A stretch of 64,000 nucleotides of DNA, from IMG/VR virus record IMGVR_UViG_3300045988_129289; one strand, written 5' to 3'. The notes beneath the pieces are model-generated. The model was not told the origin of the DNA and did no database searches. It saw only the letters and a list, made by a program, of their open reading frames with translations. This document shows, one piece after another, positions 1 through 64,000 of the stretch. This DNA is from a virus. The translations under genes were made by a program, and so were the position numbers. Every line of letters begins with the position of its first letter. The first letter of the stretch is position 1.

Positions 1-1
1 G

Positions 2-1123
2 GATGCTAAAGAGCATGGAGCGCCAAAGAATGGATTGTGGGTATCAGAGAAAAAAGATATTGGGTTTATGAATGATAGACCAATATTAATATAGCTTCAA
101 TAGATTCTTAAGAAACCAATGGTATAGATTGGAGATATCCCTGCCCAGGGTAAAAATAAACTGCGCAACCATATACTTAGAGAAGCTGAATAGTCTGGAG
201 CAGATGCAGTTAAGTTTTAGGGAATTAAGGATAATAAAACTTCTAACCAGAATGTTACATTTATCTTTGATCCTGTTGCTTCTACCACAATTCCCCCGAA
301 AGAAATGAGAGCATTTAAGGAATAGATAACTAAGCTAACACCATAGTAGATAGGATAGGAAGCTAAGGAGGGTGTTAGAGATGTAATGATGTGGTATAGA
401 AGTCCACAGTGGGAAACTAGGGCGGTTTCACGCGGATTGACATAGGATGAAATAAAAGCCTTTCAGGACTTACAAGGAAAAGTTTTGTCTTAGAAACTCC
501 CTATGGATAATAGATTTGGACCGGTAAACATTATAGTAGAAGATATGGGTAAAGGTGTTTAGGGATACTCCCAATTCTTGCCCAAGAGTATACACACTAA
601 TCAATATCCATCTGAACATTTTGTAGCTATATCTAACTAGGCTTCTCATCCTTACTATACAGCAGTACATGAAGGAATGCATCATGGTACTTTTAATATT
701 GGTTCGACTGGGTGGACTGCACCTCAAATGACTTTATCTCCAATTGAATAGAGTGCCTTAGACAAAGTACTTAGGAATGCCGAAGCTCTTAATGCTAGAC
801 TAGAAATAGATCCTAATAAGTTTACTACTTTAATGAATAAACTACAAACTAAATATGGAATGTCTGAAGTGGAAGCTAGACATTGGATCGGGGATAGAGT
901 AAAGTATTGGCAGACTCCTCAAGAGTCAAGAGCCAGAGCAGGTGCGGTAAATTAGTACAAAAGAAATCACCCAAATGCATCTGAGGAAGAACTTACTCAA
1001 ATAGATAATGCTAGATAGATATTTACTAATGAATCTCTTAATAACTTATATGGAAAAACTATAGCCTTAGGAGCCCCAGTAGTAGGAGCATTGGCTTCCA
1101 ATCAACTAGGAAATGGAGAATGA
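2..1123 (+). CDS. 3' part of a large virion-associated protein with HExxH metallopeptidase motif; TAG-recoded (gene starts upstream of window)
   Basis: frame 2 open from window start to TGA at 1121 when TAG is sense; >20 in-frame TAG, no TAA/TGA; HEGMHH encoded at 668-685. Confidence 0.6.
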
Positions 1124-1405
1124 CTTCTCATCACTTATTAGAGATAACACCTATACGTTTGATTGCATTAAAATAATATTTGCACATAATACTTATTATA
1201 GTGAAAAAGTTATTACTAATAATTTTAAACAAGCTTTGATTCTCTTTAAAGCTTGTCCATGTTTGTTGCCCTCTTAGTATGCTTGCTTTTTCAAAGATGG
1301 CAAAGAAATAGCTCGGTGTACTATAGATTGGACTAATAAAGATGTAAAAGAATATTTAGATAATATTCCATATAAAATTGAGATTAATTTAAATGATTTA
1401 ATATA

Positions 1406-2392
1406 ATGGCTGAATTATTTACAACATTTGAATCAGTATCTCCACCAGATATAGTTACCCCAGATGTGCAATAGAATTACCAGGAAATATAGTTAATGTA
1501 GTAGCCTACTTAGGAAGTAGAAGACTCGAATATAGACTGGAGTTTCCTAGATGTACCTGAATAGGACATTCAGGAACCTACTTTTAATTATACTCCTTCT
1601 AAATCTGAGAATACCTCTTCTGCAGCTCAGAAAGTAATTAACTAGGCTAGATAGTTCTTAGGTGGAAAGTATAGTTGGGGAGGTTCTAGTCCAAGTTCTG
1701 GATTTGATTGTAGTGGACTTATAAAATATGTCTTTAATAGTGTAGGAATTAATCTTCCTAGGACTGCAGCTTAGCAGGGAAAAGTTGGACAAGAAATTAA
1801 TCTATAGTAGGCATAGCCTGGAGATGTAATCTGGTTTGGAAGTAAGAATAGTCCTAGTGGTTAGCATATAGGACTTATAAGTAGAATAGATAATGGATAG
1901 ATATATATTATAGATGCAGCTGGAAAGAAATTAGGAATAGTTGAAAGACTACTTCCGAATCTAAAAATTAAAAGTGTTAGAAGAATCCTAGGAACTATAA
2001 ACGATAGTCAATTTAATCAATACGCTTTAAACTTCTTTAAAAATAAAGGATTATCAGATGCTTAGGCTAGAGGAATAGTAGGAAATCTAATGTAGGAAAG
2101 CAGGGGAAAGCACACTGCAATAAATAAATCTAGTAAAGCCTTTGGGTTGGCACAATGGTTAGGTCCTCGTAAATAGAGGCTCATTCAAAAGTATGGAATG
2201 AATCCCACTGTATCATAGCAGTTAGAATTTATATGGGAAGAATTAAATTCTACAGAAAGTAAAGCTTTTTAGAAACTACTTAACACTAATACTATTTCTG
2301 ACGCCACTAAAGTATTTGCAAAGCACTTTGAGAGAGCTGGTAATAATGAGATGAATATGAATAAACGAATTAAATTCGCATATTAGACGTGA
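1406..2392 (+). CDS. peptidoglycan hydrolase: NlpC/P60 (C40) peptidase domain + lysozyme-like domain; TAG-recoded
   Basis: ATG 1406 to TGA 2390; translation with TAG=Q gives GFDCSGL...PGDVIWF...H(I)GL (NlpC/P60 Cys-His) then GNLMQESRG...AFGLAQW lysozyme-like motif; TAG aligns to conserved Q after LPRTAA. Confidence 0.7.
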
Positions 2393-2426
2393 GAATACCA
2401 TTATAACAATTAAAATTTTGTACAAT

Positions 2427-2876
2427 ATGTAGTTAGTTCCAAAAAGACAAATTGGAGGGAATCTTTATAAGATTGATAACACTATGCCCCAAATAACTCA
2501 AAGATATGTAGCTCTACTAAATAAAGGTATCCCAGCTTAGGCTGCTTTTGATACAGCCCATTTATCTCTAATAGAGGATGGAAGGCCTAATAAATTTTAT
2601 TCATTTGGTAAAAGAGCAACCAACTTGCAGGATTGGACTAAGAATGCATCGGATTCTTTGACTGTTGGGCGATATAAAAATTTATAGAATGTACAGAACT
2701 TTAATCAATTTAAGTAGAAATTAAAATAGAAAAGGTATAATAACAGACCTGCATTCTATAATATAGAAATGAACCGAGGAAGAAATAAAGATAAATAGAT
2801 TATTAATTAGTGGAATAAAGAATAGGGATTAAATCCAATAGCACAGATATATAATTATAATATTAATTAGGTATAA
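2427..2876 (+). CDS. hypothetical late protein, TAG-recoded
   Basis: open frame with ~14 in-frame TAG only, ends TAA 2874. Confidence 0.4.
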
Positions 2877-2901
2877 GAGCTATAATTATTCTTATAATAT
2901 T

Positions 2902-3123
2902 ATGAAAGAATTTCTTAGGTTGATGATTACTTCACATTCTGGCATTAGTAGCAAAAGAGTCTGTGGAGTAATTGGATTCCTTATTATTATTTTCGTATTA
3001 GTCTATTGTACAGTATCTTCTATTCAAGCCCCTCTAATGATAGAGCCTTTTATATATGCAGTATGTTTATTACTAGGAATAGATTCAGTAACTGGAATTT
3101 GGAAAGGTAAAATGAATGATTAA
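2902..3123 (+). CDS. small two-TM membrane protein, holin-like
   Basis: ORF track 73 aa, two hydrophobic helices, positioned between muralytic enzyme and next late gene; no TAG inside. Confidence 0.45.
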   Translation: MKEFLRLMITSHSGISSKRVCGVIGFLIIIFVLVYCTVSSIQAPLMIEPFIYAVCLLLGIDSVTGIWKGKMND

Positions 3124-3997
3124 GTTTTAGAGAGGTGGCATTGCAGTGTAGGATAATACTAGGGTTGTTAGAAAACAACCTCTAGCTTTTCGACTTACTA
3201 AAGAACAGTAGGCTAGAATTAAGTAGAGAAAATTATAGGAAGCTGCTAGAAGAAATCAAGCAGTAATCTATGATGCAGACAAAGCTAAATACTATTAGAA
3301 TATGTAGAACTTCTATAATAATAACTTCTTTGGATATGGAGTGTTTGGAAAGCAAACTCATTATGACCCTTCTAAAGAAGAGGATTAGAAGAAAATATAG
3401 TCTAATTTTAATTATGCTAAAGATAATGTAAAGAACATAGGAACTTCCCTTATAACTGTAGGACCTGCAAGTTCTTTTAAAGGTGTTTTGCCTTCTGTTT
3501 CCAGAAGAGTTACAGTAGGTAAGTTATCCGCCTTAACTCCTTATAAAATAGGATAGGGTTCAGAAGCCCTTGTAATAAGAAATTCTCCTACTACGGTAGG
3601 AAAGATAACTTAGGTTGGAAGTGGTGAAATGTTGAAAAGGAATGCAATTCCAAATTCCCTTCCTCTAAAGTTTGTGGGATATGTAAGAGATGGATCTAAA
3701 AGATTTCCAACTTTCATTTAGAAGAAAGTAAAAGTCCTTAGTGAAAAGACTTTTCCAAAGTATGTTGGTAAACTGGATAAAGCTATGTAGAAGAGTGGTT
3801 TTAGAAAAGTCAATGATCCAAATGTACAGTATAGAGCATATACCAATGGTACCGTAGTAGTTGATGATGTATCTCCTGGAAATGTAGGATTAACTTTCTT
3901 TAAAAAGCCTAAACTATTGGATTTTAATCTTCAAACTGTCCCAAGTTGGACTAGTTAGGGATTTACTCTTAAAAATGGAGGTAAATTTAAATCTTAA
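3116..3997 (+). CDS. hypothetical late protein, TAG-recoded
   Basis: ATG 3116 (overlaps holin-like stop), frame 2 open to TAA 3995 with ~15 in-frame TAG (checked at 3209, 3224, 3956). Confidence 0.5.
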
Positions 3998-4019
3998 TAG
4001 TTTTTAACAATATTCTATT

Positions 4020-4049
4020 TTTGATTTTTAGAAGGAGAATATATATTTG
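4020..4049 (+). promoter_or_regulatory. Bacteroidetes-type promoter: TTTG (-33) ... TATATTTG (-7 box TAnnTTTG)
   Basis: TTTG at 4020-4023, TATATTTG 4042-4049, 27 nt before ATG 4076; same TATATTTGCTAT string recurs at 9967. Confidence 0.35.
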
Positions 4050-4075
4050 CTATGTAATCAAATAAGCAAAATAAC

Positions 4076-4516
4076 ATGGATAAAACTATTAATTTTAACG
4101 AACTTCCAGATCTTACGAATATATTAGGTTTATGTATTCCAGACGGAACTGTAGAGACATTTGAAAGTGATGATTTAAAATGTCATTTGGAAAAAGATAA
4201 CGGTCATCTTAAAATAGAGATTGAAGCTAATATCCCTGAACAAGACGGAGAATTTGATGATTCTGCCACTAAAGAAATTGTTGAGGAATATAAAGAGGGA
4301 ATTAAGGCTCTTGATGATGATTTATTCGTAGAAATAGTCGACGAACTTAAATCTAAATTGGATTTAACTAGATTTAATGAGCTTCTTGATTTAGAAAGCT
4401 TTGATGAAGACCAAGCACAAGAAGTGGAAAAAATGATTGATATTTCTACAGATATTATTTGTTTGCATCTTCAGCATAAAATTCAAGGTATGGTTGAACT
4501 TTATGAAAGGTTTTAA
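4076..4516 (+). CDS. acidic hypothetical protein
   Basis: ORF track 146 aa, D/E rich. Confidence 0.55.
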   Translation: MDKTINFNELPDLTNILGLCIPDGTVETFESDDLKCHLEKDNGHLKIEIEANIPEQDGEFDDSATKEIVEEYKEGIKALDDDLFVEIVDELKSKLDLTRFNELLDLESFDEDQAQEVEKMIDISTDIICLHLQHKIQGMVELYERF

Positions 4517-4555
4517 TTTTAAGGTTGGCTACTCCTTTTAAAAAGTAGCACTTAT

Positions 4556-4630
4556 TGCCCCATGGTGTAATGGTTAGCACAGCGGTCTCTAAAACCGCAC
4601 GTTTCAGTTCGAATCTGAATGGGGCGACCA
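4556..4630 (+). tRNA. amber suppressor tRNA, anticodon CUA (decodes UAG), Gln-like; CCA encoded
   Basis: cloverleaf: acceptor TGCCCCA/TGGGGCG (U1-G72), D GTGT-AATGGTTA-GCAC, anticodon stem GCGGT/ACCGC loop CTCTAAA (CTA at 4589-4591), T arm TTCAG-TTCGAAT-CTGAA, A73, CCA 4628-4630. Confidence 0.85.
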
Positions 4631-4646
4631 GTTAAAAATATGTATT

Positions 4647-4910
4647 ATGAGAAGTGAATTAATGAAATTGATTAAGTCAGGTAGATTTCCAAATGAAAAG
4701 AATAGAGTTTGGACTATGTGTCAAATTGCACTGCATATGGCTACCCTAGCTGCTGATGAAGCAGAGAAACTAAAACTAACAGATGAACAATTCTATATTA
4801 ATTTTGAAGATGCACTTAATATTTTATCTGTTAGAGATCATTCTGGCAATCCAGAACAAGTTAAAGAATTTAAGGAAACAATTGAATCATTTGAAGCTGA
4901 TCCAGAGTAA
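4647..4910 (+). CDS. hypothetical protein
   Basis: ORF track 87 aa. Confidence 0.5.
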   Translation: MRSELMKLIKSGRFPNEKNRVWTMCQIALHMATLAADEAEKLKLTDEQFYINFEDALNILSVRDHSGNPEQVKEFKETIESFEADPE

Positions 4911-4931
4911 TCTGGGTTAGCTTTTTTTTTT
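4902..4931 (+). terminator. rho-independent terminator (CCAGA/TCTGG hairpin + T10)
   Basis: hairpin immediately after TAA 4910 followed by T-run 4922-4931. Confidence 0.5.
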
Positions 4932-5103
4932 ATCCCCCCCCCCTTGTCGGAATCCAAAAATTTTAGAGTATTATGAACAGGAGAGTCCAAAAATTAAAAA
5001 TTTTATATGTTATGCATGGGAGAGTCCACAACATCTTTCAGTCCCCCCTACAGTCTTGAACAAAAACAAAAATAAACATTTACTAATTAAAAAATTTAGC
5101 ATT

Positions 5104-5499
5104 ATGAAAAAGAATGAATTTAAGATTGATGACGTAGTTATCAAGGGTGGTGAAAAGGAAGCTCGTATGGTTCCTCTCGCTGTTAGTGATGAACTCAACT
5201 TTACACTCTCTAAGGAGATGTTTGTACCTCGCAAGGAAACTATCAATGGCACAACACAGGAGTGGACCGATGTTCAGACCGATGGCGATGTTGCCGTTTC
5301 AGCATCTCAGCTCACACGTCGCAACAATGGTCTTGCCTTAACTGGTAAGACTATTAAGGAGCGTCTTGCTTCTTTCGTTGATTTGTTCAGCGAGGAGGGA
5401 ACTCTCAAGTTGAAGGTAACAAAGGTTGTTGAGCGTTCTTTTGACCAGCCAGATGGTAGCAAATCAACATCTCGTTACCTCAAATTTGAGGTAGCTTAA
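5104..5499 (+). CDS. hypothetical protein, GC-rich codon usage (possibly abundant, ssDNA-binding-like?)
   Basis: ORF track 5056-5499, better start ATG 5104 (MKKNEF); codon bias distinct from neighbours. Confidence 0.5.
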   Translation: MKKNEFKIDDVVIKGGEKEARMVPLAVSDELNFTLSKEMFVPRKETINGTTQEWTDVQTDGDVAVSASQLTRRNNGLALTGKTIKERLASFVDLFSEEGTLKLKVTKVVERSFDQPDGSKSTSRYLKFEVA

Positions 5500-6483
5500 A
5501 ACATTGGGGCTTTATGCCCCTTTGTTTTGGTGTAAGTGTATGCGCTATGAAACTGTAAAAGGATATTTAGTTAATGACCATATTGTAACTGATAACAAAA
5601 CTCTATGGCTAACTAAAGATTCTAAGAGAAAGTGTAATGGTTACTTCTTAGTGAAGCGTCTTGGATTCAAGTATGACCTTTTAAGAGTAATGGAAGAGAA
5701 GGAGAAGTAAAATTCTCTTTCTCATTCTATTGCTCTTGATTGGTTATATTCTCATAGTGATAGTAAGTTTGCTTTAATTGGTGATGTTTCGAGAGAGGGG
5801 AAATGATGTAAACAAGAGCACACACATGTACGGCATCAAATCCTCAAAATTTAAAAGTTTAAAAATTTTCCCATTATTGGGATTATATACAAGTCGACAA
5901 AAATTTAACAAGTAAACCTTTTTAGTATTATAGGTTAAACTAAAAAATTTATGACAATTTAAACTTAAACTAAAAAGTAAAAAACATCAGTAGAGCAGAT
6001 GATTTTTTCTCTCTTCATAAAGAAGAGTTATTAACAGGATGTGTTCTAACGGTTATTCACAAATACCGAATGAAAATTAGTAGAGGAGATAGTAAGTGAT
6101 AAAGGACTCTACATTTTAGAAAGCGATATCCCGGTGCTTAAAGAGGGTTTCCCTTGAACAAGGAGTAAAATGATTTGTTCCTTCAGCTTTTAGGATACAC
6201 TGAGTGACTATATGCGCGCACGTATGAATAATCAGTTCTGCTCGAAGAATTGAGCGATATAACTGATACATATAAGATATAGTTAACTGAGTATGAATCA
6301 TAGGCAGAAGTATCGACTGTTGTAAAGACAACTGACAACCTGGAAAGACGGGTAATTTATAAGTCATCCAGAAGACGTTAAAAATCACACTGACGAGGCT
6401 GGACGAAACATAGAGAGAAACTATTAATCACTGGACAGTATTAATAATGGCTCTATGTCTGTGAAACAAAACAAAGTAAGAAA

Positions 6484-6789
6484 ATGGAAAAGTACACAGT
6501 ATTCGTAGTTTATTCCTTAGAAGGAAATAACTATACAGAGAAACCAAATCTCAAGTCTACTCATAAACTCTTCAATACTCCAGAAGAGGCAATTGAGGCA
6601 ATCAAGAATGAAGTTGAACAAGAGTATCACAATAAGGACTATAGAGGATTCAAAATAGAATTACCAGAAATTAAAAGAAATGAGAAAACTGGTAATTGTT
6701 GGATCTATGCAGGTTATTTTAAATGTGCATATACATTTGGACCAATGGTACACTATGATATTTATATCAACTCTATTCATATGGACTAA
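6484..6789 (+). CDS. hypothetical protein
   Basis: ORF track 101 aa. Confidence 0.5.
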   Translation: MEKYTVFVVYSLEGNNYTEKPNLKSTHKLFNTPEEAIEAIKNEVEQEYHNKDYRGFKIELPEIKRNEKTGNCWIYAGYFKCAYTFGPMVHYDIYINSIHMD

Positions 6790-7059
6790 AGATAATTCTC
6801 ACTTAAATAAAACTATTGTACTGAGGTTAGAACTCAGAGTGAGAGCAAACAAAACAAAGTAGATATGAAAAAGGAAAATATGCTAAAAATGCTTGAAATC
6901 ATTTATGATGAAGCAAACAATTGTATTACTGCCTCAAGGGCAAATAACTATTGGTGTACAGTCAATGAAATGACTGAGGAAAATTACAAGGGGGTTGAAA
7001 GCTTCTATTTGGAGTTTGTACATGAATTTTTTAAATCAATTTAATAAAACAAAGTAATT

Positions 7060-7251
7060 ATGTTATTTATCACATCAGACATTAAAGTTCTTGTTACTCT
7101 TACAAATGTAGAGGGCGAGAAAACTGTTATCTCTTATCAGTTTCGAACAGCAAAGAGAGGTATGTTCAAAGAGGAAATGGAAAGACAAATCCTCAAGACA
7201 ATGAACAGTAATGGAATAGTAAAGAAAATAATCAAAGTGAGAGTGCACTAA
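7060..7251 (+). CDS. hypothetical protein
   Basis: ORF track 63 aa. Confidence 0.4.
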   Translation: MLFITSDIKVLVTLTNVEGEKTVISYQFRTAKRGMFKEEMERQILKTMNSNGIVKKIIKVRVH

Positions 7252-7444
7252 GCATTCTAACTTATAAAAGGTGAAAAGAATATGAGAAGAATAGCAGAAA
7301 TTCTTGAGATAATCATTTTAGCATGCTTGTGCATTTTAGCATGGGCTAGTGTCTTTATATGGCATAATGCCATCACAACAATAGTGTTTACAGCTTGCAT
7401 AATTATCTGGCTGTTAATTCTAAATTTGGATAGCGATAACTAGA

Positions 7445-7933
7445 ATGATAATCATGAGAAAGAATAATACTTGGAACAGATTGTTCCATAAAGCTGAAGT
7501 TCAAGAGAACGTTAAGCAAATGTCTATCTACACTAAGCAGTGTTTAGAAGGACAGAGATTCCTTGACAAAATTGAGGGACCTAACACACTCATCACTCTT
7601 ATGAATATTCATAAGGATGCATGGGGAACTGGATTCCAGAATGAGAATATTGGACCTTGTCCTTATGGAGTATTTAGAACACTAGATATTCCAAGTATGA
7701 CTCCTGATCAAATTTATTTGGGAGGAATATGGGGACTTGTAACCAAGCCGATTTCATTCTGGGAGGAGCGTAAGGAGGATAAGTATAGATGTAACGGATT
7801 CGGAATAGATGAAAATCTCAGTCTTTATGAGATGATTGTCGACCAATACAGAAAACTTCTAAGTTCTAACATCCGTGCTATGTTCAACAAAGCAAGAAAC
7901 AATTACCCTTATTATAAAAGTTTAGGCTATTAG
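7445..7933 (+). CDS. hypothetical protein
   Basis: ORF track 162 aa; ends TAG. Confidence 0.5.
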   Translation: MIIMRKNNTWNRLFHKAEVQENVKQMSIYTKQCLEGQRFLDKIEGPNTLITLMNIHKDAWGTGFQNENIGPCPYGVFRTLDIPSMTPDQIYLGGIWGLVTKPISFWEERKEDKYRCNGFGIDENLSLYEMIVDQYRKLLSSNIRAMFNKARNNYPYYKSLGY

Positions 7934-7955
7934 AATTTCTTGTGTCCATTTATAA

Positions 7956-8028
7956 GAGACTATTCATCTAACGGTTAGGATACTGTGCCTTGGCTAAGTC
8001 ACCTGGGTTCGACTCCCAGATAGTCTCC
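7956..8028 (+). tRNA. tRNA-like element with aberrant anticodon arm (possible pseudo-tRNA)
   Basis: perfect 8-bp acceptor GAGACTAT/ATAGTCTC, D-arm ATCT-AACGGTTA-GGAT, T arm CTGGG-TTCGACT-CCCAG, but no canonical 5-bp/7-nt anticodon arm (only GTGCC/GTCAC with 8-nt loop TTGGCTAA). Confidence 0.3.
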
Positions 8029-8030
8029 GG

Positions 8031-8046
8031 TTATTAACAATAAAAA
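8031..8046 (+). promoter_or_regulatory. conserved 16-mer TTATTAACAATAAAAA (candidate promoter/processing signal)
   Basis: identical 16-mer at 13023-13038, near-identical at 59781-59796, reverse complement at 20235-20250; here 9 nt before ATG 8056. Confidence 0.4.
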
Positions 8047-8055
8047 CGAAAAGAA

Positions 8056-8295
8056 ATGAAAAAGATTTTTGCATGTTCAAACGGAATAGAGTTCTTCTCA
8101 GATGGAGAATCAGTACTCGGAACCCTCTCTAAGAAGGAAGCAATGGACTTTGTAAGTAATATTGCAATTGATGCTCAGAAGTCCGGAGAAAATGAAGCAG
8201 CACAGATTTCATCAATGCTTCTTCAAGCAATTGATAAGTCTTATGTTCAGCTCCCTAAAGTTGTAGAGGTTGAGATAGTAATCATAGTATTATGA
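8056..8295 (+). CDS. hypothetical protein
   Basis: ORF track 79 aa. Confidence 0.45.
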   Translation: MKKIFACSNGIEFFSDGESVLGTLSKKEAMDFVSNIAIDAQKSGENEAAQISSMLLQAIDKSYVQLPKVVEVEIVIIVL

Positions 8296-8489
8296 TAAAA
8301 GCAACCTTCATACTTTATAAGGAGAATAGTCCGAATGCTGTTCTTCTTTCTATACCTGCAACTCCAGTTAAAGGAGACCTAGTATATGTAGATGGAAGCA
8401 TGTATAGAGTATCAGATTTATGCTGGCACTTTAGTACTAATCCAAAAGAAGAACATGAAATAGTAATCACATTAAATCAGGTAAATTAA
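8292..8489 (+). CDS. hypothetical protein
   Basis: ORF track 65 aa, ATGA overlap with upstream ORF. Confidence 0.45.
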   Translation: MIKATFILYKENSPNAVLLSIPATPVKGDLVYVDGSMYRVSDLCWHFSTNPKEEHEIVITLNQVN

Positions 8490-8568
8490 ATGACAGATTA
8501 TCCAGAAATTTGGTATAGCCAAAGAATAGTAGGCTATATCTTTAATTAGTTAACTAAAAAAAAAAGCA

Positions 8569-8871
8569 ATGGAGAAAAAGAAAATGTACAGTTTTGAAGT
8601 TGTAAACAAAGCAACCTCAGCTGTAGCAATGGGATTTAGTTGCAGGGACCATATCTTTAAAGAAAGTATTAAAGAACTTCCTGAAGAAGTACAGGCTATG
8701 GTTCTTGCTTCAGTTTTGGCAGGACATGTTGCAATTAATGCACAAATGAGGCAAGTTCTTTCTAAAGCTTCTGAAATTGAAAAGAAGATGAGAGAAACGA
8801 AGAATCCTGCCGAAGAAAATGCAGGGAAACTTTCCGAAGAAGCCATTAAGAAAATGGATGAGGAAAAGTAG
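8569..8871 (+). CDS. hypothetical protein
   Basis: ORF track 100 aa. Confidence 0.5.
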   Translation: MEKKKMYSFEVVNKATSAVAMGFSCRDHIFKESIKELPEEVQAMVLASVLAGHVAINAQMRQVLSKASEIEKKMRETKNPAEENAGKLSEEAIKKMDEEK

Positions 8872-9209
8872 GCAATCCTAAGAGAATTGAGTTACACCTC
8901 TCAATTAAATGAAAAGGTGGACTGGGAGCTACCTATATAGTCACGAATATATAGGACAGGTGATAGGGTGAAAAGGTAACTTAACAGGTTAAATTTCCGA
9001 ACTAGCTATAATTTAATTATACTATAGTAGAATTGAATGCATCAAGTAACCTAAATACGTTCGATTCGTATGGCTCTCACAAGTATTTCTAGTTTTGTAT
9101 AGTTTTGAGTGAATAATAGTAGCTCCGCTTGAAAAATTATACTGACTGACAGTCAAAGACTGTAATTTTTCCTAGACGTAACAAATCCTCGCTAGGGAGG
9201 GGAAATTCT

Positions 9210-9464
9210 ATGTTAAAGAATTTTAAAGCTATTATCACTACAAACAAAGATGCACAGGTTGGTCAGAATCAGCAGAAGGCTGTTGTAAATCTCCCATTTG
9301 AATTGGAGCTTACAATTGACAAGAACAACCAGATTCATGACATCCAGCCCAGAACTTTCCGTGGCGTGGATTTATTCTCCAAGTATCACGGTCGCACTAT
9401 GGATTGGTGCTCAGACTTAGTAGAGGAGATGCGTGGACTTTACAAGGAGAATATCAATGGCTAG
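9210..9464 (+). CDS. hypothetical protein
   Basis: ORF track 84 aa. Confidence 0.45.
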   Translation: MLKNFKAIITTNKDAQVGQNQQKAVVNLPFELELTIDKNNQIHDIQPRTFRGVDLFSKYHGRTMDWCSDLVEEMRGLYKENING

Positions 9465-9867
9465 AAAGTTTGATGCTGAGGTACATATTGTAGGATTAAA
9501 TACATTGCGCCACCAGCTAGCTAAAACTCCCTTTACAAGTGATACAATCCGAGAAGGATTCAAGAGTTGTGGAATACCATCAAATCTAGTATTTTGGAAG
9601 GTATTTTCTCACTCAGGGCTTGTAAAGCAAATTGGAGACGACTTGTATTGCTTTAATAGTCCTAATAAGCCTATTCATTTTCATAAGCTTAGCGAGATTT
9701 ATAAGGAATACCAAAAGAAAGTGAATACCTATTATAATAAATGGTATGATAAGAAGAGACGTAAGGATGTACTTAAAAGACCTGATATACAAGCGGCAAT
9801 CAGACTCTTAAGAGAGAATGGTATGGATGTTGTACTCAGTGTCCAAAAGATATGTCTTTATATATAA
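9433..9867 (+). CDS. hypothetical protein
   Basis: ORF track 144 aa. Confidence 0.5.
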   Translation: MDFTRRISMARKFDAEVHIVGLNTLRHQLAKTPFTSDTIREGFKSCGIPSNLVFWKVFSHSGLVKQIGDDLYCFNSPNKPIHFHKLSEIYKEYQKKVNTYYNKWYDKKRRKDVLKRPDIQAAIRLLRENGMDVVLSVQKICLYI

Positions 9868-9937
9868 TCTTTTATTGGGTTGAGATAGTATTTATGAGGA
9901 AGACTTGATTTAGATCAATTTACAAATTTTAACAGTA

Positions 9938-9974
9938 TTTGATTTTGCAATTTTCTTTGTAGATACTATATTTG
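9938..9974 (+). promoter_or_regulatory. Bacteroidetes-type promoter upstream of tRNA-Gly (TTTG ... TATATTTG)
   Basis: TATATTTG at 9967-9974 matching TAnnTTTG, TTTG at 9938-9941/9944-9947. Confidence 0.3.
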
Positions 9975-27335: not shown

Positions 27336-28682
27336 ATGTGTGGAATATTTGGTATTGTTACAAAGAGCACACGGTCTTTTGACTTTCCAACTTTCTGTAC
27401 ATTAGGTATCGCTAATGACAGTAGAGGAGGTGACTCTTGTGGATATTTTATTGATGGACACTACGAGTATGGAGCGAAAGGAAATGATAAGTGGTTTCAG
27501 TTCTTTTTCCAAGACAATAAGTTCCTTAATGAACTTAAAATGAGTTCAGTAGCTTTTGGTCATTGTAGAAAAGCATCTGTCGGAATCATTGACGAGACGA
27601 CTGCTCAGCCAGTGGTACTTACTGATGCTAATGGAAAGGTAGAATACGTTCTTATGCATAATGGAACTATCTATAATTATGAGGAGTTAGCTAATAAATA
27701 CATACCAGACATTGACATTACTGGTATGACTGATTCTCAAGTAATGGCTAGAATTTTCTATCGTTCTGGATACAAGGCACTTAGTGAGTACAACGGCGGA
27801 GCAGTGTTTGCAATTGCAGATTACCGTGGTGGAAAACCAAAGGTGTTGCTCTTTAAAGGAGCCTCTAAGAAAGACAAGTGGGACAAGAAGGAAACTGATG
27901 AACGCCCATTGTACTTCTGTGTTGATCCTGTAAAGGGAGAGTTAATCTTCTCTTCTATCGCTTCCTATTTGATGTCCCTTAGACATAAGCTCACAACCTG
28001 GATTTTAAATCCAAATTGTCTCTATGAGTTTAATGGTAGAGACCTAATTGCTGTCGAGGAAGTTTCTAGAGCTAATGCTTACCAAAGGAAGGAAACCATA
28101 TATGTAACTCCATCTAAATATGGTGGAAAATATTGGGGAGAATTTGGGCTGGAGGAAAGTGATGGCAGTCTTTATGACGATTTCATTTCAACTAATCAAG
28201 TAGATAATACTTATCATGGAAAGGGCAAAAAGCTTCAAGGACGAGTGCTACTTAATAAGTATGGAATGATGCTGGATGAAGCTCCTAAAAAGGCAACATA
28301 TAAGGAGATATTCTTTTGGGATGGAGTTGCTCTTAAGAATGTTGCATGCTTTCGATTTCTTACAGTCCTTAAGAAGGACAGTAAGCTCGAAGATAAAGAG
28401 TTTAATAAGAAGTTTAAGAACCTTATAAGGTACTTAAGTGTTGATGGTGTATATCATGAGAAGGATGTATGGTACAGAGCTACCTCTCCAACCAAGAGGA
28501 TTCCATTTACAGGAATACTGAACATGATTACATCAACTTCTTCTACAGAATTTTTTGCTGGAAGCAGAAGAACTACTAAATACGGTAGGACTTCTGATGA
28601 GGCATTTAGTTCTCTAGAGGAAGCTAAATTGGATGTTAATTTCAAAACAATTAAAGAAGAATGCAAGTCTTTGATGAAATAA
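27336..28682 (+). CDS. class II (Ntn) glutamine amidotransferase domain protein
   Basis: N-terminal MCGIFGI (Cys2 nucleophile as in PurF/AsnB/GlmS); 448 aa. Confidence 0.65.
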   Translation: MCGIFGIVTKSTRSFDFPTFCTLGIANDSRGGDSCGYFIDGHYEYGAKGNDKWFQFFFQDNKFLNELKMSSVAFGHCRKASVGIIDETTAQPVVLTDANGKVEYVLMHNGTIYNYEELANKYIPDIDITGMTDSQVMARIFYRSGYKALSEYNGGAVFAIADYRGGKPKVLLFKGASKKDKWDKKETDERPLYFCVDPVKGELIFSSIASYLMSLRHKLTTWILNPNCLYEFNGRDLIAVEEVSRANAYQRKETIYVTPSKYGGKYWGEFGLEESDGSLYDDFISTNQVDNTYHGKGKKLQGRVLLNKYGMMLDEAPKKATYKEIFFWDGVALKNVACFRFLTVLKKDSKLEDKEFNKKFKNLIRYLSVDGVYHEKDVWYRATSPTKRIPFTGILNMITSTSSTEFFAGSRRTTKYGRTSDEAFSSLEEAKLDVNFKTIKEECKSLMK

Positions 28683-29893
28683 CTAAAAGATGGGTGAGCT
28701 CTCGAAATTGTGCGAGGATTGTCATCCAACAACTTCCGGAACAAGTTATCTTCGGATATACTAGTAAGCCTGATAGAGTTGTTAGAGTCCTTATAACTAC
28801 TTCTAATGGATTTAATAACTACTTTGAAACGGATTTAAATCTATATAAGGGGAAACTCTTGTATAGTAGGAGAAATGGAATATACTTTTCTCCTATCAAT
28901 CACGATGAGGATTTTATACTCGCAGAACAACTCGTAAAGGGTCTCGGAGGTTTTCCCTACATCCTTACTAGAAGATATGAAGCTGTAGAGAATTTCGATG
29001 CTTTTAAGGGAAAGCAAGAAATTAAAGACCAGGAAACTTTGTATCCCTTAGCAAAATATTTAAAGTATACTTTTGGACTGGAGTTTGAAACATCTCAAGG
29101 ATATGTGCCTGAGGACGTATGTTATCGAGATGGATTAATCCCATTAAGGGATGGATCCATTACTGGACCAGAGTATTCTACCGTTGTATTGAAGGGAGGA
29201 GAAGGACTTTCTCTTCTTCATCAGCAAGTAGAGACGCTCAAAGAGTATACTAACTTTAATAAGGAATGCTCTCTACATGTTCATCTAGGAGGTTACCCTC
29301 TTAAGCCTGATACTATCTACAATCTTTATCTTGTATGTAGAACTATTGAATCTGAGCTAGAAAATATACTTCCTGCTTTGACTTTCAATAGTGCTAGATA
29401 TAAGGATAATGGTAAAGACTATTGTAAAAAGCTTGCTTTGTATAGTAGTTTTGAAGATATGTACTCGCATTTAGTAGGAAGGCAATTCTTCGGAAGTTTT
29501 ACCCAAGCTCATCCTGATGATAGGGAACGAAAAAGAAAGTGGAATATACCAACCCGTTATTATTGGTGTAACTTCATTAATGCTCTTTGCTATCAGGTAA
29601 ATAAAACCATTGAGTTCAGATTTCTTCGTCCAACCTATAGCTTTAAAAAGATCCTCCTATGGCTTTACATATTCAACGGCATTTTAAGATATGCCGAGGA
29701 GTACTATGTGCCGGGGAGTCGTGTTAATCTAGCTAGGATTATGAATAATTGCTATCCTTCTGATTTGGCAAAAGAACTTTGCCTTGGTATAAAGAAGCTT
29801 TGGGCACTTAGTGTAAATCAACGTGAAAACGGAGATCCTATTGGAGCTAATGTTTGGATGGAGGAAGAATTGTTTAACAGCTTAAAGATTTAA
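28661..29893 (+). CDS. GS-like carboxylate-amine ligase (Amidoligase_2-like) paralog 2
   Basis: GLEFETSQG, GPEYS, CSLHVHLG motifs parallel those of 26542-27333. Confidence 0.5.
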   Translation: MQVFDEITKRWVSSRNCARIVIQQLPEQVIFGYTSKPDRVVRVLITTSNGFNNYFETDLNLYKGKLLYSRRNGIYFSPINHDEDFILAEQLVKGLGGFPYILTRRYEAVENFDAFKGKQEIKDQETLYPLAKYLKYTFGLEFETSQGYVPEDVCYRDGLIPLRDGSITGPEYSTVVLKGGEGLSLLHQQVETLKEYTNFNKECSLHVHLGGYPLKPDTIYNLYLVCRTIESELENILPALTFNSARYKDNGKDYCKKLALYSSFEDMYSHLVGRQFFGSFTQAHPDDRERKRKWNIPTRYYWCNFINALCYQVNKTIEFRFLRPTYSFKKILLWLYIFNGILRYAEEYYVPGSRVNLARIMNNCYPSDLAKELCLGIKKLWALSVNQRENGDPIGANVWMEEELFNSLKI

Positions 29894-29899
29894 CAAAGT

Positions 29900-30481
29900 A
29901 TGGCAAAACAGGTATTAGAAATTGAAGTTCCAGATGGTAAAAAAGCTGTTTGGAAGGATGGTCATGTTGTCTTCGAAGATGTAGATACTATGGAAAGTAT
30001 CAAGACTATCGAGGACGCTGCTCAATTTCTTGCGGACAAGAGGATCTGTGAGGATATTCTGGACTCACTGTCTAGACTTCCTAAGGACTCATTTGAGTGG
30101 AAGATAGCTGCTTACAGAGCAGTAGTCGCAGCTGTAACCTATAATGAACAGAGGCATCTTACCACTGGAGAACGTTGGTTTCCTACTATTGAGTTCTGTC
30201 GACCTGGAAAGCTTAAGAATTGTTGCGGTGACATCGTTGTAGGACGAATCAAATCAGAAGGAGAAGAGTTCAATGTCGTGGGCGGTGACGCTGCTGACGG
30301 CACGGCTGCGGGTCTCGGTCTCTTCTACTCGCTTTGCGGCGTGTCTAACTCCTGGACGAATTTCGGCTTCCGGTCGGTTGGTTCAAAGAAAGCCGCCCTG
30401 TACATTTCTAAGCAATTTGGAAGACTTCTGTTTGAGGTTAGTTATGGTGGTACAAACTGTGATTGGAGATGGATAGCATAG
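29900..30481 (+). CDS. hypothetical protein
   Basis: ORF track 193 aa; ends TAG followed by TAA two codons later. Confidence 0.5.
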   Translation: MAKQVLEIEVPDGKKAVWKDGHVVFEDVDTMESIKTIEDAAQFLADKRICEDILDSLSRLPKDSFEWKIAAYRAVVAAVTYNEQRHLTTGERWFPTIEFCRPGKLKNCCGDIVVGRIKSEGEEFNVVGGDAADGTAAGLGLFYSLCGVSNSWTNFGFRSVGSKKAALYISKQFGRLLFEVSYGGTNCDWRWIA

Positions 30482-30557
30482 TCATAATCTGTATATCAGT
30501 AGTAGCACTATTCATTGTAGACACAATTTGTGACACTATTAAGGATTGTAAGAAAAA

Positions 30558-31079
30558 ATGATGGAGTGGTATTACATTCTGGGAATCATCTCTTATGGTA
30601 TTTTCATTGTCCAATTCCTTCTCTCCAACTTCTTCGGTTGGGGAGATTTAGATTTAGACATCGATTTTGATGGTGAACCAGATTTTGGACTTGGAGATGT
30701 TCTCTCCTTCAAGGGATTAGTTCATTTTGCAATGGGCTTCTCTGGATGGCTTATGCTAGCGGGAAAGGTTACCCTTACTACTCTAGCAATAGCTTCCGTA
30801 ATTGGTTTTGTATTTATTGTGATTTTATACTATGCCTATAGGCTATGTTTAAAGTTCAATAGTGAACCCCAAATCAAAAGTGGAGAAAGTTTAGTTGGAA
30901 AGGAAGTAGCAATTTCTGTCCAGATTTCAGAAATGGAATACTCCGGAAACTGTATAACAGACTCTGGATACATTCCACTGGATAGGTGTAGACTTTCAAA
31001 GCCAGCGAATCACACAATAAGGTGTGGAGATATTCTTCACATTGACTCATATAAGTCAGGAATTTATTTTATTTCTTAA
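30558..31079 (+). CDS. NfeD-like membrane protein (flotillin partner)
   Basis: ORF track 173 aa, N-terminal TM helices + C-terminal beta domain, directly upstream of flotillin. Confidence 0.5.
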   Translation: MMEWYYILGIISYGIFIVQFLLSNFFGWGDLDLDIDFDGEPDFGLGDVLSFKGLVHFAMGFSGWLMLAGKVTLTTLAIASVIGFVFIVILYYAYRLCLKFNSEPQIKSGESLVGKEVAISVQISEMEYSGNCITDSGYIPLDRCRLSKPANHTIRCGDILHIDSYKSGIYFIS

Positions 31080-31097
31080 TTAATAAAAATTTTATAA

Positions 31098-32906
31098 ATG
31101 TTAACAGAAAGTTTAATTATTGCAGGCGCAGTAGTTGTGCTTGTAATCTTGACCCTCATCGGTCTCATGTCACGTTATCGTCGTTGTGCAAGTGATGAAA
31201 TCTTGGTAGTCTTTGGTAAGACTGGCAAGAAAGTTGGAATCAATCCAGCAACCGGCAAGAAGGAAACAACAATTCTTCCTTCTAAGATCATCCATGGCGG
31301 AGGTACCTTTGTATTCCCTGTAATCCAGGATTGGAAGAAGATGTCTCTGAAACCTATCCAGATTCAGACAGAGGTAGAGGGTGTGTCAAGTCAGATGATT
31401 AAGGTCAAGATTCCGGTTACCTTGACTACTGGAATTGGTACAACTGATGTACTCATGCAAAATGCTGCAAGTCGTTTCCTGACTGCTAAACCTGATGAGA
31501 TTTCTGCTCAAATTACCGATATTCTTATTGGTGAAATGCGTGCTTTGATGGCTACTATGACCATTGAAGAGATCAATGCTGACCGAATCAAGTTCCTTGG
31601 TAATGCTAAGGAGGATATCGAGACTGAGTTGAACAAGGTAGGTTTCAGTATTATTAACATTAACAATGCTGATATTACTGATGATGCTGACTATATCAAG
31701 AATCTCGGTAAGAAGGCAGCTACCAAGGCAAAGGCTCAGGCTGAGGCAGACATCGCTGAGGAGGAAAAGAAGGGTGACATTCAGATTGCTGAAACCAATA
31801 AGGAGAAAGCAATTGCCGTAGCTGCTGCAGAGAAGGATCAAGCTACTCAGGTAGCTCAGACTAAGCAGGAGCAGGAAGTAAAGGTTGCCGAGATCGAGAA
31901 GAACAAGGCAATTAGTCTTGCAGAGGCTGATAAGACTAAGGAGTCTGAGGTTGCTAATCAGCAGGCTGATAAGGAAGCTGCTACCGCTGCTGCACAGGCT
32001 CGTTCAGCTGCCGCTGTAGCAAAGTCTGAAGCAGATGCTCTTGCTGCACAGGCAGAGGCAGAGGCTGAGAAGAATATTCGTATGGCTAAGGCTGAACAGC
32101 AGCAGGAAGCCGAAACCAGAAAGGCTACTAATGAGCAGGAAGCTAAGGTAGCTGAGTATGATGCTGAAAAGCGTAAGCGTACAGCTGAGGCTAATAAGCA
32201 GGCAGGCGTAGCTGAGCAGACAGCAACTATCGAGGTTTCTAAGGCACAGGCTGAGGCTGCTAAGGCACAGGCTGAGGCAGTTCGCGTTGAGGGTGTATCT
32301 AAGGCTGAAGCTGAAGTGGCAATTGCTAAGAAGAATGCTGAAGCTAAGGAGGCACAGTTGAACGCTGAGTCCATTGTTCCTGCTCAGAAGAAGAAGGAAG
32401 CTGTAGTTATTGAGGCTGAGGCTGAGAAGCAGAAGAAGATTGTTGAGGCACAAGCTGAGGCTGAAGCAATTAAGCAGAAAGCTTTGGCAGAGGCTCAGGC
32501 AATCCAGGCTAAGGCAGAAGCTGAGGCAGAGGGTAACAAGAAGAAACTTCTTGCTGAGGCAGAAGGTAAGCGTGCCTCTTTGATGGCTGAGGCTGATAAG
32601 GTTCAGGCTATCGAGATGGCTCCGGCACTTGCAATTGAGAAGATGATTGAGACAGGTATGACTCCGGAGATGATTGTTCAGTACAAGACTGTTGATCAGC
32701 TTAAGGGTATCGCCGAAGCTCAGGCTGAGGTTTATGAGCATATCCATCTTGGTGAGGTTACTGTTTATGGTAACGAGAACACTGCTGGTAACTTCATGGC
32801 TTCAATGGCTGAGAATCTCAATCCAGCATTTGAACTTCTCAAGTCTATTCCTTTCAAGAAGACTCTCAATGCTATCGCAGGCAAGGACGAAGTCAAGAAG
32901 GATTAA
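31098..32906 (+). CDS. flotillin-like SPFH/band-7 protein with long Ala/Glu-rich coiled coil
   Basis: ORF track 602 aa; N-terminal TM, SPFH-like region, ~250 aa of AEAEA/KAQAEA repeats as in bacterial FloT/YqiK. Confidence 0.7.
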   Translation: MLTESLIIAGAVVVLVILTLIGLMSRYRRCASDEILVVFGKTGKKVGINPATGKKETTILPSKIIHGGGTFVFPVIQDWKKMSLKPIQIQTEVEGVSSQMIKVKIPVTLTTGIGTTDVLMQNAASRFLTAKPDEISAQITDILIGEMRALMATMTIEEINADRIKFLGNAKEDIETELNKVGFSIININNADITDDADYIKNLGKKAATKAKAQAEADIAEEEKKGDIQIAETNKEKAIAVAAAEKDQATQVAQTKQEQEVKVAEIEKNKAISLAEADKTKESEVANQQADKEAATAAAQARSAAAVAKSEADALAAQAEAEAEKNIRMAKAEQQQEAETRKATNEQEAKVAEYDAEKRKRTAEANKQAGVAEQTATIEVSKAQAEAAKAQAEAVRVEGVSKAEAEVAIAKKNAEAKEAQLNAESIVPAQKKKEAVVIEAEAEKQKKIVEAQAEAEAIKQKALAEAQAIQAKAEAEAEGNKKKLLAEAEGKRASLMAEADKVQAIEMAPALAIEKMIETGMTPEMIVQYKTVDQLKGIAEAQAEVYEHIHLGEVTVYGNENTAGNFMASMAENLNPAFELLKSIPFKKTLNAIAGKDEVKKD

Positions 32907-33006
32907 CCTTTGTTAATTTTGTAAATTAACTAAGAATTAGTATCTTTATAAGTCTACTTGATATGGGTATTAAATGTACTCTATTGAGTAGACTTTTTTA
33001 TCATTT

Positions 33007-33090
33007 GGAGGGATAGCACGTAATTGGAAGCGTCACAGTCTTCTAAACTGTTGCCATATGGCCTTTAGGGTTCGAATCCCTGTCCCTTCA
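33007..33090 (+). tRNA. tRNA with anticodon UCU (Arg AGA) but class II-like 14-nt extra arm and A73
   Basis: acceptor GGAGGGA/TCCCTTC, anticodon stem ACAGT/ACTGT loop CTTCTAA, extra arm TGCCATATGGCCTT (GCCAT/ATGGC hairpin), T arm TAGGG-TTCGAAT-CCCTG. Confidence 0.6.
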
Positions 33091-33155
33091 CATTGTTATT
33101 AATTTTTGATGGGCATTCTTCCCTTGTATGTTTAAAAAGAAATGATTTATGTATT

Positions 33156-33758
33156 ATGTAGAGCAAATGGTTTGAAGAAAAAGAAAATTTAGAGAATATG
33201 ATTCTCGTACAGAAAATGAGTTATGAAGACATAGGTAGACATTATGGTTGTAGTGGCTCAAATATTAAGAAAGTTGCTATTAGAATTGGCATTCAACTCC
33301 CTTAGAGAAGAAAACCAAAAGAAAGTGAAACTTTCAATAAGGGAACTGGACAGAAGTATTACTGTCTGAACTGTGGAAAGTTGTTAAATCAAGACAATGG
33401 TGGTAGCTACAAGCATAAATTTTGTGATAACAAATGCTAGAGGGAATATCAGCACAAAATTGGGTATCAGAAAATACTAGATGGAGATTCATCTATAATG
33501 AGGGCTAATTACTCTCCACATGCTTTTAAGGACGATATACTTCAGGAACAAAATGGAGTATGTGCTATATGTGGTTCAAAGCCTGAGTGGAATGGCAAAC
33601 CTCTAGTATTTATTTTGGATCATATAGATGGTCATGCATCTAATAATATTAGAACTAATCTTAGATGTATATGTCCAAACTGTGATTCTCAATTAGACAC
33701 CTACAAATCTAAAAACAAATGCGGAGAAAGGAGTTACTATCGCTATCATAAATACTAG
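33156..33758 (+). CDS. HNH homing endonuclease with N-terminal HTH, TAG-recoded (three in-frame TAG)
   Basis: in-frame TAG at 33159, 33303, 33438; C-terminal LDHIDGHASNN...NLRCICPNCD HNH motif (ORF track 33498-33758 is its tail); HTH MSYEDIGRHYGCSGSNIKKVAIRIG. Confidence 0.6.
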
Positions 33759-33784
33759 GATATAACTAAGCAAAAAGATAATGA

Positions 33785-34072
33785 ATGAATGAATTAGTGT
33801 TTAAAGAACTAAATCTCAATTTAGACATAAAGGTATGTACTATAGGGGGAGAAGAAATCAACCTTACAAGGAATGAATTTAATCTTCTTGAATTTCTTAT
33901 AAAGAACAAGAACAAAATACATTCTAGACAGGAAATCCTTAATAATGTATGGGATTCTAAAGTTTCTTTAAGAACTGTAGATACTACTATGTCGAGATTA
34001 CGTAAAAAAATGAAAAATTTAGGCAAGTATTTAGTAACTAGATCAGGATTTGGATACGGTATTTTGGAATGA
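33785..34072 (+). CDS. stand-alone OmpR/PhoB-type winged-helix DNA-binding protein
   Basis: LTRNEFNLLEFLIKNKNKIHSRQEILNNVW...TVDTTMSRLRKKM...YLVTRSGFGYGI matches trans_reg_C. Confidence 0.6.
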   Translation: MNELVFKELNLNLDIKVCTIGGEEINLTRNEFNLLEFLIKNKNKIHSRQEILNNVWDSKVSLRTVDTTMSRLRKKMKNLGKYLVTRSGFGYGILE

Positions 34073-34244
34073 AGTTTTGCCATAATAAGAGCACTTGCAG
34101 CAAAAATTCAAAATATAATATTATTCATAAAATGACTTTTGGATTTAATAACTAGCTGGTCTAGTCCAATTTCTATTGAGGTTAATGTAGAATATTCTCT
34201 TGCTACTATTAGAAGATAAATAGAAGTAGTGGAGGTGCTCTGTT

Positions 34245-34290
34245 TAGGTTGGAGTTAAGGCTCTATAGAGGTTCGAATCCTCTCAACCTT
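34245..34290 (+). ncRNA. truncated tRNA-like minihelix (acceptor stem + T-arm)
   Basis: TAGGTTG ... CAACCTT closing stem, connector GAGTTAAGGCTCTAT, T-arm AGAGG-TTCGAAT-CCTCT; 30 nt upstream of ATG 34321. Confidence 0.35.
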
Positions 34291-34320
34291 CTAAGTTTAT
34301 AAAGATTAAAGTAGAATAAG

Positions 34321-34857
34321 ATGAAAAAGAATGTTTTTCAAAGGCTGTGGGAATGGATTTTAAGTTTATTTCCTAAGCAAGAGATAGAGATTCCTGAACC
34401 AAAAAAGGAAGAACCTATCCCCGAGGAACCAGAAGAAGTTCCTCTAGCAACCGAACCCGAACCCGAACCCGAACCCGAACCCGAACCCGAGGAAGAGGAA
34501 GAGGAAGAGGAAGAGGAAGAGGAAGAGGAAGAGGAAGAGGAAGAGGAAGAGGGTATTGTATCTCCTTGGGGTATAAATCCTGTTAAAGCAGAATTATCTG
34601 ATATTAGAGGTTCAAGTAAGCTTAGAGGGTTTACAAGAGTTGATAATATTAGTGGTTATAGGGTAATTCATGAACACTTCCATACTATTAATGATATGCT
34701 TGGGTGTTTTAGAAGGAGAGGAAACAATGAGGTGATGAGAGAAACTCATGAGTCACAGAGCCCAGAAAGAGATCACTCTTGGTATGGTACAAATTCTTAT
34801 GAGGAAGCCGTAAGGCTTTTCAGAGAAGGATATACAGAGATATCCCAATCTATTTGA
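34321..34857 (+). CDS. acidic repeat protein ((EP)n and (EE)n tracts)
   Basis: ORF track 178 aa; GAACCC x5 and GAAGAG repeats 34453-34550. Confidence 0.5.
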   Translation: MKKNVFQRLWEWILSLFPKQEIEIPEPKKEEPIPEEPEEVPLATEPEPEPEPEPEPEEEEEEEEEEEEEEEEEEEEEGIVSPWGINPVKAELSDIRGSSKLRGFTRVDNISGYRVIHEHFHTINDMLGCFRRRGNNEVMRETHESQSPERDHSWYGTNSYEEAVRLFREGYTEISQSI

Positions 34858-35543
34858 ATGGTCCTGCTGGAACTGGAAAGAATGTTATTTGCAAACAAGT
34901 AGCAGAATCGTTAGGACTTCCATTCTATTTCACCAATGCAGTAACACAGGAATACCAGTTAACTGGTTTCATAGATGGAAATGGAGTGTATCACGATACA
35001 GAATTTCATAAAGCATTTACCACTGGTGGTGTATTTTTCTTGGATGAACTTGATGCCTCAATTCCAGAGGTTCTTGTAATTCTAAACGCTGCAATTGCTA
35101 ACAGGTATTTTGATTTCCCAACTGGAAAGGTTACCGCTTATAAGAATTTCAGGTTAATTGCCGCGGGAAATACAACTGGAACCGGATCAGATAGTGTTTA
35201 TTCAGGAAGATACTGTCTGGATGGAGCATCTCTGGATAGATTCGCTCAAATTCAAATTCCGTATTCGGAGAAAATTGAGAAGGCAGTTACCATGGATGAT
35301 GAAAAACTTATCCAGTTCTGTCATGCTTATAGAAAAGCTGTGAAGGACTCTGGAGTCAATTCTATATTTTCATATAGAGGTCTTTCAAATATAACCTCTA
35401 TGAAAGAAGATTTGCCTCTTGAGGATCTAATGAGATCATGTCTCACTAAAGGAATGACTAAGGATGATCTCATAGTTATTAAGAAATCCATTAGTATGGA
35501 TGATTCGGAAAATCCATATCTTAAGGCATTTACTAACTTATAA
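34854..35543 (+). CDS. AAA_5/MoxR-like P-loop ATPase (TTG start, Walker A at residue 4; possibly fused to upstream ORF by frameshift)
   Basis: NGPAGTGKN Walker A, FFLDELD Walker B; upstream frame-0 sequence RRIYRDIPIYL is open but lacks a start codon. Confidence 0.55.
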   Translation: MNGPAGTGKNVICKQVAESLGLPFYFTNAVTQEYQLTGFIDGNGVYHDTEFHKAFTTGGVFFLDELDASIPEVLVILNAAIANRYFDFPTGKVTAYKNFRLIAAGNTTGTGSDSVYSGRYCLDGASLDRFAQIQIPYSEKIEKAVTMDDEKLIQFCHAYRKAVKDSGVNSIFSYRGLSNITSMKEDLPLEDLMRSCLTKGMTKDDLIVIKKSISMDDSENPYLKAFTNL

Positions 35544-35643
35544 AAATGAAAAGATTTATAATGTTTTTGCCTTGAAATGGGTACTCTCGTCTTTTCGGTT
35601 ATTTCACTGTGTTATATATTTTAATTAATTTAGGAAAAATTTT

Positions 35644-36645
35644 ATGAAGAAATTTATTTTCATCATGAGTTTGCTGTTCACTCTGTGTAGTTTTACCTAT
35701 GCGCAAACAGCGTATGAAGAATCTAAAATCCTTGATAACACTTCTATTAGTGTTGTAGGTGGAGTAACTACTCCTCTGGACTTTAACTCAGTATTTCCTG
35801 TAAATGGAGTTGCTGGTATTAAGTTGCAGAAGAACCTTACTCCTGTATTTGGGTTTAACGTTGAAGGACTTGCCTCCTTTGGCGATAATCACTATGGTAG
35901 TGCTTCTACTGTAGTAAGGTCTATTAATACTGGATTGAATGGAGTTATTAACTTCTCTAACCTGCTGTGTGGATATAATGGAACCCCTCGTAAGTTCGAA
36001 GTAAGTACTGAGACTGGTATTGGCTGGATGCATAGTTGGACGGGACACTGTAACTATCTTACATCTAAAACTGGAATGGTATTATCATTCAATCTAGGTA
36101 AGGAGAGAGCTCATTCAATCATAGTTAATCCTGCAGTATACTGGAATCTGAATAGGACAGATCATGTAGAGTTCAATAAAAATTATGCTCAGCTTGGTGT
36201 CTTGATTGGATGGGTATACCACTTTAAGACTTCTAATGGTACAAGAAGTTTTAAGACGTATGATATTACATCAATGAACAACGAAATTAATTCTCTCAAG
36301 AAGGATTTGGCAAAGAAACCTACAGAAATTGTAAAGGAGGTCGTTAAGACCGAAGTTGTTACTAATACGATTGGTAACACAGTGATTTTCTTTGCACAAA
36401 ATTCTGCAAAACTTACTGGAACCGCAATGTCTGAATTATCTAAGATTCCATCTGGTTCTAAGGTAAGCATTATTGGTTCTGCATCTCCAGAAGGTTCCTC
36501 TAATTACAATCGGAAGTTGTCAGAGAAACGTGCAGAAGCTGTTTCCAAATTCTTAACCGAAAATGGTGTAGTTGTAGAGAATTGTATTGGAACTGGTGTT
36601 ACTGACACTACTAGTGGTCGTGTAGCAATAGTTACTATTAAGTAA
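35644..36645 (+). CDS. OmpA-family outer-membrane protein (signal peptide, beta-barrel region, OmpA C-terminal domain)
   Basis: MKKFIFIMSLLFTLCSFTYAQ; C-terminal VIFFAQNSAKLT...IIGSASPEGSSNYNRKLSEKRAEAV. Confidence 0.65.
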   Translation: MKKFIFIMSLLFTLCSFTYAQTAYEESKILDNTSISVVGGVTTPLDFNSVFPVNGVAGIKLQKNLTPVFGFNVEGLASFGDNHYGSASTVVRSINTGLNGVINFSNLLCGYNGTPRKFEVSTETGIGWMHSWTGHCNYLTSKTGMVLSFNLGKERAHSIIVNPAVYWNLNRTDHVEFNKNYAQLGVLIGWVYHFKTSNGTRSFKTYDITSMNNEINSLKKDLAKKPTEIVKEVVKTEVVTNTIGNTVIFFAQNSAKLTGTAMSELSKIPSGSKVSIIGSASPEGSSNYNRKLSEKRAEAVSKFLTENGVVVENCIGTGVTDTTSGRVAIVTIK

Positions 36646-36824
36646 AACTTTAGGTAACAAACATCTCCCGCTGACTCGTTTAAATATCGTAAATTACCTT
36701 AAAATTAACCATTTGGGTTAGAAAGAGAAAGAACGTACGATAAGTGCTGGGACAATGGAATGTTATAATAAAACCAGTGAAAATAACCTAAACTCATTTC
36801 TAGTTGGAGTATAACTAACTAGAT

Positions 36825-36915
36825 TACCTCCTTATATCAGTGGTAGAAGTTTAGCAAGGTCTATATTGCATAGATAGTAGTGAGACTGTCAGTGGTTCGA
36901 ATCCACTAGGAGGTA
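36825..36915 (+). tRNA. tRNA-like element (~91 nt) with ambiguous central region
   Basis: acceptor TACCTCC/GGAGGTA perfect, T arm AGTGG-TTCGAAT-CCACT, but D and anticodon arms cannot be assigned canonically. Confidence 0.3.
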
Positions 36916-36952
36916 CTACCTGTTCCTGTAAACATAAAAAAAAAAGAAGAAA

Positions 36953-38227
36953 ATGACTGATTTTAATATGAGTAAATTGTGGCTCGGTAAAGATGGATAT
37001 TACCGAGATGTAAACGGCAACAAGATTGCCTAGAAAGGGTAGCCCATTTCTGGTGCTGCTTGGAGATATTTAGCAGGAAAATATGGAAGGGAAGTTGCCA
37101 ATAGAACCTCAATGAATACTAGAAATGGAAACATATTCTAGAATGGACGTTGGCGTTTTAATGATGTCAAATCTTCTAAGCAAGGGAAAACTGCTACATG
37201 GGATGAAGCAGCTTCTAGAATTGAGGAGAATGCTAAGGCCGCTGGAGCTAGAAAAACAGCAACTGGCTATACACAGAGAAACCCTTTCAATAATAAAGAT
37301 ACCTATCTAAATCAAGATACAAAGAATAAAGCCATGAAGGCTTATAGAGCACGACAGAAATCATAGACTTCTGCTGAGAATCCTGATGAATTTAGTTGGA
37401 GTGATCTAAATCCTTTCAAGAAAGGTGCTTGGGAAGGCAACTGGGATAGTGCAGCAAAAAACTTCATTGATTCCTTTAAATCAATTCCCGATATTTGGAG
37501 AAAGGGGTATGCTAGAAGAGGCGAAATGTATAACAATGTTCCTCAGAGTGTATTTGAACCAAAACGAAACACAGGTGTTTTGGCACGATTCAATGATACT
37601 CTTGGAGATATTTCTAGAACTGGAAATGCTGTTCTGGGAGGAACTATTGGAACTGCCTTGCAGCTCTTACTACCATAGAAGGTTGAGAGAGAAGCTAGCA
37701 ATCTAGGACAATATCTAGATCTAGGTAAAGATGTTAACTCTGTCAGAAGTTATTTAACTCCAGGAGAAGAAGGAATATTGCCAGATGATCCTAGGAATAA
37801 GGGATTTGCTGATTAGAATTTTGCCTGGACTGGGCTAGACGAATAGTAGAGAAGAAATATTAACGATGATGCCAACTTTGCTATGGCTATCCTTGGAACT
37901 AAAGGTATGAAGGGTGGAGTCTCTAGACTTAAGACTGGAGTCTCTGGAATGGTAAAAGATGGAGTAGGTACTACGCTAAAGAATAATTGGAAACCTATTA
38001 TGTCTCATACACCAGGTGCCGCTAACCTTTATTAGGCTGGAAGTGCACTTAATTCTGTAAGAAGGGCATTAGCCCCTAAGAGACTAGGAGGAGCAGAAGG
38101 AATTGGCAGTAGATCTGCAAATGTAGGAAAAGCTGCATTTCAGGGGCTTATGGCTTCAGATCCTACTATGGCACTATACCCTTATGCACATAGCAGTTAT
38201 ATGGTAAATTTATCTAATAATAATTAA
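36953..38227 (+). CDS. hypothetical virion protein, TAG-recoded
   Basis: ATG 36953, frame open to TAA 38225 with ~12 in-frame TAG. Confidence 0.55.
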
Positions 38228-38229
38228 AT

Positions 38230-39240
38230 ATGAGTATTAAAAAGAAGGCACAATATTTAGGTGAGGGAGTAAATTGGTTAAAAGGTCATGGTTAGATGAT
38301 ACCAGATTACTTCGGAAACCTGATGAGACGAATTGGAGGAGGTGAGAGAGCTGTAGTTAGAGCTAGGCAAGCTTCTCCAGAATTAATTGCATCTAGAAAT
38401 AGTTAGAGAGGGGCTGAAATGAGTCATAATCTTGCAGCTCAAAGATATAAAGAAGCTTAGCAAGCAGAAAGTAAATTATTAGACAATACTAAAAACTGGA
38501 AGTAGCCTAATAGTAAAAGAAACGTAAAGAGAGTAAATGATGCTATGCGAAAAACAGATGAAGCTGAGAGAAATGCAATAACTGCATCATAGAGAAGTAG
38601 AGAAGCCTAGGAAGCTTTCAATAATACTAAGAGACAGGTTACTAATGATGCCCTAAAACAAGTTAGGAATAAGGGTATTAAAAGAACTCTTAAAACCGCT
38701 GGACTTGTAGGTGGTCTTGGTACTGGAGCTTATCTAGTTATTCCGAGAAATTCTAAATCACCTAGTGCTGCAGAGGAGACTCCATAGCAATATATGTATA
38801 GTCCAAATAATGGTTGGCAGGAGTGGAATCAGGAAACTGGTTAGTATGAAAATCAACAGCAAGGATTCGGAATAGATAGGTATGGAAATACTAACTACTA
38901 CGATGGAACAAATTGGCTAACTCCTGATCAGTATCTACAAGGCAGTAATGGTTACATATATAATAAACAAACTGGACAAATTATAGGTACGGCTGATGAC
39001 ACTATGGAAGCGTATAATAATGGCTATGACAATGTGTTTGATTATCGCGCTGCTAAAGCTGGTTACAATAGCCCAGAAGCTGTCAAGCAACTTCAAGAGA
39101 AACTTGGAATAAATGCTGATGGTAAGTGGGGACAGCAAACTTAGGATGCTTTCAATAAGACTGTTTCAAATTGGGCATAGCAATATGATCCTAACAGTTT
39201 ATTCTCTATATACTAGAGAAAGATGCAATTCGGATACTAA
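38230..39240 (+). CDS. hypothetical virion protein with C-terminal PG_binding_1-like peptidoglycan-binding repeat, TAG-recoded
   Basis: ATG 38230 to TAA 39238; ~17 in-frame TAG; GYNSPEAVKQLQEKLGINADGKWGQQTQDAFNK. Confidence 0.55.
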
Positions 39241-39253
39241 TGAAAAAAAAAAA

Positions 39254-40456
39254 ATGACACAAATAAATAAAGCACAGAGAGGAGCAATTCTCTAGTTTGG
39301 TAAGTTAGTAAATAAGGCTAAGTTAGCTTCAAATAGATTAGGGAGGATCTTTACGGGTGAAGCTGCAGCTGAAAAGAAATTAAACAAGCTTGCAAAGTAG
39401 AAAATATTGTAGTAGACAGGTAGTTGGAGACCTACATAGAAGATGAGAGAAATCAACTTAGAAGGGAAGAAGCAGTCCATCAGGGACGCAAAAGCCATGA
39501 GGAGTGCAGCTTCTAAGGCTGAACTCAAATGGATGTAGGAAAACTCTGATAAAGCTACTAAGGTTTACAAGAGTGGCGCTAGAGAATTTGGAGGGGATGC
39601 TAATAGACTCACTTTATAGAAAGTAAGGTAGGATGCAATGAAACCCTTCCTTGCGGATGAGGCTAAAAGAATACGTAGAAATAGGGCTGTAGCAACTGTC
39701 TTGCCTGTAGGTTTAGGCATTCCTGCCTACAACATACTAACTGGGAAAATATATGATAATGTATTTCCCTATGGATATTAGGATAAAAAGGCAAGTGATA
39801 AAGACAAGGGAGAAAGTTGGGTTGCGCGCATAAAAAAGTTTGGACCAGCTGCCTTTGGTATAAAATCAGATGCTAGAAAGCATTTTGACTAGATTGCTGC
39901 AGCAGATTTATCTGATCTAAAATAGAGGAAAGAAGCTGAAAGAATTTACTAGGGAGACTCCATTTTGCAGTACCCAATGGGTGGTGCTTCTTTGGAATAT
40001 GTATAGAATCGATTTAGAAATAGAACCGATTTCAATGACTTATATCTAGGAAGACCGCAAACATATAATACACTGGTTCCAAATACTGAGTATTAGTCAG
40101 TAAACTCTCATGAAAACCCTAAGATAGTTACTTATACTTTTGCAGACCCAATAATTAGGAATATGTTAAGAAGTCAAGGAAGGGATTTCAATCTCAAATA
40201 GAATGATATTGACCCTGATAAAGGCTATGGAGCAAGAGCAGTATCTGACCATAATGGGATTTTCGGAGATTTCGGAATAGTTAAAAATTAGTAGAATGGA
40301 GCTGGTAGATATAAAGAAGATTGGGATTTTCCATTATCTGGATTAACTCATAAGCTGGGATTAACTAGCTAGGTTATAATAGCTGATACTATACCTGGTA
40401 ATTAGCCAAGATAGAGTTATAGATTTGGAGAACATCACAATAGATCATAGATGTAA
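39254..40456 (+). CDS. hypothetical virion protein, TAG-recoded
   Basis: ATG 39254 to TAA 40454; >20 in-frame TAG (checked at 39293, 40448). Confidence 0.55.
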
Positions 40457-40471
40457 AAAAAAAAAATTAAT

Positions 40472-41272
40472 ATGAAGAAGATAATTAGATCAATTGGAAT
40501 GGCATTTATAGTATATTTGTCAATTTCCTTTATAGGGGCTTGCTTTGAGTTGTCTCTATTTATTTTTAGAGAGACCTTCTTAGATGAATTAATCTATTCA
40601 TTTGGAATCTCTATTGGACTACCAGATCTTATAGGGGAATATATTACTCCTAAATCAATTCCATGGGTAGAGGATATTGAAACTTCTATAGTATTTGGTA
40701 TTCCTTTGATAGGATCTCTGATATATCTTATTATGTCTTTGAGAAGAAAAAGTTTATTGATATTGCTATGTCTATTTGCATTACCAATATCAGCAAAGGA
40801 ACCTATTAAAGCGATCCCAAAGGGTGGTAGATATGCTATCCTTGTGGATTTCTCAAAGCCCTCTGGAGAAGATAGATTTAAGATATATGATTGTAAATCC
40901 CATTGTATCATATATTCTAGCGTGGTTCAGCATGGCAATGGGGGAGGAAGTACGAAGGAGAAGCCAGTATTTAGTAATAGGATAGGAAGTAACTGTTCTA
41001 GTCTCGGTTTATATAAAATCACTGGTTTTGGAAGAATGAATAGCTTTCCTATTAACTGCTTTAGACTTAAAGGGCTAAGCAGCACTAATTCTAATGCAGA
41101 AAAGAGAGGCATTGTTATTCATCCCACACTTAGTAGTTCTCTTCCATTTAAAATGCGTTACCTCCCATTGAGTGATGAAAGTCATGGTTGTTTTGGAGTA
41201 AGCTTTGAAACAATGAGGGTAATACGTAAATTGTATGGTAAAGGCGTAATATATTTATATGCTTTCCATTAA
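40472..41272 (+). CDS. L,D-transpeptidase-like (YkuD-type) protein with N-terminal TM helices
   Basis: ORF track 266 aa; GIVIHP...SHGCFGVS resembles YkuD catalytic HG...SHGC motif. Confidence 0.5.
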   Translation: MKKIIRSIGMAFIVYLSISFIGACFELSLFIFRETFLDELIYSFGISIGLPDLIGEYITPKSIPWVEDIETSIVFGIPLIGSLIYLIMSLRRKSLLILLCLFALPISAKEPIKAIPKGGRYAILVDFSKPSGEDRFKIYDCKSHCIIYSSVVQHGNGGGSTKEKPVFSNRIGSNCSSLGLYKITGFGRMNSFPINCFRLKGLSSTNSNAEKRGIVIHPTLSSSLPFKMRYLPLSDESHGCFGVSFETMRVIRKLYGKGVIYLYAFH

Positions 41273-41273
41273 C

Positions 41274-41312
41274 TCTATATGGTATTCGAGGAGGTTCGAT
41301 TCCTCCTTAGAG
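41274..41312 (+). ncRNA. truncated tRNA-like minihelix (CTCTA/TAGAG stem + 7-bp T-arm GAGGAGG-TTCGATT-CCTCCTT)
   Basis: begins 2 nt after stop 41272; could double as terminator/processing site. Confidence 0.35.
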
Positions 41313-41337
41313 TGCAACTAATTTTAATTTTTGACAT

Positions 41338-42213
41338 ATGGTTAACGAATTTTATCAAGGATTACCTAGTAATTATGCAAATTATGAAGACATTGTTCTT
41401 CCTAAGCACGAATCAATGAGAGAAAAAACTCGTAGAGATGGGGTATATGCATATTATGACCATTGGAATAAAGATGCCTATACTTGGATAGATAGATTCC
41501 TTGAGGATTCTATTGGGAAGAAGTTTGACAATGTATATCCTAAAGTATGTGAGAGATTTAGAAAGAAAAAAGACTTTGAGTTTCGTAATAGGTTTAAGTC
41601 AAGAATTGATCCTCGTAATATGACTGACTTATATAGGAGGCATAGTAATGATTACTATCTGGATTCTAATCATATTATTAGAAAGTATGAACCTATCAAG
41701 AATAATAAGCGTAGAAAGTATGTTATGGAACTGGATAGGTCAGAAGATTACTATATTGTAAACAAGGAAAAACTCTTTTTGGAACATCCAGAAATTGTAC
41801 TATATTTAAAAGCTAAATTGGGCAAGGATATAGACTATATAATTGTATTTAGTGAACGGCTCTCGAATGACCTTGGAAAGAAGGTACAGAAGTGTATTAC
41901 TGAGGCAATAGGAAAACTGTGTACAAATCGGTATTTTGATTACGGGTATTCTCCTATTATACGAAATAAAAAGTATAAGAGGCTTAGTACTTCTGACCTC
42001 ATAAAGTGTTATTATGATTCTATCAATAAAACGTATTATGAGGGAACTCCAGAGTATTCAAAACATTATTATGAGGAGAGATCTTCAGAGCGGAAACGAA
42101 TAAGGGAGTATAGAAAGGAGAAAGAACTAGTCCACGCTCAAATGTTGAAAGACTCGTTAATTAGAGCCAATGCAGAAAAGTGGATTAGAAAGAATACTCG
42201 CGAATCAAACTGA
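41338..42213 (+). CDS. basic hypothetical protein
   Basis: ORF track 291 aa, Lys/Arg/Tyr rich. Confidence 0.55.
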   Translation: MVNEFYQGLPSNYANYEDIVLPKHESMREKTRRDGVYAYYDHWNKDAYTWIDRFLEDSIGKKFDNVYPKVCERFRKKKDFEFRNRFKSRIDPRNMTDLYRRHSNDYYLDSNHIIRKYEPIKNNKRRKYVMELDRSEDYYIVNKEKLFLEHPEIVLYLKAKLGKDIDYIIVFSERLSNDLGKKVQKCITEAIGKLCTNRYFDYGYSPIIRNKKYKRLSTSDLIKCYYDSINKTYYEGTPEYSKHYYEERSSERKRIREYRKEKELVHAQMLKDSLIRANAEKWIRKNTRESN

Positions 42214-42436
42214 AAAAGGGTTTATAGTAAGTAGGATACAAACCAGAAACCCTGAGTAGGCTATAAATTGCCAAACAGCCATCCTTGTAATGAGGTAGGA
42301 GCGTTGTTAGGTATCCTTATAAGACAACATACAGCAAAATTATTCTTCACTTCTTAAAAATGAATAAAGACCCCTCTATTTTGGGTTCTTCAATGGAGGT
42401 TAAAGAGAATGTTAGAACCTTGTTGTCTGATTTTAT

Positions 42437-42508
42437 ACACCTATAGGTTAATGGTTAGACTAGCGGTCTCCAAAATCGCAGATGGGAGTTCGATTCTCTC
42501 TGGGTGTG
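42437..42508 (+). tRNA. tRNA-Trp (anticodon CCA)
   Basis: acceptor ACACCTA/TGGGTGT, anticodon stem GCGGT/ATCGC loop CTCCAAA, T arm GGGAG-TTCGATT-CTCTC; anticodon arm nearly identical to suppressor at 4556. Confidence 0.8.
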
Positions 42509-42526
42509 CTAATTAAGTTTAGCAAT

Positions 42527-42832
42527 ATGGAAAATATAAAGGTAAAAGACGAAGAGATTATCGTACCTTGTGATGACTCAGTTAATGAGTTATTTATTTG
42601 CCAATGTAATAACGTAGAACATCAACTTATTTTCTCATACTTTTCTGATGATGAGGATAAAGATGTCTATGTATCAGTACATTTATCTCCAGATTCTTTC
42701 TGGAAACGCATTTGGAACTCTATAAAGTACATATTCGGATATAGGTGCATGTTTGGTCACTTTGATGAATTTATCTTTAAGAAGCAAGATGCAGGCAAGT
42801 TGCAAAGGGTAGTGGATTTTCTCAAGTCTTAA
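42527..42832 (+). CDS. hypothetical protein
   Basis: ORF track 42482-42832 trimmed to ATG 42527 (5' part overlaps tRNA-Trp). Confidence 0.5.
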   Translation: MENIKVKDEEIIVPCDDSVNELFICQCNNVEHQLIFSYFSDDEDKDVYVSVHLSPDSFWKRIWNSIKYIFGYRCMFGHFDEFIFKKQDAGKLQRVVDFLKS

Positions 42833-42841
42833 AATGTTTAG

Positions 42842-42884
42842 GGCTTCTGTGAGAATTTTTCTTGCGGAAGCCTTTTTTTTTTTT
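42842..42884 (+). terminator. rho-independent terminator (GGCTTC/GAAGCC + T12)
   Basis: hairpin 42842-42872, T-run 42873-42884. Confidence 0.6.
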
Positions 42885-42886
42885 CT

Positions 42887-43306
42887 ATGTCTAGTTATAA
42901 GTTAATAACCGACGGTGCATATTCATCTAAACTAGACCAAGGTGGACTTGGCTTAGTATTTTTAAAAGATGATAAGTTAATCCTTAGATATTCAAAGATG
43001 TATAAACATACTACCAATAATCAGATGGAACTAGGAGCAATTATTACTGGGCTAAAGTGTATTACTAAGCCTATTGGTAATCTAACTATTGTATCTGATA
43101 GTATGTATTGCATTGGATGTGCTACTAAGGGTTGGAAAAGAAGTAAAAATGTAAAGTTGTGGGAGGAGTTTGATAGGCAATATACTCGTGTATCCGAACT
43201 ATGTCCAAATATTGTTTTTGAACATGTTAAAGGGCATAATGGTGATAAATGGAATGAATATTGCGACAAGCTTGCAACTACAGCTTCTAAAAGAATGGGA
43301 GATTAA
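42887..43306 (+). CDS. rnhA: ribonuclease H (RNase HI-like)
   Basis: ITDGAYSS...GGLG, TNNQMELGAIITGL, EHVKGHNGDKWNEYCDKLA. Confidence 0.75.
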   Translation: MSSYKLITDGAYSSKLDQGGLGLVFLKDDKLILRYSKMYKHTTNNQMELGAIITGLKCITKPIGNLTIVSDSMYCIGCATKGWKRSKNVKLWEEFDRQYTRVSELCPNIVFEHVKGHNGDKWNEYCDKLATTASKRMGD

Positions 43307-43437
43307 GTATGGGATTTTTAATTGTATTAGGAATATTTATGGCTTTAGCCCTATTTTCAATTCTGACGACAAAGTATTCCTCTATAGAGGTAGACCCTAA
43401 TGAGGAAATTTAGTAATAACATAAATTTAATAGATTA

Positions 43438-44988
43438 ATGGAAATTATTAATGCAACTGATGGCTATAAACTTGGCCATCATCGTATGTACCCAGAGGGT
43501 ACACAAATGGTTTATAGTAACTGGACTCCAAGAAGTTGCCGTTACTTTCCAGAAGCCACAGAAGGTTCTGTAGTATTTGGTATTCAGTACTTTGTAAAGA
43601 AGTATCTAATTGAGGAGTTTGGTAAGTGGTTTGCTCTTCCTAAGGAAGAGGCTATTAAACAGTTTGCTTATCGTGTAGGTAACTTTGTAGACCTTAATCA
43701 GGTTGGAACAAAGCATATTGAGGAACTTTATGATTTAGGATATCTTCCTATTGAAATTAAAGCTCTTCCTGAGGGTTCTATCTGTCCTATAAGGGTACCT
43801 ATGATGACTATTAAGAATACTCTTCCGGACTTCTTCTGGTTGACTAACTATTTGGAGACTCTGATTAGCTGTACTCTATGGCTTCCTTGTACTTCTGCAA
43901 CAAGTGCTCGTCTTTATAAGAAGAGACTTATGGAGCATGCTATAAAGACTAGATTCCCAGAAGATGTAAATCTAGGGTTCTCTTGTCATGATTTTTCAAT
44001 GAGAGGTATGGCTGGACTTGATGCTGCTATCATCTCCGGTATGGCTCACATGACTTCATTCTGTGGCAGTGAGACAATTCCTGCTATTGCGGCAATAGAG
44101 CATTATTACAATGCAGATGTTACTAAAGAACTCGTAGCTGCAACTGTTCCAGCAACTGAGCACTCTGTGATGTGCGCAGGGGGTGAGGATGATGAAATTG
44201 AGACATATCGTCGCCTTATTAATGAACTATATCCAACGGGTATTATTTCAATAGTATCTGATACTTGGGATTTTTGGCAGGTAATTGAGAAGTTCTTACC
44301 TAAGCTTAAAACAGACATTATGAAGCGTAATGGTCGAGTAGTAATTCGTCCTGATAGTGGTGACCCAGTTGATATTATTTGTGGTCTTCGTACAAATCCT
44401 CATTACCACACTGCCATGAAGGAAGGTAAATACTACTGTGATTTTGACCCATTTATGGATGATGATGAAAGTCATTATGTAGAAGTATCTGAAGGTCAGT
44501 ACTATGGAGCATATTATATGCTAGGTAAAATCTTTGGATGGAATACTACAGTAAATGATTATCGTTATCCAAGTACCAAGGTTGGATTGCTCTATGGAGA
44601 TTCTATTACTCTGGAGCGTCAGCGTGATATCTATGCTCGATTGGAGAGTGCTCATATGGCAGCTTGTAATCTTGTTCTTGGTATTGGATCTTACACTTAC
44701 CAATTTAAATCTCGTGATTCTTTGGGATTTGCAATTAAAGCAACTGCTTGTGTAATTAATGGAGAACTTAAAGAAATCTTTAAGCATCCAAAGACTGATG
44801 ATGGAACAAAGAACTCCCTTAAAGGTCTTATAAGAGTTGAGGAGGAAAATGGTAAGTATGTTGCTTATGATCAGCAAGATGCAGCTCATGAAATGGCAGG
44901 CTGTTTGGAGCCAGTCTTTGTAAACGGAAAATTGGTAAGAGATACTAGTCTTTCTGAAATTCGTGAACGTATAAGCTCAACATTATGA
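43438..44988 (+). CDS. nadV: nicotinamide phosphoribosyltransferase (NAMPT/NadV)
   Basis: 516 aa; N-terminal NATDGYKLGHHRMYPEGTQMVYSNWTPRS typical of NAMPT. Confidence 0.75.
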   Translation: MEIINATDGYKLGHHRMYPEGTQMVYSNWTPRSCRYFPEATEGSVVFGIQYFVKKYLIEEFGKWFALPKEEAIKQFAYRVGNFVDLNQVGTKHIEELYDLGYLPIEIKALPEGSICPIRVPMMTIKNTLPDFFWLTNYLETLISCTLWLPCTSATSARLYKKRLMEHAIKTRFPEDVNLGFSCHDFSMRGMAGLDAAIISGMAHMTSFCGSETIPAIAAIEHYYNADVTKELVAATVPATEHSVMCAGGEDDEIETYRRLINELYPTGIISIVSDTWDFWQVIEKFLPKLKTDIMKRNGRVVIRPDSGDPVDIICGLRTNPHYHTAMKEGKYYCDFDPFMDDDESHYVEVSEGQYYGAYYMLGKIFGWNTTVNDYRYPSTKVGLLYGDSITLERQRDIYARLESAHMAACNLVLGIGSYTYQFKSRDSLGFAIKATACVINGELKEIFKHPKTDDGTKNSLKGLIRVEEENGKYVAYDQQDAAHEMAGCLEPVFVNGKLVRDTSLSEIRERISSTL

Positions 44989-45416
44989 AGCACCCATTCA
45001 ATCAGCAATCCTGCTTAGATAGGCTCAAAGGGGAGTATGATAAATACGGTAAGCTGATTGTTGCTTTCGACTTTGACAACACTATATATGACTTCCATAA
45101 TAATGGAGGTGATTATAGTGAAGTCATTGAACTTTTAAAAGAATGCATTAAACTAGAGTTTGATCTCATTCTGTTTACCGTGGATGAGGATCCTGATAAG
45201 GTATCTGAGAAGGTACGATGGCTGGTATCTAATGATTTATGGAACTACAAGAGTTCTCATTTCTTTGTTAATACTAGTCCAATATTTAGCGGATCCAGAA
45301 AACCCTATTATAATATTCTGCTTGATGATAGAGCGGGATTAGAAGAAAGTTATAACATTTTAAAACAAGTTGTAGATTATGCAAATTCTAAATTTAGTAA
45401 ATTTGGAGAAGAGTGA
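44985..45416 (+). CDS. small HAD-family phosphatase (DxDxT)
   Basis: LIVAFDFDNTIYDF motif I; sits between nadV and prs. Confidence 0.55.
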   Translation: MKHPFNQQSCLDRLKGEYDKYGKLIVAFDFDNTIYDFHNNGGDYSEVIELLKECIKLEFDLILFTVDEDPDKVSEKVRWLVSNDLWNYKSSHFFVNTSPIFSGSRKPYYNILLDDRAGLEESYNILKQVVDYANSKFSKFGEE

Positions 45417-46188
45417 CATTAAGTATACTCTATCCAGATTTCCAGATGGGGAAGTACAAATTTCCTTAGGAGACTTTAGTCACAAGGACCAAATCTGTGT
45501 AAAGTGTAGAATTACTAATGCTGAGGAGTTATTCACTGTAACTCAGGTTCTTGACATTCTTGATAGGCATGATGTCTATTATGACGTCGACATATTTTAT
45601 CTTATGGGAATGAGGATGGATAGAGTCATGGACTTTAACCGCCCATTTACTCTTAAGGTAATAACAAAGATGCTTGGTAATTCTAACGTAGAAAATATTG
45701 CTGTTTTAGAACCTCACTCAGATGCAATATACGACTATAGATTTGGAAACAAATTTAGAGCCTTGTATCCTGAGAAACATACACGCCCAGATAATTGGAC
45801 GGTTGATTATCAGTTAGTCTTGCCGGACGCTGGAGCGGTGGAGCGCTACGAATATCTTGATAAAAATCCTATATCCTGCAGCAAAGTTCGTGATACAGCT
45901 ACTGGCAAAATTCTAGAGATTAAGATAGACAATCCTGAAAAACTTGATGGTAGACCATTAATGATAATTGATGATTTGTGCGATGGAGGAGGAACCTTCT
46001 GTGGAATTGTAGAATGCTTCAAAAAGATTGGAATACCTAAAGATAGACTTAACATCTCTGTAGTTCATATGGTTAATCCTAAGGGCATTGAGAATCTATC
46101 TAAGAATTTCAATCATGTATGGTTTACTAATTCTTATAAGGACTGGGAGAATCTTCCAGAAAATGTAACAATGATTAAAGTAGTATAA
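45379..46188 (+). CDS. prs: ribose-phosphate pyrophosphokinase (PRPP synthetase)
   Basis: FPDGEVQISL N-terminal motif, PRPP-binding loop MIIDDLCDGGGTF. Confidence 0.7.
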   Translation: MQILNLVNLEKSDIKYTLSRFPDGEVQISLGDFSHKDQICVKCRITNAEELFTVTQVLDILDRHDVYYDVDIFYLMGMRMDRVMDFNRPFTLKVITKMLGNSNVENIAVLEPHSDAIYDYRFGNKFRALYPEKHTRPDNWTVDYQLVLPDAGAVERYEYLDKNPISCSKVRDTATGKILEIKIDNPEKLDGRPLMIIDDLCDGGGTFCGIVECFKKIGIPKDRLNISVVHMVNPKGIENLSKNFNHVWFTNSYKDWENLPENVTMIKVV

Positions 46189-46471
46189 TATGAAGTACAA
46201 GAAGAAACTTGAAAATCTTAAAGCGGCACAGGCATGGTGGGATAAGCTTCCAGAACGTGATAAAGTGGGTTTAACCCGTCCAGGTGGAATAAACCAGAAA
46301 ACAGCTGCTTCTGCTTAAGATCATGGGAGAGTAGTTATTGTTAGAATGGGAATATATTCTGGAACTACATAATTTAGATACTGATGAATTGAAGATGTCT
46401 ATAGAGCAATATCCAAAGATATTTAACGATTTTTGATATCGGTTCTGAGTTTTATATAAATTATAATTCTA

Positions 46472-46741
46472 ATGATAATTGAGGAGAAGGATTTTCGGTT
46501 AACTCCAGTTTCTGAATCTAGTCCTATGTTCGACTTAGAACTTCTGTATACAGTGCGTCCTAAGGGCAAAGAGGCTAGGCAGGAATTTAAAAATGTAGCT
46601 TATGGAATAAGTCTAGAGTCAGCTCTAAGGAAGGTTATTCAATATAGGGTATCGTGTAAACGCGATACTACTGACTTGGCAACCTATTTGAAGGACTTTA
46701 GAGAGGAATTAGATTCACTTAAAGCACTATGCGGAATTTAA
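46472..46741 (+). CDS. hypothetical protein
   Basis: ORF track 89 aa. Confidence 0.45.
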   Translation: MIIEEKDFRLTPVSESSPMFDLELLYTVRPKGKEARQEFKNVAYGISLESALRKVIQYRVSCKRDTTDLATYLKDFREELDSLKALCGI

Positions 46742-47220
46742 ATGTTCACAGCTTACAGAGATCATTAAACAATTTGTGTTTGCAACTTGACGATAAATAT
46801 CTTATAAATAATGGTGGATGTTGTTTTGTTGCATATTTGATTGCCTTTCATCTAGATAGGTTAGGGCTAAGATATAAGTTGCTTATTTTTACAAATGAGT
46901 TAAAAGATGATATTAGTATCTCATCAGAAGTTCATTCTAAAGTCAAGAATAACTCAAGAAGAACCTCCATAGTAGGTTCAGAAACTTGTTGTCACTATGC
47001 TCTATATTTAGAAGGAGGGGGAACTGTAAATGTTGGAGGGTTTGATATTCTTCCTAATAAATATCTAGTTGAAGATATAAATTCCTCTAATATTAAATGG
47101 GTTTATAGGTCTGGAAGATGGAATCAAAACTATAATATCCGTAACAATAGAATTATTCGTAAAACTTTTAATGCATTTTTTAATGGCTACGAAGAAAGAA
47201 ACGGTTTATCCAATCACTAA
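46729..47220 (+). CDS. hypothetical protein
   Basis: ORF track 163 aa. Confidence 0.5.
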   Translation: MRNLNVHSLQRSLNNLCLQLDDKYLINNGGCCFVAYLIAFHLDRLGLRYKLLIFTNELKDDISISSEVHSKVKNNSRRTSIVGSETCCHYALYLEGGGTVNVGGFDILPNKYLVEDINSSNIKWVYRSGRWNQNYNIRNNRIIRKTFNAFFNGYEERNGLSNH

Positions 47221-47228
47221 GACATTAC

Positions 47229-47322
47229 TATGTCCTAGGTGTAGACAAAGGGGGAAGCATACCCTCTATGTTCCTGAGTATGCAATTTATAAATGTACAA
47301 TTTGTGGTAATATACACGCATG
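47229..47322 (+). CDS. zinc-ribbon mini-protein (31 aa, CxxC...CxxC)
   Basis: MSPRCRQRGKHTLYVPEYAIYKCTICGNIHA; stop overlaps ATG 47320 (ATGA). Confidence 0.35.
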
Positions 47323-47766
47323 AAAGAAGAAAATGTTAAAAGTCCTATTAAGGCAACCCAGGGTGATGAGGATCGCTGGGTAGATGTGCACGATGATGCA
47401 CTTATGGTTGAATTGGGTATTCACCCTCGTCCTGTAACTCCTAGAGACCCTAGTGTCTGGAGTAAAAGCAAACAGGAGAAGAAAATACTCAGAACTCTAA
47501 GATGTGCTCATAAGGGAAAAATGCATCTTGGTACCTCTCCTCGTAAGGTAATTCCTGTACGAGCTAAGCTTATTGTTCAGCTAAAGAAGAACAAACGATT
47601 CCCATATACAACATACTCTACTATCTGTGGCATGCATCAGATAGGAGATGTTCTTAACTTCTTCCATCAGTGGGATCGTCAAAATAGAGTGATGGTTAGT
47701 GTTGTAGCTAAGTATACCTTCAATGGGAAAACGTACACGCCAAACGAACGACCATTCTGGAAGTAA
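47320..47766 (+). CDS. hypothetical protein
   Basis: ORF track 148 aa. Confidence 0.5.
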   Translation: MKEENVKSPIKATQGDEDRWVDVHDDALMVELGIHPRPVTPRDPSVWSKSKQEKKILRTLRCAHKGKMHLGTSPRKVIPVRAKLIVQLKKNKRFPYTTYSTICGMHQIGDVLNFFHQWDRQNRVMVSVVAKYTFNGKTYTPNERPFWK

Positions 47767-48046
47767 GTTTTATAAGTATGAAGGGGGGATTGTTGAACTC
47801 CTTCCTACTTTCACGTATGAAGTAACCTTAAGTAAGTATTGGAATAATGGTTTCTGCCAACTTGGTAGTAAGTTATACAAGGCTGATAGGTTACTTCATA
47901 TAAAGGATAATTGTATTGTAACAAAATATGATGGATACAGTATCGAGAAAGAAATCTCCTTGATAGGTGTCCCTCAAGAGTTTGTAGATGAAATGAATCT
48001 ACCACTCTATGTTTCTAAACCAAATAAAAAATTAAAGAAAAAATGA
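47723..48046 (+). CDS. hypothetical protein (may be frameshifted continuation of 47320-47766)
   Basis: ORF track 107 aa overlapping previous ORF by 44 nt. Confidence 0.4.
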   Translation: MGKRTRQTNDHSGSKFYKYEGGIVELLPTFTYEVTLSKYWNNGFCQLGSKLYKADRLLHIKDNCIVTKYDGYSIEKEISLIGVPQEFVDEMNLPLYVSKPNKKLKKK

Positions 48047-48603
48047 ATAACGAAATCGTACTTAAGGACAAGTTTGTTGATTATGCTGGTAAAGAGCATC
48101 AGTTTATAATTGCAGCTACAAAGGTTGCACTCAAGAATACTGATGCCGGTTCTCCATTGGTAATGAAGATTGTTAATGGAATTGGTGAGGCCCTTGGATG
48201 TGTTCAGGTAGGCTTACAGATTGGTGTGTCCATCTGTAATCCAGTAGATGAGTTCAGTGAGAAAGTAGGCACACTTAAGGCAATTGCTCGTGCTAAGAAC
48301 TCTGATATTGCATTTTATGCTGCTCATCCTGGACAGATGAGTGACAATCTCATTCGTACTTATCTTGCTCAGGAAGCAGAATATATTAAGGAGAATCCTG
48401 AGAAGTACATCAAGGGATATAATGATGCCAAGGCTCGTTTCTTGAAGCATCAGGAAATGGAGAAGGTGAAGGAGAACTTTACTGACATTGAGAAGGTTAT
48501 CGTAGAAGGAGTGAAAAAGGATCCTACTTACCTTGACAATGTACAGAAGTATCTTGACTATCTGAACAAGCAAACTAAGAAATGCGGAAAGCAGAGAAAG
48601 TAA
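48043..48603 (+). CDS. hypothetical protein
   Basis: ORF track 186 aa. Confidence 0.55.
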   Translation: MNNEIVLKDKFVDYAGKEHQFIIAATKVALKNTDAGSPLVMKIVNGIGEALGCVQVGLQIGVSICNPVDEFSEKVGTLKAIARAKNSDIAFYAAHPGQMSDNLIRTYLAQEAEYIKENPEKYIKGYNDAKARFLKHQEMEKVKENFTDIEKVIVEGVKKDPTYLDNVQKYLDYLNKQTKKCGKQRK

Positions 48604-49185
48604 TTCTGGTTTTCTTTATATTTACTAGTTTAGCTTTAGGATATATTATATTTAAGCCTGAGAAACAAGTTCAGACTCCAGACTATTCTGAAAGAATAGA
48701 TTCTTTGGAGTCTGAACTCTCCTTCATAAAGAGTAAAAGGGATTCCATAGCAGGAAGAATTGATACAACTGTAATTAAAATTGAACAGAATGAAAAGAGC
48801 TACAAAGAGACTATTAGTAACATTGTTAATAACACTACTAGCGACGATTACATCTTCTTCATCAACTATCTCAAGTGGAATAGAGAAAGATTCGACAGTA
48901 TCAATAACTCCGACTCAACTGAAGGAGACTAATCTAATCTTTGCTGAACATCATAAGTTATTGATTGAAAACCAATTACTTTCTGAGCAATTAAATAATT
49001 ATAAGGAAGATAACAAACTTCTTACAAGAGCTGATTCGGTTAGACAAGCTCAGATTAAAGTCTACAAAGATTGGAATAAGTCTTTAACTAAGGATCTCAA
49101 TAAGAAAAATAGAACTCTATTTTTCTGGAAAATTGGAGGCATTATAGTTAGTTCTGGTTTATTAGTACTTCTGTTAGTAAAGTGA
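48582..49185 (+). CDS. coiled-coil protein with C-terminal TM helix (two overlapping ORFs, possible frameshift)
   Basis: ORF track 48582-48932 and 48781-49185 overlap in different frames. Confidence 0.4.
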
Positions 49186-49354
49186 GCCTTATAAGGATAG
49201 AAAAAGATAAATTTGGAGTTAAATTAAAGTTTCCTAATAGGGAATGTAAGTCTTGTAGAAGGTATCCATGCTTTCGTGGAATTGAAAAGTGTTCTTCTAA
49301 TTTTGCAGCCTATGGTTGCACCTATTATAGGGAACTTAATTCTTCAAATTAATC

Positions 49355-49660
49355 ATGACTGTTCTAGCTAAATTATTAGCTAGTGAAGAGGATGCTCTCG
49401 GCTATACAACATATGTCTTTGAGTGTCTAGATGAGGACGTGATTAAAGAAACTAGGTACATTATGTGCACTAGGTATCCAAATTGGGATCACCGTAAGAT
49501 AGAGATAGGTGAGGTTGGTTTTCTAAACTTCTTTGAAGTAAAGGCTGGAGTTGATAAGTGGTTTGACGGAAACAAATTTGTCCCTTACCGCTACAGTAAC
49601 GTTCAGTTTATGAAGTTTGTAGAAAAACCTATTAAAAAACCTCACAAGTTTACAATGTAA
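49355..49660 (+). CDS. hypothetical protein
   Basis: ORF track 101 aa. Confidence 0.5.
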   Translation: MTVLAKLLASEEDALGYTTYVFECLDEDVIKETRYIMCTRYPNWDHRKIEIGEVGFLNFFEVKAGVDKWFDGNKFVPYRYSNVQFMKFVEKPIKKPHKFTM

Positions 49661-49704
49661 GATATAATTTAAAAAATAACAATATGAAAGACAGTAAATA
49701 AATT

Positions 49705-50574
49705 ATGACAGTAATGAGAGACAAACTTATGGAGGCAATGGAAGCAAAGAATAATGATATTAAGTCATTTGTATGGAAACTTGCACGAAAGGCAGATGGA
49801 ACTCAGGAGGAGATTCATCTCGTTGACGCTACTCCAGAACAACTTAATCAATTCTACAAGCATTGTTTATCAATGCTTCATAGTACTGATAAGTTAAATC
49901 CTGGTAGATATATTCTTTTGGACATTATTAGCGAGCAGCGTAAGAAGTGTAACGTTGAACTCTTCCTTCGTAAGTTGGAGTCTGGTGAAATATGCGCAGA
50001 TGGCAAACCTTACCCTCGTCATCTGTATATTCAAGATCTTCGCGGATATATGAATAGTCATAAGGAGGATTTCCCTTCTAATGAACTGAAGAATATCTCT
50101 ATTGCGGCTTGCACTGGAGGTCTTCCTAGAGAGTTTGAGAGAATCTCTATAGAGGATGTTCTTGACGGAGGCTTGGATCAGCTTGGTTATTTTGATAACA
50201 AACATATAACTTTTAGTTTCATTCTTAATATGGGTGTATATCTTACTCCATCTGAAATGAAGGAGTTCGATGAGAAGGATAAGGATGGAAATACACGTAG
50301 TAAGCTTGAAATAATTAAGGAGCGCCTTAATATTAAGAATACTGTACGTTTAACTGTAAAGCCTACAGGTCTTAATTTCAATGAACTGCGTGCTATGGTC
50401 AATTTAAGACCTAAGAAGTATTCTGAGTTGACTACTGATCAACTTATGGTACTTCGCAATAAGGTTCTGTTCCGTTTGGAAAATGAGGTTATGTTCCACA
50501 TTGACCAGTGGGAGGAGAGAATCCGTCAGCTTAAACTAGTTGCAGAAAATCGTGGAATCACGCTTGAAGACTAA
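49705..50574 (+). CDS. hypothetical protein
   Basis: ORF track 289 aa. Confidence 0.55.
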   Translation: MTVMRDKLMEAMEAKNNDIKSFVWKLARKADGTQEEIHLVDATPEQLNQFYKHCLSMLHSTDKLNPGRYILLDIISEQRKKCNVELFLRKLESGEICADGKPYPRHLYIQDLRGYMNSHKEDFPSNELKNISIAACTGGLPREFERISIEDVLDGGLDQLGYFDNKHITFSFILNMGVYLTPSEMKEFDEKDKDGNTRSKLEIIKERLNIKNTVRLTVKPTGLNFNELRAMVNLRPKKYSELTTDQLMVLRNKVLFRLENEVMFHIDQWEERIRQLKLVAENRGITLED

Positions 50575-50661
50575 TGGATAAGCTATTAGATTTTCTTATT
50601 AACTGTCAGAGTTTCATCAATGTAGATAACTATGCTATATTGTTATATGGGCTGATAGAAT

Positions 50662-51942
50662 ATGCAAGAATCTACCTTTAAAAGGACTACCAGAGATGAA
50701 AGGCAGGAGGAGTGTCGAGTCAAATGGGTAAAAAATAAGTGTAAGGGAACAATAGTTGCATCCACTGGTTTTGGAAAGACTAGAGTTGGCCTTAACTGTA
50801 TTAAAACAGTCCTGAGAAAATATCCAAGTATGAAAGTCATAGTTATAGTTCCTACTACTGCCCTAAAAGAGCAGTGGCTAGGGCTACTTGACTTGAATGG
50901 ATTGTCTCTTAATTGTGAGGTATTAGTAATTAATACTGCTATTAAGGGATTATATAAATGTGACATTATGGTGATTGATGAAATCCATAGGGTTGCAGCA
51001 GATACATTGAAGCACGTCTTTGAAACTGTTAATTATAAATATATTCTTGGTTTAACAGCAACCTTTGAGAGACTTGACGGAAAGCATGAGTTGCTTAAGA
51101 AATACTGCCCCGTTATTGATGAAATCACCCTTGCTGAATCAAAATTCCAAGGATGGATTTCTGACTATAAGGAATACCAAGTTATACTAGATGTTGATGA
51201 TATTGCTACCTATAAAGAAATGAATAGGGAATTTACTGAACACTTTGAGTTCTTTAATTTCGACTGGGAGAAAGTTATGAACTGCCTGGGACCAAGGGGG
51301 TTTATGTATCGTTCTCAATTGAGGGATGAAATGTGTCCTAATGGGACAGAGGAGCAAAGAAAGCAGGTATTTAAGCAGATAACATATCATGCAACACAGT
51401 TTATGCGAATTATACAGTCTAGAAAAGCTTTTATTAATAATCATCCAAAAAAGATAGAAGTTGCTAGACGAATTATTCAAGCTAGACCAAATTCTAAGAT
51501 TATTACTTTTTCAAATAATGTCAAGATGGCAGAATCTATAGGCATGGGGGGAAAAGTGTTTTCTGGAAAAGATAGTAAGAAGAAGGGAAGAATGACGATA
51601 GAGGAATTTAGTACTGAAAAGACTGGAATATTACATACCATCAAAAAAGCCGATGAAGGCTTAGATGTACCAGGATTATCAGTTGCTATTATACTTGGTC
51701 TAGATTCTTCTAAAATTCGCAAGACACAACGAATAGGACGTGTGGCTAGGAAGGAAGGTGACAAAAAGGCTGAAATATTTACGTTAGTCTTAGATCAAAC
51801 TGTTGAGACAGAATGGTTTAAGAAATCTAACAATTCTACAAGTGTTATTACAATTGATGAAAAAGGGTTAGACGACGTTTTAGCTGGAAGGGAACCTAAG
51901 CCTTATGTTAAACATATTAAGGACTTTACATTTAGATATTAA
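50662..51942 (+). CDS. superfamily 2 DEAD/DEAH-box helicase
   Basis: ASTGFGKT (motif I), VIDEIH (motif II), GLTATFER (motif III). Confidence 0.7.
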   Translation: MQESTFKRTTRDERQEECRVKWVKNKCKGTIVASTGFGKTRVGLNCIKTVLRKYPSMKVIVIVPTTALKEQWLGLLDLNGLSLNCEVLVINTAIKGLYKCDIMVIDEIHRVAADTLKHVFETVNYKYILGLTATFERLDGKHELLKKYCPVIDEITLAESKFQGWISDYKEYQVILDVDDIATYKEMNREFTEHFEFFNFDWEKVMNCLGPRGFMYRSQLRDEMCPNGTEEQRKQVFKQITYHATQFMRIIQSRKAFINNHPKKIEVARRIIQARPNSKIITFSNNVKMAESIGMGGKVFSGKDSKKKGRMTIEEFSTEKTGILHTIKKADEGLDVPGLSVAIILGLDSSKIRKTQRIGRVARKEGDKKAEIFTLVLDQTVETEWFKKSNNSTSVITIDEKGLDDVLAGREPKPYVKHIKDFTFRY

Positions 51943-52210
51943 TATATGATAAATGAGAAAATGAATGAACTTCTCATTCTAAGCTCCCTCTTAAGTACAA
52001 TTAATACAAAGGATATTGAATATAACGGAGAAACTAGAATGATTAAAAGAAATGACAGAACTTATTACAACGTGGATAAAATGCAAGAAAGAGCAGAAAT
52101 CTTAGTTGAGGAGTTTATGGAGCCGTATGCAATTTGATTCCACCTCGAAAGAGGTCTAACTTATGTGCAGTTGTAAGATTAGTATTTTTCAATATTAACT
52201 TATAAACTGC

Positions 52211-52828
52211 TTGAAAAATTTAACTTTAACACTAGAAGAAGAAATATCTATACTTGATAAGTATAGAATAACCCCAAACGAGCTGATGTTTATCAGAACT
52301 TTACTGTTGCTTCAGGATGAAGAGAATGAAGATATATTCAAATCATACATAGAAGCATTATATAAATGTGAAGTGAAAACTAGGGAGGTTATTCTATCTT
52401 TACAGAGTAAAGGAATTATTCTAAAGAGTTTTCATTGTCCAAAGGAAGGAGAAGCTTTTGACCCATATTCTATACCATTCAATAAGAACTTTATAAAGAA
52501 CCTTTATAGGTGCTCTTTTGAAATGGGAAAGGAATTGTTTGAAGCATATCCTCAATTTGGAATTATAGGAACCTCCACGGTTCCGTTAAGAACTGTAGCT
52601 AAAAAGTTTGATTCATTAGAAGAAGCTTATTTTAGATATGGTAAAAGCATTAGGTGGAATGAAGAAAAACATAATCAAATCATTAAATTAGTTAGATGGG
52701 CGAAAGATAATAATATTATTAACTGTAGTCTGGCTAGCTTTATTATTAATCAGGGATGGATTGATCTAGAAGCCCTTAGGAAGGGAGATGGCGCTAATGT
52801 TAATTTTGACGCAATTAAGTTAGTATGA
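52211..52828 (+). CDS. hypothetical protein (replication module)
   Basis: ORF track 205 aa. Confidence 0.5.
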   Translation: MKNLTLTLEEEISILDKYRITPNELMFIRTLLLLQDEENEDIFKSYIEALYKCEVKTREVILSLQSKGIILKSFHCPKEGEAFDPYSIPFNKNFIKNLYRCSFEMGKELFEAYPQFGIIGTSTVPLRTVAKKFDSLEEAYFRYGKSIRWNEEKHNQIIKLVRWAKDNNIINCSLASFIINQGWIDLEALRKGDGANVNFDAIKLV

Positions 52829-53928
52829 TAACTGGTAGAGAAGAGTTTTTTAACCTAGTTCGTGAAGGACGAGAGGGTAAGAATATTGGTTTATCTGTAG
52901 GTTCTAAAAGATTGGAAAGCTTTATAGATGGCTATTTACCAGGAACTAGCTACTTGATAGGTGCTGCGTCTGGTGTAGGTAAATCAACCTATGCTCTATG
53001 GACATTTGTATACCAGCCACTTATTCACTTTCTTGATGGAGAATGTCCAGAGAGAGATCCAAGATGGATTCTCTTTAGTTTAGAGATGACTAGAAGCCAA
53101 GTATATGCAAAACTAGTGTCCATGTATATTATGGATAAGTTTGGAGTAGAGCTTAGATATAAGGAGATGTTCTCTAGAGGTAAAGATTGTATCCTATCTG
53201 ACGATAGATATGAACTTCTAGAGAAAGCTTCTGAATTTATGGATGTACTTGATGAAAGACTAACCTTTTACGAGGGGAGTCTAACTGAGGCAGTATATCT
53301 TAAGGAAGTCGAAAAAGAACTCAGAAAGTATGGAGAATTTACGGAGGGTGGTTATATCCCTAATAATCCTCAACAGATTCTTGGAGTTCTTGTGGATCAC
53401 TTTACTCTCGTTAAAGCAACTTCTGGAAGATCTAAGAAAGAGGAAATAGATGCGATTTCTAGAGACTCTGTAATGCTTAGAAATAAAACTAAGATTATGA
53501 GTCCTATTCACATCGCTCAGTTTAATAGAGATTCTAACAATCAAGAAAGAATGAAGCAAGGGTTGCAAGATCCTTCCTCCAATGATTTCAAGGATAGTGG
53601 TGCTCTCTATGAGGATAGTCAAGTAGTTCTTGCACTATTCAGTCCTCATAAATATAAGCTCTCATCTTATAGGAAGTATGATATTAAGACATTGGAACAA
53701 TGTTTCATAGGTCTATTTCTTTTAAAGAGTAGATTTGGTACTTCCGACATAATGGTTCCTCTAGGTTATTATGGTGATAGTTCTCACTATATAGAATTAC
53801 CTAAACCTGATGAAATATTTGATTATGAAAAATATAAAAGTCCAGAATGGGCTTTGGAAGAGCAGCAAGATAACGTAAAGATAGAAGATGATAATAAAAC
53901 TATTCAAAAATCTAAATTTACATTATAA
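52825..53928 (+). CDS. DnaB-like replicative helicase (RecA-fold C-terminal domain)
   Basis: LIGAASGVGKSTYAL Walker A followed by ILFSLEMTRSQVYAKL (DnaB SLEM motif). Confidence 0.65.
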   Translation: MITGREEFFNLVREGREGKNIGLSVGSKRLESFIDGYLPGTSYLIGAASGVGKSTYALWTFVYQPLIHFLDGECPERDPRWILFSLEMTRSQVYAKLVSMYIMDKFGVELRYKEMFSRGKDCILSDDRYELLEKASEFMDVLDERLTFYEGSLTEAVYLKEVEKELRKYGEFTEGGYIPNNPQQILGVLVDHFTLVKATSGRSKKEEIDAISRDSVMLRNKTKIMSPIHIAQFNRDSNNQERMKQGLQDPSSNDFKDSGALYEDSQVVLALFSPHKYKLSSYRKYDIKTLEQCFIGLFLLKSRFGTSDIMVPLGYYGDSSHYIELPKPDEIFDYEKYKSPEWALEEQQDNVKIEDDNKTIQKSKFTL

Positions 53929-54620
53929 TGGCTGAATTAATAGCAATCGTCGGTGAAAGTGGAAGTGGTAAAACTTCAAGTGTTAGAAATCTTGACCCAG
54001 CAAAGACCTTTATCATATCAACAACTGGTAAGCGTCCTGGAATTAAGGGAGCTAACAAGAAATATCCTTCTTTCACTGTTCAGGATGGAAAAGTTTCTGG
54101 AAACTTCTATGTCTCTGCAAATGTTGATCAAATCGGTAAGGTATTACAGATTATCGACAAGAAAATGCTACACATTACAACTGTCGTCATAGACGATTTC
54201 CAGTATGTGATGGGCTTTGAGGCAATGGACAGAGCTAAGGAGAAGAGCTATGATAAATTTACTGATATGGCACAGCATGCATATCAGGTGTTGAAGTCTG
54301 CAATGAATATGCGTGATGACTTAAATGTTGTAGTCTCTACTCATAGTGAAAACATGGGTGATAGAGTGTCTCCTTATTACAAAATGAAGACTCTCGGAAA
54401 GATGTTGGATTCTGTGATTACTCTGGAAGGTTTGTTTACTTATGTGTTCTTCACTACTATACAGCGTGATGAGGACAATAAGCCTTCATATAAGTTTATC
54501 ACTAATTCTGATGGTACCTGTACTGCTAAGTCTCCAATGGGATTATTTAACGATATTTATATCGATAATGATCTTGATTATGTGGTAAAGCGTATTAAGG
54601 AATATAACGAGGAAGACTAA
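53928..54620 (+). CDS. P-loop NTPase (Sak4/AAA_24-like?)
   Basis: IAIVGESGSGKTS Walker A, VVIDDFQ Walker B. Confidence 0.5.
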   Translation: MAELIAIVGESGSGKTSSVRNLDPAKTFIISTTGKRPGIKGANKKYPSFTVQDGKVSGNFYVSANVDQIGKVLQIIDKKMLHITTVVIDDFQYVMGFEAMDRAKEKSYDKFTDMAQHAYQVLKSAMNMRDDLNVVVSTHSENMGDRVSPYYKMKTLGKMLDSVITLEGLFTYVFFTTIQRDEDNKPSYKFITNSDGTCTAKSPMGLFNDIYIDNDLDYVVKRIKEYNEED

Positions 54621-55219
54621 TGCCTACTGTAAAAGAAACTTTTATCCTAAGTCTAACCTATGAAATGTCGGTGGACACAGAGACCGGCGAAGTGTTAGAA
54701 ACTAAGCTTATTGACAGGAGTGTTAATAAGCCAGTTAAAGCAATGAAAGCAACTGCAAATGAGGCAGTGCAAGATGATGATAAAGAGCCAAAACTTTATT
54801 TGGAAGATAATAAGTGTAGACTTAACTCTAAGGCTGTATCCCTTATGGGGATTAGCCCAGGAGATAAGTTAGACATCAAGTATGATGATGGAAAGAATGG
54901 TTCAGTTCCTATCATTGGAACTGATGAGGCTTTTGGTACGAAGGGAGGTAATAAACTGACTAAGTCAAATACCATAGCCTGCAGAGGTAGCAAGAATGAG
55001 GAACTTTCCAAATATGGAAAGGAATTTGTCCTAGCTATACACCCATCGAAAGCCGGATTATTCGTACTTACTTCTGAAGAGGTGGCTGTAGATCAATTAG
55101 TTGGAGATGACAATGTTAATATTGACACTCCAGAAGGGATAGATCTTAATTTAGAAGGATTAGTAGATGACAAAGATGCAAATGTAAGTTCTATAGATAC
55201 AAACTTCTTTAAACTTTAA
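54620..55219 (+). CDS. acidic hypothetical protein
   Basis: ORF track 199 aa. Confidence 0.5.
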   Translation: MPTVKETFILSLTYEMSVDTETGEVLETKLIDRSVNKPVKAMKATANEAVQDDDKEPKLYLEDNKCRLNSKAVSLMGISPGDKLDIKYDDGKNGSVPIIGTDEAFGTKGGNKLTKSNTIACRGSKNEELSKYGKEFVLAIHPSKAGLFVLTSEEVAVDQLVGDDNVNIDTPEGIDLNLEGLVDDKDANVSSIDTNFFKL

Positions 55220-55231
55220 TTTGTAAATATT

Positions 55232-55939
55232 ATGTCAGAATTTAATTTTGGTAGTCTCGCAACAACACAAGCAACTTCTAATGTACAGCAACGTCTTAAA
55301 CCTTGGGGAATTTATCCTGTAAAGTTCTCAGGAGCTCGTAAGGAAACTATTAAGGGTAAGAAAGACCCTAATGCAGTTTATGAAATTCTTAAGGTTCGTT
55401 TCGACGGAACTGATGGATATTATGAAGAGTCTATCTTCTATCCTAAGGATGGAGATGAAAAACGTCCTACTTATACAAGTAAAGAGGGTCATGAATATCA
55501 GGGAGCGTCTTCTTTTGATAGAACAATGACCTTTATTGCACAAGTAGCAGAGGTTCTCAATCCAGAAGGATTCAAAAAGATGCAGGCAGCTAGTGCTAAG
55601 TTTAGATCTTTTGATGATGTAGTTACTGCATTCATAAAGATTACTGACAGCGCCAAAGGTAAAGAAACTAATCTCAAACTTGTAGGAAGAACACAAAATG
55701 GAAACGTTGTAGCAAGTCTTCCTAAGTTTGTTGCAATAAATAAGAATGGAGAGAAGTTTACCTGTGATAATTTCGTGGGTGATAAACTTTTCTTCTCTGC
55801 TTACGAAGAGTCTAAAAAGGCAGAATATCTGAGTGCTAAACCAACTAACATGGATAGTGGTGAAAATTCTACTATTGCCAAGGAAGTTGATGGCAAAGCA
55901 GCAGGTTCTGAAGATATAGACTTCGAATCATTGCTTTAA
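55232..55939 (+). CDS. candidate single-stranded DNA-binding protein
   Basis: 235 aa in replication module with acidic C-terminal tail EDIDFESLL resembling SSB DDDIPF tail. Confidence 0.4.
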   Translation: MSEFNFGSLATTQATSNVQQRLKPWGIYPVKFSGARKETIKGKKDPNAVYEILKVRFDGTDGYYEESIFYPKDGDEKRPTYTSKEGHEYQGASSFDRTMTFIAQVAEVLNPEGFKKMQAASAKFRSFDDVVTAFIKITDSAKGKETNLKLVGRTQNGNVVASLPKFVAINKNGEKFTCDNFVGDKLFFSAYEESKKAEYLSAKPTNMDSGENSTIAKEVDGKAAGSEDIDFESLL

Positions 55940-56031
55940 TAAGAATTAAGAGGTATCTACTGGGATAGTAGGTATCTCTATTTTGGTTTTTACTAGAAAT
56001 TTAGTATTTTTGTGTTCTAAACACAATTATT

Positions 56032-57042
56032 ATGGACTTCTCGTTTCAACCAAAAATTACTAAAGAATTAATTTTATCTAGGTTCTCTGAGGAGCAACTT
56101 ATGGAATACTACTTACACCTTCCAGTTAAGAAGGGGTTATTTCGTTCTCCTCTAAGGAGAGATAAGCAACCAACTTGTAGTTTCTATAGGAATAAGTCTG
56201 GAACATTAATATTTAAGGATTTTGCAACTGGACAGCATTTAAATATATTTGATGTAGTCCAGTCTATCTTTAGATGTGACTATTTCGAGTCACTTAGAAT
56301 TATTGCTAATGACTTTGGAATTGTTCGAGATAGTGCTCTACATAAGAATCCAGGTAAGATTAATTTAAATCCTATTAAGATTAAAGATAAAGAGATATCA
56401 AAGATTCAAATTGAGGTACAGGAATTTACAGACGGTGAACTTAAATGGTGGGGGAAATATGGAATCTCCAAGGACATCTTAAAGCGCTTTAACGTATATT
56501 CATGTAAGCATGTTTTTCTAAATGATCAATTGTTTGCTGAGTCACAGCAACATTGCCCTATATTTGGGTATTATGGCAAGAAGTATCAAGGTCTTGAGCT
56601 TTGGAGATGCTATTTTCCAAAGAGAACTTCTTTTAGGTTTATAACAAATTGGCCTAGTAAAAAGATTCAGGGCTATGACCAGCTACCAAAGAAAGGAAAG
56701 CTGCTGGTGATCACCAAATCAATGAAGGATAGTATGTGCCTTTATTCCTGTGGAATAACTGCATGCGCTCCAAATAGTGAAAATTTATTTATTTCCGACA
56801 AGGTTCTGGAGGACTTAAAGAGTCGATTCAAGAATATTGTAGTTCTATATGATAACGATAGACCTGGCTTATACAATATGGCTAAGATCCGGAGAGAGCA
56901 TCCAGAGCTTACTTACGTATTTATTCCTAAGAGATATGGAAGTAAGGATATATCAGATTTTTATAAAGATCATGGAAGAAAAGAAACACTCAATTTAATA
57001 AAAACATTTATATTATGGTTAAAAGAACATAGACAGAATTAG
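56032..57042 (+). CDS. DNA primase (TOPRIM domain)
   Basis: ORF track 336 aa; VVLYDNDRPG ... SKDISDFY TOPRIM-like acidic motifs; ends TAG. Confidence 0.55.
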   Translation: MDFSFQPKITKELILSRFSEEQLMEYYLHLPVKKGLFRSPLRRDKQPTCSFYRNKSGTLIFKDFATGQHLNIFDVVQSIFRCDYFESLRIIANDFGIVRDSALHKNPGKINLNPIKIKDKEISKIQIEVQEFTDGELKWWGKYGISKDILKRFNVYSCKHVFLNDQLFAESQQHCPIFGYYGKKYQGLELWRCYFPKRTSFRFITNWPSKKIQGYDQLPKKGKLLVITKSMKDSMCLYSCGITACAPNSENLFISDKVLEDLKSRFKNIVVLYDNDRPGLYNMAKIRREHPELTYVFIPKRYGSKDISDFYKDHGRKETLNLIKTFILWLKEHRQN

Positions 57043-57584
57043 ACACATCTGTAAGGGCAACTTTCAAGGATGGAACTTCTAAAGACTTTGCATCTATAGA
57101 GGAGGCTAGTAATGGTACAGGAATATCTGTTGCAGCTATTAAGATTAGGTGTAATAAGCCCGGAACTGGTGGAAAAGACAAGACTACCTTTGAATGGTTA
57201 AATGATACTACTGCTAGACACTATAGAGCCAAGAAATCCAAGAACAAAGGAGCAGGCTTAGAAGCAGAAGTTGTAAATAAACTGAAGGAGATTGGTTATA
57301 GCGGGGTATGTAGAGCTGCTGGAGAGTCTAAGAATTTAGATGCTTCTAAGGTCGATATCGCAGATATTAATCATGAACTTGAAGTAGCTATTCAGTGCAA
57401 GCATTATGCTAAATTTCCAAATTACTTTGACATAAAGGACGAGTGTACGGATCCTCGTGATTTTGTCTTAGTTTGGAAGAAATCAGCCCAAGCAGGAGAG
57501 AACAGTAAAGGAACAGTAGCTGTTCTTGATATAGACTTTTTTTATAGGTTATTAAAAACTTACCATGAATATGGAAACAAGTAA
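57015..57584 (+). CDS. PD-(D/E)xK nuclease with N-terminal DNA-binding module, contains in-frame TAG (homing-endonuclease-like)
   Basis: ATG 57015, TAG at 57030 in frame, TAA 57582; VDIADINHELEVAIQCK = D...E.K core. Confidence 0.45.
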
Positions 57585-57614
57585 TGTTCACGGTCTAAAA
57601 GACCAGGACGAGTA

Positions 57615-57824
57615 ATGAATAAATATATAATTCCAGTATGTAATATCTCAAATTCAAAGGTATATAACCTTAGGATAATCGCAAATTCTAATGCTGATTG
57701 TCAAGACAAAATTATGGAAAAATTTGCAGACTATTCTGAATGCGATTCCTATCGTGATTTTATTAAAGATTTGAATAGTCAGGATATTCTTATTGGGGCA
57801 ATAACTGATATAGAAGAATTATGA
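57615..57824 (+). CDS. hypothetical protein
   Basis: ORF track 69 aa. Confidence 0.4.
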   Translation: MNKYIIPVCNISNSKVYNLRIIANSNADCQDKIMEKFADYSECDSYRDFIKDLNSQDILIGAITDIEEL

Positions 57825-58354
57825 GATTACGAATAGGACTAGATATTGATGACACAGTCTGTGATTTTATAAATCCTTATTTGAAGCGCTTTGGCGTTCC
57901 TCATAAGGATAGTGAGATCACCAGAAATGTAAACAGGATCCTTATAAAGGACAGAGAATTTTGGTTAAATCTTCCGATTATTAACCGTCCAGACTTTATG
58001 CCTACTTTGTACTGTACTAAGAGAGTACACTCTAAAGCTTGGTCTAAGAAGTTTTTGGAATTAAATGATTTACCAGTAGCCCCTATATACCAGGTTTACT
58101 GTCAGATATCTAGTAAAGCACCTAGGATTAAAGGTAGGGTTGATGTTTTCGTTGATGATAGTATCTCAAATTTCATTGACCTCAACTTGCACGGAGTACC
58201 CTGCTTACTAATGGATGCCAAGCATAATAGAAAGTGGGGTCCAGTTGGGAGAATTTTTAGTCTTAGAGAAGAGGAAATAGAGGATTGTTATAATCTATTC
58301 TTAGATACACTATATCCTAACTTTAAAGATTTAGTATATGATAAGTTTGGCTGA
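57821..58354 (+). CDS. HAD-family 5'(3')-deoxyribonucleotidase-like
   Basis: IGLDIDDTVCDF motif I, VFVDDS motif. Confidence 0.6.
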   Translation: MRLRIGLDIDDTVCDFINPYLKRFGVPHKDSEITRNVNRILIKDREFWLNLPIINRPDFMPTLYCTKRVHSKAWSKKFLELNDLPVAPIYQVYCQISSKAPRIKGRVDVFVDDSISNFIDLNLHGVPCLLMDAKHNRKWGPVGRIFSLREEEIEDCYNLFLDTLYPNFKDLVYDKFG

Positions 58355-59378
58355 TTTAAATCAGATTCAGATTATACCTCTATTGGATACTTTAAGATTG
58401 CAGAAGATAGACGATGTAGAGTATTTTAGCGAGAAATACAATGGCTATATAAGCAATTCTAGATTGTCCCTTATAAATCCAGATCAAGACAATGATCCTA
58501 AGGCTTTCTTTGAGGGGTTGGGAAAGCACAATAAGTACAGTGATGCCTTAATATTTGGCAGTGCTGTTCATGAACTTACTCTTCAACCAGAGTTATTCCA
58601 CATGTGTACAAGTGTGGATAGACCTACTGCCAAAGCAGGTTTTATGGCAGATGAACTCTTCGAAGAGTATAAGAAAAATCCTTCTTTAAGCTCAGATGCT
58701 CTTATAAGAGCTTCTGATAAAGTTGATTATTACAAGGGCAAATTTGATAAAGAGAAACAAGATGCCCTGCTCTCAAAGTGTTCAGACTATTGGGAGGGCA
58801 GACAGGAATATGAATCTTCTCCTTTAAATAGCACTCCAATTTATTTGGATGCTAAGGGTAGAGAAAGAGTTTTGCAGTGTGTAAGAGCTTTAAAGGAAGA
58901 TGAGAGCATCCAGAAGCTACTGTATCCTGAAGGACTTTTGGAAGATCCTATTTCTGAGAATGAGCAAGCAATTCTGCTCGATGTCAAAGTTATAGTTCCA
59001 GGATGTGATCCTTTCGTGTTAAAGCTAAAGGCTAAACTTGATAACTATACTATTGACAAAGAAACTAATACTATTGTAGTTAATGATGTCAAGACTATTG
59101 GGAAAATAGTTTCAGAATTTCCTAACAATTTTAAGAAGTTTCACTATCATCGGGAGTTATCCTTGTACAGTTGGCTATTATCTCTTGTAGCTAAGAAGCA
59201 TTATGGTATGGAGAATTGTACAATTCGTTCCAACTGTTTAGTTGTATCTACTATACCAAAGTATTGCACTAAGGTATATGAAGTTACTAAAGCTGACTTT
59301 ACAAGAGGGTGGGAAGAATTTAAAGCTCTTCTAAGGCTTGTAGCCCACTATTATAATAAAGGATATAGGTTCATCTAA
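58338..59378 (+). CDS. hypothetical protein (possible PD-(D/E)xK exonuclease)
   Basis: ORF track 346 aa; weak D...DVK...YHRE pattern. Confidence 0.4.
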   Translation: MISLADLNQIQIIPLLDTLRLQKIDDVEYFSEKYNGYISNSRLSLINPDQDNDPKAFFEGLGKHNKYSDALIFGSAVHELTLQPELFHMCTSVDRPTAKAGFMADELFEEYKKNPSLSSDALIRASDKVDYYKGKFDKEKQDALLSKCSDYWEGRQEYESSPLNSTPIYLDAKGRERVLQCVRALKEDESIQKLLYPEGLLEDPISENEQAILLDVKVIVPGCDPFVLKLKAKLDNYTIDKETNTIVVNDVKTIGKIVSEFPNNFKKFHYHRELSLYSWLLSLVAKKHYGMENCTIRSNCLVVSTIPKYCTKVYEVTKADFTRGWEEFKALLRLVAHYYNKGYRFI

Positions 59379-59731
59379 TGAATATCGCCATGGATGTTAT
59401 AACTACTCCCCCGTACCAAGATATGCAGCGGTTATATAACCGTTACTACTCATTGGGATATTTGGAAACGGACATAAATGCTAAATTTGCGTTGATTTCC
59501 CTTATAGGATATCTGACTTTTAAACTAAAGCAAAAGAAGCCAGATGTAACTGCTTATCAGGTTATAAGGAAGATAGTTGGAGACAGCTTGCCAGAAGACT
59601 TCATAAAAGGAGTTGCGGTGGTTGTAGAAGACTTTTCCTATGGCTGTAAAAGCTTCCCTACATTTGGTATAAACGACAAAGATATTCCAAATAAAATAAA
59701 GGAAATTCTGTCGACATATGTTCCGTTTTAA
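59378..59731 (+). CDS. hypothetical protein
   Basis: ORF track 117 aa. Confidence 0.5.
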   Translation: MNIAMDVITTPPYQDMQRLYNRYYSLGYLETDINAKFALISLIGYLTFKLKQKKPDVTAYQVIRKIVGDSLPEDFIKGVAVVVEDFSYGCKSFPTFGINDKDIPNKIKEILSTYVPF

Positions 59732-59780
59732 TTATAAGTAGGTAGATTCATTTATTTTGTGCAGATAATTTTGTTAACAT

Positions 59781-59796
59781 TTGTTAACAATAAAAT
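59781..59796 (+). promoter_or_regulatory. 16-mer TTGTTAACAATAAAAT (third copy of conserved motif, with extra TTGTTAACA half-site upstream)
   Basis: in AT-rich 280-nt intergenic region. Confidence 0.35.
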
Positions 59797-60009
59797 AGTC
59801 ACTTTTCGTTTGCATAGGTTGAGTAATATATTATATTTGCTTTACCGAAGTCAACGAAAGAAGATGAGGTAAAATTTAGAGCTTAAGATAAACTTTACAA
59901 ATTATTGTTTTGATGATTCAATAAAGAATAGTATATTTGTAATGTTAGATGAAAGATGTTGATACGAATTAATGTTTTTGGTTTTAAACTTTTTAAATTT
60001 TATTGAATT

Positions 60010-60561
60010 ATGACACAAATTATGAATTTTAAGAGAATGGAAGTAACTGGAGCAACTAAGGATGAAGCACTCGCAAAAGCTCCTTTTGACATTATGGGTG
60101 ATGCTACACAGGCTTACAAAATCTGGAAGAAAAAGCAGGTAAATGGCGTAACTGATGCTGACAAGAAGCAGTTTATGCTTGATTATCTTTCTAAGAAATC
60201 TAAAAATGTTGCTGGCGTAGGATTCTCAATTACATTGGAGTCAGCTGTTGCTGATAGCCGTGAGCGTCCTTATAGTATTCACGACAAGAAAAATGAGTCT
60301 GGTGCTCGTAAGTACAAGACAACTTATCAGTTGATTGATAAGACTACTGGTTCAGTTATTGCTGAAACAAACGAAACTAAGGCTAAGGCTAAGGAAATTG
60401 CTAAGGATTTGTATGTAGATAAGGGCTTTAAGGGCAACATTATCTGCACATATACAAAGCAGGTAGTTGATGGCGAGCCAATTGCATTTGAGGCTGAGTA
60501 TACTCCTTCGAAGAGTTCTCGTGTTGGTAGTTATCTTGTATTTGGAGTTGAAAGAGGTTAA
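60010..60561 (+). CDS. hypothetical protein
   Basis: ORF track 183 aa. Confidence 0.55.
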   Translation: MTQIMNFKRMEVTGATKDEALAKAPFDIMGDATQAYKIWKKKQVNGVTDADKKQFMLDYLSKKSKNVAGVGFSITLESAVADSRERPYSIHDKKNESGARKYKTTYQLIDKTTGSVIAETNETKAKAKEIAKDLYVDKGFKGNIICTYTKQVVDGEPIAFEAEYTPSKSSRVGSYLVFGVERG

Positions 60562-60664
60562 TTCCATATCTAAATCCTATATTAAGGGCAGTTGTTGAGA
60601 AACGACTGCCCGTTTTTTATAGCATAATAGCTTAACATAAAATTGAATAAATCAATTAAAAATA

Positions 60665-62212
60665 ATGAAACATTCGACTGTTAGAAAATATACTGAAATA
60701 TTAACCGCAGCAAAAAATAGCGGGCAGAACTTACATCTTTTCTGTGAGAAAAACGGACTTAACTATAATAGTATAGTTGGAGCTATCTCTACTCTTAAGA
60801 AGCAGAATGATGCTGAAACTGACGAAGTGAAGACTTTACTTCGTTTGTATAGTGAAGTAGTTTCTAAGAAGGGGAAATCCTTGAAGGAGGTGATTGAGAC
60901 TGATGATAGAGCAGAAACTTCTATTCTTAGAGGAGAAGATGGAAGGATTAGCTTCTATAGTTATCAAATCTTTAGAAGAGACAAAGCCCCTTTAACTGGT
61001 AAGCTAACTAGGGAGGAAATGAATACTATTCATAGACTCTATTCTTATTATGGGGATTCTCTGACTCAGAGAGTTATCTCAAGACATTTTGTAGACTTAT
61101 CTCTTGTAGACTTTAAGAGAATCCTTCGTGCGTTCAATATCACTAAAGCATCTGCTCCATTTGCTCCTCATATGTTTGAGGAATTGAGTGAGGATGAGCT
61201 TAGAGAAATTCAACTTCGTGAGAAGGAGAATAGCTTTCTCCGCAAAGCGGAAGAGGATCAAATCAAAAATACGGAGAAGCTTCTAAAGAAGTATGCCCAA
61301 GAGAATATTGAACTTAAAAGACAGATGAAGGATCTGTCTGAATTTAAGGTAAAGCTCCCAGAAAATCTTAATCCTATTCTTTTAGAAGAGAGAAAGGAGG
61401 TAGGAAGGAACATAAATCTTTATCTTTCTGACCTACATTTAGGAGCTGCTTTGACTACAGGTTCCCTTTATAAGGAGAATGTTAAATATGGTTTTGTTGA
61501 AGCTCAGAGAAGACTTGCTGAAATTCTGGAGAGACTCCATCAATTTGGAACTTTTGATACTATAAATCTTGTACTAATGGGAGATAACATTGACTGTGCA
61601 GGAGTATACGGTAAGACAGCAAGACTTGATCATGACCTTCCAGAAAATATGGATGCCAGAGAACAAGCCAACAAATTCATAGAGCTCTTGTTATGGTTTA
61701 TAGGATCTCTAGTGGAGAAGGAAAATAAATTCTGTTCTCATATAAACCTATATTCAGTTCCTTGTGGCAATCATGGAGGCAACTATGAATATATGTGTAA
61801 TAAAGCATTGATTGCAACAGTAAATGCTAAATTTCCAAATATAAAAACTACATTCTGGGAGGATTTCTTTGGAATATTTGAGTTTAATGATAACACCTTC
61901 ATATGTTGTCATGGCAAGGATGATCAATATATGAGACGAGGTCTTCCTCTAAATCTTGATGATAAGTCCAAGATTATGCTCTATGAGTGGCTTCATGAAA
62001 TGGGTATTCATAAAGATAATATCCATTTTATAAAAGGAGATTTGCATTCTAATTCTTTAAACTCTTGCAAGAGATTAGATTATAGAAATGTTTTAAGTCT
62101 CTTTGGGGCTTCTGATTATTCTAATTACAACTTTAGTAGAAATTCCTATGGTATGTCCTACGACTTATTTGTAGGTAGTAATCTTATTAGAGGAACATTT
62201 GAAAATCTTTAG
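60665..62212 (+). CDS. calcineurin-like metallophosphoesterase (Mre11/SbcD-like nuclease) with N-terminal coiled coil
   Basis: LYLSDLHLG, LVLMGDNID, PCGNHGGN phosphoesterase motifs. Confidence 0.6.
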   Translation: MKHSTVRKYTEILTAAKNSGQNLHLFCEKNGLNYNSIVGAISTLKKQNDAETDEVKTLLRLYSEVVSKKGKSLKEVIETDDRAETSILRGEDGRISFYSYQIFRRDKAPLTGKLTREEMNTIHRLYSYYGDSLTQRVISRHFVDLSLVDFKRILRAFNITKASAPFAPHMFEELSEDELREIQLREKENSFLRKAEEDQIKNTEKLLKKYAQENIELKRQMKDLSEFKVKLPENLNPILLEERKEVGRNINLYLSDLHLGAALTTGSLYKENVKYGFVEAQRRLAEILERLHQFGTFDTINLVLMGDNIDCAGVYGKTARLDHDLPENMDAREQANKFIELLLWFIGSLVEKENKFCSHINLYSVPCGNHGGNYEYMCNKALIATVNAKFPNIKTTFWEDFFGIFEFNDNTFICCHGKDDQYMRRGLPLNLDDKSKIMLYEWLHEMGIHKDNIHFIKGDLHSNSLNSCKRLDYRNVLSLFGASDYSNYNFSRNSYGMSYDLFVGSNLIRGTFENL

Positions 62213-62225
62213 AAATTAAATTATT

Positions 62226-62540
62226 ATGGTAAAGAAAGTAAGAAGGGCAATAAAAAATAAGTATGCCTTTGGTGTATATAAACCAAACAAAAATTGTAAG
62301 CCAGTTACCTATAATGGTACTGAGTATTTGTCTAAAGCACAGTGTATGGCTCTTGAAGGAATTACCCGTAAAGAGCTAGATGAATACTTAAATGGAGGTT
62401 TAGGTGAAATTAACGAGGCAATTGATGTAGCAATTGATGCTCAAGAGGAACATCCAGCAGAAGGACCTGAAGAACCCTTAGAAGGACCATGGGGTCCAGA
62501 TAAAGCTCCTGGCGATATGAACTTGGATGATATACTTTGA
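62226..62540 (+). CDS. acidic hypothetical protein
   Basis: ORF track 104 aa. Confidence 0.5.
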   Translation: MVKKVRRAIKNKYAFGVYKPNKNCKPVTYNGTEYLSKAQCMALEGITRKELDEYLNGGLGEINEAIDVAIDAQEEHPAEGPEEPLEGPWGPDKAPGDMNLDDIL

Positions 62541-62542
62541 TT

Positions 62543-62580
62543 ATAAGGAGGGGACAGTGTCCTCTCCTGTTTTTTTTTTA
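62543..62580 (+). terminator. rho-independent terminator (GGAGGGGA/TCCTCTCC + T10)
   Basis: 8-bp stem, 5-nt loop, T-run 62570-62580. Confidence 0.6.
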
Positions 62581-62660
62581 GACTGAATACAGATAAACTA
62601 GATTATGGAGATTACTTAGACAGTAGATATATTTTCACAATCAATCTGATATTTTAGTCA

Positions 62661-63443
62661 ATGGAATTAAACCTTAATGAATTATTGAAAGGAAAAGCCA
62701 CAGTTATACGTGGAAAAGAATATTTGAGTGCGGAAGCTTATGCTGTTCCATTTTTGGAAAGAATGTCTAAGTTTACTAAGGACTTTAGAATCCAAGCAAA
62801 GTTACCCGACCAAATGAGTCTTACAAGAGAAAAAGATCTCAATGCCGAGGATACTGTCTTTAATAGAGTTTGGATTCAGGCAATTCTCCCAGAGGAATTT
62901 AGTATTGATAATCATAGCGAGGTTATAGGTATGGTCTATGGACTTGATACTAGGAAGCCTGTAGCTAAGATTTATAGAGGAGCTTTGAATATGGCATGTC
63001 TTAACTTATGCGTATTTAATCCATCCTTTCTAAATTTACAGGAAATAGAACCAGAGAAACCCTTGGATTTTGGATGTATTCAACCTCTTATGGAACAAAC
63101 CTCTACCTTGAAGGTATGGTTAGATAAATTAAAATCTACCGAAGTACCCTATGATAATCGTCTAATTAACGAGAATCTAGGAATGTGGGTAAGAGAAACA
63201 ATAGCGTGCTCCTATAATACTGGATTTGGAAAAGTAAAACTTGCTAGTAATACTGCTATTGATGCATATAAACTCCTTTATGAGAAAGAAGATTCCCCTT
63301 ATTTTGTAGGGGAGGGAGAAAGTACATCTATGTTTAATGTGTATAATGCATTTACAGAACTTATAAGTAATGCAGACACAAGGGATATAGTAAATAAAGT
63401 TGAGAAGACTTTGCTCCTTAGAAATATTTTACATTTATCTTAA
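62661..63443 (+). CDS. hypothetical protein
   Basis: ORF track 260 aa. Confidence 0.55.
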   Translation: MELNLNELLKGKATVIRGKEYLSAEAYAVPFLERMSKFTKDFRIQAKLPDQMSLTREKDLNAEDTVFNRVWIQAILPEEFSIDNHSEVIGMVYGLDTRKPVAKIYRGALNMACLNLCVFNPSFLNLQEIEPEKPLDFGCIQPLMEQTSTLKVWLDKLKSTEVPYDNRLINENLGMWVRETIACSYNTGFGKVKLASNTAIDAYKLLYEKEDSPYFVGEGESTSMFNVYNAFTELISNADTRDIVNKVEKTLLLRNILHLS

Positions 63444-63500
63444 GATTTTAAAATTTCAATAACTTTTATTATATTTACTAAATATTAATCTAAGTAAATT

Positions 63501-64000
63501 ATGTATAGAGTTACAAAACGCGAAGGAAATTTAGAGTCTTTTGATATTAGCAGAATAGAAAATGCTATACATAAGGCTTTTATGTCTTGTGAGACAGAAG
63601 TTAGTGAAGATGTTATTAAGAATATTGCAAAAGCAGTTAATATCTGGGATACAATCAGCATAGAGGATATTCAAGATCAAATAATTGAACTCCTTGGAGA
63701 TTATGACTATCCTGATGTAGCTGCTGCTTATAGATCCTATAAGGATAAGCAATCAAGAGCTAGAATGCTTTGGCGGAAAATTCAATATATGGATGAATAT
63801 ATAGACAGTAATGAAAATGCTGCTACTATGTCTAATACTGATGGAAACGCAAATACTTCCGCCAAGAATGTTGCAACTCTGGAACCAGAGGTATTTAAGG
63901 ATGATTTCAGAACTATACAGAGGTATAGGATGAAGAGGAAGCTTAAGCAGATGTATCCAGAGGTTGCATATGATTATGAGAGAGATATAGAAGGACATGA
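63501..64000 (+). CDS. ribonucleotide reductase large subunit, N-terminal ATP-cone (partial, continues past window)
   Basis: MYRVTKREGNLESFDISRIENAIHKAF = ATP-cone signature (V.KR.G..E.F...KI..AI.KA); open frame to window end. Confidence 0.55.
   Translation, partial: MYRVTKREGNLESFDISRIENAIHKAFMSCETEVSEDVIKNIAKAVNIWDTISIEDIQDQIIELLGDYDYPDVAAAYRSYKDKQSRARMLWRKIQYMDEYIDSNENAATMSNTDGNANTSAKNVATLEPEVFKDDFRTIQRYRMKRKLKQMYPEVAYDYERDIEGH

Follow-up and report, generated by a model that had tools for sequence, protein, structure and literature searches.

The window, i.e. the whole 64,000-nt stretch of DNA that was analysed, opens with a block of plus-strand genes (1-3997) in which four long frames are readable when TAG is taken as a sense codon. 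Smaller ORFs lie among these four, and a standard-code gene and a suppressor tRNA gene follow:

2..1123, plus strand, recoded gene 1, 3' 373 codons (16 in-frame TAG, stop TGA)
1113..1406, plus strand, possible but uncertain small gene of 97 codons (1 in-frame TAG at 1275; read from the sequence, no homology support)
1406..2392, plus strand, recoded peptidoglycan hydrolase, 328 aa (20 in-frame TAG versus 11 CAA/CAG, stop TGA)
2427..2876, plus strand, recoded gene 3, 149 aa (9 TAG, stop TAA)
2902..3123, plus strand, 73-aa ORF with two hydrophobic segments (no TAG, readable in the standard code)
3116..3997, plus strand, recoded gene 4, 293 aa (14 TAG versus 6 CAA/CAG, stop TAA)
4076..4516, plus strand, acidic 146-aa protein in the standard code, separating the recoded block from the suppressor tRNA (no family match)
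4556..4630, plus strand, suppressor tRNA with anticodon CUA (U1.G72, A73, encoded CCA)

The peptidoglycan hydrolase was the best characterised of these genes. Its N-terminal NlpC/P60 (C40) endopeptidase domain (PF00877 NLPC_P60, 73.1 bits, cut-off 23) and C-terminal Phage_lysozyme2 domain (PF18013, 93.4 bits) both scored above the Pfam gathering scores and ran straight through in-frame TAGs. Its PHROG matches were tail and tail-lysin families, its NlpC/P60 matches in the PDB reached 2e-17, and C102 (within FDCSG), H154 and D170 were invariant across 24 family members. Pfam and PHROGs gave no match for the ORFs at 2-1123, 2427-2876 and 3116-3997. The first-pass annotation had placed an HNH protein in this block; none of the four ORFs in 1-3997 matched an HNH family in Pfam or PHROG, and the gene at 2-1123 carries HEGMH, a HExxH rather than an HNH motif. 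In relative L002 (97% identical), the ORF of this gene reaches ~258 nt further upstream of window position 1. The gene at 2427-2876 was found in L002 and L005, and other genes take its place in L001 and L003. The gene at 3116-3997 had 514 homologues and is very common across gut metagenomes. Since the available homologues are 95-99% identical (best 120 of 514), the AlphaFold2 model of one of them, P0273, was poor (mean pLDDT 35) and unusable. The genes are tightly packed: the TAA of the 1113-1406 ORF overlaps the ATG of the hydrolase gene, and the ORF at 2902-3123 overlaps the start of 3116-3997 by 8 nt. The topology of this 73-aa ORF appears holin-like; family searches with Pfam and PHROG returned no match.

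Under the standard code, neither strand of 1-3997 held an ORF of at least 100 aa. The claim that only one 73-aa ORF is found there was right for the plus strand (2902-3123) and wrong for the minus strand, where the longest standard-code ORF of the region (85 aa, 470-727) lies. When only TAA and TGA were treated as stops on the plus strand, the four long genes were recovered at exactly the coordinates first proposed, ending, again as proposed, on TAA or TGA (TGA, TGA, TAA and TAA, in order). Together these frames contain 59 TAG, 0 TAA and 0 TGA in 1143 codons, and the probability of finding no TAA or TGA, calculated from their off-frame frequency (0.075) in the same DNA, is ~2.5e-39. Coding coverage of the first 4 kb, by ORFs of at least 100 codons, rose from 0 with the standard code to 0.94 with TAG as sense, compared with a mean of 0.03 and a maximum of 0.25 in 500 shuffles, so the gain in coding density expected by the first-pass annotation was borne out. 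Reading TGA as sense gave a coverage gain of 0. Reading TAA as sense also raised the raw ORF coverage, which is an expected artefact in this 35%-GC DNA and is contradicted by the in-frame counts and the domain matches.

The frames themselves are real. Substitutions relative to other contigs cluster at codon position 3 and synonymous changes exceeded non-synonymous changes in 9/10 gene-by-relative comparisons (for example, 52 versus 28 codon changes between the gene at 2-1123 and L003), demonstrating that these frames are coding and under purifying selection rather than decayed DNA. If the block consisted of decaying pseudogenes, or of TAG stops accumulated through faulty assembly or sequencing, this would explain why the region lacks a standard-code ORF of at least 100 aa and why three of the four genes lack a recognisable family. 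Against this, TAG alone breaks the frames and TAA or TGA never does (P ~1e-39), the frames and many TAGs at identical positions are kept in independent contigs of several metagenomes, the substitutions are chiefly synonymous and in third positions, and the NlpC/P60 catalytic residues are invariant. Non-functionality was rejected on the in-frame stop counts and the substitution pattern, and we consider its probability practically nil.

TAG use across the window was bimodal, accounting for 33-75% of Gln codons in seven genes and 0 in ~45 genes. This per-gene tally agrees with the earlier statement that recoded genes are interleaved with standard-code genes on the same strand. The TAG-free genes include helicases, a primase, Sak4, an exonuclease, NAMPT, PRPP synthetase and amidoligases. 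The first-pass annotation was correct about the recoding of 1-3997 and did not include a further recoded island at 36953-40456. This island, a tRNA-like gene directly 5' of it and several homing-endonuclease-like ORFs with in-frame TAGs are located as follows:

10482..11204, plus strand, HNH-motif homing-endonuclease-like ORF (3 in-frame TAG, one inside the motif, ENLqVLCPNCH)
20636..21127, plus strand, NUMOD1-containing homing-endonuclease-like ORF (5 in-frame TAG; weak match)
33156..33788, plus strand, Endonuclease VII/HNH-like ORF (4 in-frame TAG; weak match)
36826..36916, plus strand, tRNA-like gene carrying CUA (long variable region; anticodon loop non-canonical, 6/8 nt)
36953..38227, plus strand, second island gene 1, 424 aa (9 TAG)
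38230..39240, plus strand, second island gene 2, 336 aa (11 TAG; central hydrophobic segment)
39254..40456, plus strand, second island gene 3, ~400 aa (~20 TAG; C-terminal half variable among relatives)

HNH_3 and HNH matches of the ORF at 10482-11204 were under the gathering scores, and the stretch 32997-33783 around the Endonuclease VII/HNH-like ORF is missing in L085 and L086. The C-terminus of second island gene 2 carries a weak peptidoglycan-binding domain (PG_binding_1 and PG_binding_3, just under the Pfam gathering thresholds); Pfam and PHROGs returned nothing for genes 1 and 3. The window also contains a group I intron (ARAGORN/Rfam scan) and tRNA genes comprising 21 ARAGORN calls and one extra from Rfam.

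Residue identity at TAG was assessed from codon swaps against the DNA of relatives, from the residues that homologues carry at TAG columns and from the tRNA. These independent tests, all of them comparative, support the proposed reassignment of TAG to Gln in the recoded genes. Among the window TAG codons that changed, 27/40 were CAA (21) or CAG (6) across all relatives, and 15/16 were CAA or CAG in the four close relatives. CAA was the most frequent replacement and requires a two-nucleotide change. In the second island, TAG was exchanged for CAA/CAG at 12/28 positions, and 13/26 in the reverse direction. For the hydrolase, a search for representatives with homologue P0001 as the query and a table of 253 distant domains (<55% identity) ranked Q first at TAG columns (19.6%, background 4.3%, 4.5-fold enriched). 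One detail did not survive: the TAG in LPRTAA-x-Q, thought to occupy a conserved Gln position, aligns to M/A/Q/D/D in five solved homologues and is thus a variable column, the invariant Gln being the next codon, an ordinary Gln codon.

The suppressor tRNA gene is likewise real. It was called by ARAGORN, scored 59.1 bits against Rfam RF00005 and folds into a cloverleaf with the loop CUCUAAA, whilst 15/21 stem pairs show compensatory covariation in syntenic copies of relatives. It starts 559 nt after position 3997, matching the ~560 nt given by the first-pass annotation. The suppressor copies all keep U1, in a weak pair with G72 or A72, as well as A73 and the CUCUAA of the anticodon loop. The 1-72 pair and A73 are as in the phage tRNA-Gln, unlike the phage tRNA-Trp (A1-U72, G73). 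We propose that the tRNA accepts Gln on the basis of the codon evidence together with U1.G72/A73, and not of overall tRNA similarity. The latter was discarded as a guide to the amino acid, as it places the window suppressor closest to tRNA-Trp and that of L001 closest to tRNA-Gln. GlnRS recognises U35 and a weak 1-72 pair, and known E. coli amber suppressors are charged by this enzyme, namely supE (tRNA-Gln CUA) and su7 (tRNA-Trp CUA mischarged with Gln). The phage tRNA shares with these U35 within a CUA anticodon, weak pairing at the first acceptor position and a body that is partly tRNA-Trp-like, yet with codon evidence for Gln. However, supE and su7 suppress with low efficiency, and in their host TAG has stayed a stop codon, whereas TAG here is the majority Gln codon in recoded genes. 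As a separate observation, the suppressor gene occupies a fixed slot and diverges far faster than its flanks (64-74% versus 91-97% identity).

That TAG is sense with another meaning (Trp, pyrrolysine, or Ser/Leu/Tyr by way of the CUA-bearing gene at 36826-36916) or is ambiguous seems very unlikely. The suppressor body and anticodon stem are nearest the phage's own tRNA-Trp(CCA) (53/72, compared with 43/72 for tRNA-Gln), ARAGORN names the suppressor tRNA-Pyl, the tRNA-like gene at 36826-36916 has a long variable region, and about one-third of the changed TAG positions face non-Gln codons, chiefly in the most divergent relative. However, no TAG-to-TGG exchange occurred among 126 changed positions (block 1 and the second island), W (0.2%) and Y (1.8%) were rare at TAG columns led by Q, CAA was the commonest replacement, and the acceptor end of the suppressors is of the tRNA-Gln type. 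For pyrrolysine, a scan of ~55 ORFs yielded no Pyl synthesis or PylS domains (pylS/pylBCD), TAG lines up with codons for Gln, and 'Pyl' is the ARAGORN default name for any CUA anticodon.

The source of the window is probably a ~175-kb gut phage of the Zeta group within the crAss-like assemblage. A nucleotide search of GenBank phages with the window returned only short matches (tRNA and small pieces in crAss-like records) and no close annotated relative. Contigs of relatives are gut-phage sequences of ~160-175 kb, within the 145-192 kb range given for Zeta crAss-like phages, and among annotated phages the crAss-like ones, probably those of the Zeta group, come nearest to them. The portal and TerL of L001 match between them the crAss-like families phrog_6547 and phrog_6681, although the best annotated tblastn matches of its TerL, which are crAss-like TerL, reach only 28-29% identity, and no MCP was seen. 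In L001, a portal with 26 TAG and a split TerL with 13 + 6 TAG adjoin the recoded block. The likeness to crAss-like code-15 phages that was first suggested is apt, given these TerL and portal matches (PMC7886860).

Considering the account as a whole, we are highly confident that TAG has two readings in this one genome, with the recoded genes placed behind a suppressor tRNA. Recoding follows gene content, as the cell-wall hydrolase and the L001 portal/TerL are recoded and replication genes keep to the standard code. No internal TAG occurs in the genes for replication and nucleotide metabolism or in others that are presumably early, so the standard machinery of the host could translate them. TAG serves as the main Gln codon in the block at 1-3997, the island at 36953-40456, the homing-endonuclease-like ORFs and the portal/terminase of relatives. 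Full-length products of these genes would have to wait until the tRNA at 4556-4630 has accumulated, been charged with Gln, presumably by host GlnRS, and out-competed release factor 1. A scan of ~55 window ORFs turned up neither a release factor nor an aminoacyl-tRNA synthetase domain, a point against this account. Recoding could then act as a translational timer or lock, confining lysis and virion proteins to late infection. We infer the late status of the recoded block from its gene content and from the recoded portal/terminase beside it in L001. The notion that all lysis genes are locked does not hold, since several envelope-active genes are in the standard code (a glucosaminidase at 21227-21748, a YkuD transpeptidase, an OmpA-like protein and the holin-like 73-aa ORF). 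Where an early gene ends in TAG, a back-up TAA or TGA follows 1-3 codons on, which suggests that TAG is read both ways at different times.

Alternatively, recoding may be real with no timing lock, the suppressor being chiefly a weapon that reads through host TAG stops and so impairs defence or host proteins, and the phage TAGs a neutral by-product that builds up where tolerated. Such a role has been proposed for crAss-like phages, and some Zeta phages retain suppressor tRNAs without any recoding (PMC7886860, PMC12386605). Rapid divergence of the suppressor between conserved flanks is what an arms race would predict, and the standard-code envelope-active genes also fit. However, bimodal TAG use is not predicted by neutral drift with a constitutive suppressor, the recoded genes fit together functionally (cell-wall hydrolase, portal, terminase and homing endonucleases), and the back-up stops of TAG-ending early genes likewise count against it. 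We give a role chiefly as a weapon scarcely any credence and retain the two TAG readings behind a suppressor tRNA.

Partial code-15 use in late/lysis genes has been published before (Yutin 2021, Borges 2021/22, Peters 2022), and an identical model has been described (PMC7886860; bioRxiv 10.1101/2021.08.26.457843). Zeta crAss-like phages have genomes of 145-192 kb and partial code 15 in late genes (Yutin 2021 PMC7886860; Babkin 2025 PMC12386605). Shared with these are the ~160-175 kb size of the relatives, many tRNAs including a CUA suppressor, a group I intron, homing endonucleases, a human-gut source, TAG reassignment in part of the genome with replication genes in the standard code, and a relative whose TerL and portal match crAss-like families. 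In contrast, the nearest annotated TerL is just 28-29% identical here, at least two separate recoded islands share a strand with standard-code genes, and the suppressor is joined by a further CUA tRNA-like gene. Stop-codon recoding is described as regulating lysis/late genes in Lak, crAss-like, Agate, Jade, Sapphire, Garnet and other clades (bioRxiv 10.1101/2021.08.26.457843). As in the phages of Borges et al., some of the heaviest recoding falls on a lysis-type cell-wall hydrolase, a suppressor tRNA lies beside a recoded cassette, early/replication genes follow the standard code, recoding extends to homing-endonuclease ORFs and alternatively coded modules are scattered over the genome. Unlike in those phages, the 'code-change module' (release factor + aminoacyl-tRNA synthetase) was not seen in this window, and recoding spares the holin-like ORF and several other envelope enzymes. 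For crAss-like phages, code 15 has been proved at the peptide level by metaproteomics (Peters et al. 2022, PMC9523058); these phages share the human gut and the reading of TAG as Gln with the present case, with peptides as evidence there and comparative evidence here.

The window thus adds one more clear case of the published model, with early genes in the host code and lysis/virion genes tRNA-locked, and its TAG recoding raises no new question. For annotation, the reading of TAG as Gln should be confined to the recoded genes; gene calling with the standard code misses the cell-wall hydrolase, its three neighbours and the three-gene second island. The fast-diverging suppressor, the odd second CUA tRNA-like gene and the TAG + back-up stops might merit comparative study. 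A code switch that is modular and under an arms race is a rather doubtful extension: if both suppressors are functional, separate recoded modules, among them the island of envelope-associated proteins just behind the second CUA gene, could be unlocked by separate suppressors or, alternatively, suppressors could diversify to evade host anticodon nucleases or other tRNA-targeting defences. The gene at 36826-36916 was labelled 'tRNA-??? (ct)' by ARAGORN and was not called as a tRNA in the Rfam scan of the window. Only three sequence variants of this gene turned up; its 80-nt homologues in L085 and L086 were called by ARAGORN as tRNA(CTA) with a 7-nt loop.

Positions 1-3997 (+ strand) hold long reading frames that are broken by TAG alone. 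The longest standard-code ORFs in this block encode 85 aa (- strand) and 73 aa (2902-3123, + strand), so that the single 73-aa ORF described in the first-pass annotation holds for the plus strand only, and no part of the first 4 kb is covered by a standard ORF of ≥100 aa. When TAG was taken out of the set of stops, the four genes proposed in that annotation were recovered, all ending on TAA or TGA.

Recoded genes in the block (in-frame TAG codons read as sense)
2-1123, + strand: ORF, 16 in-frame TAG, stop TGA
1406-2392, + strand: ORF, 20 in-frame TAG, stop TGA
2427-2876, + strand: ORF, 9 in-frame TAG, stop TAA
3116-3997, + strand: ORF, 14 in-frame TAG, stop TAA

Their 1143 codons include 59 TAG and neither TAA nor TGA, whereas TAA or TGA occupies 7.5% of positions when this DNA is read in its other two frames; at this off-frame rate, the probability of finding none is ~2.5e-39. 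Coverage by TAG-sense ORFs was 0.94, while 500 shuffled versions averaged 0.03. Reading TGA as sense gave no gain in ORF coverage. Reading TAA as sense inflated ORFs everywhere in this 35%-GC DNA and was not diagnostic. Differences between the window and its metagenomic relatives fell mainly on codon position 3, and synonymous exceeded non-synonymous change in 9/10 gene-by-relative comparisons, the exception being gene 2 of a second recoded island (36953-40456) against relative L085. Stop-codon asymmetry, conservation and synonymous bias together exclude the possibility that the block consists of pseudogenes or is an artefact.

Four independent lines of evidence were used for the meaning of TAG: the DNA of relatives, distant homologues, selection and the tRNA. 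In a codon-by-codon alignment of the four block genes with five relatives, window TAG was aligned to TAG in 186 cases; where the codon had changed, it was replaced by CAA (21), CAG (6) or another codon (13), and never by TGG. Among four close relatives, 15/16 changes were to Gln codons. Since CAA lies two nucleotide changes from TAG, this pattern is selective rather than mutational. Distant homologues of the cell-wall hydrolase encoded at 1406-2392 were represented by 253 aligned domains of <55% identity (150 representatives from a whole-library search). Gln was the commonest residue in the TAG columns (19.6% versus 4.3% elsewhere, some homologues possibly coming from recoded phages themselves) and ranked first, once tied, in 7/13 well-covered columns. 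The earlier claim that TAG is reassigned to Gln is therefore upheld by both the replacements in relatives and the residues in homologues, and these codon and residue tables disfavour any other amino acid. One detail of the claim failed: the TAG of the LPRTAA-x-Q motif, previously taken for a conserved Gln, faces M/A/Q/D/D across five homologues with solved structures and Gln in only 42/199 of the wider set; the invariant Gln comes one codon later and is encoded in the ordinary way.

The hydrolase itself is a two-domain enzyme (NLPC_P60, 73 bits; Phage_lysozyme2, 93 bits; both above gathering scores), as first annotated, with C102, H154 and D170 invariant across the family and matches to PHROG tail and tail-lysin families as well as to solved NlpC/P60 structures. 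The other three genes had no family matches in Pfam or PHROGs. ORF 2-1123 carries an HExxH motif and, by comparison with a 97%-identical locus (L002), starts ~258 nt upstream of the window edge. An HNH gene had also been placed in the block; none of its four ORFs is one. In four relatives (L008, L009, L010 and L012) the hydrolase homologue matches query residues 1-200 only and the frame runs into a different ORF of ~370 codons, representing either another C-terminal domain or an insertion replacing the lysozyme domain.

The suppressor tRNA expected ~560 nt downstream was found 559 nt after the block, at 4556-4630, with anticodon CUA, a canonical cloverleaf fold and the anticodon loop CUCUAAA. 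Across six syntenic copies from relatives, compensatory changes occurred in 15/21 stem pairs, and the copies retained A73, the weak pairing of U1 with G72 or A72, and the CUCUAA of the anticodon loop. The phage's own tRNA-Gln(UUG) likewise has U1-A72 and A73, and its tRNA-Trp A1-U72 and G73; over the whole body, the window copy of tRNA(CUA) is closest to tRNA-Trp, a similarity that is not decisive. GlnRS identity elements include U35 and a weak 1-72 pair, and E. coli su7 is a tRNA-Trp-derived CUA suppressor charged with Gln. Because of these identity elements and the su7 precedent, charging of tRNA(CUA) with Gln is plausible.

Use of TAG was bimodal across the window: in seven genes it made up 33-75% of Gln codons, and in ~45 it was absent. 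TAG-free genes included those for helicases, primase, Sak4, exonucleases, NAMPT, PRPP synthetase and RNase H, the amidoligase/GATase cluster, and SPFH, OmpA-like and YkuD proteins. Several envelope enzymes also kept the standard code, as did, within the block, the holin-like 73-aa ORF.

Further TAG-containing genes and flanking standard-code genes
36953-40456, + strand: second recoded island, three genes with 9, 11 and ~20 in-frame TAG
35644-36645: OmpA-like gene, standard code, flanking the second island
40472-41272: YkuD L,D-transpeptidase gene, standard code, flanking the second island
10482-11204, 20636-21127 and 33156-33788: homing-endonuclease-like ORFs (HNH motif, NUMOD1, Endonuclease VII-like), 3-5 in-frame TAG each

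The interleaving of recoded and standard-code genes on one strand, described in the first-pass annotation, was confirmed. The second island, which that finding had missed, has standard-code genes around it on its own strand and is conserved in relatives with the same exchange of TAG and CAA/CAG; its gene 2 encodes a protein with a hydrophobic stretch and a weakly matching peptidoglycan-binding domain. Among the homing-endonuclease-like ORFs, one TAG falls within the HNH motif, and the stretch 32997-33783 is missing from L085 and L086, as expected of a mobile element. Four standard-code, presumably early genes (29900-30487, 56032-57054, 18126-18407 and 9210-9473) have TAG as their first stop and a TAA or TGA 1-3 codons further on. 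Such pairs resemble tandem 'back-up' stops and would fit a TAG that acts as a stop early and is read through harmlessly late.

The best-supported account is the published model in which late expression is timed by the change of code (bioRxiv 10.1101/2021.08.26.457843; PMC7886860). Early genes would be readable in the host's code, and in lysis, virion and homing-endonuclease genes TAG would act as a lock that opens once the phage has produced its suppressor tRNA and this has been charged with Gln. The alternative that the suppressor is an anti-host weapon and the recoding neutral is less likely, as the sharply bimodal use of TAG argues against neutrality. Release factor 1 would also have to be overcome; the ~55 window ORFs scanned contained neither a release factor nor a synthetase domain.

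The lineage is very abundant: its near-identical proteins number in the hundreds in metagenomes, and its contigs measure 160-175 kb. In relative L001, a portal gene with 26 TAG and a large terminase gene that is interrupted (13 + 6 TAG) lie directly upstream of the block on the other strand, the best annotated matches of the terminase being those of crAss-like phages (28-29% identity). Given these matches, a size of ~175 kb, and the 22 tRNA genes and one group I intron in the window, the phage probably belongs to the Zeta group of crAss-like phages (PMC7886860). The L001 terminase (2244-4847) is split into 200-aa and 574-aa ORFs matching successive parts of one TerL profile, a split suggestive of an intron or intein, which Zeta phages are reported to have. 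TAG recoding, and its presence in phages of this kind, is already described in the literature, with protein-level proof for other crAss-like phages (PMC9523058). Public gene calls for the lineage translate through TAG, giving full-length 328-aa and 293-aa database proteins, and L001 is flagged as failing translation under table 11. The first-pass finding is correct but ordinary. Potentially new are a fast-diverging suppressor tRNA within conserved flanks and a second CUA tRNA-like gene ahead of the second island.

The suppressor is 64-74% identical between genomes (46/72 to 50/68 versus the copies in L001, L003 and L005) within flanks that are 91-97% identical (400-nt upstream flanks; downstream, those of L001 and L003 only). 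In the diverging copies (window and the syntenic sites in L001, L003, L004, L005 and L014) stems are compensated and U1, A73 and the anticodon loop alone are kept, a pattern suggestive of either exchange of the cassette or diversifying selection. The CUA-containing tRNA-like gene lies at 36826-36916, 37 nt upstream of the second island. Its homologues in L085, L086, L088, L089 and L091 are 80 nt long, and ARAGORN calls those of L085 and L086 tRNA(CTA), their loop having the usual 7 nt. In the window and in L087/L092, an 11-nt insertion results in a long variable arm and a 6/8-nt loop. A single compensatory change was seen in the T-stem, and the Rfam tRNA model made no call for this gene.

A further tRNA-like element at 7957-8028, called by ARAGORN at low stringency only ('?(Lys|Gln)(tt)'), has an L001 homologue (18238-18309) called tRNA(UUA), i.e. 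ochre-suppressor-like; the window copy retains its acceptor, D and T arms, but its anticodon arm is rewritten. A tRNA-Thr(UGU) at 18111-18183 (Rfam, 61.7 bits; clean cloverleaf) was absent from the ARAGORN calls. The 'tRNA-Pro(UGG)' call at 20324-20413 is unusually long (90 nt), and the 85-nt 'tRNA-Arg(UCU)' call at 33007-33091 has a class-II-like long variable arm and no Rfam call; tRNA-Arg calls vary in the corresponding part of relatives' loci, with CCT (L085) and TCT (L086) of 75 nt each and TCT (L087) of 85 nt. The group I catalytic intron (22095-22346; RF00028, 87 bits) is preceded by a standard-code ORF with a glucosaminidase domain (21227-21748), and it overlaps a zinc-finger ORF on the - strand (22273-22914) at the latter's 3' end. 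An abiF RNA family match (14958-14995; RF03085, 50 bits versus a gathering score of 37) falls in a tRNA-rich region. Finally, a standard-code cluster at 25926-29893 (glutamine amidotransferase, COOH-NH2 ligase, GATase_6 and amidoligase genes), together with NAMPT (43438-44988) and PRPP synthetase (45379-46188) further along, is an auxiliary metabolism module.

Follow-up and report, generated by a model that had tools for sequence, protein, structure and literature searches.

The window, by which we mean the whole 64,000-nucleotide stretch of IMG/VR virus record IMGVR_UViG_3300045988_129289 that was analysed, carries a 75-nucleotide tRNA gene with the anticodon CTA at exactly positions 4556–4630 (+), as called by ARAGORN. 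The original prediction had read a canonical CUA cloverleaf here, and both structure-aware predictors bear this out: ARAGORN accepts the gene with a CUA anticodon, and the Rfam tRNA model RF00005 matches it with 59.1 bits (E = 3e-10; gathering score 29). The cloverleaf is also the minimum-free-energy fold, and the 3′ CCA is encoded in the gene. Parsing of the arms gives an acceptor stem UGCCCCA/UGGGGCG with pairs U1·G72, G2-C71 and C3-G70, a D arm GUGU-AAUGGUUA-GCAC with an 8-nucleotide loop, an anticodon arm GCGGU-CUCUAAA-ACCGC, a 4-nucleotide variable loop (ACGU), a T arm UUCAG-UUCGAAU-CUGAA and the discriminator A73. This candidate amber suppressor, called the type A allele below, was characterized by ARAGORN, Rfam, folding, arm parsing, covariation and bacterial isotype matches.

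When the window tRNA is aligned with its alleles, with related suppressors from phages and with the Gln tRNAs of phages and bacteria, 99.1% of cells form standard pairs and 17 of the 21 cloverleaf pairs have changes on both sides. Neither value was reached in any of 500 shuffles, and slid controls pair in 38–51%. Among type A alleles, the T stem carries a compensatory change (UUCAG/CUGAA versus CUCAG/CUGAG), and pair 6–67 occurs as C-G, U·G or U-A. These data confirm that the tRNA gene is real and under tRNA-like structural constraint.

ARAGORN labels the gene ‘Pyl’ because of its CUA anticodon and nothing else, and the anticodon is likewise all that speaks for a pyrrolysine tRNA. Such tRNAs have a short D loop, a 3-nucleotide variable loop, a 6-base-pair anticodon stem and no G18G19 or T-psi-C signature, whereas the window tRNA has G18G19 in its 8-nucleotide D loop, the T-loop sequence TTCGAAT, a 5-base-pair anticodon stem and a 4-nucleotide variable loop. 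In addition, no Pyl-related gene occurs among the window ORFs scanned, and TAG aligns with glutamine (see below). Pyrrolysine identity is therefore vanishingly improbable, being effectively ruled out by the structure of the tRNA.

A conserved hairpin (GCTACTCCTTTTAAAAAGTAGC; 4528–4549, +) ends 6 nucleotides before the tRNA and forms the upstream edge of a replaceable cassette. It is present as a single copy in the window, where chance predicts none, and it lies upstream of a CUA tRNA in 17 of the 18 other contigs that have it. It may terminate the upstream ORF or may signal processing or expression. On the upstream side, the suppressor slot is adjoined by a conserved ORF of 146 amino acids (4076–4516, +) that has no in-frame TAG. 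Searches of PHROGs and Pfam assigned no function to the ORFs on either side of the tRNA, and a profile search of IMG/VR for the 146-amino-acid neighbour, whose query was too degenerate, yielded just one extra locus.

TAG recoding in a distant crAss-like phage

Two blocks of plus-strand ORFs are rich in in-frame TAG codons. With TAG read as sense, the ORFs of the first, late block (2–3997) contain 16, 7, 20, 9 and 14 of these codons, and all end in TAA or TGA. They include the ORFs at 2–1123 (16 TAGs), 1406–2392 (20 TAGs, with NlpC/P60 and phage tail lysozyme domains), 2361–2876 (9 TAGs) and 3116–3997 (14 TAGs). The second block (36938–40456) comprises three ORFs with 9, 11 and 21 in-frame TAGs, one of which has a weak match to a peptidoglycan-binding domain. 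When TAG is read as sense in the same way, nearly all other long ORFs of the window lack it. Codon counts are 91 TAG, 41 CAA and 26 CAG for six recoded genes, and 0, 178 and 207, respectively, for 62 standard-code ORFs. The tRNA sits at the edge of the recoded block, as had been proposed: the block ends at 3997 and is followed by the TAG-free ORF 4076–4516 and then by the tRNA. A CUA tRNA and many in-frame TAGs thus reside in the same genome, which upholds the reading of the gene as an amber suppressor.

TAG serves as the stop codon of nine of the 62 standard-code ORFs (for example, 29900–30481, 9210–9464, 18126–18398 and 56032–57042), and in four of these nine a TAA or TGA follows 1–3 codons later, as if to provide backup termination under suppression. 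No release-factor or synthetase gene was found among the window ORFs scanned. ARAGORN also calls a 91-nucleotide ‘tRNA-?’ at 36826–36916 (+), 20 nucleotides before the second recoded block, with a two-base anticodon and an 8-nucleotide loop containing CTA. It was considered as a second suppressor and rejected because Rfam finds nothing there even at E = 10; it is unlikely to be a functional tRNA.

A tRNA of this kind could instead act mainly on the host, either by sabotage through TAG readthrough or by replacing tRNAs that defences destroy. Such a role is suggested for Zeta crAss-like phages reported to carry CUA tRNAs without recoding (PMC12386605), and it would accord with the ability of phage tRNAs to counter tRNA-targeting defences (PMC10264068, PMC11555353) and with the rapid turnover of tRNA alleles in this phage family. 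However, the roughly 90 in-frame TAGs make six recoded genes unmakeable without suppression. A host-directed function is thus very unlikely to be the main one and would be at most an additional effect.

Relatives of the window are contigs of 155–177 kb from human gut metagenomes, and its first 12 kb have no megablast match among GenBank phages. In the close relative L004, the terminase large subunit (TerL) is split in two ORFs (4245–4847 and 2244–3968, minus strand), whose nearest named relatives are Crassvirales TerLs at 28–29% identity; the hosts listed for these are Bacteroidota. Judged by these similarities, the source is a distant crAss-like gut phage of about 175 kb, and its hosts are probably Bacteroidota that use the standard code. 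Large Zeta crAss-like phages span 145–192 kb, contain many introns and tRNAs and recode TAG or TGA in late genes (PMC7886860, PMC12386605); as far as this published description goes, the window phage seems to match them.

The window has 22 tRNA genes, namely 20 found by ARAGORN (leaving aside the call at 36826–36916), the suppressor, and a tRNA at 18111–18183 (+) that ARAGORN missed and Rfam alone detects (61.7 bits), whose loop CUUGUAA indicates Thr(UGU). Two genes from an ARAGORN run without introns, tRNA-Pro(UGG) at 20324–20413 (+) and tRNA-Arg(UCU) at 33007–33091 (+), have variable regions of 20 and 14 nucleotides. These isotypes normally have short variable loops, and an intron or other insertion is possible at both genes. 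In L004, ARAGORN calls a ‘tRNA-Stop’ at 18238–18309 with the anticodon UUA and the loop UAUUAUA, resembling an ochre suppressor, which is absent from the window. An abiF RNA motif (14958–14995, +; Rfam 50 bits, gathering score 37) lies inside the tRNA array. A group I intron (22095–22346, +; Rfam 87 bits) adjoins an ORF with a glucosaminidase domain (21218–21748, +) and is overlapped by a 213-amino-acid ORF with a zinc-finger match (22273–22914, −). Further genes encode NAMPT (43420–44988), an SPFH protein (31098–32906), an OmpA-domain protein (35629–36645) and YkuD_2 (40457–41272). Pfam matches in a gene cluster at 25908–29893 (+) are to Peptidase C26/GATase class I, phiEco32-like COOH-NH2 ligase, GATase_6/7 and Amidoligase_2; a part for these amidotransferase and amidoligase genes in tRNA-dependent Gln formation was discarded, as the matches include no GatCAB family.

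Glutamine at TAG and a Gln-type tRNA body

Full-length homologues in the protein database are already translated with TAG as Q, and codons were therefore compared in the DNA of five relatives instead. All relatives in this comparison are themselves recoded, so the test is one of TAG against CAA/CAG columns. In the NlpC/P60 gene of six phages, the columns that hold TAG contain 166 other codons, among them 55 CAA and 13 CAG but no TGG or TAT, and the conserved columns with TAG contain solely TAG, CAA and CAG. Two window genes together provide 34 TAG columns, at which the non-TAG codons of relatives specify Q in 37 of 65 cases (~57%); eleven of these columns are all-Q and ten are all-TAG in the relatives. 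Codons for other amino acids that align with TAG specify polar residues at variable positions, and distant PDB homologues of the NlpC/P60 domain have E, K, S, M and Q at the TAG sites, a mixture that points to no single amino acid. Because two mutational steps separate CAA from TAG, the interchange of the two codons does not reflect mutational proximity. TAG is Gln in the recoded genes, in agreement with the earlier claim that it aligns with Gln, and the late genes must accordingly be translated with code 15. The same reassignment was demonstrated by proteomics in crAss-like phages (PMC9523058).

The tRNA could in principle be charged with some other residue, such as Trp, Tyr, Lys or Glu, with TAG then being that residue or ambiguous. 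CUA suppressors can be mischarged, Gln and Trp identities are known to be close in E. coli CUA and UCA suppressors, and at variable columns E, K, S and N are found opposite TAG as well. Nevertheless, conserved TAG columns exchange just with CAA and CAG, without TGG or TAT, and CAA dominates despite its mutational distance. The acceptor stem and A73 are of the Gln type, and 28 of 29 phage tRNA(CUA) examined cell-free in E. coli extract inserted Gln (PMC12636597). Charging with a residue other than Gln is thus a highly improbable alternative.

The body of the tRNA was compared with bacterial tRNAs by scanning its first 18 nucleotides (TGCCCYATGGTGTAAYGG) against one genome per bacterial or archaeal species. 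At least 120 loci were found, mostly in Bacteroidota (Flavobacteriales and Bacteroidales) and many in Phycisphaerales. ARAGORN called 96 tRNAs among the matches listed, of which 81 are Gln(UUG), 14 are Gln(CUG) and one, on a 101.5 kb contig binned with Segatella copri, is CUA; none has a non-Gln sense isotype. That this prefix finds just Gln tRNAs and one CUA tRNA among the matches listed agrees with the proposal that the body points to Gln charging. Parsable Gln tRNAs in the same set mostly have C3-G70 (90 of 92) and A73 (82 of 92). The window tRNA shares U1, G2-C71, C3-G70, A73 and the D arm GGUGUAAUGG-AGCAC with Bacteroidota tRNA-Gln, but has G72 for A72 and a D loop longer by one nucleotide. 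Its suppressor character comes from the loop CUCUAAA, which replaces the YUG anticodon and UUYUGRU loop of Bacteroidota tRNA-Gln. The acceptor stem, positions 8–9, D stem and A73 are Gln-type.

In E. coli, GlnRS identity is determined by a weak U1-A72 pair, G2-C71, G3-C70, G73, G10, U35, G36, A37 and U38. From this set the window tRNA has U1 (with a wobble partner), G2-C71, G10, U35 and A37, and lacks G3-C70 (C3-G70 in its place), G73 (A73), G36 and U38. The check for GlnRS identity elements that accompanied the original prediction therefore gives a divided answer, in which the E. coli set is incomplete and its Bacteroidota version, with C3-G70 and A73, is matched. With G3-C70 and G73 missing, and G36 and U38 necessarily changed, charging depends on the rules of the host GlnRS, which we infer from the tRNA-Gln genes of that clade alone. 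The 1–72 pair is U-A in 91 of 92 bacterial tRNA-Gln among the matches listed (L036–L155). In 53 unique Gln-bodied CUA suppressors from IMG/VR (L233 onward), it is U-A in 23, U·U in 11, U·G in eight and U·C in four. GlnRS needs to open this first pair, and its weakening in suppressors would fit that requirement.

Two sense tRNAs of the window serve as comparators for the origin of the suppressor. The tRNA-Gln(UUG) at 12573–12644 (+) has the loop UUUUGGU and a different acceptor stem (UGGGGCA). As had been noticed, it agrees with the suppressor at U1 and A73, in the GUGU strand of the D stem and in the T loop (UUCGAAU). The tRNA-Trp(CCA) at 42437–42509 (+) has A1-U72, G73 and the anticodon arm GCGGU-CUCCAAA-AUCGC. 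This arm had been described as differing from that of the suppressor by essentially one base; the near-match stands, but there are two differences, at positions 35 and 40. The nearest annotated phage tRNAs are listed as ‘tRNA-Gln’ in the crAss-like phages cr7_1 and cr124_1 but actually have CUA anticodons.

These resemblances raise the question of a true chimera, in which the D loop and anticodon arm of a tRNA-Trp, with a C35U change, recombined into the acceptor and T body of a tRNA-Gln. The window Trp agrees with the suppressor at every position of the D loop (8/8), at every position in the 5′ strand of the anticodon stem (5/5) and at all but one position of the anticodon loop (6/7); the 3′ strand of the stem agrees at 4/5. 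The first three regions match the window Trp better than any of the 92 bacterial tRNA-Gln among the matches listed, a weak comparison given that the Gln sample was chosen by an acceptor/D-stem prefix and not by the central region. The window Trp is also the second-nearest non-suppressor tRNA (identity 0.65–0.67, versus 0.67–0.69 for phage Gln(UUG)). However, the C32/A37/A38 loop pattern is common to all window tRNAs that read UNN codons (Phe CUGAAAA, Tyr CUGUAAA, Cys CCGCAAA and Trp CUCCAAA), and differs from the bacterial Gln loops of the prefix matches listed (UUUUGGU, UUUUGAU and UUCUGGU). A Gln tRNA that becomes a UAG reader is thus expected to converge on CUCUAAA. Moreover, 20 of the 96 sampled Gln tRNAs among the matches listed have the same four stem pairs next to the loop (CGGU/ACCG), and the D loop and arm recur in Gln-bodied phage CUA suppressors on unrelated contigs (L164, L162 and L226); for their first 42 nucleotides, L164 and the L009 allele do not differ. 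Outside the D loop and anticodon arm, which are all that match Trp, the molecule does not look like an su7-type (Trp-derived) suppressor: agreement with the window Trp is 3/7 and 4/7 in the 5′ and 3′ acceptor strands, 3/8 in the D stem and 4/10 in the T stem, and A73 contrasts with the Trp G73.

The Trp resemblance is real yet not diagnostic, and no feature requires an arm swap. The hybrid origin through C35U in a Trp anticodon arm, as first put forward, is not supported, since the body is Gln-type and the UNN loop frame, the stem and the D loop all occur elsewhere. We regard a chimera as very improbable, and descent from a Bacteroidota-type tRNA-Gln as the preferred reading.

The suppressor slot and a sister class with an extra arm

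In about 20 related contigs the slot has a common order, with the 146-amino-acid ORF and the conserved hairpin preceding a CUA tRNA. At least six types of CUA tRNA, with a mutual identity of 50–71%, occupy it. The flanks are 91–97% identical across tRNA types, and their similarity does not track the type of tRNA. For example, the window (type A) is 97% identical upstream and 95% identical downstream to L011/L029 (type B), and 91% and 95.5% identical, respectively, to L004 (type C); between L007 (type D) and L013 (type A), the upstream identity is 97%. The alleles diverge from about 5 nucleotides before the tRNA, just past the hairpin, to 10–20 nucleotides after it. Slot loci fall in the range L004–L035 and include, besides the window (4528–4646), L004 13149–13222, L006 12765–12836, L007 12863–12941, L008 14246–14336 and L017 1947–2021.

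Type A clusters with type B and with suppressors of crAss-like phages and Dulem virus, and an exact-core search finds it confined to this phage family within IMG/VR. Type C is about 78–80% identical to a Phass-1 suppressor, and BLAST searches of GenBank phages with types D, E and F returned no informative isotype. [quoted passage not shown] Other tRNA slots, compared between window positions 10016–14106 and L004, L007, L021 and L023, form a mosaic of same-anticodon alleles. Same-anticodon tRNAs there are mostly either 87–100% or 50–65% identical (for example, Gly, Glu, Asn, Ala and Met), and the Gln(UUG) alleles of close relatives are intermediate (73–76%).

A sister class of CUA suppressors has an additional arm that resembles a Gln anticodon arm. 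Its variable region of 20–21 nucleotides forms a 3-base-pair stem and a 7-nucleotide loop with CUG or UUG at loop positions 3–5. The type E allele L008 (14246–14336) and a second Phass-1 suppressor (L156 1279–1366) both have such a long variable region, in each case with CUCUGAA as its loop, and further arm-bearing loci, from IMG/VR, are L159, L161–L232, L241, L261, L286, L295 and L323. Scanning IMG/VR with the arm motif found 43 CUA tRNAs with the arm, on very different bodies. In a second IMG/VR scan, whose query combined a Gln-type D arm with a CUA loop and left out the arm motif, 10 of 114 tRNAs had a variable region of 20–21 nucleotides, and five of those ten arms lack the original motif (UGCUGAG, CUUUGAA, UUCUGCA, CCCUGAA and UUCUGAG). 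Twelve distinct arm cores have CUG (11) or UUG (1) at loop positions 3–5, with positions 4 and 5 invariant. Their outer stem pair covaries (GC 5, UA 4, AU 1, CG 1 and UG 1), although full pairing of the arm is partly by construction, as the cores were picked with three pairs required.

This pattern suggests that the extra arm may supply the C/U34-U35-G36 identity nucleotides for GlnRS that are lost from the CUA anticodon. We found no description of such an arm in the literature searched. The window tRNA, with its 4-nucleotide variable loop, does not have it, and the L009 allele, which is of the window's type, is identical to the arm-bearing L164 at 66 of 72 positions (~92%) when the arm is counted as an insertion. 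A tentative and rather doubtful extension is that the window tRNA came from a shared, fast-moving pool of suppressor cassettes and is an arm-less derivative with a weakened 1–72 pair, the arm of its sisters providing GlnRS identity. The resemblance of some slot alleles to suppressors of unrelated recoded phages (crAss-like Burzaovirus and Phass-1) and the endonuclease genes next to the slot in some genomes would accord with such a pool.

Proposed function and relation to known suppressors

We consider it probable, at roughly 85%, that the product of this gene is a working amber suppressor whose ancestor was a tRNA-Gln of the Bacteroidota type. In the mechanism we propose, the ~175 kb distant crAss-like human gut phage would transcribe the tRNA and host enzymes would mature it. 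The host GlnRS would then charge it with glutamine, presumably through the Gln-type acceptor stem and D arm, A73 and U35. Its CUA anticodon would compete with release factor 1 for UAG and decode it as Gln, permitting translation of the late genes for virion proteins and cell-wall hydrolases, which use TAG more often than any other Gln codon. Genes of the early and middle phases, having no internal TAG, would be translatable before the tRNA builds up, if this is the timing. The anticodon loop would have been remodelled from the Gln form UUYUGRU to CUCUAAA, the pattern of readers of codons starting with U, and an A72-to-G change would have given U1·G72; both changes may be functionally meaningful. 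Late-gene recoding with phage suppressor tRNAs is an established model (bioRxiv 10.1101/2021.08.26.457843).

On its own, the tRNA serves to confirm that the window comes from a TAG-to-Gln recoded crAss-like phage. It also suggests a route from a cellular tRNA-Gln to an amber suppressor, with a UNN-type loop and an altered 1–72 pair acquired and the clade-specific Gln body kept. The polymorphic slot and the extra-arm class could matter more than the window tRNA itself. If suppressor cassettes do swap between phages, then the code change is a mobile, exchangeable trait. Likewise, if GlnRS is truly recruited by the extra YUG hairpin, tRNA identity would be uncoupled from decoding in a novel manner, of interest for tRNA recognition and for the engineering of orthogonal suppressors.

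The slot recalls the tRNA cluster of phage T4 with its homing endonuclease SegB (PMC2330249), in that some relatives likewise have GIY-YIG or HNH ORFs beside the suppressor. The analogy extends to a reassortment of tRNA alleles between near-identical relatives.

The E. coli suppressors supE, a tRNA-Gln(CUA), and su7, a tRNA-Trp(CUA), both insert Gln, and GlnRS recognizes U35 and a weak 1–72 pair. The window tRNA is like them in amber suppression with Gln insertion (predicted in the case of the window), in U35 and in its weak 1–72 pair. In contrast to supE and su7, it is not a single-mutation derivative, as positions 32, 37, 38 and 72 are also changed, and its body is of the Bacteroidota Gln type (C3-G70, A73), which is neither the E. 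coli Gln nor the Trp type.

The closest parallels are found in gut phages that use code 15 (TAG-to-Gln), namely the Burzaovirus phages cr7_1 and cr124_1 and Zeta phages, whose suppressors have a CUA anticodon, a Gln body and the same CUCUAAA loop. The window tRNA is 74–78% identical to the CUA tRNAs of cr7_1 and Dulem virus 42, differing from crAss-like CUA tRNAs in U1·G72 and the 8-nucleotide D loop. Its position also differs, as it follows the conserved hairpin and the 146-amino-acid ORF, whereas the crAss-like counterpart precedes a dUTPase gene. The window phage belongs to another lineage than the named crAss-like phages, the TerL of its relative being 28–29% identical to those of named Crassvirales. 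In code 15 crAss-like phages, recoding is limited to late, structural and lysis genes, and the same is seen in the window phage. CUA suppressor tRNAs of TAG-to-Gln phages are thus already known, and a Gln/Trp hybrid origin is not needed to account for this one.

Follow-up and report, generated by a model that had tools for sequence, protein, structure and literature searches.

Three TAG-recoded genes of a crAss-like gut phage form a putative accessory island with exchangeable C-terminal domains

Three consecutive genes (g1, g2, and g3) in the 64,000 nucleotides of viral DNA analyzed in this study, referred to as the window, are genuine protein-coding genes in genetic code 15. They constitute a 3.5-kb island, and the TAG-free genes that surround it span at least 57 kb (Table 1). 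Comparisons with related phages suggest that g1–g3 are modular, with conserved N-terminal parts and exchanged C-terminal domains, and that the island is accessory, hypervariable, and rapidly swapped. We tentatively propose, at slightly less than an even chance, that the island is a suppressor-dependent, late, and envelope-directed accessory cassette whose products are likely packaged or ejected cargo and whose partner gene encodes a cognate modulator.

Table 1. Features of the island, its flanks, and the other recoded block in the window.
Feature	Coordinates	Strand	Characteristics
Other recoded block	68..3997	+	five genes with 9–20 TAG each; includes an NlpC/P60 + Phage_lysozyme2 protein (1406–2392) and an HExxH protein
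Canonical amber-suppressor tRNA	4556..4630	+	anticodon CUA; ARAGORN; Rfam tRNA 59.1 bits; clean cloverleaf
OmpA-family protein, TAG-free left flank	35644..36645	+	signal peptide; Pfam OmpA E = 9e-10
Conserved hairpin CTAGTT...AACTAG	36800..36822	+	directly 5' of the tRNA-like element
tRNA-like element	36826..36916	+	acceptor stem, perfect T-arm, irregular anticodon arm; 36 nt upstream of g1
g1, 424 aa, code 15	36953..38227	+	conserved alpha/beta N-terminal domain (~1–140), then helical region with Gly-rich hydrophobic segment
g2, 336 aa, code 15	38230..39240	+	charged helical N-part, Gly-rich hydrophobic segment (~164–181), Tyr/Asn/Gly-rich region, PG_binding_1-like C-terminal motif
g3, 400 aa, code 15	39254..40456	+	conserved helical N-module (1 to ~144), hydrophobic helix (145–163), swappable C-terminal domain (type A here)
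Partner gene, TAG-free	40472..41272	+	N-terminal multi-TM module fused to YkuD_2 L,D-transpeptidase-fold domain; Pfam YkuD_2 E = 5e-26

Reading Frames and Genomic Context

All three genes start with ATG, end with TAA, and possess no internal TAA or TGA. Their in-frame TAG codons number 9 in g1, 11 in g2, and 21 in g3; the original prediction was right about the TAA ends, but its counts of 12 to more than 20 TAGs per gene were not reproduced. It had also considered that other frames might be equally open or that translations with table 15 might have no detectable homologs. The five remaining frames of each gene contain 13–53 stops, with all three kinds present, and full-length homologues, which are not translatable under table 11, were found in gut phage contigs of 160–180 kb. 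Off-frame TAA and TGA together amount to ~7% per codon in the region of g1–g3, and the chance of 1,160 consecutive codons free of both, by our own arithmetic on the stop counts, is ~0.93^1160, or ~1e-37. TAG is not depleted in frame, where its density is 3.5% (41/1160) compared with 2.8% off frame. Thus, TAG behaves as a sense codon. Moreover, the start codons of g1–g3 match the conserved N-termini in relatives. The dN/dS values calculated across the TAGs were 0.05–0.3 against closer relatives, with values up to 0.57 for the most diverged relative (0.15–0.32 for g1, 0.11–0.57 for g2, and 0.05–0.17 for the N-module of g3). Purifying selection acts on the read-through frame across TAG codons.

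As had been predicted, the three genes are hidden from standard ORF calling, in which the ORFs of this 3.5 kb under table 11 are at most 93 amino acid residues long. Standard gene callers would therefore show a 3.5-kb gene desert at g1–g3, which gives the finding its value for annotation. The surrounding genes either shun TAG entirely or use it as a TAA-backed stop, with several TAG-free genes ending on TAG followed by a back-up TAA. The seven recoded genes compared contain 100 TAGs in 2,328 codons, whereas 30 long genes contain 0 in 8,860 codons. The TAG-free genes restart 16 nt past the last stop of the island on the same strand and continue through to the window end. The recoded blocks do not bound a 33-kb standard-code region, as the original prediction held; instead, the 3.5-kb island has TAG-free genes continuing on its far side.

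The neighborhood of the island consists of auxiliary and replication genes and is outside the structural module. Genes for OmpA, YkuD_2, and GH25 proteins, identified with Pfam, flank the island or its counterparts; the OmpA flank is swapped for DUF7192 and AAA_5 genes in some relatives. In relatives, a few kb separate the counterpart of the other recoded block of the window from a large terminase gene that is TAG-recoded as well. Scans for sigma-70 promoters and terminators were not informative, with counts that did not exceed those expected from shuffling.

Phage Lineage

The terminase of the relatives is ~28% identical to crAss-like terminases, and the lineage possesses group I introns, a LAGLIDADG-split terminase, and 22 tRNAs. 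The introns, split terminase, tRNA load, and size of 165–182 kb match the Zeta group (PMC7886860). The terminase match places the phage, with a genome of ~170 kb, in a deep crAss-like (Zeta-like) gut lineage. Searches of 50,697 GenBank phages with g1 and g3 by tblastn identified nothing, and the sole match of 20 kb by megablast was an 80-nt tRNA stretch. Among 1.84 billion cluster representatives, 35 represented the family of recoded genes. The recoded genes form an unannotated and clade-restricted family.

Decoding of TAG

The TAG codons account for 57% of the Gln codons in the recoded genes. In alignment columns, TAG was matched by Gln 25 times (CAA 15, CAG 10), Lys 16 times, Asn 13 times, Glu 9 times, and Trp 0 times; because all of the homologues come from one clade, this is a weaker test than one with standard-code orthologues. 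TAG appears to be read as glutamine (code 15), an identity drawn solely from the alignments. The tRNA at 4556–4630 is predicted to be able to decode the in-frame TAGs. It shares a nearly identical anticodon arm with phage tRNA-Trp (71% identity overall), and its acceptor end and D-arm resemble those of phage tRNA-Gln.

It is very improbable that TAG specifies a residue other than Gln, whether Trp, inserted by this Trp-like suppressor, or another residue, inserted by the tRNA-like element 5' of g1. The similarity of the anticodon arm to that of tRNA-Trp would speak for such decoding, as would the CUA anticodon that ARAGORN calls for the tRNA-like element in three relatives. Against it, none of the alignment columns match Trp. 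In addition, the amber suppressors derived from E. coli tRNA-Trp (su7) are charged with Gln. The tRNA-like element argues against it as well: the ARAGORN call on it is odd, its loop varies from 6 to 8 nt, and the anticodon called in it changes from relative to relative (CUA in three; ct, gtc, ag, ata, and tt otherwise), with CUA missing in the relative L014. No Rfam tRNA match was found for the element at E ≤ 10 or for its copies in relatives at E ≤ 1.

The element was also considered as a dedicated second suppressor and was rejected in that role, as it fails the Rfam tRNA model and its loop length and anticodon vary among relatives. It is probably not a decoding tRNA. Its acceptor pair 2–71 covaries among relatives, and the element is missing from the relative L010. 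The adjacent hairpin shows a compensatory change to CCAGTT...AACTGG in two relatives (L005 and L013).

Properties of g1, g2, and g3

A total of 64 g1 homologues were identified, of which 26 were full length. The AlphaFold2 model of g1 had a pLDDT of ~90 over residues 1–140, and no fold match for g1 was found among PDB chains or BFVD models. The g3 model, with a pLDDT of 45.6, was unusable, and nothing meaningful was found with the g3 family profile in the PDB. The C-terminal part of g2 matched Pfam PG_binding_1 (PF01471) with an E-value of 2.5e-4 and 21.6 bits, below the cut-off of 23, at profile positions 32–56 of 57 only. Ten of 15 diverse family members show this sub-threshold match, and the motif LQxxLGxxxDGKWGxxTxxA, of the DG-x-(F/W)G-x-x-T-x-x-A type, is invariant or nearly so in 15 members. 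A g2-like protein of a distant phage (L015, 8925–10001) also retains it. The PG_binding_1-like repeat predicted in g2 is a recurrent resemblance, but its score is below the Pfam gathering threshold and only part of the domain is covered; no PG-binding structure was found when the g2 family profile was searched against the PDB.

Searches with g1–g3 against PHROG, Pfam structural families, PDB chains, and BFVD models gave no match, and their family profiles aligned to the cargo protein gp45 of crAss001 with hhalign probabilities of 0.1–0.5%. The earlier assignment of g1–g3 to virion (tail or muzzle) genes found no backing in these comparisons. Moreover, the relatives hold 1 to 4 genes of the g1–g3 type, and an accessory island of this kind does not resemble the core module of a tail or muzzle. 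When g1–g3 and 17 relatives or variants were scanned against PHROG and Pfam, only the weak PG_binding matches and one TseH match were obtained. The latter, a TseH-like (NlpC/P60) domain, is in the distant family member P0265, which is followed by a signal-peptide protein. Genes for SLT and Peptidase_C1 proteins adjoin another distant member, P0264. In all-against-all BLAST within the window, the island proteins had no paralogues among the other window proteins. A shared N-terminal QxGG motif was considered as a processing or packaging signal and was dropped because it was not enriched relative to TAG-free proteins.

An envelope theme runs through the PG_binding_1 match of the g2 family, the TseH-like and SLT domains in or near distant members, and the OmpA, YkuD_2, and GH25 flanks.

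The three proteins might instead form an essential ejectosome, a core trans-envelope channel of the virion comparable to T7 gp14–16, P22 gp7/16/20, or crAss001 gp45/46. Three consecutive late-type genes, each encoding a helical N-part followed by one hydrophobic helix as in gp45, would be in line with it, as would the absence of a gp46 homologue from Zeta-group phages (PMC10172136) and the PG-binding and hydrolase domains in the family. Such a role is nevertheless highly doubtful: the island of L010 contains a 301-aa g1 variant alone, with neither g2 nor g3, so that these proteins seem dispensable and an essential role in ejection unlikely.

Exchange of C-Terminal Domains and Partner Genes

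The nucleotide similarity to the relative L003 ends at 39687, inside g3. The cassette boundaries are at 39687 and 41272/41273, and the segment 39688–41272, which comprises the C-terminal domain of g3 and the next gene, is replaced exactly as a unit. Across 12 loci, a small sample of related loci, five types of g3 C-terminus (A, A', B, C, and D) were identified, each with its own partner. For instance, the relative L013 shows the same pairing of g3 C-terminal type and YkuD_2 partner as the window. Partners of a given type retain 87% identity between diverged genomes, and the start of the partner gene overlaps the stop of g3. All partners are TAG-free membrane or exported proteins, of which two are wall enzymes (YkuD_2 and GH25). 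The downstream layout differs in type A' genomes; the N-module of the window's partner resembles an 89-aa TM protein that follows the type A' g3 in L006 (E = 0.002). The type C g3 C-terminus was considered CHAP-like from motifs only, and no library confirmed it.

Such co-replacement of a C-terminal domain and the next gene behind a constant N-module, together with the conservation of partners in diverged genomes and the overlap of their starts with the g3 stop, is what a polymorphic toxin/immunity system for competition or superinfection exclusion would produce, with g3 C-termini as toxins and the downstream TAG-free proteins as immunity proteins. A partner in standard code would be made ahead of the toxin, and the distant member with the T6SS-effector-like TseH domain and its following signal-peptide protein also fits. 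We consider this explanation quite unlikely, as no delivery or secretion route is evident besides the virion or lysis, YkuD_2 and GH25 enzymes are among the partners, type A' genomes are laid out differently downstream, and neither the Pfam scan nor the PDB profile search found a known toxin domain in the window's g3.

The wall enzymes next to the island also raise the question of lysis. If the island were part of a lysis module that waits for the suppressor, the TAG-free wall enzymes (the YkuD_2 protein of the window and, in relatives, a GH25 lipoprotein or a CHAP-like protein) would serve as endolysins exported by Sec, and g1–g3 would be late-made triggers or accessories similar to holins, spanins, or tethers. 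Lysis genes are the most strongly recoded ones in published work, in which recoded TM proteins are found in lysis cassettes (10.1101/2021.08.26.457843), and g3 possesses the highest TAG density of the island (21 in 400 codons). In addition, small holin-like ORFs with 2–3 TM segments follow family members in L006, L014, and L016, and g2 bears the PG-binding-like motif. However, the proteins are 336–424 amino acid residues long with long charged N-terminal regions, unlike known holins and spanins, and PHROG and Pfam identified no holin, endolysin, or spanin match for g1–g3, the wall-enzyme domains being confined to the adjacent TAG-free genes. Furthermore, a single gene is left in L010 although lysis functions are essential, and standard code is used for the putative endolysins, the reverse of the published pattern. 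Involvement in lysis is thus a real but rather unlikely possibility.

Proposed Role of the Island

Full-length g1–g3 can be translated solely while an amber suppressor is active, and the phage carries one. Given this dependence, they would appear late, after the suppressor builds up. Control would be exerted at translation, gene by gene, despite the TAG-free genes 16 nt downstream. The original prediction envisaged a temporal (late) partition of the genome. Late, suppressor-dependent translation fits the published idea. However, on one and the same strand, 16 nt separate TAG-free genes from heavily recoded genes, which argues for translational gating rather than partition by genome region. While it is expected biology that late genes of a crAss-like gut phage show TAG-to-Gln recoding, recoding here works at the scale of single genes.

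The products of g1–g3 would be directed at the cell envelope, each with a conserved N-module, one hydrophobic or Gly-rich helix, and an exchangeable C-terminal domain. They would most likely be accessory cargo, packaged or ejected, with the wall and membrane as its targets. The position of the island outside the structural module and its lack of gp45 or PHROG structural homology count against the cargo reading. The C-terminal domain of g3 would move as a unit with its cognate TAG-free partner, which would be an immunity-like modulator made earlier in standard code. The YkuD_2 and GH25 partners, as wall enzymes, are not typical immunity proteins.

It is also conceivable, though unlikely, that the pairs represent a polymorphic effector system split over two codes, in which codon reassignment would impose an order of "antidote before poison." The attacking C-terminal domains in code 15 would be made after the decoding switch and may travel as virion cargo; the protective or partner protein in standard code would hence be made first. 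The island shows the recombination architecture of polymorphic effectors, with the C-terminal domain tied to its own exported or membrane partner in standard code. If this pairing is one of effector and modulator, it would provide a concrete reason why these genes, and not their neighbors, are recoded.

Comparison With Known Systems

Code-15 recoding of late genes is known in crAss-like and other large gut phages (Ivanova 2014; PMC7886860; 10.1101/2021.08.26.457843; PMC9523058). Similar to these phages, the in-frame TAGs of the window are limited to a subset of genes, a tRNA(CUA) is phage-encoded, and early, replication, and auxiliary genes are TAG-free. The TAG followed by a back-up TAA at some gene ends is also found in Zeta crAss-like phages (PMC12386605). 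Different from the code-15 phages described, the unit identified here is 3.5 kb, accessory, and hypervariable, with TAG-free genes 16 nt away, and its proteins are in no annotated structural or lysis family.

In the code change module of Jade phage (Borges 2021), a recoded lysis cassette is immediately preceded by a suppressor tRNA, an aaRS, and a release factor. Similarly, a tRNA-shaped gene is directly upstream of the recoded block in this study. Different from the Jade-phage module, this element, with its loop of 6–8 nt, fails tRNA covariance models and is accompanied by neither aaRS nor release factor, and the credible suppressor is 32 kb away.

The crAss001 protein gp45 has a predicted TM helix at 136–158 (PMC10172136), to which the hydrophobic helix of g3 is analogous in position. 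Like crAss001 gp45/gp46 and podovirus ejectosomes, the island comprises consecutive late genes for helical proteins with one predicted membrane helix ~140–160 residues from the N-terminus. Another shared feature is the presence of wall-acting domains in the family; in the T7 ejectosome, gp16 carries a transglycosylase domain. Different from these systems, the island is outside the structural module, is variable and dispensable in gene content, and has no detected sequence or profile homology to them.

Polymorphic toxin/immunity systems include the MuF-toxins of temperate phages, CdiA-CT/CdiI, and T6SS wall-hydrolase effectors with periplasmic immunity proteins. Different from such cassettes, effector and partner would be in different genetic codes here, some partners are enzymes, and neither delivery machinery nor, in the window's g3, a recognized toxin domain was identified. 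Similar to them, an N-terminal carrier module is kept and the C-terminal domain recombines along with the next gene, the partners possess signal peptides or TM anchors, and a TseH-like domain is found in one distant member.

Reading Frames and Coding Evidence

The original prediction was of three consecutive TAG-containing, TAA-terminated genes (g1, g2, and g3), and frame-by-frame stop counts showed their coordinates to be correct. Each gene starts with ATG and ends with TAA, and TAG is the sole internal stop codon in frame, occurring 9, 11, and 21 times in g1, g2, and g3, respectively. The predicted 12 to more than 20 TAGs per gene hold for g3 and were slightly overstated for g1 and g2. The remaining frames of both strands are not equally open, as all of them contain many stops of all three kinds. 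Given that TAA plus TGA occur off frame at ~7% per codon in this region, a run of 1,160 codons free of both would arise by chance with a probability of ~1e-37. TAG frequencies in frame (3.5%) and off frame (2.8%) were alike. The 3.5-kb region contains no standard-code ORF longer than 93 amino acid residues, so the genes are indeed invisible to standard ORF calling.

Searches with translations in which TAG was read as Gln (table 15) identified 64, 91, and 90 homologs of g1, g2, and g3, respectively, which excludes that such translations are without homologs. All were unannotated and located on gut metagenome contigs of 165–182 kb. Their DNA also has in-frame stops under the standard code (table 11), as the fetched genes failed to give the query protein. 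Protein identities to three IMG/VR contigs were 85–95%. In codon alignments with five relatives, dN/dS ranged from 0.05 to 0.3 against closer relatives and reached 0.57 against the most diverged one, and many TAGs were conserved in place. Variable TAG columns contained Gln 25 times (CAA 15, CAG 10), Lys 16, Asn 13, Glu 9, and Trp 0 times. The anticodon arm of the canonical tRNA(CUA) resembles that of phage tRNA-Trp, and its acceptor end and D-arm resemble those of phage tRNA-Gln. The alignments favor Gln as the amino acid at TAG. It is very likely that g1–g3 are genuine genes written in code 15, on a phage that has its own suppressor tRNA.

Features of the window and of related loci (L002–L023, loci of relatives)
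Feature	Position or loci	Description
g1	36953–38227 (+)	
g2	38230–39240 (+)	
g3	39254–40456 (+)	
First recoded block	68–3997	Five heavily recoded genes
Canonical tRNA, anticodon CUA	4556–4630	ARAGORN; Rfam, 59 bits; well-formed cloverleaf
Group I intron	22095–22346	Rfam RF00028, 87 bits; related introns in L002, L004
Standard-code auxiliary genes	24000–33000 and 43438–46188	Amidoligase/GATase/Peptidase_C26-type cluster, Band_7/flotillin-like 602-aa protein, NAMPT, PRPP synthase
Hairpin	36800–36822	5' of tRNA-like element; conserved, compensatory change in relatives
tRNA-like element	36826–36916 (+)	91 nt, 36 nt upstream of g1; 7-bp acceptor stem, perfect T-arm, irregular anticodon arm
Conserved CCTGTTCC box	Within 36800–36927	Just upstream of g1
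One recoded gene	L010	301-aa g1 variant, Gly-zipper C-terminus
Two recoded genes	L006, L014	
Three recoded genes	Window, L003, L013, L022, L023	
Four recoded genes	L004, L005, L011	
g3 type A	Window, L013	Partner: multi-TM module fused to YkuD_2 (window 40472–41272)
g3 type A'	L006, L014	Partner: 86–89 aa TM protein resembling type A partner N-module (E = 0.002)
g3 type B	L002, L003, L022	Partner: 165-aa protein, start overlaps g3 stop
g3 type C	L004, L005, L011	207-aa recoded protein plus GH25 lipoprotein
g3 type D	L023	Partner: 197-aa protein

Use of TAG Across the Window

Nearly all genes of the window are on the plus strand. Seven heavily recoded genes, located in the first block and in the g1–g3 block, contain 100 TAGs in 2,328 codons, where TAG makes up 57% of the Gln codons. 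Thirty long genes contain none in 8,860 codons, compared with an off-frame TAG rate of 2.25% per codon. The g1–g3 block had been regarded as the far edge of a 33-kb standard-code region. Because TAG-free genes resume 16 nt past 40456 and run to the window end, however, it is a three-gene island, surrounded by genes that are essentially TAG-free over at least 57 kb. Several otherwise TAG-free genes (29900–30487, 56032–57054, 18126–18407, and 60665–62260) have a TAG 1–15 codons ahead of TAA or TGA, which matches an arrangement known from Zeta crAss-like phages (PMC12386605), in which a TAG stop is backed up by another stop. These TAGs are probably stops early in infection, with the second stop as back-up while the suppressor is active.

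Among the products of the first recoded block are an HExxH protein and one with NlpC/P60 plus Phage_lysozyme2 domains, and a 518-aa recoded protein nearby carries repeated K-rich C-x-x-G-G units. Several recoded proteins (2427–2876, 3116–3997, and in relatives) start with or contain a short, basic Q-x-G-G motif, with an amphipathic helix after it; the significance of the motif is doubtful, as a crude regular expression found no enrichment in recoded versus TAG-free proteins. At 32996–33788, an 85-nt tRNA-Arg(UCU) with an insertion precedes an HNH-like ORF with 4 TAGs (33156–33788). The whole segment is missing from L003 and L004 and therefore probably arose by insertion of a mobile endonuclease, recoded as well.

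The tRNA-Like Element Upstream of g1

The initial parallel for the tRNA-like element was the code-change module of Jade phage. In three relatives its counterpart is 80 nt long and called tRNA(CUA) by ARAGORN, with an 11-nt indel between relatives. A dedicated suppressor of the Jade-phage style was nevertheless rejected: the Rfam tRNA model missed the element even at E ≤ 10, and its anticodon loop varies (6–8 nt). The ARAGORN anticodons are inconsistent among relatives (CUA in three, then ct, gtc, ag, ata, and tt). The diverged L014 copy lacks CUA, and L010 lacks the element altogether. Compensatory changes in the acceptor stem and the 5' hairpin suggest that an RNA structure is conserved here, probably for transcript processing and not for decoding.

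Variability of the Island and Exchange of g3 Domains

To the left, the island is bordered by a conserved Band_7/Trans_reg_C region; its right border is formed by a conserved 290-aa gene, tRNA-Trp, RNase H, and NAMPT. The number of recoded genes between these flanks varies from one to four. In L002, a 589-nt deletion (window 38773–39362) joins the N-terminal part of g2 in frame to g3, forming a 488-aa ORF with 15 TAGs (11278–12744). The immediate left neighbor is either OmpA-like or DUF7192 plus AAA_5. A 1.2-kb segment (34338–35560) is unique to the window relative to the IMG/VR relatives L001–L004, and the OmpA-like gene starts directly downstream of it, at 35644. N-terminal stretches of ~125 residues in g1 and ~145 in g3 are conserved, and the C-terminal parts are of several unrelated types.

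The flanks of L003 are 94% identical to the window, but nucleotide similarity ends at 39687, which is g3 codon ~145 at the beginning of the hydrophobic helix, and returns at 41273, one base past the stop of the following gene. The two breaks indicate that the C-terminal domain of g3 is swapped together with the next gene, as one cassette (39688–41272). Such joint replacement with the next TAG-free gene was found between near-identical genomes (versus L003, L004, L022, and L023). Across 12 loci, each of five g3 C-terminal types has its own TAG-free partner bearing a signal peptide or TM anchor; the type B partners of L003 and L022 are 87% identical. Thus, the island is accessory and modular, with domain-partner linkage. 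A toxin-immunity system for competition or exclusion is rather improbable. An essential ejectosome is very unlikely, and L010, where a single gene is left of the island, speaks against any essential role.

Possible Functions of the g1–g3 Proteins

No PHROG matches were found for g1, g2, or g3, and the only Pfam matches were sub-threshold ones to PG_binding_1 and PG_binding_3 at the g2 C-terminus. The predicted PG_binding_1-like part of g2 is plausible, given that 10 of 15 diverse family members show the match and that an LQxxLGxxxDGKWGxxTxxA motif is invariant or nearly so; the match spans only half the domain. When all 1.84 billion representatives were scanned with HMMER, g1 had just 35 relatives. 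One of these, a 706-aa protein of L015, combines the g1 C-terminal module with a TseH-like NlpC/P60 domain, and another, a 769-aa protein of L016, adjoins SLT and Peptidase_C1 genes. TAG recoding applies to all of them. The gene after that of the L015 protein encodes a 141-aa product with a signal peptide.

The PG-binding-like motif, the hydrolase domains found elsewhere in the family, and the wall-related neighbors suggest that the g1–g3 proteins act on the envelope. A lysis-module role is unlikely; the lysis, ejectosome, and toxin-immunity explanations overlap one another. In all three proteins, a charged helical N-terminal part precedes a single helix that is hydrophobic or Gly-rich, located at 145–163 in g3. 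The arrangement recalls the crAss001 cargo protein gp45, in which a TM helix is predicted at 136–158 (PMC10172136), although profile comparison of the g1–g3 families with gp45 was negative. Of the proposed late virion block, the recoded late-type genes stand, and "virion" is without a PHROG match or gp45 similarity to back it. Full-length translation of g1–g3 would depend on the suppressor and would therefore be late. We tentatively propose, at somewhat below even chances for the whole package, that the island proteins are accessory effectors aimed at the envelope, that they may be delivered as cargo of the virion, and that their cognate partner is produced in the standard code.

Phage Lineage and Comparison With Known Phages

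The window encodes 22 tRNAs, replication helicases, and exonucleases; its auxiliary genes comprise, among others, an amidoligase cluster, NAMPT, and PRPP synthase. An abiF RNA motif match (RF03085; 50 bits, gathering score 37) lies within the tRNA array at 14958–14995. At 16262–18183, a gene for a Ro60/TROVE-like RNA-binding protein (phrog_850) is directly followed by tRNA-Thr(UGU) (18111–18183), which was found by Rfam and missed by ARAGORN. In relatives, a TAG-recoded large terminase is located a few kb upstream of the counterpart of the first block, divergently oriented (L017/L018, 1–10000), and is interrupted by a LAGLIDADG gene in one of them. This terminase hits crAss-like terminases at ~28% identity and scores best against human-gut phage contigs that are unannotated.

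Late-gene recoding, its spread across several modules, and suppressor tRNAs have been published for such phages (10.1101/2021.08.26.457843). The recoding phenomenon itself is already established. The added interest is modest and lies in codes alternating gene by gene and in the effector-partner cassette architecture. Judged from its sequence, the phage is provisionally placed in the Zeta group of crAss-like phages described previously (PMC7886860), with which it shares genome size, intron density, and recoding.
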